DNA of 64,000 bases from the human T2T-CHM13v2.0 reference genome, Homo sapiens, in assembly GCF_009914755.1 (NCBI RefSeq), contig NC_060947.1. One strand, 5' to 3'. Under the pieces are notes generated by a model. That model saw only the letters and a program-made list of their open reading frames with translations, made no database searches and was not told the DNA's origin. The position numbers and the translations under genes were made by a program. Shown piece by piece: positions 1 to 64,000 of the stretch. Numbering within the stretch: the stretch's first letter is position 1; each line of letters starts with the position of its first letter.

Positions 1-499
1 CAGCCATTATCAGAGGCTTCTTTAGATAGACTCTACTATCTACTCAAGTACCTTTTACTGAGACTTCATGTGATAGTTAACTTTAATGTCACTTTGACTG
101 GGCTAAGGAATTCCCATATTAAAACTTACTTCTGGGTGTGTCTGCAAGGTTTTGAGATGAATATCTGAGTCAATGGGCTCAGTAAAGCAGATTGCCCTTC
201 TCAGTGTGGTTGGCCATCATCCAATCCATTGAAGACCCAAATAGAATTGATAGATTGAAGAAGGAGCAATTTGTCCCTTTTCTTCCTGCCTCACTGCTCA
301 AGCTGGAACATTTCACCTCATCTTTTCCTGTGCTCAGGCTGGGATTTACACCATTTGCTCTTCTACTTCTCAGGCCTTTGAACTTGGATTAAAATATACC
401 ATTGGCTTTCCTGGGTTTCTAGTTTGCTGATGGCAGACCATAGGACTCCACAGCTTCCATAATGACATAAGCCAATTTCTCATAATAAATCTCTCTCCA

Positions 500-530
500 T
501 ACACACACAGCATCACCACCACCACCACCA

Positions 531-572
<42 letters not shown>

Positions 573-600
573 ATACACAGAGAGAGAGAGAGAGAGAGAA
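500..600. repeat. Compound microsatellite (CAC)n/(CA)n/(GA)n
   Basis: Directly visible. Confidence 0.95.
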
Positions 601-2434
601 ATAAGTTTGTGGAAAAAAATGAAATTAGAAGATAAAAATTCTAAAAATGTACTATATTACTTGTCTTAAGGTCCATCAAGTTCAAGACACCTTTTTAAAC
701 AATGATACCACTCATATAGTTCATCCCTAAAGAACAGAGGTTCCAGGAAATTTAATCATGTCAATGCAGTCTTTTTTATGGTTAACTAAAGTAAAATCTT
801 TAAAGTTTTTTTTTAAGATAAGAAAACCAAAAGAAGCCAGAAAGAGCCAAATTAGGACTGTAAGGTGGATACTTTATAATTTCCCATCAAAACTCACAAA
901 AATTGCTCTTATTTGGATAAGAAGAACGAGCAAGAGCATTGTCGTTGTGATGGTTAATATTGAGCGTCGACTTGATTGGAGGAAGGGTGCAAGGTATTGT
1001 TCCTGGGTGTGTCTGTGAGGGTGTTGCAAAGGAGATTAAAATTTGAATCAGTGAACTGGGAGAGGCAGACCCACACTCAATCTGGATGGGCAACATCTAA
1101 TCAACTGCCAGCATGGCCAGAACAAAGCAGGCAGGAGAAGATGGAAGAGCAGACTTGCTGAGTCTTTCAGCCTTCATCTTTCTCCGACGCTGGATGCTTC
1201 CTGCCCTCGAACATCAGACTCCTAGTTCTTCAGCTTTTGGACTCTTGGACTCACACCAGTGGTTTGTCAGGGTCTCTTGGGCCTTTGGCCACAAACTGAA
1301 GGCTGCACTGTTGGCTTCCCTACTTTTGAGGTTTTGGGACTCGGACTGATCCACCACTGGCTTTCTTGCTCCTCAACTTGCAGATGGCCTATAGTGGGAC
1401 TTTACCTTGTGATCGTGTGAGTCAATTCTCCTTAATAAATTCCCTCTCATATATATATATATTCTATTAGTTCTGTCCATCTAGAGAACCCTGACTAATA
1501 CAGTCATGATGGAGAAGGACTCTCTGGTGAAGCTTTCTCAGGCATTTTTCTGCTAAAGCTTTGGCTAACATTCTCAGAGCACTCCCATAATAAGCAAATG
1601 TTATTATTCTTTGGCTCTCCAGAAAGTCAACATAGAAAATGCTTTCAGCATCCCAGAAAACTGTTGTAATGACCTTTGCTCTTAACTGGTCCACTTTTGC
1701 TTTGACTGGACCATTTTCACTTCTTCGTAGCCATTGCTTTAATTGGCTTTGTCTTCAGGATCATACTGGTAAAGCCAAGTTTAATCTCTTGTAAACATTC
1801 TTGGAAGAAATGCTTCAGGATCTTGATCCCATTTGTTTAAAATTTCCACTGAAACATTTGCTCCTGTCGGCAGCTGATCTGAGCACAATGGCTTTAGTAC
1901 CCATTGAGTGGAAAGTTTGCTCAACTTTATTTTTCAGTCATAATTGTGTAAACTGAACTAACTGAGATGTCTATGGTGTTTGACTACTGTTAATGCGGTT
2001 AATCGTCAGTACTCTTCAATTAGGGCATGAACAAGATTAATTTTTTCCTTGAAAATTGATGCAGATCATCTGCTGCTATGAGCTTCGTCTTCAACATCAT
2101 CTTGTCTCTTCTTCTTCTTAAAACTGGCTATCCATCTGTAAACTGCTGATATTTGGGGACATTGTTTACATTTTGTGAAGCATCAGTGATTTCACCATGC
2201 TTCCACTCATGCTTCAACATAAATTTGATGTTTGTTCTTCCTTTAATTTTAGCAGAATTCATGTTGCTCTCTGGTAGGGGCCCTTTTCACACTGATGCCT
2301 TATCCTTCTTAGTACCTCAAGCCAGATCTTGTTCAGACATGTTACAACAAAGTAGTGTGAATTTATTTTGTTGCAAAAAATGTTTGCATTTTTCCATATT
2401 TCATACTTTCCATGAACTTTGTGAAGATCCCTCA
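601..2434 (-). mobile_element. HSMAR2 mariner DNA transposon fossil (decayed transposase), interrupted by an MLT2A LTR
   Basis: The reverse complement at 2401-2435 reads GAGGGATCTTCACAAAGTTCATGGAAA, a mariner TIR. A degraded TIR lies at ~601. Minus-strand ORF 1467-1694 encodes KVITTVFWD...RVLLHHD, the mariner transposase catalytic region. Confidence 0.85.
946..1502 (+). mobile_element. MLT2A (HERV-L) solo LTR
   Basis: TGTGATGGTTAATATTGAGCGTCGACTTGATTGG...AGAACCCTGACTAATACA termini. 5-bp TSD GTCGT (941-945) / GTCAT (1503-1507). Confidence 0.9.
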
Positions 2435-5400
2435 TAAATATATATATATATGTATGTTCTGCTTCTCTGCAGAACCCAGGATAATATACCTCTCACTGCT
2501 TCCTAATCACATGTAAATGCTGAAAGATCCTCTCTTGAGCTGGCTGTATACTCCAATTTTACAAATCCACCAGAATCCCCCATAATCTGACTTAATTCTC
2601 TCATGCAATTTATTCCACTCCTATTCCAAGTCTGATGCTTTCTCCACCCCTGTACTTCATTCTGGGTCCTTCCCCAGACTGGTTACTTTCTGCACCCATA
2701 CAAAAACTCATGGGACCTTCCCTAGGCTGAATTTTTTTTCATGCACTTCTTTCTGAATCTTATCCTGGGATGGGTGCTCCCTTGGTTCATGCACTTTATG
2801 CAAATTGTCCCCTAGGGAGTCTGATCCTTATATCTCTGCACCTGATCCCATGTGTTCTTTCAGGCTGAATGCATCCTCCACTCTAAAATCTTCTGTCAGA
2901 TCCTACAAGAGGCTTTCTGTATCCTCCCCCATATATATCCTGTGGGTTTTAACCTCAGATAGCTGCAACTTCCACCCAGGCACTTACTGCCATATCCTCC
3001 ACTAGGCTGGATGCTCTCTTCATTCATGTACTTCTTCCCAGATCCTCTTCTGATCTGGCTTATCCTGACACTGATGCAATACCCTGTTGTATCCTCCTCT
3101 AGAGTTGCTGCACCCTACAATCATGGACCTCTGGTCAAGTCCTCCTCTTGCCTGAATGCTACTTTCACCCATGTACTTCCTGGTAAGTCTTCCTGGAGGC
3201 TGGCTTCAAATTACACTCATGCACCTCCTGTCAAGTCCTCTCCTAGGCTAAATTCTTCCTCAACCTATGAACTTTCTGCCAGGTCCTCTGCTAGTCTGGA
3301 TGCACCCTGAATTTGTATACCTCCTGAAATATCCTCCCTGAGGCTGGATACATTCTCAAGCCATGCACTACCTGTTCATTTTTACCTCAGGCTAGACTAT
3401 CTGTCCACCAATGCACTTTCTCCTGGTTGCTCCACTAGGCTCACTACACATTCTACCCAGGGACTTTGCAAGTCCTCTCCTAGCCTGGATGCTTCCTTCA
3501 CTAATGCAGCTCTTCTCAAATCCTCTCTTAGTACATATTTTCATTCCACTGATGCATTGTCTGAAATATCCTCCCTTTAGTTGGCTGAACATACCACACA
3601 TGTACCACCTACTAGGTTTTCCCCTTTATGGATTCTTTCTTAGACCATGCATCTCCTACCAAGTCCACATCTAGATGGAGTGCAACATTTCCTCATGAAC
3701 ATAAATCTGTGACTTTTTCTAGATATACTGGAATCTCCACCATGCACCTTCTGACATTTCTCACCCTCAGTTGGCTGGATCCTCTATTATGAACATCCTG
3801 CCTGGTGTTTTCTTAGGCTGGGTATTCCTCTGACCCATGCAACTCTTGCCATGTCCCCTCCTAGGCTAACTACACCCTCTACTTACATACATCCTGCTAG
3901 GCTAGTTGGAACTGGTGCAATTTTACAGGAATTACCCCCTTGGGAAGATGACACCTCTATTCATGTTCTTCCTGCTAAATACTCTCCTAGACTGGCTGCA
4001 ACCTCCACTAATTCACTACCACCCAAGAAAACCCTTATGTTAGCTGTACCTTCTACCGATGTACCTCTTTCCGGGTTCTTGCCTAGGCTGGATGGTCCCT
4101 ACCCCCAATCAATTTTAGTGAACACTTCTCCTAGGAAGGAGAATTCTTCTGGTGCTCCTTCTACTGAGTCTTCACTGTGAATAGGTGCTTGCTTCACCAT
4201 TGAACATCTTGTCATCTTTTCCCTGAGTCTGACTGCATCTCCCACCCATACACTCCCTAAACAGTGAAAATCTAGGTAAGCAGCAACTTTGTTTTCACTT
4301 TTATTTTAAGTTCAGGGGTACACGTGAAGGTTTGTTCATGGAGGGTTGTTGTACAGATTATTTCTTTACCCAGGTATTAAGCCCAGTACCCAATAGTTAT
4401 CTTTTCTGCTCTTCTTTCTCCTCCCACCCTCCATCCTGAAGTAGACCCCAGTGTCTGTTATTTTCTTCTTTGTGTTTATAAATTCTGATCATTTAGCTTC
4501 CACTTAAAAAGTGAGAACATGCAGTATTTGGTTTTCTGTTCCTGCATTATTTTGCTAAGGATAATAGCCTCCGGTTCCACCTATGTTCCCACAAAAGACA
4601 TGATCTCATTCTTTTATATGACTACATGGTGTATATGTACCACAGTTGTTGTTTTTTTAATCCAATCTGTCATCAATGTGCATCTGGGTTGATTCCATGT
4701 CTTTGTTATTGTGAATAGTGATGCAATGAACATCCGTGTGTATGTGTCTGTATGGTAGAATGACTTATATTCCTCTGGGTATATACTCAGTAATGAAATT
4801 GCTGAGTCGAATGGTAATTCTGCTTTTAGCTTTTTGAAGAATCACCATACTATTTTCCACAATGATTGAAGTAATTTACACTCCCGCCAGCAATGTACAA
4901 GAGTTCCCTTTTTTCTGCAACCTCACCAGCATCTGTAATTTTTTTTACTTTTTAATAATAGCCATTCTCACTGGTGGGAAATAGTATCTCATTGCGGTTT
5001 TGATTCACATTTATCTAATGATCAGTGATATTGAGCTCTTTCATATTCTTGTTGGCCTCATGTATGTCTTCTTTGAAAAATTGCTATTTATATCCTTTGT
5101 CCACTTTTTAATGGAATTGTTTTTCTCTTGTAAATGTGTGTAAGTTCCTTACAGATGCTGGATATTAGACCTTTGTCAAATGCATTCTTTGCAAATATTT
5201 TCTCCCATGCTGTAGGTTATCTGTTGACTCTGTTGATAGTTTCTTTTTCTGTGCAGAAGCTCTTCAGTTTGATTAGATACCACTGTCAATTTGGTGTCTT
5301 TGTCATGAAATCTTTGCCCATTCCTATGTCCAGGATGGTATTTTCTAGATTGTCTTCCAGGATTTTTATAGTGTTTTGGTTTTACATTTAAGTCTTTAGT

Positions 5401-8400
5401 ACATCTTGAGTTGACTTTTGCATATGGTGTAAGAAAAGCATCCAGCTTCAATCTTTTGCATATGGCTAGACAGTTATCCCAGCACCATTTATTGTTAGGG
5501 AGGCTTTTCCCCATTGTTTATTTTTGTCAGCTTTGTTGAACAGCAGATGGTCATAGGTCATAGGTGAGTGGCCTTATTTCTGGGCTCCCTATTCTGTTCC
5601 ATTGGTCTTAGTGCCTGTTTTTGTACTAGTACCATGCTGTTTTGGTTACTGTAGCACTGTAGTATAGTTTGAAGTTGGGTAACATCATGCCTCCAGCTAT
5701 TAGGATTTTCTTGGCTAATCAGGCTATTTTTGGTTCCATATAGATGTTAAAATAATTTTTTCTAGTTCTGTGAAGAATGTTGTTTGTAGTTTGATAGGAA
5801 TAGCATTGAATCTGTACATTGCTTTGGGCAACATGGCCATTTTAATGATATTAATTCTTCATATCTGTATTAGTCCATTCTCATACTGCTATAAAAAACA
5901 ATCTGAGACTGAGTAACTTATGAAGGAGAGAGGTTTAATTGACTCACAGTTCTGCAGGCTGTACAGAAAACATGGCTGGGAGGCCTCAGGAAACATACAA
6001 TCACGACAAAAGAACACAGGGGAGGCAAGCACGTCTTCATATGGCAGCAAAAGCGAGAGAGCAGAGGGGGAAGTGCCACATACCATCAGATCTAAAAACT
6101 CACTCACTATCATGAGAACAGCAAGAGCAAAATCCGCCCCCATGATCCAGTCACCTCCCACCAGCTCCCTCCCCCAACATTGGGCATTACAATTTAACAT
6201 GAGATTTGGGTGGGGACAGAGAACATAACTTATAATTCCACCCGTGGCCCCTCCCAAAGACTGTGTCCTTCTCACATTTCAAAACATAATCATACATTCC
6301 CAACAATCTCGCAAAGTCTTAACTCATTCTAGCATTAACTTAAAAATCCAAGTCCAAAGTCTCATCTGAGGCAAGCCAAGTCCCTTCCACCTATGAGCAT
6401 GTGAGATTAAAAACAAGATAGTTACATCCAAGATACTATGGGGGTACAGGCATTGGGGAAATGTTCACATTCCAAAAGGGAGAAATTGGCCAAAATAAAG
6501 GGGATATAGGCCCCATGCAAGTCCAAAACTCATCAGGACAGTTGTTAAGTCTTAATGCTCCAAAATAATCTCTTTTCACTCCATGTCTCACATCCAGGGC
6601 ACACTGATGCAAGAGGTGGGCTCTCAAAGCCTTGGGCAGCTCCACCCCTGTGGCTCTGCAGGATAGAGCCTCCACAGCTGCTTTCATGGGCTGGCATTGA
6701 GTGCCTACAGCTTTTCCAGGCCCATAGGACAAGCTGTTAGTGGGTCTACCATTCTGGGGTCTGGAGGATGGTGGCCCTCTTCTCACAGCTCCACTAGGCA
6801 GTGCCCCAGTTGGAGATTCTGTGTGGGGACTTCAACTTTGCATCCCTCTGCACTGCCCTAGTAGATGTTCTCCATGAGGGATTTGTCCCTGCAGCAGACT
6901 TCTTCCTGGGTACCCAGGCATTTTCATACATCCTTTGAAATCTAGGTGGCTCCCAAACCTCAAGTCTTGCCTTCCGTATACCCACAGGCCCAATACCATG
7001 TGGAAGCCACCAAGGCTTGGGGCTTGCACCCTCTGAAGCAATGGCCAAAGCTGCACCTTGGCCCACTTTAGTCATTCCTGAAGTTGGAGCCCCTGGGATG
7101 CACGGTGCCATGTCCTGGGGCTGCATAGAGCAATGGGGTCCTGGCCCTGGCCCACAAAATCATTTTTCCTTCCTAGGTCTCCACACCTGTGATGAGAGGG
7201 ACTACCACGAAGTTCTCTAAAATACCCTGGAGGCATTTTCCCCATTGTCTTGGCTATTAACATTCTGCTCTTCTTTATTTATGCAAACCTCTGCAGCCTT
7301 GAATTCCTAGCCAGAATTTTTTTTTCTTTTCTACTGCATGGTTGGGCTGCAAATTTTCTAAACTTTTATGCTCTTATTCCCTTTTAAACATAAGTTCTAG
7401 TTTCAGGCTATTTATTTGTTTATGAAAATTAGTGTAGGCTCACAGACCTCAGTGCTCAGTTCCTAGGAAAACTACATTTACTCTTAGCATCACCAAGGAA
7501 CTAAGGTCTAGCAAGCATCAGGTTCTTGGAGTCTGTGTGCTAATTAACACACATCAGCCAGCAGCCAGTTAGCAAATCAAACTTTTACTGCATGCAAGGC
7601 ACTGTGAGAGTTTCCACCAAGGACAGTAGATCTGAGAATAATCATTCTGAGATTCTATAGAGTAAAAATTTCCTAAGAATTCCTTGAATCACAGAATGGT
7701 AAGTGATCTCTAATATTTTGTCCAGCTCTAGGTTCCACCCCATAATTTTACAGAAGAGACAGACATGCAATTAAGATGACCTGCCTGGGGCCCACAACAT
7801 TAGATCATTTCCTCATATAGCATGAATTTGACAAAGTTCACAGAAAATGGAACGTACTCACAGGGTGCCATCAAAACAAAAAGGCTGGCTCAGAATCAGG
7901 TAAGACAAATTTGTGGCAAGATAAGATCATTCATTTATATATATGGATATATATCAATTGTTTTAGTCCACATACTACATGAACAGGTATTAATAAAATC
8001 TATTCATTTGTGTGGAAAATTTCCCAACCATTTGCTATTTAAAGGAACCCAAATAATTTGACAGTTGTTGCAAAATATTTTTAAAGTATACTTTTATAGG
8101 CATAAGAGAATCTAATTTCAATAAATGTGAGCACTTATAATCAAATCAGCAAAAAGTATTTCCACTGTGTGAAACTGCTCCAGTTAATCAGGTGAATATA
8201 ATTTCTATATCCTCCTAGGTCAATATAGTACATTTTAATACAATATTGTTTGGGAGCTTTATGTTCAAGTAGTGAGGTTTTATTTTTTTAAAATGGCAGC
8301 TTATTTGTAAACAAAATAAAAATGCTAATGATCTTTTAAAGCTTTCATACATTTGTTCAAAGACTTACACATTTTTAAACTTTATTCAAACTTCATCAAA

Positions 8401-8679
8401 AATGGTAGATAAAACAGTTTGATTGCTCAGATATTAGTGTTTACAGGCCATAATAATAATGTGTGCTTTGTCTGTGTAGAATCTGTCTATGCAGTTGGTA
8501 TTCAGGCAAGAATTATAGCTGGAACAACAATGGAAATATTGGAGGACCCACTTTGGCATTTATGTGAAGATTTCATATCCTATCCAACATTTACTTTAGT
8601 GTCTAATCAAATTCCATACCCTCAAAAAGATCTGTTGGAACAAATTGATAAAATTAGGTGGAAAGGAAAGTGGTATGGG

Positions 8680-8810
8680 ACTCAAATGCAAGTCACTTCT
8701 GGTTTAATTATTGGCTCTGCTGCTTAATTCCTCTGTACCTCACGTCCTCATCATTGAAGTGGGGACAATAATCTGGGCCTACCTCACAGGGGAATTGAGG
8801 ATATTTTGAT
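8680..8810. mobile_element. MIR fragment carried within the retrocopy
   Basis: CTCTGTACCTCACGTCCTCATCATTGAAGTGGGGACAATAAT...CCTACCTCACAGGG resembles the MIR core. Confidence 0.55.
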
Positions 8811-9050
8811 ATATTAGTGTGCTTTGAAGTTGACTGAAAGATATACTGGATATCATAATTATATAATTTCTAAATAGATTTCTTTAAATCCATGCTATGT
8901 TTTCTTTCTCAGTCAGGTCCTACAGAATGACTGTTGCAGTTGATCTATTATTTTAATAGTAAATTTTGTTATTAATTCCCTATGTGTTAAACGTGGGTAA
9001 TTGTATTAAGTTAATACATATTTAGGGAGGAAAAGCAGGTGGATATAAAT

Positions 9051-9385
9051 CAGTGGTTCCCAGCTTCAGCAGATGATAGCAGTGGAGGGTATCCTTGAGC
9101 TTTTTGTAATATTTCAAAAAGTATATTAGAAATTATACATTTACCCATAATATTCCTGCTTCACAAGCCAATTAAGACATTGAATTTCTATGCATTTTGC
9201 CTATGTGCTCTCAATTCTGTGTTATCACTGCTTGCTTATCAACAACTGATCAAAAGCTGTGAATGGCAGTATGTTTTTGATTAATAATAAAATAAGAAAG
9301 CCTATTATGTGCAACCTATTAAATACTTGGAAACATGGGAAAAGAATAATGAAGGGATTCTTGTGGTCAAATGTTGGGAACCACT
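9051..9385. mobile_element. Possible hAT-Charlie MITE fossil within the retrocopy
   Basis: Inverted termini CAGTGGTTCCCA (9051) and TGGGAACCACT (9375-9385). Confidence 0.4.
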
Positions 9386-12300
9386 TTTATAAAGGAACTA
9401 AGATTATTTGACCCTCTCCACAGGTTGCTTACCTAGTCTCTAAATAATGAAATGTGTGTGTTTGTGTGTTTTGGCTATATTAGGCTATATAACTTCAGGT
9501 TAGAATTTGCCTTCAGTTTTTTTTTCTGTTTTAGAATATAACTGGCCTAATTTATTTAGGTGTATACATGTTGCTCATACATACACACACATATAGGATT
9601 ACAAATGTGGAAAATGCTATAATGTCATATTCTAGCATTGAACTAAATATCAATTTCTGACACTTAAAGTAGTTCTGTATATAAATTCAACATGATGAAT
9701 CAAGGCAATAATTTCTCAAATGCTCTTTTATTTCTTTGTTTGTTTTTATCTCGACTTTTTTTATTTTCCATTTTTTCTAGTATGCAAATAGTGTAAAATT
9801 GTTTTAATGCCTGGACTTTGAAACAAGTAACAAGTGTTCGAAAGTATATAATCTAAGAGCGAATTTGCCCTCCTTGGACTAACCACATACAAATATGAAT
9901 CTGGCTGCAAGAACAGGATATCCAGGTAACCAGAAAGTGGGCATTGATAAAAATATCTGGTGAAGAAGCCTAGGATTTTGACTTTTTGTCAGAGGATTCC
10001 TGTTGGGACAGCTTTACCAGAAAAGAATAATAGTGGATATGTTCATCCAAACTAAGAACTTTCATGCATCTTGCATTGTTACATAGCCTGTGGAATGAAT
10101 TCATTTTTTCTCCCTTGAGTCCAGGAATGACTTCCCTGGAAAAACTCAATCTATATACAGCTATGCCAAAATGAAGGATACCTGCCTCTCTGAAACTTTC
10201 ACTGCTGCTTCTGCCATTGTTCATTTGTCAGATTAAATTTTATTATCTCAGGATGCAAATTTAAAATAAAGTGTAAATCTATGTTAATGAAAAAAAAAGA
10301 AAATTAGTGTAGGCTTTTAGAAGCAGCCAGGCGAATTCCTGAAAGCTTTACTGCTTAGAAACTTCTTCTGCCAGATACCCTAAATCATCTCTCTCAAGTT
10401 CAAAGTTCCACAGATCTCTAGAGCATGGTCCCAATGCCACCAGTCTCTTTGCTAAAGCATAGCAAGAGTGACCTTTACTCTAGTTCCCAATAAGTTCCTC
10501 AGATCCATCTGAGACCACCTCAGCCTGGACTTCATTTTTCATATCTCTATCAGCATTTTGGTCACAACCATTCAACAAGTCTTTAGGAAGTTCCAAACTT
10601 TCCCTCTTCTTCCTGTCTCTTCTGAGCCCTCCAAACTGTTCCAACTTCAGCCTGTTACTCAGTTCCAAAGTTGCTTTCACATTTTCAGGTATCTTTATAG
10701 CAATGCTCCACTTCTCTGGTACCAATTTTCTGTATTAGTCGATTCTCACACTGCTATAAAGAACTACCTGAGACTGAGTAACATATGAAGGAAATAAGTT
10801 TAATTGAAAAAAATTTTGCTGTCTGTACAGGAAGCATGGCTGGGAGGCCTCAGGAAACTTACAAGCGTGGCAGAAGGGCAAAGGGGAAGCAAGCATGTCT
10901 TCACATGGAGGCAAGAGAGAGAGTGAAGGGGAAAGTGCCACATAATTTTAAGACATTAGATCTCCTGAGAACCCACTCACTATTATGAGAACAGCAAGGG
11001 GGACATCCACATCCATGATCCAATCACCTCCCAGCAGGTCCCCTTTCCAACACTGGGAATTTTATTCAACATAAAATTTGGGTGGGTACACAGAACCAAA
11101 CAATAACACTATCCATGAGCATGGGATGTTTTTACATTTGTTTTTGTCTTCCCTGATTTCTTTGAGCAGTGTTTTGTATTTCTCATTGCAGAGATCTTTT
11201 GCCTCTCTAGTTAGCTGTATTCCTAGGTATTTTATTCTTTTCATGGCAATTGGGAATGGGATTGCCTTTCTGATTTGTCTTTCAACTTGGCTGTTGTTGG
11301 TGTATAGGAATTCTAATAATTTTTATACGTTGATTCTTGCATCCTAACACTTTGCTGAAATTATCAGCTTTTGGGCTGAGACTATGGGGTTTTCTAGACA
11401 CCAAATCATGTCTTCTGCAAACAGATATAGTTTGACTTCCTCTCTTTCTGTTCAAATATCTTTTATTTATTTATCTTGCCTGATTGTTCTGGATAGGAAT
11501 TTCAATACTATGTTGAATAGGAATGGTGAGAGAGGGCATCCTTATCTTGTGCTGGTTTTCAAGAATGCTTCCAGCTTTTGGCCCTTCAGTATAATGTTGA
11601 CTATGGATTTGTCCCAGATGGCTCTTATTAGTTTGAGGTATGTTCCTTCAATACTTAGTTTATTGAGAGTTTTTTACATGAAGCAATGTTGAATTTCATC
11701 AAAAACCTTTTCTTCATCTATTGAGATAATCATGTGGTTTTTATCTTTAGTTCTGTTTATGTGATGAATCACACTTACTGATTTGCATATGTTGAACCAA
11801 CCTTGCATCCTGGGGATGAAGCCTACTTGATTATGGTGAATTAGCTTTTTGATGTGCTGCTGCATTCAGTCTGCAAGTATTTTGTTGAGGATTTTTGCAT
11901 GGATGTTCTTCAAGGATATTGGCCTAAAGTTTTCTTTTTTTTTTCTGTGCTTCTGCCAGGTTTTAGTATTAAGATTATACTGGCCTCATAGAATGAGTTT
12001 GGGAGGAGTTTATCCTCCTCAGTTTTTTGGAATAATTTCAGAGTGACTGCTCTGCTGAGACTCCACATAGTTCTGTATGTCAGACAGAAGGCCCTGGTGG
12101 AGCAAGTTCATCTTGACCTAAGGGTTGCAAAGATCTGTGGGAGAAGCATGGGTTCTGGGGGTCACACATTCACTCACCACTTCCCTTGGCAAGGGAGGTA
12201 CCCTTGGCTCTGTGTCTCTCCTGGGTGGGTCGTCTTTCTGCCTTTTCCATTCTCCATGGGTCAAGTTGTTTCCTTCATTAGTCCCAATGCAAGTACCTGG

Positions 12301-13192
12301 ATGTTTCAGTTGAAGGTGCTATATTTAATCACCATTTCTGTTTCTCTCTGTGAGACCCACACACATTAGCTGCTTCTAGTCAGCCATCTTGGCCACCTCC
12401 CACAACTTTCATTTGTGTAATTCCTGTCAGATATTCCTTTAGGCTGGATACAGGTTCCTTTCATTAATTTTCTTCCAGTTTTTTTTCCCTCAGCTGGCAG
12501 CACAACCCATGAACACAGTTCCTGAAAGAGCTTGTCATAGGGTGGATGTGCTATTCACCGATGCAGTTACTGCCTCACCAACACCGCTCCCAATAGCTCT
12601 GGTATACCCTACAATCATGCATTTCCTGAAGATTCCTCCCTAGACATGTTGCATCTTCCATGCATGCACCTCATGATTAGTCCATGCTTTAGCTTGATGC
12701 TTCCTCTACCCATGCAGTTTATTATTTGTCCTCCCCTTTGCTGGTGACACCCTTCACCTATGCACACCCTGCATAAGCCACTGGTAGACTGGTTTTTCCC
12801 TAAACCCACGGACCTGGTCCTAGGTCTTCCTATAGGCTGAATTTTCCCTATGCCTATGAAAGTTGTCCCAGGACTTCTTCTAGGCTCTTTGAATTAGCCT
12901 AACTTACATATTTTGTGAAATTCTTCATTATACTGTATATTTCATCCATCCATGCACTTCCTGTGGTCATCCCCTGGGCTGGTTGGATTCTGCACCCCTG
13001 TATCTCTTGCCTTTTCCCAATAATAGTATGGATGCACATGTGACCCATAGACCACCTGACAATTTTTCACCTTATCTAGATTCACAATTCACCATGCACA
13101 AGCTGCTAGAACTTCCTTTGGGCTTGTACACTCTCCATAATGTACCTCCTTCTAAGACCTCCCTTTGCCAGGATGCCTTCTACGTTCATCTC

Positions 13193-13397
13193 CTGCCATA
13201 TCTTCCTGTAGACTGGCTACAGCCCTAGTCCAAGTATCTTATGTGAGCTATCCTCTAGGCGGACTGAATTTTACACCCATGTACCTGCTGCCATATCTTC
13301 CTGTAGACTGGCTACAGCCCTAGTCCAAGTATCTTATGTGAGCTATCCTCTAGGCGGACTGAATTTTACACCCATGTACCTGCTGCCATATCTTCCT
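13193..13397 (+). repeat. Near-perfect 95-bp tandem duplication within the 48-bp array
   Basis: CTGCCATATCTTCCT at 13193, 13288 and 13383, with identical intervening sequence. Confidence 0.95.
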
Positions 13398-14540
13398 ATT
13401 CGCAGGATGCTCTCTCCACCTATGCAAGTCCTGCAGTGTTCTTCACCTAGGCTGACTGCTCCGCAAGCCATAAGCTCTCTGTCAGGTCCTGTATAAACTA
13501 GCTACACCCTCCACCCATGTATCAGTTGCTGATCCTTCCTTAGGCTAGGTATTTCTTCCACCTATGAAACTCCTGCCATGACCTCTCCCAGATTGTTTGC
13601 ACCATCAACACACATACTTACTCCTAACTCCTCCTTTACATTGGGTTCTCTTGCCAACCATAAACTTTCTGCTGTATCCCCCCCATACCCTGACTGTAAC
13701 CTCAACATATGTACTACTGCCAGGTACTACACTACACTGAATATTTTCTCCCACTACGTATCACCTGCCTGGTCATTCCCTAGGCTTGATTTTCAATGCT
13801 CTTATGCACCTCTAACAGGTTCCTCCCCTTAGGCTGAAAGCTTCCTTAACCCCCACACATCTAAACAAATTCTTCGCTAGACTGATTGCACATTCCATCC
13901 ATGCACATATTGCTGACCCTAGCCTACATGCTCCCTCTATCTATGCCCTTGTAGAAAGATTCTCCCCTAGGGTGGCTCTGCCCTCCATCTATGCAGCACC
14001 TCCTGAGTTCTACCCTTGGCTGTGTGCTCCCTCCACCCATGAACTTCCTGATGAGTCCTGCACTATATTGCTGCATACTGCATCCATGTACCTCCTATAA
14101 TATTAGGCCCTAGTCAGGATAGTTTCTGTATTTTTGTAAGGTTGGCCACGTTTTCTCCTTAGGTGGATATACCATCAACGGTGCCCTTATTTTCAAGTAC
14201 TCCTACAGGCCGAATGCTCCCAGCAATGGCAAACAATATTAATACCCTATCTGAATGATACCTCTTACCCCTATCTTCTGCCAAGTCTTTCCCTAGGCTA
14301 GCTACACACCCCAAAGGTGAACTCCCTGCAAGGTTTTATCCTAGGCTTGAAGTTCCCTTTATCTTGGACTTCATGCTAAGTACTCTAACAGGAGGCCTGC
14401 ACCCTGGATTCACCTCCTATCTCTTTCTCCCCTACACTAGATTATCCTTTAAACCTTGCACCTACTTCCTAGTCTTGTCTAGAATGGCTGCACCATCTAC
14501 TCCCACATCTTTTGCCAAGTCTTCCTCCAGTCTGGATGCT

Positions 14541-14888
14541 CATAGGGTTTGGCTGGGTCCCCACCCAAATCTCACCTTGAATTGTAATAATCCCCACATG
14601 TCAAGGGTAGTTCCAGGTGAAGATAATTGAATAATAGGGGCAGTTTCCCCCATACTGTTCTTGTGGTAGTGAATAATATCTGATGGTTTTATACATGGGA
14701 ATTTATACATGGGAATTCCCCTGCACAAGCTGTCTCTTGTCTGCTACCATGTAAGACTTGACTTCGTACCTCCTTTGCCTTCCACCATGATTGTGAGGCC
14801 TCCCCAGCCATGTGGAACTCTGAGTAAATTAAACCTCTTTTCTTTATAAATCACCCAGTCTCGGGTATGTCTTTGTTAGCAGCGTGAG
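14541..14888 (+). mobile_element. THE1 solo LTR
   Basis: GGTTTGGCTGGGTCCCCACCCAAATCTCACCTTGAATTGTAATAATCCCC...AAACCTCTTTTCTTTATAAATCACCCAGTCTCGGGTATGTC. Confidence 0.85.
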
Positions 14889-15570
14889 TTGCAGATGCTA
14901 TATCCATCCTCACTCCTATTGCTGATTACTCTCCTAGCCTGCATGACACCTCAACTTGCTTCTGTACCCTCCCTGTTTTATTGCTATGCCCCCAACTACC
15001 TTGTCTACACTCTCCATCTATGTATCTCTTGCAGATCTTCCCCTATGCTTGTTGCTTCCTCCAATCAGGTAACTCCAGCCATACTCTCTCCTCGGCTGGC
15101 TCTATTCTCTTTTTCCTCCGATGATTGAATGCTTCCTCCACCAGTGTACCTGCTGAATATTCCTCCACTAAGCTGAATCTTCCGTTCACCCACGCACTTA
15201 CGGCTTAATCCTATTTAATCTTTATGCTTCCTTCACTCATGCATCTATTTCCGATTATTCCCTTAAGCTGGCTGGACCTTCCACCAAAACACTGACTACA
15301 GAATCTTCCCCAGTTTTGGTGCACTTTGTATTTATAAACTTCTTGCTGTCTCCTTCTCTGCAGCCTCCATTCATGCATACCTTACCATGTTATATCCTAG
15401 TCTGGAAGCTTCTTATACCCATGCACTTCTTGCTAGATCCTTCTCTAAGGTAGATGTACCCTTCATTCATGTACTTCCCACCATGTCTTTGCTTAGGATG
15501 ACTGCACCCTCCACCTATGCATCCCCTGTGAGGTCTTACCCTAAGATGAATAATCCTTACATTCATGCAC

Positions 15571-15935
15571 TGCTATAGACTGAATGTTTATGTCCACCCC
15601 CCAAATACATGTTAAGTTCTAGCGCCCAGTGTGATGGTATTTGGAGGTGACAGTTTTGAAAGGTAATTAAATCAGGAGGGTGGAGCTTTCATAAATGGAA
15701 TTAATGCTTTTTAAAACAGGCCCTGGAGATCTCTCTTGGCCCTTGCACCATGTGAGGTTATAGCAAGGAGACTGCTGTCTATGAAGTAGGAAGCGGACAT
15801 TCACTGGACACTGAATATGCTGGTGCCCTGACTATGAACTTCGTAGTCTCCAGAACTGTGAGAAATATACTTATGTTGTTTATAAGCCACCTACTTTATG
15901 GCATTTTGTTATAGCAGCCCAAATAGACTAAAATA
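15571..15935 (+). mobile_element. MLT1A-type MaLR solo LTR
   Basis: TGCTATAGACTGAATGTTTATGTCC start; GTTATAGCAGCCCAAATAGACTAAAATA end; ~365 bp long. Confidence 0.8.
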
Positions 15936-16024
15936 TGTGTCAAAGGCCAGGTCCTCTTGCTAGCTTGGCTACCCTCCAATCATGCACTTTCTGTAATGTT
16001 CTCCATTAGACTTGCTGCATTCTA

Positions 16025-16153
16025 AGCTGAGCAGATGCAGGTGCCATGCTTTCTGTGTAGCCTGAAGAACCATGAGCCAATTAAACCTCTTTTCTTTATA
16101 ACTTAACCAGTCTCAGGTATTTCTTTATAGCAATGCAAGCATGACCTAAAACA
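16025..16153 (+). mobile_element. MST-type LTR 3' fragment
   Basis: AGAACCATGAGCCAATTAAACCTCTTTTCTTTATAACTTAACCAGTCTCAGGTATTTCTTTATAGCAATGCAAG. Confidence 0.75.
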
Positions 16154-16490
16154 GTAAGACAGAACATGAAAGGAAATCCATGGGTTAATTGTGCATCCAG
16201 CCTCTGGTAGGACGTAGTAGGAGGGGCATATCACCAGGGAATATATCCCCTAGGGTAGGAGTTGGTAGGAGGGGAAAGGGGAGAGAAAGCTTCCAGCCTG
16301 GGGTAAGATGCTACAGAAAGTGCATGAATGGAGGGCACAGTTAGTCTAGGGGAGTAGTCTACAGGGAGTAAATGGGTGAAGGGAACATCCATCCTAAGGA
16401 AAATCTGGTAAAGTCCTTTTAGTGTACATTGCAAGCAGAATAAGGGAGGACCCAGTGGAAAATATATGGGCAGGAAAGTGTAGGCAGACT
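16154..16490 (-). repeat. Inverted segment of the 48-bp array
   Basis: Abrupt switch to G-rich sequence (AAGTGCATGAATGGAGGGCACAGTTAGTCTAGGGGAG is the reverse complement of the monomer). The minus-strand ORF gives SPRLTVPSIHALSVASYPRLEA. Confidence 0.85.
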
Positions 16491-17124
16491 CGTGGCTGAC
16501 TGCACTTTTCAATATGTCCACTCCACCCAATATGTCCAACCAAGACCACTAATCACATGTGGCTCGTCCCACCACATGTTTATTATTCCTTGTAGAGTGC
16601 TCCAGTAGGCTGACTGCTACCTGGAATCATGAATATCCTGCTTGGTCCTACACTAGGCTGAAAGCAAAGTTTACTAATTCACCCTCTTCTGGGTCCTCCC
16701 TTAGTTGAGTGCTTTCTCCAACTATGTACCTGCTAGATACAAATTGACAACATACTCCATCCATGTACCATTTGCTGAGTCTCACCTAGGTATTGTGCTT
16801 CCTGCATCCATGCAAATAGCTGCCAAGTGCTCCTCTATGCAAGATTAATTTTCTTTCCATATACTACCTGATGAGACTTCCTTTAGGCTTGGTATACCTC
16901 CTACTCATACACTTCATGGAGATCTTTTCCTAGTTTTTTCTACTTTTCCTACTTTTTTTCTACTTTTCCTACTTTTTCCTACTTTTGTAGTCTTCCTGTG
17001 CCTTCCACTAATACAGATCTTCCCGTGTTCCCCATAGACTAACGCTCCCTTTAGACATACACATCTTGTCAAGTCCATCCCTAGGCTGTCTGTACCCTCT
17101 AATAATCCATCTTCTACTCTGCCT

Positions 17125-17372
17125 TCCTTGAGTCTCCCAGACTTAAGCAATCCTCCCATCTCACAGACTCAAGCAATCCTCTCACCTCAGCCTCTCCAGT
17201 AGCTGGGACTACAGGTGGGTGCCACCATGCTCAGCTATTTTTATTTTTATTTTTCCAGAGATGGGATTTCAACATGTTGCCCAGGCTGGTCTTGAACTCC
17301 TAAGCTTGAGCAATCCTACCACTGCAGCCTCCAAAAATGCTGGGATTACAGGGTGAGCCACCGTGCCTGGCC
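17125..17372 (-). mobile_element. Partial AluJ-type SINE
   Basis: AAGCAATCCTC...AGTAGCTGGGACTACAGG...GTGAGCCACCGTGCCTGGCC. Confidence 0.85.
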
Positions 17373-18746
17373 CCTATTATTTTCTTATAATGGATGCTCC
17401 CACCACCCATGCACTTCCTCCTGATTCTTCCTAAGGCTGGCTGAAACTACCTGGTCCAGCTTTAGAATGGATGCTTCCTACACTTATACACTTCCTGCAG
17501 GTTATTTGCATTAGGATGGAAATCCCTCCAGCCCTGCCTCTGCTGATATGTCCTCCCATATGGTGGCACACCCTCCACTGATACATCTCCTGCCAAGTTC
17601 TCCCTTATGTGGGATGCTGACTCCGCGTATATACTTCCTGCTGGATTGTCCCCAGAGGGTGACTGCTTTCTGCATCCATGCAGCTCTCACAGTCTTCTCC
17701 CCTTAGCTGAATGCTCCCTCCAATCATGTACTGCATCCAGGTCTTCTAAAAGGCTGACTGAATCCCACATATATGCACCTCCTCCTATGTCAGCCCTAGG
17801 ATGGCTGCATTCTAGACCTTGCACTTCCTACAAGATCTTCCACAGTGACTGCATACTGCAACCCTGCATTCCTCCCATGTCTTACATTAGGCTGGATGCA
17901 ACATCCTTCCATGCATCACCTGCAGAGTCCACCCTGGTCTTCATTCTCCTTCCAGTGATGCATGGCCTGCAGGATCCTCCCCTAGGCTCACTGCACAAAT
18001 CAATCATGCCTCTCAAGACTCTCCTTAAACTGAATGCTCCTTCCACTAAACTCTGACCACATTCTCCCTTAGGATAGCTGAAACTTAAAGCCATGCTTCT
18101 ACAGCACGTTCTTTCATGAGCTGCTTCCATTTTCACCCACACACCTCCTGTCATATTCTACCCTATTCAGGATGCTCTCTCCACCTATGTACGTCCTACA
18201 TTGATGTATCTTAGCATGTATGAACCCTCCACTCATGCATGGCCCTCAGGTCTTCCCCTTTGCTAGATGCTCATACCACACATGGTCCTGTTGTGCCCTG
18301 ACCTAACCCGTCTACAACATCCTTATTATCCTCCTTTAGCCACAGCTTCCCATGGGCTAGATGCATACCTCATCCACCCATGCACTTACTGCAAGATTTT
18401 TCTCCCAATGTTGACAGCTTTATGCACCCATGCACTAACTGCAGAGTCTACCTACCTGTTGGCTGGATGCTCCCCCAACTATGCACTTTCTCCATGTCTT
18501 CTCCTAGCCTGACTGCACACTGTACCCAAGCATCTCCTAATATGTGCAGCCCTAGCTTGACTGCATACTTGACTCATGCAACTCCTGCAAGTTCTTCCTC
18601 TATACCGACTGCACTTTCAAACAGGTACCTCCTTTCACATCTTCACAATTTCTCACTTCCATCTATACACTTCCAGTAGAATCTCTCCTCAAAGGTTGCT
18701 GCTTCCTGTATCCATGCACCTCTTGCAGAGTCCTCATCTTGGCTAG

Positions 18747-19107
<361 letters not shown>

Positions 19108-22100
19108 CTCTTTCCCTAGTTCAGCTGCATCATTCCTCCCATGCACCTCTTGCTGCCAACTCCTGTAAGCCAGCTCCACACTCCACTAATTCACTTCCTG
19201 CCCCTCCCCTGCCTGCCTCAGGCTGGCTTCAATCTTAACTCATGAATCTTCTGAGGATCAACATTTAGGCTGAGTGTTCTCTCTAGTCTTGTCTCCTGTC
19301 CTCTTCGACACTAGCAATACCCATGAGCAATACACCTACTGCCAAATTATCCACTATGCTGGATAGCCATGCACTACCACAACTTTTCTCCTTAGTCTGT
19401 ATGCTGTTTCCACTAATGCATTTCCTCGCAGGTCTTCCTCCTAGCCTGGATGCACCATTCACCCATACATTTTTCTATCATGTCCTCCAATACACTGGAT
19501 GATCTCCCATCACTTGCATTTCCTTCTGAGTTATCCCTGCACATTCCACCCAGGAACTTTATGCCAGGTCATACCCTAAGCTGGATGTTGTCCTCACTCA
19601 TGCTTCTCCTGCTACTCCTTTATGCTGGATGCATTTGTGACCCATGCACCTCTCCCAGTTATCTCTGACCTTAACCCATGAGTCACCTGCCAAATTCTTC
19701 CCTAAGTTGGCTCCAGCTTTCACCCATGCACTTTCTGTCAGATCCTATCCTAGATATGCCATGACTTCAATCTATTTACTCCTTAATAAGGTCAAATTAA
19801 GGAAAGATGCTTTGTCTACTCAAAGATCGTGTAGAAGGCCCCAGCCCCCATTATCTTCATCCTGAATGTACCCTCTACTCATGCACTCCTTACCAAGCCT
19901 TTCTATAGGATGGCTGTTCTATCCAATCATGAATTGACACAATGATCCTCTCCAAGCCTGAATACTTCTTCCAATCATGTACCTCAAGCAATGACTTCTC
20001 CTAAGTTGACACCCTTGACCTATGTATGTGGTGTCCTTCCCTCAGCTAGAAGCTCCCTGTACCTATGGAGTCCTGCAATTAAAACATACACCCCTAGAAT
20101 AGATACTATCTCCACCCTTGAACCTCCAGTTGTGCAGTTGACTGCATCCACCACTGATGCATTTCTGGTTGAGGTTTCTACTATCTTGTCTGTACCTTCC
20201 AGTCCTATACCTCTTGCCAAGTTCTTCCCTAGGCTGACTACATCCTCCACTGATGCATTTCCTGCTGGGCCGCACCCTGTGCTTCGTGTAACTTCCAACT
20301 ATGCACCATGTGCTAGATCTACCCATAGGCTGGAGGATCCCTCCACCAATGGACCTCATGCCAAGCACTCTCATAGGCTGCCTGCACACTTCATGGTACA
20401 TTTCTTGCCTTTTCATCCCTTATACTGGATGATCCTTCCAACTACAAACCTAGTGCCTTGTCCTTACCTAAGCTACATGTTTGTTTTACCATGCACCCTT
20501 GCCGAATCTTGCCAAATCTTCTACTGTCCTGGGTGTAATCTCCCCTGAAATTACTCCTGGGTCCTGTCCTAGGCTGGATGCATTTTCATGCCCATGTAGT
20601 TCCTCCACCGATGCAATTCATTTCAGGTCCTCTCCTACCCAGCATGAACCCTCCTGAAGGGTCCTAATTTAGGATCAATGCTCCTTCCAACCATGCATGC
20701 CCTCCAAGTTTTCCACTAGGAAGGCTGCAATCTCTTCTCATGCAAATCTCCCTGAACCTTTCTCCAGTCTTGTTTCTCCCTCCTTACACATTCCTACTTT
20801 AGAAACCTCTTTTAGGAAGGATTCTAGCTTCATCCATGCAGATCCTGTTGGTTTCTACCTTTGGTTGGCAGAAACATACACACAGGTACTGCATGATAAT
20901 TACTCGACTATGCTGGATGTATTCTCAACAGCTGCCTGGCCCTGCATTCTTCACCTATGCACCTCCAACACCATCCTCCATTATTTGCGATGCACTCTGG
21001 AGCCACGTAACACGTGATACATCTACTCTGGGATTAATGTTTCCTCCTTGCATGCATCTTCTGCCACATTCTGCACTAGGCTGGATGCTGTCTCCACCCA
21101 TGCAACTATTTTTGCAATCTTCTAGGCTGACTCCGCTTTGCAGTGATGAATCTGGTGACATATTTTTCATGTCTGGCAGCACCTTCCACCCATGCACCTC
21201 TTTCCTATGTCCACCCATAGGTTAGTTGCATCTTTCACCAATGCACCTCCTACCTATCCTCCACTAGTCTGACAACAGCCTCTGTCTATACATTTCCTGA
21301 TGAGTTCTCCCTTAGGCAGGATACTCCTTCTACACATACAATTTCTCCCAAGTCCTGCTCTAGAATAGTTGTAACTTCCACACATGAACTGCCTGTCTTA
21401 TATTCCAATAAGCTAGGTGTTACCTCCACCCATGAACTAACTACTGGGACCAGCCACTGACTGGATGACCTGTATGCATATAGGTCTCTAACCTAGTTCA
21501 TTGAACCCATTCCCCTCCTACCATGTCCTTCCTAGGCTTGATCTCCTTTCACTTATACACCTCCTGCCTGGTCATTCTCTAGCCTGACTGTGTCCTGTTT
21601 TTGCACATACTAAGAGACTTCCCTTTTTCTATCTTCTCCATATGCACATGCATTTTTGCAATTCCTCCCTGAGGCTATACCTTGCACCAAAACACCTCCA
21701 AATATGTCCTCTGATAATGTGACTGCATCCTGCACCCACACATCATCTGCTATGCTTACTCTAGGCTGAATATTCATTTCAAAATATACTTTCTGCCATC
21801 TGCCCTCAGGCAGCGTGCTCCCTATATACATGCACTTCCTTCTGCTTCCTCTCCCAAATTTGCTTAAACCTCCACACATGCACTGACTGCATGCTAGGTA
21901 CTCTGCTAAGCTAGATGTTCCCTCCACTCATGGACCAAATACAGGGCACTGCCCAAGGTTGGATCTTTCCACCACACATATATGACCTGCAGATGTTTCG
22001 ACTTAGACTGGAAACTTCCTCAACCATGAGCCATGTAACGTGTCCTCCCCTAGACTTGATGCTTCCTCCACTTGTGCACTTCTTATTGGGTCTTCCTCTA

Positions 22101-23789
22101 ATTTGGCTGTATCCTTCACCTCTGCACCTCCTGTTGTGATACCCTCTACATGGTTACTCCTGTCATCCATACATTTCCTGACACATCTTACCTGAGACTG
22201 GCTGTACCCTACACAGGAGTGCCTCTTAGTATATCCTCTCATACAGGCTGCCTGTACTCTGCATCCATGCAACACCAGCCATATCTACTCTGGTTTGAAT
22301 GTTCCCTCCTTGCATGTAATTCCTGATGAGTCTCCCCTAGGCTGGAGGCTGCATCCACCCACACTCTTTCTGTCAGGTCATCATCTAGTCTGACTGCAGC
22401 TTACAACATACCCACTCTAATGTCTGTCCCTAGAATGGCTGCAACCTCATTCAATTCACCACTAGACTGGCTGCACTCTGTACCTATGCACCCCCTTCCA
22501 GTATTCCACTAGGTGGAAAGTTTACTTCTCCCATACAACTCCTGGCAGCACACTTCTAGGCCTGATTTTATGTCTCCCTGTGTACTTCCTGTTGTGTCCT
22601 CTCTTAGGTTGCACCCTACACATATGCACCACCTGCTTGGCTTTGTTTAGGTTGAATGCTACCTTCTCCATGTAGCATGCCAGGTCCTGCCCTAGGCTAG
22701 ACAGTTTCTCTATCCATGCACTGCCTAATTAACTGGATTCCTGTATAAGCTGCACTCTGCAACAATGCAGCCACTTTTGTGTCCTTCCCTAGGTATGAAA
22801 CACAATTTACCTTTACAACTCTTGCCATATCCTCCTTTAAGCTGGCTGCAGGATCAACCTATGCTTCTCTGGGCAAGTCTTCCCCTAGGTTGAATGTATT
22901 ATGAACCCCCTGCCATATCTTCTTTTAGGAAAAATGCTCCCTCCACCTATACACTTTCTGACAGAACCTCTACTAAGCTGGTTATACTATCTAACTTTGC
23001 ACCTCCTGCTGCGAACTCAATAGGCTTATTGGTCCCTCCATCCATGCACATTCTACTCGGTGCTCTCCATGTCTGGCTGCAACTTGAACCAATTAATCTT
23101 CTAATATATGCTTCCCTAGGCTAGCTTCACCCTGCACCTGTGCATCACTTGCCAAGTCTCTTGTAAAATATATGCTCTCTTTTCCCATCCAACTCCTGCT
23201 TTACCTCTTCTAGGACTGGTTTTCTCTACCTATGCAATGTTTGCTCTCCCCTACCCCACCCCTGTAGTTCAGCTGAATGCTGCAACCATATACCACCTGC
23301 CTATATACAACTATATACCACCTGCCTAAGTATGTTCTAAGCTGAATGCTACCCCCTCGCATGCATCTCCTGCCTTATTTTGCTTATTCCCCTCCACCCA
23401 TGGACTTCTTGCCAGAATTATCCAAGGCCACTTGCATCTCATAACCAGGCACCTGCTACTATGTACTAACTATTCTAAGTTAATTTCATCCCCTCCCATG
23501 CACTTTCTGCTGGTTTCTCTCCTAGGTTGGCAGTGCTATCCATCAATGCACCAATTGCAATATCCCACCCTAGAATGGCTTTAATCTCTATACATAAACT
23601 ACTTGCAGGGTACTCCACTAAACAACACGTATCCTGCACCCATGAATTATCTGCCATGTTCTCTGCTATGCTGCCTGAACACTCTGCTAACACTGCTTCT
23701 CAGGAGACCTGATCTAGTCTATATAATGCACCCAAATATGCACTACCTGCCATGTCCCCTTGTCTTGATGAAACCTCTGCTCATGAACT

Positions 23790-24262
23790 TTATGAAACAA
23801 ACTTCTTTTACTATATAACAGAAGGCAGTGGTGCAAGTCGAAGCAAGGTGCTCACGTAAGTTAGGTCCTTAATCTCCCGCTGAGACTCAGAGAAAGAGCT
23901 GGAGTTATCACCCTATATGTTTGGATTTCAAAGAAAGAGCTTTCAGATCTTTGAGGAAACAGTTTAGAGTAGCAGATTAACCACTCAAAGGACAGAGAAA
24001 GGATTTACAATCTCAAGCCTTCTAAAGTAATTGCTCTAACGGGGGTTTGAGGGCCTATCTGTCTATTACCAGGTTTTGGTTGGAATAAACAGTAAATTCT
24101 CCTGGTAACATCAAGCTTTCTCAGGCAGGCATTTCATGGGCAGGGGAGCTGAGGTCATCTTAGGGACATGGTGTTAAGCTGCTAGAAATAATCCTAGAGT
24201 TTTTTTTTTTTTTAAGTTTCTTAGCGAAGAGGTATGGAGAGACTTTAAGTATTTGCTGCAGC
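23790..24262. mobile_element. Non-array insertion, probably an ERV LTR fragment (family uncertain)
   Basis: About 470 bp in which the 48-bp periodicity and pyrimidine skew disappear. The length is LTR-like and the boundaries are approximate. Confidence 0.45.
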
Positions 24263-27200
24263 CTCAATTGTTACACCCCAACCCAGGTGCTGCCTACACC
24301 TCTGCACTTATTGCAATATCCTCCCTTAGGCAAGATGTATACTCCATTCACGCATTTCCCACCATCCTTTGCTTTGGTTGTCTGCATCCTTCAATCATGG
24401 ATCTTCTATTGGGTCTTCCTCTAGGATGGATAATCTCTCCACTCATGTACCAACTGCCAGATCTTCCCCTAGGCTTGCTGTGCTTCAGTCATGCACTTCC
24501 TGCCACATCCTTTTTAAGCTGCTCCACCCTAAACCCACACACCTTCTGATAAGTTCAACTTTAGACTAGCTACTCCATTTTCTCTTGTGCATTCTGCTAG
24601 GCCCTGCCCTAGGCTGCTTGCACCATATATTAATGAACCTTTGGAAGAGAATTTCACAACAATGGATGCCCTCTTCACTCACGCTCTGCTGGATTCTTCC
24701 TCAAACTTTCTGGACTTTCCACTCAGGCATTTCCTGACATATCCTGCCCTTGGATGGCTGCACCATTCACCAGTCTTTCCATATGCTGCCAGTCTTTCTC
24801 TATGCTGGCTAAACTCTCCAACCATGCAACTCCTGCTGAACCTTACTACAGGCTATGTGTACCCTTCTTTCTTGTATCTCTCAGCACAGACTGGATATTA
24901 CCTTCTCATCAGATGCACCTCCTGAAGAATCCTACTGGGAGATGGATACTCCTTCCCAGTTTGAACTCTTCCTGCACACATAAACTTCTGACTTAGTCCT
25001 CTCCGGTTAGCCATACCATATATCCATGCACTTCCTGGCTAACCATTCCTACACTGACTACACCCTCCACTAATGCATATTCTTCAAGATACACCACCAG
25101 GCTGGATGCTCCCTCCCCACTTGCATCAATTACCAAGTCTATGCTTGGATAAATGCTCCCTTCAACCATGGACTTCATTTCCAATCCTTCCCTAGAATGC
25201 TTGTAATATCCACACAGGCACCTCCTCCCATGTTCTACCCTAAATTAAATGCTCCCTCCTCCCATGCATCTCCTGTTGGTTTGTGCTCTAGACTGGCTGT
25301 ATCCTCCATCCATGCACCTCTTGCTGAGCCCTCCTTTAGGCTTTATGTTATGCTCACTACACCCATGTGTGTCCTGCCAAGACTATACCAAGGCTAGCTG
25401 GTCACTTCACATATTTAACTCCTGTGCAGCGTTCTCTTAGGGTGGCTGCACTTTCTTGCCATGCATATTTTACTGTATCTCAACCTAGATTGAAAGCACA
25501 CTCCATCTGTAGACCCCATTCTGAGTCCTTCCATGTTTGGCTGCTCCTTCTGACCATGCAGAGTGCTCCCTCAGGCTGCCTTCTCACTCCACTCATGCAG
25601 TTCTTCCTGAGTCTCACCTAAGCTAGATGCTTCCTCCACCCGTGGAAGTACTGCCAAGTATTACCCTATGCTGGATGAACACTATTCCCATGCTTTCCTT
25701 GCCAAGATTTCCTCTAGTTTTTCTGCACATTCTTCTCATAAACTTCATGATCTGCCCACACATTTCACTCATATAGTTCTTGCCCTGTTGTCTCATTGGA
25801 AGAATGACCCCCACACCCATACAACTTTGGCTCAGTCTAACCCTAGGCTGGATGCACCCTCCACTAACACACCTTCCAATATTCCTTCAATCTGATTTCT
25901 CCTACCCCCACCTCCACACACATATTTCCTGCTGAATCTTCCCATCTTTTGGTTACATTTTCTACTCATTTATGTTATATCAGATATTCCCCAAGATGGA
26001 TGCTTCTTCCACCCAGGCACTGCCTATCAGGTAATTGTCTAGGCAGACTGAGGCCTACATTCATAATCTCCTGATGATTCTACCCTTAGAATGGTCACTC
26101 CGTTTACCCATGCACTTTTTGATGTGTCTTCCCTGGGCTGGCTGAATCGTCCATCCATGTACCACCTCCGTGGCCTCCTATGTGCTAGATGTACACTTCA
26201 CCCATCCACTTTCTCGCATGCCTTCTCTTAAGCTTGCTAGAACCTCTACCCATAGACTTCATGCAGAGTCCTCCCCCAAGCTGCATAACCCTCTCTCATG
26301 CGCTTCCTACTGAGTCTTTCCTTAGGCTGTATACTCTCTTCTTCCATTAATCTCTTGCTGAGACTCTCTAGACTGAATTCTCATTCCTCTGACTCACCTT
26401 CTGTCATGCCCTCAGATAGTCTAGATGCTTCCTCCACTGTTACACTTACCATCATGTATTTCCTTTGGTTGCATTTGCCCTCCAGATCCTCACCTCTTGC
26501 CATATCTTGCCATAAATTTGTCACTTCCTCTAATGATGCATGTTGTAGAAATCCTTCCTTAGCCTGGATTCTCCCTCCACCCGTACAACTCCCATCAAAT
26601 CCTTCCCTGGGCCAGATGATCCCTCCACTTCCGCACCTCTATCCATGACCTCTACTAGACTGCATGCCCCCTCCTCTGATGCATTTACTGCCAAGTCTTC
26701 ACAGAGATTGGATGCTCCCTCCTAAGTTTCACTTCCTGTCATCTTCTTCTTTTGGCTGGCTGCAACCTTAACCAATCCACCTCTCAAAGAGTACTATCCT
26801 AAGTTTTTGGCAACTTCTGCTCATGCATTTACTGTTGGATAGTTTCCAAAGCTGGCTTAAGCTGCCATTTATGTACATCCAGCTTGTTCCTCCCCTTGGT
26901 TGACTGCATCCTCCAGTCATACACTTGCTGAAGAGTCAACCCCTAAGCTAGGTGCTCCCTACACAAAGGCATCACCTGACATATTCAGCCCTATATTGGC
27001 TGAATATCCATCCATGCACTGACGGCCGGATCTATTGTTGAATGCATACTCCCCTGAATCATTCACTTCCTGTTTTGTCCAACCCTATACTGGCTGCAAC
27101 CTCTACCTATGAACAACCTCCTGCATCCTCTTAGAACTGGATGCCATTTTTCTTCTACTAAGACATTCTCTAGGCCTTCTGCACCCTCTATTCATGCACC

Positions 27201-27335
27201 TTCAGGTTAATCCTTCCCTAGACTAGACGATCACTTCACCCATGCATGTTCTACTAACACCACCTATAGCCTGCCTGTTCCCTCTACATATTCACTCCTT
27301 GATAAATGTATTTCTTGGGTTGCAGAATTCCCTAC

Positions 27336-27702
27336 TGTATTAGTCTGTTTTCACACTGCTATAAAGAACTACCTGAGACTGGATAATTTATGAAGAAAAG
27401 AGGTTTAATTGACTCACAGTTCTGTAGGCCTAACAGGAAGCATGAATGGGAGGCCTTAGGAAACTTACAATCGTGGCGGAAGGCGAAGGAGAGGCATGCA
27501 CATCTTCGCAATGGCAGAGCAGTAGAGAGAGGGGAGGGGGAAGCACTACACTCCCAAACAACCAGATCCTGTGAGAACTCACTCACTATCATGAGAACGG
27601 CAAGAGGGAAGTCCACCCCCATGATCCAATTAGGATTCACCAGGCCCCTCCCCTGACATGTGGGGATTACAGTTTGGGTGGGGACACAGCCAAACCATAT
27701 CA
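27336..27702 (-). mobile_element. MSTA/THE1D-type solo LTR
   Basis: TGTATTAGTCTGTTTTCACACTGCTATAAAG...CAGCCAAACCATATCA termini; TSD CCTAC / CCCAC. Confidence 0.88.
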
Positions 27703-30700
27703 CCCACCCAGGCATGTCATGCCTAATCATATCCTAGGTCAACAGTATGCTTGAGTACTTCACTCCTTCCAATTCCTACTTCCGTTAGAATCTCCTCCAC
27801 CATACACCTGCTACACAGTCCTCCATAGGCTGACTTTTCCCTCCCCTCATGCAACTCATGTCATGACTGAATCGAGGTGTCAACCAATCTGTACCCATGT
27901 ACATCCAGTCATGTCCTCTGCAAGAATGTTTGCAGCCTCAACTAATGCAAAATTTCTAGACTCTTACCATAGGCTAGCTGCATTCTCCACCCACACCTAT
28001 CTCAACACATAACCTGTTGAGATCTCCCCAGGGTGGCTGTACTATCCACCCATGTTCATTCTTTCAAGTTCTCCTCAAAGCTGAGTGCTTTTTTTCTCCC
28101 ACTCACCTCCTGCCAGTTCCTCCTCCAGGATCACTGTAGCCTCCACACACAATCTTCCTGTTGCTGCATACACTATTAGCTGATTGTTTACTCCAACAAC
28201 ATATAAAATACAGTCATGCTTTAGGCATGTCCTTCCACACATGCACCTTTGAAAGATACCTCCAGTAAGGCTGGAAGCTATCTCAGCCTACATTACTCAT
28301 AATATGATGTCTAGATAGCTAGCTGCAAAATACACAAATACACCTCCTTCTAAGTCCTCCCCTAGGCTGAATGCTCCCTCCACCCATGCACTTCTTGACA
28401 GCATTTTTTAAGCATAGTTCCTTCCTTTACTCAAGTTCTTCCTGCTAAAATCCTCCCTTAAAGTAGAAACTCCCTCCACCCATGCACTTCCTGGTGAACT
28501 TACTCTAGGGATGAAGCTGTTTTCACCCAAGCACATCTTGCTGTATACTCTCCTAGGCTGGCTACAACCTATGCCCATGCAACTCCTGCTGGGGCCTGCC
28601 TTAGGTTGGATGGTATCAGTTTCTATGGAATTCCTGCTGTGATCTCCACAAGGGTGGCTTCAGTCACAACAGATGCACTCCTGACAGATGCACTCCATAC
28701 TGGCTGTACCCTCCACCTTTGTTTCTGCTGAGTACTACTCTAGGCTGGATGCTCCTTCCACCTATTTACTTGATACCAGGTTCACACATGGGCTCTCTAA
28801 ACCCTGCAGCAGTGCTCCATCTACTATGTGTTCCCATGCATTAGCTGCCAGTGCTTCCGTTTGGCTGAATTCTCCCTTCTCTCATGCACCCCATACTGAT
28901 CATATTTTAGTCCTAAGACCTTCTGCTCCCAAAAGACCTTGCTGTGTCCTCTCCTAGGCTGGCTGCAGCCTGAATCCTTGCAACTCTGCCATGTACTAGC
29001 TTTGACTAAGTACACATCTGAGTGCAGATGGCTGAGGCACTATCTCTGAGTCCTCTCCTAAACTTGGTTCAGCCTCCACCCCATGGACTTTCTGAATGAA
29101 TCTTCCCTTGACTCTCTTCTCCCTCCGCCATGAACTTATTGCTGAGTCCTCTCTTAGGTTGTCTTCAACCTGAACCCATGGTCACCTGCTAGGACTCCCC
29201 AAGGGTATATATTCCCTGCCAAATCTTCACATAGACTGGTTCTTCCGCCTATTTCATGCACTTCCTTTCAATACTCTTCTAGGCTAGCTACACTTTGAAA
29301 CCTTGTATCATCTGTCATTCCTTCACCTAGACAGACTAAATTATCTTTGATGCATCTCTCTCTTACTGTATCTTCACTTAGGTCGAATAAACTCTCACCC
29401 CTGAACTTCCTGTCATATTTGCCACTAGGTTGGATGCTGTCTACTCATGTACTACATTCTGAGCTGACCCATGTGCTTCCTGATGTGTCCACTCATGTTC
29501 TTGTTATTCCAATGCACTCATGAACCTCTTTTCATGTACCCCTTAGGGTGGTCGCATTCTTTACCCATTCGTCTTCTGTCAGGTTATTCCCTAGGCTGAC
29601 AGCACTCTGCACTCATGTACTTCTTGGCATGTACTCCCTTTATATGGATGCATCTGCACCCAAGTATCACCTGCTGAGTCCTCCAGGATGAGTATGCCTT
29701 CTAGGCATTTACTTCTTCCCAGATCCTCCCCCAGGCTGCTTGCAACTTCCATTGAGGACCTTAATGCTGGTTTAAGTTGGTTTTTGCCTTCTGCCACGAA
29801 CCTTCTGCTGATACCTTCCCTAAGACTGGAAGCTCCCTCAGCCCACGACTCTCCTACCATGAACTTCCCTATTCTGACAGCACATTATAAACATACACAC
29901 CCTATTGAGACCTCCCCTAAGCCTGATGCACCCTCCACCCAGGCACTACCCTCAGTTTGATGCACTCTCCACCCAGGCACTATCCTCTAAGTTGTTTGCT
30001 TCCAAAACGTATGCACCTCTGCTAAATCCTCCCTTATTCTGCATGTCCCTTCATTCACCCATGCAACCTCTACTGATTCCTTCCCTTGGTTAGCTGCTTC
30101 TTCCATACAATTACTATTTTACTATTTGATGGACCTTCTCCTAGGCTCACTGCACCCTCATCCTTCCTACCTCCTGTCAAGTTCTTCCTTCATCTGGAAG
30201 CTCTCTCCACCCAGGAACCTTCAGCCATATCCTCCCTTAGTGTTGCTGCAAATATCATGCATTAATTTCCTACAAGTCCTCCCTTAGGAAAGATATTCCT
30301 TTCAATTATGCACGTACTACTGAGTCCTCCTATAAATTGAAGGTAACCTTCAACTTTGCACCTTCTCCAAAAACCTATCCTAGGCTGCCTGGTCTCTCCA
30401 CCCTTTTATTTCTTGTCAGGTTCTTCCCAAGACTGGCTGCATATTGCATGAAGGCACATTCTGTTATGTCCTTCCCTAGGCTAGCTGCACCTTGATTCCA
30501 TGCACCCACTATTACATCCAACCCTAAGCTAACTGGATCTTCTCTAATGCACTTTGTCTGAAGTTCCCCTATACTACTTGTACTGTGTAACTCTGCACCT
30601 CCTGCAATGTTCTCCCCTAGGCTGGATGCATCTTCTATTATGAATTATCTGCCAAGTGCTTCCCTAGGATAGATTTTCCTCCTGTCCATACACTTCCTTA

Positions 30701-32073
30701 TGGATTGTCCCTTAGGCTCACTACACGCTCTACCCATGCAACTCCCGCCAAGTTCTCCATTAATCTGGATGTTCCCTTCACCAATGCACTTCATGTCATA
30801 TCATCGCAGGCTGGCTGCAACCTCCACTCATGTATGTTTTGTAGTTTTTCCTCTGGGCAGGATGTCCCTCCAGCTATACATATACTGCTGGGTGTCTCCC
30901 AAGCCTGGTTGCACAATCCACCTTTTCTCCCCTAGCCTGGCTGTGTTCTACAACCAAGCACTTTCAATTGTGTCATCATGTTACCTGGCTGAATCCTACC
31001 CCAACTCACATCCTAATATGTACTCACATAGGCTTCCAGCAATCTGCACCCATATACCAACTGCTCTGACTCATCTTGGTTGAATGATCCCTCCTCCCAT
31101 GTACTTCTTGTTGGTCCTCTTCTAGGTCTGTTTCCACCTATGCACATCCCAGTTGGTCTTCCCTTAGGATGGATGAATCCTCTTCCATGCAACTCCTGTG
31201 TGAACCTCCACCAGGGTTATTAAACTTTCTGCCAGTGAACTTCCTGCTAAATCTTCCAGTAAGCTGACTGTACCTTCCAACATCGAATCTTCCTCCAAGC
31301 TCTCTATTAGGCTGACAATTCTTCCCACTTATTCACTTCCTACTATGTCTTTCCCTTGGCTCACTATGCCTTGCACCAATGCATCATTCCCAACGAACTC
31401 CCCAAGGATGGTTGCACCCTGTACCCATGCTCCACCTGCCAGTTCTCCTCTTTGACTGAATATGCCTTCCCAATGTTCACCTTCTTCCAGTCCAATTCTA
31501 GGTCTAAGGCTTTCTCCACCTGCACTTCTTGCTTGGTCCTTATCTAGACTGGCTGCACTCTCCACCATATACCTATTGCCACAACTTCACTTAGGCTAGA
31601 TACTCCTTACTCCCATCTACTTCCTTTAGGGACATCATGGGCTGGATGCTTTCTCCTTCCATACATTTCATTTTTATCATCTGCTAGGCTGGTTGTACCT
31701 TCCAACCATATCTCTCCTGCCATATCATCCCCTAGGTTGGATTACCTATATCCACGAACTACCTAATGGGTCCTCCTCTGAGCTTTGAGGACCATTAATT
31801 CATGTAATTTCTCCCATTTCTATCCCCCTAGACTAGCTGTACACCCCACCAATGTGCTCCTTGTAACCATCTGTAGGCTGGCTGCACACTGTGTCCAGGC
31901 ACCACCAACCAGGACTTCCCCTGCTGTGAATGTTTTTTTAACCATGAACCCCTTGCCAATCCTTCCATAGGTTGCATGTTCCTTCTAACCATGTAATTCT
32001 TGCCACACTGTCCTCTTGAATGACTATTTTTCTTTTCAACTTTTTATCGTATGTTGAGCCCCTGCCCTCCCCA

Positions 32074-32075
<2 letters not shown>

Positions 32076-32119
<44 letters not shown>
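32076..32119. repeat. (CA)n microsatellite
   Basis: Directly visible. Confidence 0.97.
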
Positions 32120-32122
<3 letters not shown>

Positions 32123-33288
32123 GTAGCATCCCTACCAAGCCATGTACTTCCTGTCAAATTATCTGCCAGGTTCACTGTACCCTCCACCCATGCACTTCTT
32201 GCCATAACTTCCCTTTCTCTACCTCAAACTTCCACTGATGCATTTCCTGTTATTCTTCCCTTAGGTAATATTCTACTGCCACCTATGAACGTATTGCTGG
32301 GTTCTCCCTTAGATTGGATGTACACTACAGCTTTGCACATCCTGTTGAGACCTCCTGTAGCCTGGATGCTCTCTCGAAAAACAACAAACAAACAAATAAA
32401 ACAAACAAAAAAAACACTTAAAGACAGGTCCCATCAGAGCCTGATTGCATCCTCCACCAATGCACATCCTAATATTCCCCCCATGGACTGAAGGAACCAG
32501 TTCATCCATGCACCATCCACACATGAAGGGAGGCAGAAACCTCCTACCATGCACCATCTACTAGGATTCAACTTGGATCAATACTTTCTTCTACCATATG
32601 CACACTCTCCTTTACCCTATAGGCCTGATGCATTTTCCATGAATTCTCAGGATGGTTGTCTCCTGAAAAATGCACTAGTTGCTGGGTTTTCTTCTGGAAT
32701 GAATGGTCCTCCTCCTATGCACCACCCATCAGGGTCTTATCTAATATAAATGTAACTCTCACCTACGCACCTCTGCAAAATTATCTTCAAGGCTAGATGG
32801 TCTCTTCACCATGTATTTTCTGCTGTATCCTCCACTAGGCAGGATCCTCCCTTAGACTTCTTCATGATTGAACCTCCTGCTCAGTCCTACAATAGGGTGG
32901 CTGTTCCTTTCACACATCCACTCCCTGCAGGATCCTCCCCAAGGCTTGCTGCAACTTCAATCCACATACATACTGCCAAGCCTTCTCCTAGTCTGGAGGC
33001 TCCTTACACCCAGTCACTTTCAAACATAACCTTCTTTAATGCGCTTCAACCTCCACACACGTATCACCAGTGCATCTCTCCCTGGAAATAATACCCCTTC
33101 TACTTCAGCACATACTTCTGAGTCCCTGTCTAGTTTGAATGTTACCTCTGCCTTTGCACACTCTGCTGAGTCCTTCCCTAGTCTGGTTGATTCTTCAAAC
33201 TTTGCACTTCCTTCCAGGTGCTCCTAAAGACTGGCAGCACTCTGCAATAATGCAAGTCCTATTATATCATCCCCTAGGCTGGTTTTAA

Positions 33289-33810
<522 letters not shown>

Positions 33811-34815
33811 GAGCCTCTGTCTTATCTTCCTAGGCTAGCTTCATTCTCCACCCATGCACCTATTGTTAGGCCTACCTCAATCTGCACTCATGCATCTTCT
33901 GCAATATCCTGACCTCAGATGGTTGGCCCATGCACTCATATGTCACTTGTCAATTTTTCATCTTGGCCAGATAGACCTTCTTTCCATCTACCTTCTGCAG
34001 GTCCTATTCTAGGCCTGAGGGTCTCTTGACTCATGCACTTCTTGCAGAGTTCTTCTCTTAGTTGGCTTCATTGTGAACCCATGAATCTCCTGCCATTTTA
34101 TCCCTATGAAAGTTATACTCTGCCCATGGATCTACTGCTAACTGTCTAGCCTAGCTGCATTCTGAAATATTGCACATCCTGCTAAGTTCTCCCTCTCATA
34201 CCTGTATCCACCATCCATATACCTTCTGCTGCATTCTCTTCTAGGTTGGATAAGTCTTTAATATGTTTATTTCCTGCTGGCCACTTCCCTAGACTGGTTT
34301 GCAACTTCCACACATCTTGTTTGTCAGTTACTCTATTAAGCTCTTCATTCTCTCCAAACATGTACCACCTGCAGATTCTTCCTCTATGGTTCATTGCTTC
34401 CTTCACCCATGTACCCTCTGCTGAGCATCTCTTAAATGAAAATTCCATCTATCCATAAAACTTCCTGCTGTGTTGTCTCTCCAGACTTGTTATAGCACAC
34501 ATTCATGCACTTAACTATCATGTATTCCCCTATGCTAACTGCACCCCACCCTCTGGCACCTCTTGCCATATTGTTTCCTTGAAAGTCTACAACATCCATT
34601 CATTAACCTCCTGCTATGTCCTCCCCTAGGATAGCTGTGCCATTCAAGCATATATTTCCTGCTGATCCTTTTCTATACTGTCTGCAATCTTCACATAAGA
34701 CCTACCTGCTGGGCTCTATATTAAAGCTTGTTGTTTCTTCCAACCACTCACCACCTGTATGTGGTGCTTTAGGCTGGATGACTTCTCCACCCATGCAAGT
34801 TCTGTCAGTATTTCC

Positions 34816-35418
34816 TGTTGGGGCTCAGAAAATGACAACCTAAAATATGGGCCTCAGAAGTAACAGTTTCTCTCTGACCTTCTCCTGCTGTCCTGTATCT
34901 TGTCCCTCATTCTCTCCTGAGGCCAGCCATAGAAACTAGAATTTCTCTTCCTCAAGGCAGAATCATTTTTCCTCCAAAGCAGCCATAAGGCCTAATATAT
35001 TACTCTAACTTTCCCCTTCTTTTTTATGTAAGAAATAGCTATAAAGTAATTCTCTGACCAACCTCTCTAATTGTAGGTCATAAGACCCTCATTCCAGAAA
35101 GGATCTTACCCCATACCTGAGAGGAAGGAAGGCTGCAAGGAGTGGCCAGGAAGAATCTGAACACACAGTCCTTGCTGAGTTTTCCCACTCAATCTGTTAG
35201 CATTAGCTCATACCCCAGTCGAAGTTCTATATGGCTATCTATTATTCATTGAAACCAAAGCATAAAAATGGACAGCTCCCCCTGTATCTTTGGGTCTTCA
35301 TTATGAAGGCTTTTATGTCATGAAAAACTATTATCGAATAAATTGTTATCATTTTCTCTTCTTAACTTGCTTTTGTTATAGGGATGTCAGCCATTCTTCC
35401 TTCTGATGGGGAGGAAAG
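34816..35418 (+). mobile_element. ERV1 LTR (MER39/MER34-like)
   Basis: Starts TGTTGGGGCTCAGAAAATGACAACCTAAAATATGG; AATAAA at ~35337; interrupts the array periodicity. Confidence 0.7.
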
Positions 35419-38400
35419 TTGCAGCATGTTGGCAGCAGACTACATACATACACCACATGCTGTTTTCTCCCTTATGCTGGATGTTACTGCCAGGTTCACC
35501 TATGCGTATCCTGTCTGTGCCTCTCTAAGTCTGGCTGCCCCCAGAACAAATGCACCACCTATTACCTCCCCCATAGGCTAGCCACAACCTCCAAACATGC
35601 AAGAGTTGCCTATTCTCCACAAGACCAACTAGAGCCTCCATCCATGCATCTCTTGTGTTCCTCCTACATTACGCACCCATGCACTTCTTGGCTGCATTAG
35701 GCCCCCATGTATTTTTTAGCAACGTCTACCTACAGGCTGGATCCCTTCTCCATTTATTTACTTTCTGTTGGGTTCTCTCCTAAGGTGGCAGCCTACACTC
35801 TGCATCCATGTTCTTCTTGCCAGGTCTCATCTTGGCTGAATGCTCTCTCCTCCCATTAATCTTTTTCCTATACTCCCCTAGGCCTGATGATTGCTCCACC
35901 CATGTTTTATTGCAGGTCCTTCTATAGGATGGCTACACCTTCCACCCATGCATTCATGCTCAGGCTTCACCTAGGCTAGATACGGCTTCATCCATATTCA
36001 ACTTATCTAGCCTTTCCCTAGGCTGAATGCTGTCTCCACCCATGTACCATCTGCCAATTCTTTCTCTACGCGAGATTCTCTCTACACACATATACCTCAT
36101 GCCTTCTTTGGACTAGCTTCAACCCCTAGCCATGCATCTCTTATGGTTCTCACCCTAGGCAGGTTTCTGCCTCCATGTATGCATGTCTTTCTGGGTTCTC
36201 CCCTAAGCTGGCTATACACTTCATCTTTTCCCCTCTTTCTTAGACCTCTCCTAGCCTGGATGCCCACTCCATCCATGCACTTCACATACAATCCTGAGAG
36301 CCTGGTTGCACCTTGCATCAATGTGCATTGTAACATGTACATCTAGAAGCTGGCTACATTACCATTTTTTTAACCTGATAACACTCCCTTTGGCTGAAAG
36401 TTCCTTCTTCCTTTTCACATTCTGCCTGACCTCTAACAGACCTGATGCTGTCCTTGCCCATGCTCTTCTTGCACAGTCCTTCTATGGGTTGGCTCTACCT
36501 TGCAGCATGCATTTTCTGCTGGGACCTCCTATAGTTTACATGCTCCTTACTACATTCCATGCACATCCTAAGGAGTACCCGCATTTGCTAGATGCTCCAT
36601 CCACCAATGCACTTTTTGCTGATCCTCCTTTGGAATGGCTGAAATTTAAAAATATACATATTTTGCCATGCTTTCCCCTAGGTAACCTGAATCATACAGC
36701 CATGAATCTGCTGCCAAATACTCATTCAGGCTTCTGCACCCTGTACCCATGCACTTCTCCTGTATTTTACCTAAACTGGCAGCACCTTCCAACCATGTAC
36801 CAATGGCTTATCCTCCATAAGTCTGAGTGTTCTTTCTGCAGATCCTCCCCTATGGCTGTAAGCTCCCTCAACCCATAACCCTCATATAATGAACTCCCCT
36901 AGGCTGGCTGCACACTGCACATATACTCCTCCTGACAAGTACTCCTGTAGGCTGCTACTACCTTTATGTATGCACTTCCTGCCAAGTACTTCTTTAGTCT
37001 GCTTGATTCCTCCATCAATGAACATCCTGTCATTTTCTACATGAGGCCATTGTCACCCTGCACCCATGTATCTTGCATTTTGTTCTCCCATAGCCTGGCT
37101 ATTCCCTGCACCCATGCACCTTTTGCTAGGTATATCTTGACTGAATGCTTACTTGTCTTATGAATTTCCTGTCATTCATGTTCTAGGCCTGAAGTTTCTC
37201 CACCCATGCATTTCTTCCAGGCTCTGCCTCTAGATTGGTTGCACACTCCGTTCATTTAAGTTACACTGGAGCCTTTCCTATGTTCAGTGTTTCTTGTCCC
37301 CATACTTATCCTGCAGAGACTTTCCTAAGCTGGGTGCTTTCTCCTCCATGTATTATAGTTCTGCTGAACCATTTCTGCATGATTTCTCCTGTGCAGTATT
37401 ATCTCCAAGCTATGTACAAAACATTTGGCTCTTTCTTAGACTGGCCATATATTCCACCTATACATAACCTGAATTAACCGGCTACTTGGCCAGTTACAGT
37501 TGGCTGGCTACAAGGGCAATTCCTGCCATTCCTTCCCTAGGCAAGATGCACCTTCCACCAATGCAAGACTTTCCAGAACCTGACCTAGTCTGGATTGTCT
37601 CTACACCCACGCAATTCCTTCTGGATTCTCCCTTTAACTAGCTGCATGCTCTACCCATGAACCTCCTGCTGAGCCTTCACCTAGACTGGGTGCTCCCTGC
37701 ACCCATGAACTTCCTGCCATAAGCTGATTCTACCCTCATCTTTACATCTCCTGCATAGTCTTCCGTTAGTTTGACTGCTCCTTCTACCCTTGCACTTTTG
37801 GTTGAATCCTTTCCTAAGTTAATGGCACCCCACATCAATGTACCTCCTACTATGTCTACACCTAGCCTGACTGCCCCACTGAATAATGCACCACCTACAG
37901 AGGCCTCTGGTAGGCTGGCTGTACCCTGTAGTTCTGCAACTTCTATCATATCCTTCCTTAGGCTGCATGCAACCATCAATCATGCACAACCTGACGAATA
38001 ATTATCTCATCTAGATATTCTCTTCACTAGTTTACTTCTTACTAAATTTTCCCCTAAATTCCATTCACCCTTGTTTTGAACATCTGGCCAAGTCTTCCCC
38101 TAGTCTGGATGCTCCTTACACCCAAGAATCTCCAGCTGTATCCTCCGTTAGGAAGCATGAAATCTCCAACCATGCATCTCCTGCAGATTCTTCCCTAGGC
38201 AGGATACTATTTCCACTTATGTATATGTTGCGGGGTCCTCTTCTAGACTAGGTGTAACCTCCACTTTTCCACCTTCTACTGGGACCTATCATAGGCTGGC
38301 TGCTCTCTCCACTTATGAACTTTCTACTGTGTGCCCCCTGAGGCTAGCTGCTCCCTTTTCCTAGAAATCTGCTAAACCTCTCCTTGGCTGAATGCCCCCT

Positions 38401-41400
38401 ATGCCCATGAAACTTTTCCAGTCCTCTTCTAAGCTTGATATTTCTCTATACATGCACTTCTTTCAAATTACATCTAGGTTGTCTGCTCATTACACACATA
38501 CACCTCCTGCCAAGATCCCCTATGCTACATTCTCCCTAAACTCATGCACTTTCAGCCATATTGCCCCAGAGACTGGCTTCAACCAATATGCACTTATGTT
38601 TTGTGGATCCTTCCCTAGGCAGGATATTACCTCTACCTACACACATATTGTTAGGTCCTCCTCTAGGTTGGATGTAACCTCCACTTTTGCAGCTCTTTCT
38701 GAGACCCCACATAGGATGGCAGCTCTTTCCATCCATACAATGCCTATTAGGTCCTGCCAGAGCTTTGCTGCACCTTACACACATATGCCATATACTAGAT
38801 CTCCTTTTGTTAAATTCAATCTATTTTTATGCACCTCCTGTCAGTCCTCTTCTAGGCTTGATGGTTTCTCCCTCAAATTTACTTCTTGCAAGGTTCTTCT
38901 TTGGGATGGTTGCACTCTCCTTCTATGCAGTTCATGCCAGAGTCACCCATAGACTAGATACTCCCTTTTCCTGTACCCAGCTGAGTCTTTCTCTAGGGCA
39001 AATATTCCCTCCACCCATGCAGTGCTGCTGATTAGAAACTGGATGAAAGTTGCATATATGAAACTTCTTGTCATATTCTACCCTGGGAAGGATGCACCCT
39101 CCTCCCATGCACCATCTACTGAATCCTCTATGCTAGATTCTTTTTTCACCCTTGTACTTCATGCCCCATATTCCCTTGAGCTGGATGCAACATTCACCCA
39201 TGCATCTTCCACTGAACTTATTTTAAGGAGGTTTCTGCCTCTATCTATGTATGTATTTCTGGATCCTCTATTCACCGTATACTCCAACTTTGCACATCCT
39301 TCTGGACCCCTCCTAGCTTGAGTATCCCCTCTAAACATGAATTTCCAGCAGGTTCCTCCCATAGCCTGCTTTAACCCTGGATCTCTGCACTTTATATTAT
39401 GGCCATATGTAGACTGCACTCCCCTAAGCTGGCTTCACCTTGCACCTCTGCACCTCCTAACATTTGCTCCCCTAGTTTTGATACAGCCTCATCCATGCAC
39501 CATCTGCCTAGACTAAATTATCCCTCCACCCGTATACTTTCTGCTGGGCTCACTGCACCCTTAACCCACTGACCTGCCAAATCCTTCCCTATTCTGGATG
39601 TTTCCTTGAGCCATGTACCTCCATCCATATTCTCCCTTAGGCTAGAGGCAACCATCACACATATGCATCTCCTGCCAGTCCTCTCCTAAGCAGGATACCC
39701 CCTTAACTAATGCAGGTGCTATCAGGTCCTCTTCTAGGCTGGAAGTAACCTCCATCTATGAGTCTCCTGTTAGTACTTTCTCTAGTCTGGCTTTTCTCAC
39801 CATCTATGAAGTTTCTGGAAGTACTAACGCTAGCCTGGTTTCTCTCCCACACCAAATTACATTCTAACATGTCCTCCTAACAGGTGGCTAAAACTTGCCT
39901 CCATTTTCCACTTGCTAGGACTCCTTTTGGCTGAATGCTCACTCTTCCTATACACATCATGAGCCTTTTCTAATAGGTCTGATGCTTTCTTTTTACATTA
40001 TCCTTTCTCCATGTTGGCTGCACTCTACACACCTGTAACTTCCGTTTCTATCCCTGGCAGGATGTCCCTTCTATTCATGAAAAACCTGTCAAGTCTTGCC
40101 AAGACTTGATTCTCTTTCACTCATTTCTTGCCAGATGCTCCCCTCAGTTGAAAGCAACATCCAACTGTGCACTTCCTGCTGTATTCTCCCCTAGATTGGA
40201 TATTTCTTCAAACTCTGCACTTCCTACCATATGCTCCTATTGGCTTGCTGCACCCTCCGTTCATGCATCTATACTGTGCCCTTCAATACCGTTGAAGATC
40301 CCTCCACTCATGTGATAGCTGCTTAGTCCTTCCCTAGGGTAACTTCACCTTGTATTCATGCAACAGCTATCAGATCTCACCTAAGCTGAATCCTCCCTCC
40401 TCCCGTGCTCCCATTTCTGATCCTCTTCTAGGCCTGATGATTTTTCCACTCGGAATTCTGAAAGAGACCTTCTCGAGGCTGGAAGAACCCTTCACTTTTG
40501 CAGTTCATGCCAGAGCCTAACCTATTGTACGTATTCTTTATTCCATGCTCATCTCACAGAATCCTCCCATATATTAGATATTCCCTCTACCTGCGCACTT
40601 CTGCTGATCCTCTCCTGTACTATGTGAAAGTTGCAACCATGAAACTCATGCCATATTCTCCTGTAGGATGGGTACAATTTCCATCCATGCACCTGATGAA
40701 TACTCTCATAGTCTAGATTTTTCCCTCTATCCATGAACCTCATGCCACATCTTTCTTTACTTTGGCAACAACCTCAACCCATGCAACTCCTGCAGCTCTT
40801 ACCCAAGGCAGTTTTCTTACTACACCAATGAACATATTTCTAGACCCTTCCTTAGGTTGACTGTACCCTCTGATTTTGCACCACCTTCTGAGACTTCTTC
40901 TAGTCTTGCTGCTCTATCCAGCTATGAATTTTTAGTAAGGTCCTACGAAGGATTAGCTGCACCCTGCATCAATGCACATCATAATATATGCTCTATGGGC
41001 TGGCTACAACCTGCTACCATTTTCTGCTGGCCAGGACTCCATTTAGCTGAAAGTTCCTTCTTCCCATTTATCTCATTTATTCTACCTTAGGTCTGTTGTT
41101 TTCTTTACCCATGCATTTCTTGCAGGGTCCTTTTCTAAGTGGCTGCATTCTACACCCATGCACTTCCTGCTACGATGTGTATAGGTGGGATGCTCATTGT
41201 CCCCATATACCTCCTGCCAAGTCTTCCCCCAGCTGAATGCTCCCTCCACCCATGCATTTCTTGCTGGCACTCTCCTAAGCTGGCTGAAGCTTGTATATAT
41301 GCATATCCAGTTTTGTCCTCCCATAGTTAGGCTAAACTTATCTTGCTTGTACCCTGCACTCACACACCTCCTACCATGCCCTTCCTCAGGCTTGTTGAAC

Positions 41401-44400
41401 ATTTCAACTATGAATTCAGCATCATATCCTTCAATAGGCAGGACGCCACCTTTACCCATGCATTTCTTGTGGGTCTTCCCATGGTCTGGCTGTATTCTGT
41501 ACCCATGGACCGCCTGTGATTTTTTCCCCTTAAACTAGATTCTCCCTCCACCTATACACTTGCTGATGAGTTCTCCCATAGGCTAGCTTTATTATGTACT
41601 CACGTATCAGCTTCCAGATCTTAATTGGCTTGTATACATCTCTTCTCATGTGATGTTTGTTATTTTTCTAGGCATAATGATTTTTCACTCATGAAATACT
41701 TGTCAAGTCTTGCACTAGGCTGGCTGCACACTAACACATTCAGCTCAACTATAACTAATATGCCCACACCTATGCTGGCTGCATCCTGTACCCAGGGACG
41801 TCCTTCTTTGTTATTTTACAGCCTGGCTTCACAGTCACGCCATGCACCTCTTACTGGGTCCTCATCTAAGAATGGCACACTCTTCACCCATGTACTTCCT
41901 TCCAAGTCCTCCCCTGAGATAAATGTACTCTTCATGCATGCACTTTCTGCCTAGTTCTCCCACAGGCTGATTGCACTCTGCATCCATCTCTATCTACTAT
42001 GCCTCCTCCTAGGCTGGATTCATCCTGCACCCACAAAACAATGGCCAGGTATGCCTTTTGGTTGAATACTTTTTTGCTGCCATGCATACACTACTAATCT
42101 TATTATAGGCCTGGGGCTTTCCTCAGCCATGAACTTCCTACTAAGTCCTCCCCTACAGTGGCTGTACTCTCAAAAATACACCTTCTGCCAGGGCTTTCTC
42201 TATGTTGGTTGCATGCTATACCCCTCCACCTTCAGCTATATTCTCTCTTAGGGTAAAAGAACTATCCAACCATGTACAACCTGCAGAGTCCTTTCATATG
42301 CTCTACTCTTCTTCCATTCATGTACCTTCTGCAGGATCATTCCCTAGGCTCACTGAAAATTCTACCCATACAACTCTTGCTGAGGCCTCCCATAAGCTGG
42401 ATATATCCTCCACACATTCATTTCCTTCCAGGTCCTCCCCTAGGTTGGCTGGAACCACCACAGCTGATTTGACTGCTGGGTTCTCTATCAAACTTTCCTT
42501 CAACTAGGCAGCACATGCGGAGTCTTGCTCTAGTCTGCATGACCCCTCTATTCATGTGCCTTCTGCAGATTCCTCCTCTAAAGCTGCAAGCTCGCTCAAT
42601 CCCTGTGCCTCATACCATGAACTCCTGCAGCTCTTACCCAAGTGTATATCTACACTTCCTGAACACTATAAGTATATACCGGCTGCCTTGTCCTCCCCTA
42701 AGCTAAATGCTTCCTCCACGTTTGCACTGAATCCCTGGTGGACCTTCTTTTGTGGTAGCTGCTTCCTTCACCCATGCACCTCTGCCAAATCCTCTGCTAG
42801 GCTGAACACTCCCTCCACTCATTCACTTACTGCCAGATTCTTCCCTAGCCTGGCTGTTTTCTCCATCCATGAACTATCTGCCGAGTCCTCCTTTAGGCTA
42901 GTAGAATCCTGTACCTTATATATCAGCCACTATATCTGCCCAGAGATTAAATGCACACTTTACAAATGCATCTTCTGCTGGAGCCTCCCCTAGCTAGATT
43001 TTTTTCCATCCAATCGTTTGCTGCCAGATCCTCTTCCTGGTTGATGGCACCCTCCACCTACACACCTCATGCCATATTCTCCCCTAAGCAGTATGTACCT
43101 TTTACCCTTGCACTACCTCTTGAATCCTCCCCTATGCTTACTACATCCTCCCTGAAAGTACCCATGCTGTGTTCGCCCATTGGATAGATGCTCTCCCTAC
43201 CTGTGCATCTCTGACTAGGTCTTATCCTAGCCTGACTACTTCATCCACCCAGATACCTCCTACTGAGTCCTTCCCTAGGCTAGATGCACCCTCCGCTCAT
43301 GCACGTCCTATGGGGTCCTCCAGGCTGGTAGATCCCTGCTTCCATATGCTTAATACTACATCTGCCCCTAGGCTAAATGCACACCCAATTAGTGCACCCC
43401 CTACAAGCAACTCTCTTAACTCCCTGTGTCCTCCCCCAAGCCGGACGACTACCATGAACTACCCTAAGTTGGATACACTCTCCACATATGCTCATTCTAT
43501 GATATCCTCCCCTAGTGTGGCTCTACTTCAACTTTGCACCTCCTATTGAATCCTCCTGTAGACTGACTACTCCCTCCCATGAACTACCTGCCAGCTCGTA
43601 CAGTAGGCTGACTGTACCCTGAACCAATGCACCTCTTACTATGGTCACTCCTGGACTGGTTGCAACCTAGACCCATGCACCTTCTTCATTGGTCTCCCCT
43701 AGGCTGGATGTATCTTCTACCACTGTACTACTTGATAAATCCTCCCCTACAATATATTCTTCTTCTTTCCATGAACTTCCTTCCAGATTGTCTCCTAGGG
43801 ATGTTGCTCCCTGCACCTCATGCTTCATCTCCCCATAGCCAGCTGCAATCTCCAAACACACATTTCCTGTACTTCTTCCCCTAGACAGAATTCTACCCCC
43901 ACCTGTGAATGTATTACTGGTCTTCCCCTAGGCTGGTTGTACCCTCCAACTTTTCACCTCCTGCTCGGACTTTCCCTTGCTTTGTTGCCCATTTAAACCA
44001 AGAACTTCCAGCAACATCAGCAGTGAATGTCTTAATATGTCCTAACATAGTCTGGCTTCAGTCTGACGCCCCACTGACTAAGACTTCATTTGGCTGAATG
44101 ATTCTTCCTCCAATGTACCTTCAGTTGATCATCTTCTGGGTCTGATGTGTTCCCCACCTATGCACTCCCTGCAAGGACTTTCTCTAGGCTAGCTGCCCCT
44201 TCCACGTGTGTACTTCATGTTCAAGCCTCTCCTAGCCTAATGTCCCTTATTTCCATAAACATTCTGCCTGGGCCTGCCCTTGAATGGATGATCTGTCCAA
44301 CCATGCAGTTCTTATTGATACTCTTCTAGGATGGCTGAAAATTTCAAACATGCAGATACAGCAATGATCTCCTCTAGGCTGACTGAAATGTCCACTTATG

Positions 44401-45765
44401 CACTTACTGCTAGATCCCTATTTGGGCTGCCTGAACCTGTATCTATGGACACCCCTATCCACCCATAGGCTTGTTACATCCTCCAAACATGCACTGCCAT
44501 ATCTTCCAATAGGCCGGCTGTGGCCTCTACTCATGCATCTCCTAAGTATCCTCCCTTCACTGGTTGTATTCTGCACCATGCACCTCCTGCAAGATCCTCC
44601 CTTAGTTCTGACACTTACTGCATCCAGGCACTTCTTTCAAGAGCTCCCCATTGTCTTAATGCTCCCTCCTCTCATGCCCCTTTTGTTGAGTCTTTCCTTA
44701 GTCTGGCTTCACACTGCCCACATGCACCATCTGCTAGGTTTCACATAGGCTGACTGCTCTCTCCCGCTATGCACATTCTGGTGGACTTCTTCTAAGACTG
44801 ATGCCTTTTCTTCTCACACAAATCTTGCCAAGTCCGCTCCTAGGCTGGCCACACCCAAACTCCATGAAACTGTTGCCAGAATCAATGACTGCACACTGTA
44901 TTTACGAACTTTCTGCTGAGCCCTCCTTTAATCTGGATGTGCCTTCTGTGCCTGAACCCCCTACTAAGTTCTCTTCTAGACTAGTTACACTCTTCACCCA
45001 TATATAGCGCCTACTGTGAACAATCCTAGGCTGGATGCATCCTATACCCACGCACCACCAGCCAGGTGTACCCTGTGAAGGAATGTTCCTTTCTCTCATA
45101 CATTTCCTGCTGATCCTACTCTAAGTCTAAGGCTTTCTCCACACACAAACTACCTGCTTGTTCCTCTTCTAGGATCGCTGTAGTTTGAAGCTATGAACTT
45201 CCTACTTTGTTTACCACTGGACTGGCTAAAACCCTGATCAGTACACCTTCTTCAAGGGATTTTCTAGGCTGGCTGCACTCTGTAGCCGTGTACCCCTTGC
45301 TATTTTTTTCCACTAGAATAGATCCATCCTTCAACGATGTACCACCCGTCAATCACTCTCTTACACTAGATTCTCCCCGACCCAAGCACACCTTGCCTGA
45401 TTGTCTCCTAGACTTGTTGTACTCTCTACTTATGCCCCTTATGCCTTGTTGTCCCTTAAGCTGGCTGAAAACCCCATCCATTTATTTCCTGCTTCTTACT
45501 CCCATGTACCTCCTGCCAATTATTTTCTTATACTGGCTTTGCACTCCACCCTTGTATTGTCTGCAAGGTCACCCACTTAGTTGATGCTTCTTCCTCCCAC
45601 TCACCTTCTACCTGTTTCTCCTCCTTTGTTATATGCTCCCTTCTCCCATGGGTGACCAAACAAGCCCTCCCCTTGGCTGCATTTTTCCTCTTCCCATGCA
45701 CCTTCTGCAGGGTCCACCCTTAGCCTGGATTCTCCATCCACCCATGCATTTTTCTGCCATGTATA

Positions 45766-46157
45766 TGGCATAATCACACAGTGAAACAATATAAGTCCAG
45801 AAAAAGAGTGAAGTATTGATAGAAGCAATGAAAAGAATGAACCTTGAAGACATGCTAAGCGAAAGAAGCAGACATAAAAGGTAACATACTGCATAATTTG
45901 ATTTGCATGAAATGTCCAGAATAAGCGAACCTATAGAGACAAAAAGTGGTTTTCAGAGAATGGGAGGAAGGGAAATGGTGTAGTGACTGCTTGATGGACA
46001 CAGGGTTTTTTGGGTGGTGTTTAAAATGTCACAGAGCTACATAGTGGTGATGGTTGTACAACATTCTGAATGTCCTTAATTCCACTGAATTGTATGTTTT
46101 AAAATGGTGAATTTTATGATATGTGGATTATATTCTAATTTAAAAAACAAACAAAAC
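45766..46157 (+). mobile_element. Old L1M (L1MB-like) 3' end fragment at the junction of the two arrays
   Basis: GAATGAACCTTGAAGACATGCTAAGCGAAAGAAGCAGAC...TAGTGGTGATGGTTGTACAAC...AAAATGGTGAATTTTATG followed by an A-rich tail. Confidence 0.8.
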
Positions 46158-46159
46158 GG

Positions 46160-48606
46160 CAAAAATGTGCGATGATATCACTGAACAAAGAATGTGAAAA
46201 GGCAAATAAAATGAAACATGAAATCAGTTCAGTTTGTAAGTCAAAAGGGATTATGAACAGAAAAATAGGAGCACCATACACACCATCATTACTCTAGAGA
46301 AGATATGAATGCCACAATGAAGAACAGCCTCATATCATCAGTGCAGTGCTGTAAGTGAACAAAAGATATGAAAGAGGCAAAAAGAAGGCACCATAAACCA
46401 TCCCTGAAGTAGAAACCAACTAGAAATGTGAATTGCAAAGGGAAGGATCCTAAAACCATTAGCGTGTTAGAGCAACTGGACAGTGGGTGTGACACGGCAA
46501 AAAAGAGAAGCACCACACCATAAGTACAGAAGAGAAACTGGATAGAGAAAGTGAGTGGCCAAAGAGAAAAAGAAATAACTGTGCTGAGGCTGTGGAAAAA
46601 GCAAATAGACAGATCCTACGTCGTTAGTTCACTAATGTAACTATACAGGAGATGTGACAGGGACAATCAGGAAGAGATCTGAACCATCAGTGCAGTGGCA
46701 TAAATGGTCAGCGTGTGTGACCAGGACAAATAAGAATGCTGCACCATGAGTGCAATGGTGTAAGTCAATATTCACCAAAGAGAGAGCACTTGACATTATC
46801 AGTGCACTAGTGAACAGGGCAGGGAATGTGAACATGAACATGTGAAGCAGGAGTGCAGTGCAGTCATAGAACTAGACAGGATATGTGAACAGAGAAATAG
46901 GAAGAACTTCATATCATCAGTGAGTGGAGGAAGCAGGCGGAGGATGTTAGGAAAAAGATGATCCTCTGGCCAAGGGATGTAAACAAGAAAAGAGGAGGAG
47001 CCTCCTGGCACTAGTGCAGGGGAATGAATAGACAAAGTTCATCATTGGGGATAAAAGGGTGATGCCAACTTCATCAGAGAAATGATATAACTTGGAAGAG
47101 AAGGGAAACATTGTAAAGAGTAGGAGTCCCACACCATACAGTCAGTGGTTTGATTGTTCTGGGGAAGTGAAAATAGTAAGGAGAAAGAGTCCTGAACTAT
47201 CAATACAGTGGCATAACATGGCTGAGACTATAAATAGACAAAGGGTAGCTCTACGGTATCAGTGTAGTGGTGTAAGTGGATAAGCTATGTGAAAAGAACA
47301 GAGATGAGAAAAGCCATATCATGAGTACAAGGGTATATGTTGTCAGAGGTAACCCTGCAAAGAAGAACTCTTGACTATTAGTACATTGATGTATCTGGGC
47401 AAAAGATAAAAACTTGCAAAGAGCAGCAGCTCCATCCTACCAGTGTAGTGTGAAAAATCGATAGAATATGGAATTGGAGAAGAGCATTCCCACATAGTCT
47501 GTGCAGTTGTAAAACTGGACAGAGTATGTGAACAAGGCCAAACAAAAGAGTCCCACCACAATAGTGCAGTGGTATAAGTGGGCCAGGTATGTGAACAAGG
47601 CAAGGAAGAGAACTTAGCTTTATCCATGCAGTGGATTAATTGGGCAAGAGATGTGAAAGGACAAATAGGAGTAGCTCTGAACCATAGGTATAGTGGTTTA
47701 ACTGTGAAGGAGATTTAAACAAAGGAAAAATAAGGTGCCCCACACCAGCATTAATGGTTAGGTAAATGAGAATGTGACAGGAATAGAACCAAGAAGTGGA
47801 GCCTGACAACATTAGCACAGTTGTTTAACAGCACAGGGTATGTGAACAAGAAAAACAGGTGAATTGCCATACCATCATGATAGTCTTGTTTAAGCTGGCG
47901 ATGTGAATTAGGCAAAGATAAGTCATACTGAAACATCAATGAAGCAGTATAATTTGGTGTAGAGTATGAAGCAGCAAAGAAGGGGAACCTCCCAGTGTAA
48001 GTCCAGTCCTATAACTTGGCAGAGGATCTGAATAGGCTGATAAGTAGGAACCTGTGGTCAGTATAGTAAGAAAACTAGAATTAAAGAAGAATTAAACTGA
48101 ATAAATAGCAATAGCCATGCAACCTTAAGGTACAAAGATACTAGGGTAGAGGGGATGTTAGCTGGGTAAAGTGTAAGATCCCCACACTATCGGTTGTATT
48201 ATCGAATTGGGCAGGATTGTAAATGGTGCAAATAGGAAAAAGTTGGCACCATCAGAGTAGTGGAGTAACTGGACAGAAGATACAAATGAAACAAAGGTAC
48301 GGGCTGGGCACGGTGGCTCACGCCTGTAATTCCAGCACTTTGGGAGGCCAAGGTGGGCGGAACACGAGGTTAGGAGATCAAGACCATCCTGGCTAACACG
48401 GTGAAACCCCGTCTCTACTGAAAAAATACAAAAAAATCAGCCCAGCATGGTGGCGGGTGCCTTTAATCCCAGCTACTCGAGAGGCAGAGGCAGGAGAATG
48501 GCGTGAATCTGGGAGGCGGAGCTTGCAGCGAGCCCAGATAGCGCCACTGCACTCCAGCCTGGGGGACAGAGCGAGACTCTGTCTCAAAAAAAGAAAAAGA
48601 AAGAAA

Positions 48607-48637
<31 letters not shown>

Positions 48638-51600
48638 GAAGGAAGGAAGGAAGGAAGGAAGGAAGGAAGGAAGGAAGGAAGGAAGGAAGGAAAAGAAAGA
48701 AAGGTACAGTGGTATAACTGGGCAAGGAATGTGAGAAAAGGCAAAGAGGTAGGGGAAGCTTGGTATAACTGGGAGGTGAATATGAATAGGACAAAGAAGA
48801 AGAAGCCCAATGTTCACTGAAGTGGAAGAACTGGGTGGGCAATATGAAGAGGGCAAAAGTAGCCCTACACCCTAAGTACAGCAGAGTAACTGGACAGGAG
48901 ATGTGAGCAAGACAATGAGGGGGACTGGTTACCCACCAGTGCATTGGTTCATCCTGGTAACGGATATGAATAGATCTGTGACGAGGAGACCTGTCTCATG
49001 AGTGCAGTGGAATAACAAAAAAGAGATTATGTATGAATAAGGCAAAGAGGAGAAATCATGGGCTATCAGTGCATTGGAGTATCTTGGAAGATGTGATTAG
49101 GAGAAGAAATGGATCCTTGCAGAATAAGTGTGCTGTTTAAGTGGGAAGAGTATGAGTATGGGGCAAAGAAAGGAACTCCACCCAATGCATACAGTGCTGT
49201 AAGGGAGAAGGGATGTAAACAAGGCAAAGAAGAGGAGCCCTGCCTCAGGAGTAGAGTCTCAGAACTTCAGAAAGTATGCGACTGGGAAAGAGAAGCCCCA
49301 TCCCTTCAGTCCAGTGAAGTAACTGGGTAGGGTATGTGCCCAGACTGAAGAGGAAGACCTTGGAAATCATCAATGCAGTAATGGCCGAATATGAACAGAG
49401 CAATGAGAGTACAACAGCATAACTGAACGAGGGATGTAAAAAAGGCCATGAAGACAAGGCCTGCTTCATCATTGCTGTGGTGTACTTGGTCGGGGGATGT
49501 AAAAAGGCAAAGAAAGGGGCCTCAAACCATCAGTTCATTAGAGCATCTGGACAGAGGATGTGAATGTGGCAAATAGTAGAAACACTGCCCCAAAAGTGCA
49601 GGCGTTTATCTAGATAGGGCATGTGGATGAGACAAAGAAGAAAAACCTGACACCAAATGCAGTGATGTAACTGAACAGGTAATGTGAAAATGCAAAGAGG
49701 TGGTTCCCCAAACCCTTAGAGAACCAGAGCAGCTGGGCAAGAGGAGAGGTGGTCTGGCCAATTAGTAGGAGCCCCACACCATCACTACAGTGGAGCAACT
49801 AGCCAGAGAATGTAGACAGGCAAAGAGGAAAAACCCTATGTCATCAGAGCAGTACAGTAACTGTACAACAATAGTGATCAGAAATGCAGGATGATATCTA
49901 ATCCATCAGTGCAGTGATATAACTGGAAAGTGGGTAAGAACAAAGCCAAGAGGAGAAGCTCTGCCCCATTAATACAATGGCATAGTTTAAGCGGCTTTCT
50001 GAAATGGCAGAAATGAGAAGCCCCAAATCGTATGGGTGCAGGAAGAAACCTGCATTATCAGTTGCTGAATGGGAGATGTGCACAGGAAGTGGGGAGAACC
50101 CTTATAGTGGTGACTCTGGACAAGGGACGTGATCACAGTTAAGAACAGGGACTCAGCACCACCAGTGTGATGATATAAATGGAAATGGATATGAACCGTA
50201 CAAGAGGAATGAACACCTCCCCCTTGCATAAGTACAGGGTACAGTGCAGAGCATGCTAACAGGGCCAAGATAACAAGCTCTGGACCATTAATGCTGTGGT
50301 ATAACTAGACAGGGTATATGATTGAGGCAAATAGAATAAGGTCTGCAACCATCAGTTTATCAGTGTAGTGGTACAAGTGTACACACAATGTGAATTAGAC
50401 AAAGAGGAGGATGAAGCATCATCTCTCAGTAGAAGAGAGTGGGAATGGAGCCCAGGGCACAGAGACATGAACAGGACATAGAAGAAGAGCCTTGACCAAT
50501 AACTTCAGTGGTATAACTTGTACAAGAATGTTAACAGGGCACAGAGGAGTAACCCCACAACATCAGTGCAGAGGTGTAACTGGACCAGGTATGTGAACAG
50601 GTCAAAGAAGAGCATTCTCACAGTGTCAGTGTAATGGTGTCATTGAGAAGAGAATTCTAATAAGGTAAAGAGAAGTATCCCTGCCCTATCAATGTGCTGG
50701 TGTCACCATCATAACTAGGCAGCAGATGTTGTCTGTGCAAAGAATAGCAGCCCTGCATTAAAATTGTAATAGTGTAACTACATAGGGGATGTGAATAGGA
50801 CAAAGAGGATGAGGTTTCACTCATGAGTACAGTGATGTGCCTGGTCTGGAATGTGAACATGGCAAATAGAAAAAAGTCCCATGCCCTTGGTATCATGGTG
50901 TAACTAAACTAGAAATTTGAACAGGAAAAAGAGGGTGACCCCTGATGCACAGATGGAACTGGATGTGGAATGTGAGAAAGGCAAAAAGGAGGAGGCCTAT
51001 CACAGAAGTGCAGTGGTGAAACTCCACAGGGGATGTCAACAGAGAAAACAGGAGAATCTTGATACCATTAGTACTGAGGAATAACTGGACAAAACATGTG
51101 ATTGGGGCAAAGAGAAGATGCCCCAAACCATCAATTCAATGCTGTATCTTGGCAGCATTATATGGATGGGGAAAAGAGAAAGAACACTACACAGTCAGCA
51201 CAGTGATTACATTGCAAGGTGTGCAGAACAAGAAGTTACATGCCCAAGGCACCAGCACCGTGTTGTAGCTCAGTTGTACCCGGATCAGCAATGTGAACAG
51301 GGTCAAGGAAAGCAGTATCATTGCTATGGTGTGAGTGCACAGTGGATCTGAATGAGCAAGTGGGGGGATCATCACATCATTATTACTGTGGTGTGCACAG
51401 ATAGAGCATGTGAGAGGGGCAAAGAGGAAGGCCATCATCCCTTCAGTGCAGTCATGTAACTGTGTACAGATCTTAACAGGGTAAAGAGGAGAATCCTGAC
51501 ACTGTCAGGGGACTCATTAAATGGAAATGGAAATGTAAGCTGCAAAAATGGGCAGCGCCACATTGTCTACACAGTTGTGTAAGTGAACAGAGTGTGAAGG

Positions 51601-52010
51601 GAGTAAATATATTCTCCCATCATCAGTGCATGCTGTGCTAGGCCAGAGGATGAAAACAGAGCAGAGATGAGCATATCCATGCTATCATTGCAATAATGTA
51701 ACCAGGGCAAAGAGGATGAGACCTGACTCATGAATGCAATGATGTAACTGCACAGGGGAAGTAAAAGGCCTGAAAAGGTAGAACCTGCACAACCACTACA
51801 GTTGAGTAACTGCACTGAAGCCAAGGATGAGGCAAACAGGAGAAGTGCAGAGCATCAGTGCTATGGTGTAACCTGGGAAAGGATGTGACAACGTAAAGAG
51901 GAGTAGCCCTCAAACATCATTGCAGGGGTCCAGTTTGACAGGGGATATTTACAGGCAAATAAGAGGGCCACCAACATTAGTGCAGTGGAGCAACCAGGCA
52001 GGGACCTAAT
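46160..52010 (+). repeat. Diverged 63-bp tandem array (consensus ~AACTGGACAGGGGATGTGAACAGGGCAAAGAGGAGGAGCCCCACACCATCAGTGCAGTGGTGT)
   Basis: TGTGAA anchors at 47527, 47590 and 47652; AA(C/G/T)TGG anchors at 47513, 47576 and 47638. The motif series continues across ~5.8 kb. Confidence 0.9.
48301..48699 (+). mobile_element. AluY-type SINE with a (GAAA)n(GGAA)n expanded tail
   Basis: GGCTGGGCACGGTGGCTCACGCCTGTAAT start; TSD AAAGGTAC at 48293-48300 and 48700-48707. Confidence 0.93.
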
Positions 52011-52414
52011 GCACTGCTGTGCCTGACTCAGCATTCCTCTCTTTATACTATTTGGGGGCAGCCCAAAGTGACTTTGACACAAGGCAGGGCAATCGCTTCT
52101 TGAGTCAATAAGCATTGCAGTGCTGCTCTACAATGCCCCAGGAAAATTACAAGTGTGGCTTCAAGATGCCATGATTTATAGTCACAATGTCATAAAACAT
52201 TTCATCTGAGAGCCTGGTCTGCTTTCCAGGGTGTGAGGTGACCTGCTGGACACTACCAAGATAGTGGAAAACCAATTCGCCTGCCATCCTGCTCAGAGCC
52301 TGTCTTGTGTTTCTCTGCTAATATATATCACTGAAAACTGTGAAAGCAGAGGTCCTAAATCTTCAGACATTGTAATAGTCTAAGATATATACTCTTGTAT
52401 AAATATGCACAATG

Positions 52415-52529
52415 GTTACACTAAATGGATGACTAAAGTGGGAACCAAGTCAATGACCCAAATCCAGCCCATAGTTACACTAATGGATGACTAAAGTGGG
52501 AACCAAGTCAATGACCCAAATCCAGCCCA
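52415..52529 (+). repeat. 59-bp direct tandem duplication
   Basis: GTTACACTAA(A)TGGATGACTAAAGTGGGAACCAAGTCAATGACCCAAATCCAGCCCA at 52415 and 52474. Confidence 0.93.
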
Positions 52530-53748
52530 GACCATAGTGACTAAATGTCATCATGGACTGTCCAGCGGCCTTGACAAATTGAGTTTCAACAGAAAAAAGA
52601 ATGGGTCACAAAACAACCTTTGCCACAACTGGTACCTTATTGACAGTTTCTATTGCTATGGCCAGGAAATCAATGGGCTGTGAACACTGAATGATCCTCT
52701 TACCCTTGGAAATGATCCCTGCAGGCCAACCTGCAGGATGTTAGAGGAATGGCTTGCAGGAACACACACCAATCCTGGCTGCTTCTCCTTCTGCTCTGGG
52801 AGCAGAGGGGCTGCCCTGGATTCAAGATTGTGGACCTGACATTGGAAAGAATCACATTGTTTACCACAGAGCCATCTATTTATCCAGCTGTCTTTCTCAT
52901 TGCATCACTGTGCTATGCTAAATGTGCCTAAGTTAAAAAAAAATTGAAAAAAATACGCTACATCAATGTTCATGGGTGCAAAGTCTAAACTTTTTAACAT
53001 ATATATCTGGGATGAGGGCATGGTGCTTATGAAAAAAGGACAGGAAGTAAGTTTAGAGAACAGAGTGGGGTAACCTTGAGGCATATAGTAGGGGTTCAGC
53101 AAGGCCACCATACACAGTGTGGTTTGTTCACTGCAAAAAGTGCCCAGTCATGGAGGTGTGGGGTTGCTAAAATCCAGCCCATATCCCCCTCTCCAACATC
53201 AACACCCCCTGCTGTGTCTGCAGGGTGGGGCACTTCTGTCTGAGTTCTCTTCTCACAAGGGGGAAACATTTTTTATAGAGTTTTATAGAGTGGGGTGGGA
53301 GCTTTTCCAGTTAATTTTCCTAAAGACAGCACATTTTCATTCCGAGGAACTATATTTTTCTCATTCATTTCCACAGAGGATAACCTTTTATTTCTTAAAA
53401 ACACTTCCTGCTGAGAGCCTTTCCTTTTTACAATGAAGCCAGCCACCTACTCACCCAGCCTGACAACAGAGAATGCTTTCTTTAATTCACACAAAGATGC
53501 CATGTAAGTTGCTGGTGACCTGGAGTCTGTGGCACCAAGGGGAATTCCTGATGCAAGACAGCTCATTCACTCTGGCCTGTACCAGACTAGTTAATAAACT
53601 GAGGCTGTTCTGGGATACCTACATGCTCTACAGGTCCTCACCACTGCCCCTGTCACCCTCACCCTTTCTCCAGAACCTAGTAACTACAGAGTTAGTGCCT
53701 CACACAGCTGGTGCCCTGAATCCAGCTCTACCCATTGGTCAGTGTTTG

Positions 53749-54374
53749 TGATAGAGAAGCTAAAAAGCAATTATTTAGGCAGTTAGTAAGGGTAAAAGAG
53801 TTTTGGTGGAACTTCCTTTTAATAAAAAGCAGCCCCCAAATCATTTGTTTTCTAACAGAAAGCAGACTGAAAAATCAAGAACCCATAGTTAAATAAGCTG
53901 GACGCTTGCGTGGGTGAATGCCGGCAGCTGCACCAATAGAAAAGGGATACCTGGAAGTCAGGTATATTCAACATGGGGGTTCCCTCTTCCCTTTTCTTTG
54001 TTGCCACGTGTGCAGTAAAAAAGCAGGCAGCATGGTGCCAGCCAGGTAAAGACCCAATTTGCATATTAAAGATTAGGGTGTGATGGCCAGCCTCTTTACA
54101 TGCCATGTAAATGGTGCACCTGGTCCAACCAATCCTCTGCCACCTATGTAAATCAAACAACGCTTCCTCAAGCTCATCTATAAAACCAACCACATCTCAC
54201 CCCAAACCTGGAAACCCACTCGGGACCCCTTCCTCTGCAGGAGGAAGCTCTTTTCTTTCTTTCGCCTATTAAACTTCTGCTCTTAAACCCACTCCTTGTG
54301 TGTCTGCATCTTTGATTTCCTTGGTGTAAGACAATGAACCTTGGGTATTTCCCCAAACAAATGACACTGCTTCA
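53749..54374 (+). mobile_element. ERV1 (MER4-group-like) solo LTR
   Basis: TG...CA termini, 4-bp TSD TTTG on both sides, TATAAAA at ~54179 and ATTAAA at ~54268. Confidence 0.8.
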
Positions 54375-54656
54375 TTTGTACCATATTTGTTGTGAAATAC
54401 TTCTAATAACATCCGTGATGACAGACTCCAGAACCCTCCTCAATTTCCAAGCCCCATGAGCCCCATCCCCATCTCCTAGGATATTTTGTTCACTGGTTGC
54501 CATTGGTTTATTCCAGTCTTGGACTCCATGACTTTTTGAATGTCTACAACTACCCTCCCCCTCTCTCTGAGTTCCTAAGCCTCAGCCATCCCTGAGAGGT
54601 GGCCAAGGCAGTTGTCCAAAAGAGGGCCTGCCAGGCTGCTAAAGAAACACTGCTGA

Positions 54657-54714
54657 TAACTAACCTGCACATTGTGCACATGTACCCTAAAACTTAAAGT
54701 ATAATAAAAAAAAA
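54657..54714 (+). mobile_element. Extremely 5'-truncated young L1PA insertion
   Basis: TAACTAACCTGCACATTGTGCACATGTACCCTAAAACTTAAAGTATAAT plus polyA; TSD AAACACTGCTGA at 54645-54656 and 54715-54726. Confidence 0.92.
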
Positions 54715-55444
54715 AAACACTGCTGAAGAAACCAGCCTCTCCCTGAAAGACTATGCTATCTGTGAGGAGCTATGAGAAAAAGTAAGTCTCAAAGGAAGAG
54801 AACATAGTTCAGGTCTTAATGAACGGAGATCATCACTCTTTTCAGAAGCATGCTACCAGCAGCCCTTTTACCTTGTCGATGTATCACTGCCCTGCTGAGT
54901 CTAAATGAGATCTTCCCTCTGTACCTGAGAACGTGATTCTTACACTTTGCTGCTGACCACAAGGCGATTCTTGGATGGGGCTTTGGTTTTAGAGCAATTT
55001 ACTATGATTTGGATATATTAAGAATTTGGTTTGTTGTGATCACTCAGCTACTGGCTTCTGTGCACTGCTCTCCTCTCTTGTTGCAACACAGTTCTTTGTA
55101 AATCACACCTAATTTTAAATCCTGAGCATATGGTCTGTTTTGACAACAAGATTAGCCTAAAAGCTGAAAAAAGAAACATTCCCCAGATTCCTTTTATATC
55201 CAACAACCATCTGTGGTGGGAAGAAAAGGTAAAGACATTTCCAAATCTGGGTAGAGAATCTCGGACACAAAGACAAAAGCTGGCATGGCTCCTCATCCTC
55301 CTACTACGAGCTGTCCTCACCAAGATCCTCAGGCCTTGACTATCTCTCAGTGCTGCATTAGTGAGAATAGCTGTTGATCTCTCCACTCCCAGGCCCTCTG
55401 AAATAGCAGCCACTAACATATGTATGGACTCTTCTGCTGAAATC

Positions 55445-56390
55445 TGTCCTGGCTGCTTATAGCAGACTCTTTTGGTGCTCCACCCCTATCCTTTGGTGCC
55501 TTACCACTGCAGTGCAAGCTCTGGAACTTCCAGCTGCCTGAGGACTTTTCTTGACAACCAAAACCCACCCTGCCTATGCAGGCCAGCTGTGAGAACCAGA
55601 AAATTAATGTCCTGGAAAGCAGCCTTCAGCCAATGACTGATGGAAATTGGTGTCTAAACAGCCTCAGTCCCTTGAGCCTGAGAAGAGATAATTCTGAGGT
55701 GTGACAAAGACTCTCCCAATCAAACTTTGGTCAGGCTCCTCTGAGCTTTCTCTTTTTGACTAGGCCTCAGTTTTGGGCTTCATGTCCTTCCTTGTAGAAT
55801 CTAGTTTTAGCAAGAATCCAGTTTTAGGAAGAACCCTGCTAAGTCAGTTAAGAAAGAATCCTTACTCTCTATATCTGACCACCCTCAATATCTGATCAAA
55901 TTCCTCATCCCCTACTCTTGATATCTGATCACCTGGCCTATCTTCAGCAAGAATCCTGTTAAATTTGTTTAGCCATAATCCTTCTTTCCCCTTGACATTT
56001 CCTCTTGGTAATTTTCAATCCACTAACCCCCATCCCTTTACTTGGTTAAAAATTCCCACTTGTCCATGTTGTATTCAGAATTGAGCCTGGTTCTACACTG
56101 AGATCTCTTTTCCTCTACTTACAATAGTTTTTTTTAATAAAATTTATCTTCACCACTTGAACTTCTACCCATCTCTGGATTTTCTAAACAGGTGGATGCA
56201 TTACACTGATTCCCAGAGTTCCTCAGTGGGATTGAGCTCAACTTGTTGGATATTACACCTCTTGGTGGATGCTTTCCCTTCTCCATCTCTCTCCCAACTC
56301 CTCTGTTTCATTGCATTACCCCCACCCCAAATATAGCTACAGTACATGAATCTTGTTTCAGGTCTCCTTCTGGGGAATCCCAATACAGAC
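55445..56390 (+). mobile_element. LTR16-type (ERVL) LTR, split by a MER31-like LTR
   Basis: CAGCCAATGACTGATGG...GATAATTCTGAGGTG resumes as TTCCCAGAGTTCCTCAGTGGGATTGAGCTC...CTTCTGGGGAATCCCAATACAGACA. Confidence 0.6.
55702..56190 (+). mobile_element. MER31-like ERV1 solo LTR
   Basis: Starts TGACAAAGACTCTCCCAATCAAACTTTGGTCAGGCTCCTCTGAG and ends in CA; 4-bp TSD GGTG. Confidence 0.75.
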
Positions 56391-57294
56391 ACTGCTTCAG
56401 CATTCTCATCCTGTGTTAGATAACTGGCCCCACCAGTCATTAGCACCAGCATCCCACAGACTTGATATCAGAGAGATTTACTGAAACAAGACTGGAATCC
56501 CATGTCCTAGGTCTTTCTCACATGGGGTGAAGTAATAGGATGATGCTTTTCTAGAACTACTCCTGCTCTTACATGCCCAGCACAGACAGCATTTATGTTT
56601 TCTAGGCCTGTTAGAGTGACCACAGTATTACAGGTGTTTATTTCTCTCACCTACTGCATAGTGCAGGAATAAGTTCACTCAAAAATGGCTAACTGAAGGA
56701 GGTAGGTTCCTTGTTCTATATGTGCAACAATCCTGATAGCCCCATATCTGTGAAGGGCACATGCTAAATTATCCCATCAAAATGCAGGAGTGTTGACCCT
56801 TAAGTATTTCTTATTGCAGAATGTCAGTCACACTACTCCAAGACTTCCTCAAATGATTGCTCTTTTCCAGCTCACTGATATCCATATACAAATTGAACAC
56901 GACCAGACAGACACTTCTTTTTCACCAGTGCTTTTTTTTGCAACATTTTCATGTCTCCTGACAAACTTGAGTATTCTTTAAAAGACAGACTATGAAACAC
57001 TACTTAATCAGAAATAAACTTATTTTTATACTTGCCTACATTTCCTAATGACTCCCCTTTTTTCCTTTAAGTGACCTGTTACTTCTTCACCCAAAACTTT
57101 CACCATAGTATTCAGTTTTATTATAATTATAGATACAACCAATCAATACTATAGAACAATTTCCAGACTTTAGATTTTAAAAACAATCCACAAAAAATCA
57201 ATACTTAACCCGATAGAAACACTTTTGTTTTACATTAATTGACAACTATCAAAGATTTGGGATATATGAGGAAATCTAGAATTTTTCAAGTAAG

Positions 57295-57430
57295 GTTCAT
57301 TTATTTACATATTCATTGTAGAAAGATTTCTTATGTACTTACTATGCATCAGACACTGCTTAAGGTATTTGTGATCCACAGACTTAATTCCCTTTGAGAA
57401 GTTTATAATCTAGGAGGAGAGTTGGACATT
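57295..57430 (-). mobile_element. L2 3'-end fragment
   Basis: TTCATTTATTTACATATTCATT...TACTTACTATGCATCAGACACTGCT. Confidence 0.45.
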
Positions 57431-58629
57431 GATAAAGAACTTCAAGCTTCCATCATAACCCATTTTAGAAATTAGAGAAATAAAGTTAAAACCTTAACAA
57501 AATGAAAGATCCTTAATGTTCTACTCAAAAAACAACATGACCTTTTCAAATGTATGTTATTGGCATATATTTGGGAGGAAAATTATTAAATCATTTTTAT
57601 TAAAAAGATTTCTTTAAAAAAACAAAAATAGGTTAAAATTTAAATTATTTTAAACATTTGCAGTGCTTAATCATATTTTTAGTAATTATTCAGACTTGAC
57701 TTTCTATATGTAAATGATTTCCACACATACCTTCAGAAGGTATATTATGCACTTCTACTTCAAAGGTTTTATTTTGATTAATTTTTTGAATTTTGATAAT
57801 TTTTCTCAGGGAATTTTACATGGGAATAACCCATACATAATTATTTCTGTTGCATCTGCACACGACTTGATGTAGAATTATTTAATCACACACAGTCTTT
57901 TCCCCTTAATGTATTATATGTTTTCCTTTTGTATCCTGCTACGCTGTTGCATTCAAGAGAAAATTGATTTTGTATCTTTGTAGATAATATTTTCTTTTTC
58001 TTCCTGAAAATTCATAATATTCTTTATCTTTGAAATTCAAAATGTTAGCCATTCACATCCAGGTACTGGACAATTTGTATTAACTCTGCTTTGACCATAA
58101 CAAGACCTTTTCTTGGGAAGATTAACATTTTTTTCAGCTCAAGAAAACATTATTTTCTTCTGTAACTATTATTTCTCTTTCTTTTTTTCTAGAGTTTTCT
58201 TTCAGCCATGAGAATGATCCATATATTGGATCTCCATTATTTGTCTTTAATATCCATCTACTTTTCTTAGGCTGCAACTATGCAGATTTTATGATAAATG
58301 TATTTATGTTTTGAATGAATAGTCACGTGCATACTATAAAGATAGAGATGGTATATCACTACTAGATGAAATTCCTTGCCTTCCTTCATGATTTCTTCAG
58401 TGCTTTCTCAGTGGATAAACGGTTTTCTCAAAAGTATAACTCCTCCAAGTATAGTTTTTGTCCTGGTAGAAACTATTGCACCCATAACCAGTTCATGTGA
58501 TGATCAATCATCTTCCCCTTCCATGTAACATACAGTCCTAGGAAAATTTGTGCAAGTCAGACAGAGAGGGGAATTTTTCAATTCTTCTTATTTCATAGAA
58601 CTGTGGGGGTGCCAAATTTCTTTTGATAT

Positions 58630-58725
58630 GAGAATTTAAGTTGCCTCTGATGGAGATGATCACTCATAAAACTACTGTAGGGATTAAATGAGTTAATGAA
58701 TGTAAAATGCCTAGGACAGAGCCTG
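58630..58725. mobile_element. MIR fragment
   Basis: GTAGGGATTAAATGAGTTAATGAATGTAAAATGCCTAGGACAGAGCCTG. Confidence 0.6.
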
Positions 58726-59369
58726 AGTCCTGATCAGAGAGCTGCACTGTCAGAAACTGGAATCTCCATTTTTCTCTGCTGGCAGAACTTAGTGGGAAGA
58801 CAGGGTGGAGGCCTTGATGACTGTGAAGTCAGAGAAATCAGAGCATGATTCACAGTGGTCATGGCTTTGGCCAGCAGGGTGATGGCCAGATAGCCTGGGG
58901 TCCCATCTCCATGAAGTCACTTACTGTCTGTATGCCCCTAGGGAAGTTAATTTACCTGTCTGGGCCTCTCACATCTTGAGGTTGCAGATGGACTTGCACC
59001 ACAACCACATTCCTTATTCTTGGGTTCCTGTGGTTCTGCATGCTCCTCCATGAGTACTCCCTACCTCTCAGCCCATTACCTCTATCCTGCCCAGGCAGAA
59101 GAACAGTGACTCTAGCAAGGAGCACAGAAAGATAACCCTGTGGAAGCTGTGACTGCCTGGGCACATGAACTATATCACCCAGGCATTCCAATTGTGGAGA
59201 ACCCAGATAACAGTAAAGGTGTGTGCATAAGCAAAGGAGCGTCATGTGTCATGTCAGATGCAGACATATAGGACTGCCATTGGTGTGAGAATATGCTTGG
59301 GCTCTGGCCTTGTGATCTGGCTTAGAGTTCATCTGGCTGCTGCAAAAATTAATTAAATTGAAAATTAAT

Positions 59370-60620
<1,251 letters not shown>

Positions 60621-60624
60621 TAGA

Positions 60625-62555
60625 CAAAAAGGGATGTATACATTCAATGCAACTTTTATCAAAATCCCAATGCCTTATTTTTTTAAGAAATGGAAAAGTT
60701 GATCCTCAAATTCATATGCTATTGCAATTGACCCAGAATAGACAAGCAGAAGAATAAATTTGGAGGACTCATGCTTCTTGATGTTAAAACTTATTACAAA
60801 GCTATAATTAAAACAGTATGTTATTGGAATAAATATAAACATAATGATTAATATAATAGAATTAAGAATTTTGAAATTAACTCATACATTTTGATTTTCC
60901 ACTAGGATGCCAACATCATTCAATGGGGAAAGAATAGTATCTTCAACAAATTTTATTAAGACAAATGCATGTCCACATGTAAAACAATGTAGTTGGGCCC
61001 TTATGGCACACTATATATATAAAACTAATTCAAAATGAGTCAAAGACCTAAGTATAAGAGCTAAAATTATAAAAATCCTTGAAGAAAACAAGGATAAATT
61101 TTTATGACCTCGGGTTTGGCAATAATTCTTTAAATATGCCACCAAAAATACAAGCAACAAAAGAAAACAAAGTCAATACATTTGATCTCATGAAAATTCC
61201 AAACTTTTCCCATCAAAGTACATTATCTAGAGAATTAAAAGACAACTCACAGAATAGGAGAAAATGTTTGCAAATCATATGTCTGATAAGAGACTAATAT
61301 GCAGAATATATGAAGAACTCATAACTCAATAAGACAAATAACTCAGTGAAAAAAAAATGAACAAATGACTTGAATATAAATTTATCCAAAGAAGATATAC
61401 AATTGTCAAATAAGCACATGTAAAGATGCATTAGTCATTAGATAAGTACAAATTAAAACCACCACATACCATTTCATATCCACTAGGTGGCTGTAATTTT
61501 TTTACATAAAGGTAAAATAATGAGTGTTGACAAGAATGTGAAAACATTAGGACCTACACACATTGCTGGTGGCAATATAAAATAGTGGAACCACTATGGA
61601 AAATGGTTTGGAGATTCCTCAAAATGTTAAACACAGAATTCCAATAAGACACAGCAATTCTATCCCTGGTTACATATGACCTAAGTAATTTAAAACAAGT
61701 GTTAAACATTTGAACAAGGATTTTTACAGCAGCAGTATTCACAATAGCCAAAGTGGAAACAACCAGAATGTTCAACCAATGAATATGTTGTACACATGTA
61801 ATGGAATATTATTCAGCCACAAAAGGTAATATTGATACATGCTACAACATGGACTAAACTTGGAAACATTATGCTAAGAAAGAAATCAGACACATGAGGC
61901 CACATATTGTATTATTCCATTACTGTGAAATATCCAGTATAGGCAAATATGTAGAGACAGAAAGCAGATCAGTGGTTGCTAGAGGCTGGGAGAAGAGGGC
62001 AATAGGAATGACTACCTAATTGCTTTGAGGTTTTTTTGGGGGCAATGATTATGTTTATTGGAACTAAATAGTGATGACAGTTGTAAAATATTGGGAATGC
62101 ACTAAATCACACTGAATTGTGCATTTTAAAATAGTTAAAATGATAAAATTTATGTTATAGGTTGCTATAGTTTGAATATATACATCCTTTCAAAATTCGT
62201 ATGTTGGAACCTAATGCCCAATGTGATAATATTAACCGGTGGGGCCTTGGAAAGTGATTATGTCATGAGCACTCCACTCTCACAAATGGGATTAGTGCTC
62301 TTTTAAAAGAGGTTAAAGTGAATGCCCTTTTGTCCTGCCTTTTGCCATATGAGGACACAGCAACAATGAACCATCTTAGAAGCAAAGGGTGAGCCTTCAC
62401 CAGACACCTAATCCGTTGGTGCCTTGACTTCTAGCCTCGAGAATTGTGACAAATAAATTTTGATTATTTATAAATTATGTAATCTGTGGTTTTTTTTTTT
62501 ACAGCAGCAGGGACAAACTAAGATATGCATTTTACCGTAATAAGAAAAAGAAGAA
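60625..62555 (+). mobile_element. Old L1M (L1MB-like) ORF2 end and 3'UTR, interrupted by an MLT1A LTR
   Basis: CATTCAATGGGGAAAGAATAGT, AAAGAAGATATACAA, TTCACAATAGCCAAA. The tail TTTTACCGTAATAAGAAAAAG resumes after the LTR. Confidence 0.8.
62163..62525 (+). mobile_element. MLT1A-type solo LTR
   Basis: TGCTATAGTTTGAATAT start; ACAGCAGCAGGGACAAACTAAGATA end. Confidence 0.75.
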
Positions 62556-63204
62556 ATTAGACTTATGTCCTGAGTCCGCCTGAGTCATTGCAGGCAAATT
62601 TTCACTTCCTCACTCTGATAGAACTTAAACTATTTATTTTCTGGTGAGATTTAATTTGAGAAAATCAGTTCTTGGGTAAGTAAACAAAGCTGATGATGAG
62701 ATCCTGCATAACAATAAGCTTATGAAGTGAGTGTCTGTATATAGAATAGTTAAGATCCCAAGCATCTATCCCCTTATGACCGCACTTGTTCTCCTAAACT
62801 GGACAGGGTGTTTTACAGCACCTGATCAAAATGTAGGGAGAAAATTCTATTTGAGGAAATTTGATGAATCCCAGAGAAACTATTCATATAGATAATTGAC
62901 AATTAAGGGTATATCAAATATGTGATTTTTCCATTCGTTATTTGCCTATGGTAACACTCGCCTGTCTAAAAGACCTACGAGAACATGCTGAATTTATAAT
63001 ACATTTTGTAAAGCATCACTCTAAAATAAGTAGCAATAATTCATGATGAAATTGAGATAAATTGAAAGAAAAAATCAAAACCAAGCAAAAGGGGGAAAAA
63101 TCTTTCTTGAAAAATGATACAACAGAGAAGCTGGTAGAAAACTTGTATCTTTGAAATAATAGGAATTTTCATCCATTAAACAAAGCTAAACTAGGAACAT
63201 TTAA

Positions 63205-63585
<381 letters not shown>

Positions 63586-64000
63586 TAAAATGTTGGAAGA
63601 TAATGTTAAGGATCTACTAAAGAAAATAGAAAAAGAAAAAGAATAATGAAATTAGGGTGATTTTATAGAAAATTTTCCATCAGGAACAGTCAGGGGTGAG
63701 GGTGAAATGCATGGAAAATAATTAGTTAAAAAATATGCAAAAATTTCCCAAAATAACTATATGACTTTCTAGAATAATAGAGCCTAGTGAATGCCAAACA
63801 CATTAGATAAGGAAAAGTCAAGTAATACAACACGACCACCAATAACAACTGTTTGGGGCTGTTTAGGCATTTACTCTCTGAAGACCTAAATTCCAAGATA
63901 GATTCACTGGCACTACTTGATACAAAATTGAGTAAGAGGTATTCTTTGCCCTACCTCAGCCCTATTTGCATGGACCTAGTCAACAAGAAAAAAATATCAG

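What the first reader, a model, noticed from the sequence alone, without database searches (positions are those of the whole stretch)
46160..52010. Second, unrelated ancient array with a 63-bp period
Seen: about 85 diverged monomers of ~AACTGGACAGGGGATGTGAACAGGGCAAAGAGGAGGAGCCCCACACCATCAGTGCAGTGGTGT (anchors 47527, 47590, 47652). The period is again a multiple of three (21 codons). Minus-strand ORFs repeatedly read YTTALM..SSSLPCSHPLSS or LHHCTDG.GLLLFA. I do not recognise it as a named satellite. Inference: it is an independent fossil minisatellite or coding repeat.
Basis: partly seen in the sequence, partly recalled or inferred. Interest (0 to 1): 0.75.

Follow-up and report, generated by a model that had tools for sequence, protein, structure and literature searches.

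The report
Fossil 63-bp satellite on human X
A 5.4-kb stretch of the human X chromosome consists of 89 worn head-to-tail copies of a 63-base unit that shows no sign of coding for protein and is likely the unannotated remnant of a satellite that expanded before placental mammals diversified and has decayed ever since.

Summary
Real and non-coding. Window 46160-52010 holds 89 monomers of a 63-bp unit: lag-63 identity 0.339 against 0.273±0.006 in shuffles, 69% identity to consensus, 55% pairwise. The monomers form a star: no neighbour, higher-order or subfamily signal. Decay looks neutral: G/C-to-A/T bias, one lost CpG, 65 of 128 indels are 1 bp, and dN/dS matches a neutral null in all six frames. 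Divergence (K2P 0.41) is about twice that of the adjacent L1-like fragment (0.19), which suggests a pre-eutherian-radiation age (inferred). The only other copy found is a truncated inverted paralog of about 17 monomers at chrX 34.62 Mb. It is unrelated to the neighbouring 48-bp array. Kinship with beta satellite is not supported. It fits none of the satellite tables I could read, but Dfam and other mammalian genomes were not searchable. Verdict: an apparently unnamed fossil satellite, probably without present function.

The parts
46160..48292 (+). 63-bp array, first part (about 35 monomers; purine-rich strand is +)
48293..48707 (+). Alu inserted into a monomer, with an 8-bp target-site duplication (48293-48300 and 48700-48707) and an AAAG/AAGG tail; AluY-like by recalled diagnostic bases
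   Evidence: (SRP-like hits); subfamily name recalled
48708..52010 (+). 63-bp array, second part (about 54 monomers)
50946..53748 (+). Segment duplicated in inverted orientation at chrX:34,619,098-34,621,827 (85.7% by blastn); carries the last ~17 monomers plus flank
45760..46160 (+). Dispersed repeat fragment (3219 first-look candidates in the genome) with an A-rich end, L1 3'-end-like (L1MB type by recall); separates the 48-bp and 63-bp arrays and serves as an internal clock
   Evidence: family name recalled
12200..45750 (+). Neighbouring 48-bp array (context only; unrelated unit; bounds approximate, from 1-kb bins)

Best explanation
The stretch is a tandem array of 89 diverged 63-bp monomers with no coding signature, most likely a fossil satellite that was amplified or last homogenised once, likely before the placental mammals radiated, and has decayed neutrally since. 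Shown: head-to-tail units, star-shaped relationships, a neutral-type mutation spectrum, and later Alu insertion and partial inverted duplication. Inferred steps: (1) one 56% G+C unit was multiplied by rolling-circle copying or unequal exchange into at least 89 near-identical copies; (2) homogenisation stopped everywhere at about the same time; (3) each copy then gathered its own substitutions and small indels, with germ-line methylation removing CpG, leaving 43% G+C; (4) an L1-like piece came to lie at its left edge, a segmental duplication carried the right end to 34.62 Mb, and an Alu inserted last. It most likely does nothing specific today.
For: Star shape: pairwise identity does not depend on distance (0.540 at lag 1, mean 0.546); its spread equals column-shuffled data (SD 0.065 vs 0.062±0.002); no lag from 1 to 30 shares excess derived alleles (max z 2.05, null 95% 2.87); no subfamily axis in 50 clean monomers of 89. 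Neutral spectrum: consensus G reads A in 24.5% and C reads T in 21.2% of sites, while A and T are kept at 78-80%; columns 42-43 show CA 30, TG 25, CG 0 (exclusion p=2e-9). dN/dS observed vs null in the six frames: 0.70/0.61, 0.83/0.83, 0.88/1.02, 0.69/0.73, 0.75/0.74, 1.05/1.05. No stem covariation in 6 predicted folds. Age: K2P 0.41 to consensus (0.40 without the CpG) against 0.19 for the adjacent L1-like piece vs a majority of 11 other copies. In the paralog, 236 of 1031 aligned sites are shared departures from consensus and 149 differ, so much of the decay preceded the duplication. The array part of the paralog pair is not better conserved than its flank (14.8% vs 8.3% different).
Against: Conservation differs among columns more than binomial chance allows (A columns p=2e-13), so some ancestral variation among units, context-dependent rates or weak constraint may exist; this would inflate the age. 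With all 89 monomers the top eigenvalue (3.43) exceeded the null 95% point (3.26); the excess vanished in clean monomers. One frame has slightly fewer stops than null (+1: 0.043 vs 0.054, 5% of permutations; one of six frames). The L1-like comparators were 11 of the best 40 scored hits, which biases their divergence down, and G+C-rich DNA decays faster, so the 2.2-fold ratio is probably an overestimate. No orthologue, expression or chromatin data were available.
Confidence: 0.8

Rival explanations
1. The array is the dead remnant of a repeat-protein exon (21-residue unit) that was functional in an early mammal or still is in other lineages.
For: Period is a multiple of three; 2 of 6 consensus frames are open; the region holds testis-type genes such as H2AL1Q (annotation; PMC9526256 passages). 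Long neutral decay could erase an older coding signal.
Against: About 2 open frames of 6 is the chance expectation for 21 codons (arithmetic). dN/dS equals the neutral null in all frames; 65 of 128 indels are 1 bp; paralog differences are even across codon positions (57/346, 43/341, 49/344). 12 of the 70 stop-to-stop frames listed were scanned against Pfam: none reached a curated cut-off; the longest gave 0 PDB matches.
Confidence: 0.06
2. The array is or was the repeat domain of a long non-coding RNA or a chromatin element (Xist/Rsx- or DXZ4-like in role), working through repeated protein-binding sites or hairpins.
For: Consensus folds slightly better than mononucleotide shuffles (z -1.9 to -2.7) and has a weak internal inverted repeat (score 14.9 vs control maximum 12.8 of 40); strong strand asymmetry (63% purine); column conservation is uneven.
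Against: No excess pairing or double changes in any of 6 predicted structures; no Rfam family at gathering score, the hits at E below 0.1 being Alu-derived; no annotated exon in the array (annotation supplied with the finding); array diverges at least as fast as neighbouring paralogous DNA.
Confidence: 0.06
3. The unit is a fragment of an old transposable element that was tandemly amplified on the spot, like the 89-bp MER20-derived array at 2q37.1.
For: Precedent in PMC2588610 (passage); the array begins directly after an L1-like end.
Against: Three consensus motifs with up to 3 mismatches gave 19 genome matches: 12 in the array or its paralog and 7 isolated (controls 0, 3, 0); all 7 isolated loci lack an array and score at most 16.9 bits. 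DNA searches found only self and paralog. A family of some hundreds of similar-aged copies should have shown up; a rare or more diverged one would not.
Confidence: 0.05
4. The unit is a distant relative of the 68-bp beta satellite.
For: It shares a 10-base word with a 68/69-bp-period repeat fetched from distal chr4q; one of four profile comparisons beat all 40 controls (18.7 vs maximum 15.2).
Against: The other three comparisons were reached by 3, 1 and 2 of 40 controls; an unrelated AT-rich 42-bp satellite scored as well (20.8); true relatives score 67-81. The 63-bp HMM scores the beta-type locus at 1.4 bits at best. Unit length differs.
Confidence: 0.03

Closest known systems
Diverged interstitial tandem arrays of the human genome (SATR1/2, CER, D20S16 class; names of SATR2 and D20S16 recalled; CER 48 bp and the 89-bp 2q37.1 array from PMC2588610)
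   Same: Head-to-tail units of tens of bases, kilobase-scale, non-coding, diverged monomers.
   Different: Far more decayed (55% pairwise; invisible to TRF), essentially single-locus, and not in the passages of that paper's tables that I saw (only Xp21 entry: a CCTTG array at Xp21.2).
Ape sex-chromosome satellites Ariel and Belinda (63 bp; PMC11168930 Table S23)
   Same: 63-bp period, on X.
   Different: They have 0 and 2 copies on CHM13 X, also occur on Y and are lineage-expanded; this array has 89 plus about 17 very old copies. Their sequences were not seen, so the comparison is by counts only.
Beta satellite (68-bp BSR)
   Same: Similar unit size and one shared 10-base word.
   Different: Profile similarity is at the level of an unrelated satellite; no HMM match.
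Neighbouring 48-bp array
   Same: Same locus, similar degree of decay (mean top-base frequency 0.59-0.65 vs 0.68), also unmasked.
   Different: Unrelated unit, 24-bp subperiod, far larger, pyrimidine-rich on +.

Membership tests
Satellite/minisatellite array (general class) | Head-to-tail repetition of a 10-100 bp unit over kilobases | tested here: met
   89 monomers, period 63
Satellite/minisatellite array (general class) | Ongoing homogenisation or higher-order repeats | tested here: not met
   55% pairwise identity, no lag or subfamily signal
Satellite/minisatellite array (general class) | Copy-number polymorphism (VNTR) | not testable with these tools
   one human genome only
Coding tandem repeat | Open frame across many units; indels in multiples of three | tested here: not met
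   longest array frame outside the Alu 123 codons; 20 of 128 indels are multiples of 3
Coding tandem repeat | dN/dS below neutral expectation | tested here: not met
   all six frames within the null
Beta satellite | 68-bp unit | tested here: not met
   63 bp; comparator locus shows 68/69
Beta satellite | Sequence homology to the beta consensus | tested here: inconclusive
   borderline profile score, no HMM hit, one comparator locus only
Ariel/Belinda 63-bp satellites | Copy number and X/Y distribution as tabulated | tested here: not met
   0 and 2 copies on CHM13 X
Ariel/Belinda 63-bp satellites | Sequence identity to their consensus | not testable with these tools
Transposon-derived tandem array | Unit has dispersed homologues in the genome | tested here: not met
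   within the stated sensitivity
Transposon-derived tandem array | Match to a Dfam/Repbase consensus | not testable with these tools
Structured lncRNA repeat (Xist A/Rsx type) | Conserved pairing with compensatory changes | tested here: not met
Structured lncRNA repeat (Xist A/Rsx type) | Transcription as part of a long RNA | not testable with these tools
   no expression data

The most novel reading that the evidence does not exclude
The 63-bp array and the adjoining 48-bp arrays (at least 65 kb, in both orientations) are the surviving block of a satellite-rich heterochromatin or centromere-like domain of a stem-eutherian chromosome, frozen at Xp21.1 and among the oldest readable satellite DNA in the human genome; its orthologues would let satellite birth and death be dated across all placental mammals.
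Probability: 0.15. Interest if true: 0.7.

Novelty: new member of a known kind. Interest (0 to 1): 0.33.

Why it matters
Satellites normally turn over too fast to be read after tens of millions of years (established knowledge). A frozen array of 89 independently decayed copies of one known ancestral sequence is a natural mutation-accumulation experiment for the X chromosome. It also shows that T2T repeat annotation still misses kilobases of very old tandem DNA: TRF does not see it and NCBI leaves it unmasked. No present-day function is indicated.

Tried and rejected
TRF did not detect the array. Relation to the 48-bp unit in either orientation, including the upstream inverted blocks: rejected. 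Internal sub-period in the 63-mer: none. Higher-order repeat: none. Coding signal: none; Pfam on 12 frames gave only sub-cut-off hits (best E 0.0028); PDB 0. Rfam over 45700-52500: 6 matches at E up to 5, none at gathering score. Seven isolated motif hits elsewhere in the genome: no arrays. A third copy of flank 53096-53176 at chrX 119.11 Mb has no array around it. Two of four loci fetched as beta-satellite comparators had no periodicity and were dropped; one was a 42-bp satellite used as a negative control. A genome-wide profile search was not possible, so dispersed single monomers could be missed. No ESM Atlas result and no earlier findings were obtained. Ten literature searches returned nothing that describes this array in the listings or in the passages read.
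Full report
Observation. A sliding autocorrelation of the window shows lag 48 from about 2 to 46 kb and lag 62/63 from 46 to 52 kb. With the Alu removed, lag-63 identity is 0.339 against 0.273±0.006 in 200 block shuffles, and no shuffle reaches more than 0.301 at any lag from 20 to 200. It cuts the stretch into 91 segments, 89 of them internal monomers, 69% identical to consensus (also 69% leave-one-out) and 54.6% to each other. An HMM trained on the first part alone finds 31 hits in the second part and 14 in the paralog. TRF misses the array.

Anatomy. The array runs from about 46160 to 52010 and is 63% purine on +. Its left neighbour (about 45760-46160) is a dispersed repeat with 3219 first-look candidates in the genome; I recall it as an L1MB-type 3' end. 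An Alu with an 8-bp target-site duplication sits inside one monomer. Left of the L1-like piece lies the 48-bp array, which continues upstream of the window and recurs inverted on both sides of H2AL1Q. The two units are unrelated: 47 of 60 and 31 of 60 shuffled profiles score as well, whereas true 48-bp relatives score 67-81 against control maxima of 14-23.

Other copies. DNA searches of the genome returned only the array itself and an inverted paralog at chrX:34,619,098-34,621,827 holding about 17 monomers (14 model hits). The same paralog matches window 11109-12401 and 54375-55701 but lacks both arrays in between. Three motifs with up to 3 mismatches gave 19 matches: 11 in the array, 1 in the paralog, 7 isolated (reversed-pattern controls 0, 3 and 0). 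All 7 isolated loci were scanned and hold no array. Twelve hits among about 106 known monomers is roughly 11% per monomer, so a same-consensus array of 30 units elsewhere would be missed about 3% of the time (my arithmetic); lone monomers would usually be missed.

Mode of evolution. Identity between monomers does not change with distance. Its spread equals that of column-shuffled data. No lag from 1 to 30 shows excess shared variants. A slight excess in the top eigenvalue with all 89 monomers disappears in the 50 cleanly aligned ones. This is a star: near-identical copies that then decayed independently. The spectrum is that of neutral decay, with G to A at 24.5%, C to T at 21.2%, one fully decayed CpG and perhaps a second, and G+C down from 35 of 63 in the consensus to 43%. 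Against a purely uniform picture, columns of the same base differ in conservation more than chance allows.

Coding test. Four of six consensus frames contain stops. Of 128 indel events 65 are single bases and 20 are multiples of three. dN/dS against the consensus lies within both neutral nulls in all six frames; only frame +1 has marginally fewer stops (5% of permutations, one of six tests). Paralog differences are even across codon positions. Twelve of the 70 stop-to-stop frames gave no Pfam match at cut-off, and the longest gave no PDB match. RNA test: the consensus folds weakly (z -1.9 to -2.7) but no predicted stem covaries, and Rfam gives nothing at gathering score.

Age. K2P distance to consensus is 0.41, or 0.40 without the CpG. 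The adjacent L1-like piece is 0.19 from a majority of 11 other copies, and the paralog pair differs by 0.168 in the array, about 0.08 per lineage. If the L1 is of L1MB type, which I recall as active around the eutherian radiation, the array is older than that radiation. This is an inference: the comparators are best hits, G+C-rich DNA decays faster, and ancestral variation among units would add apparent age. No orthologue could be examined.

Comparison with known repeats. Makova et al. 2024 (PMC11168930: passages, the repeat-methods section, and spreadsheet parts holding Tables S23 and S44) list two 63-bp satellites with 0 and 2 copies on CHM13 X and no other 63-bp entry; their 61-bp X repeat has 763 copies in CHM13 but 1 to 46 in other apes, so it is a recent expansion. 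The main supplementary PDF was too large to read and may hold consensus sequences. Hoyt et al. (10.1101/2021.07.12.451456: passages and section 5) give no coordinates in the text seen; their supplements were not available and could bear on the novelty claim. Warburton et al. 2008 (PMC2588610, passages) list no such array, but cover arrays above 10 kb found by TRF. Molaro et al. (10.1101/165936, passages) and Seal et al. (PMC9526256, passages) place H2A.L loci on the ancestral eutherian X; the passages seen mention no arrays. Ten searches gave no description of it. A comparison with a 68/69-bp repeat from distal chr4q, taken as beta satellite by period and recalled position, was borderline by profile and negative by HMM. 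Dfam could not be searched.

Verdict. A real, apparently unnamed, very old and essentially single-locus satellite fossil. Confidence in neutral fossil 0.8; interest 0.33; new member of a known kind.

Noticed in passing
window about -6900..45750, and -20000..-18300, -13600..-11000 (L036, L037): The 48-bp array (24-bp subperiod) extends upstream of the window and recurs in inverted orientation on both sides of H2AL1Q; a 27-base motif found it only at this locus (5 of 5 matches). Its upstream end was not reached.
   Followed up: partly
window 51700-53750 vs chrX 34.619-34.621 Mb: Identity between the inverted paralogs is patchy: 79-85% at 50900-51700, 85-98% at 51700-53750 (98% at 53100-53300), 85-91% at 54300-55700. 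Likely gene conversion between the arms, or local constraint.
   Followed up: partly
window 53096-53176: An 81-bp piece inside the best-conserved paralog stretch has a third copy at chrX:119,113,087-119,113,172 (81%); no Rfam match.
   Followed up: partly
window about 53750-54375: LTR-like insertion absent from the paralog, so younger than the duplication; MER41-like by recall; sub-threshold mir-4428 hit.
   Followed up: no
window 13193-13397 and 52415-52529: Recent near-perfect local duplications: 95 bp x 2.2 inside the 48-bp array and 58 bp x 2 in the flank.
   Followed up: no
L037, window about -16303..-15700: The H2AL1Q reading frame runs on into a long GAG/AAG-rich, glutamate/lysine-coding tract; PMC9526256 calls the frame intact although the annotation says pseudogene.
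   Followed up: no
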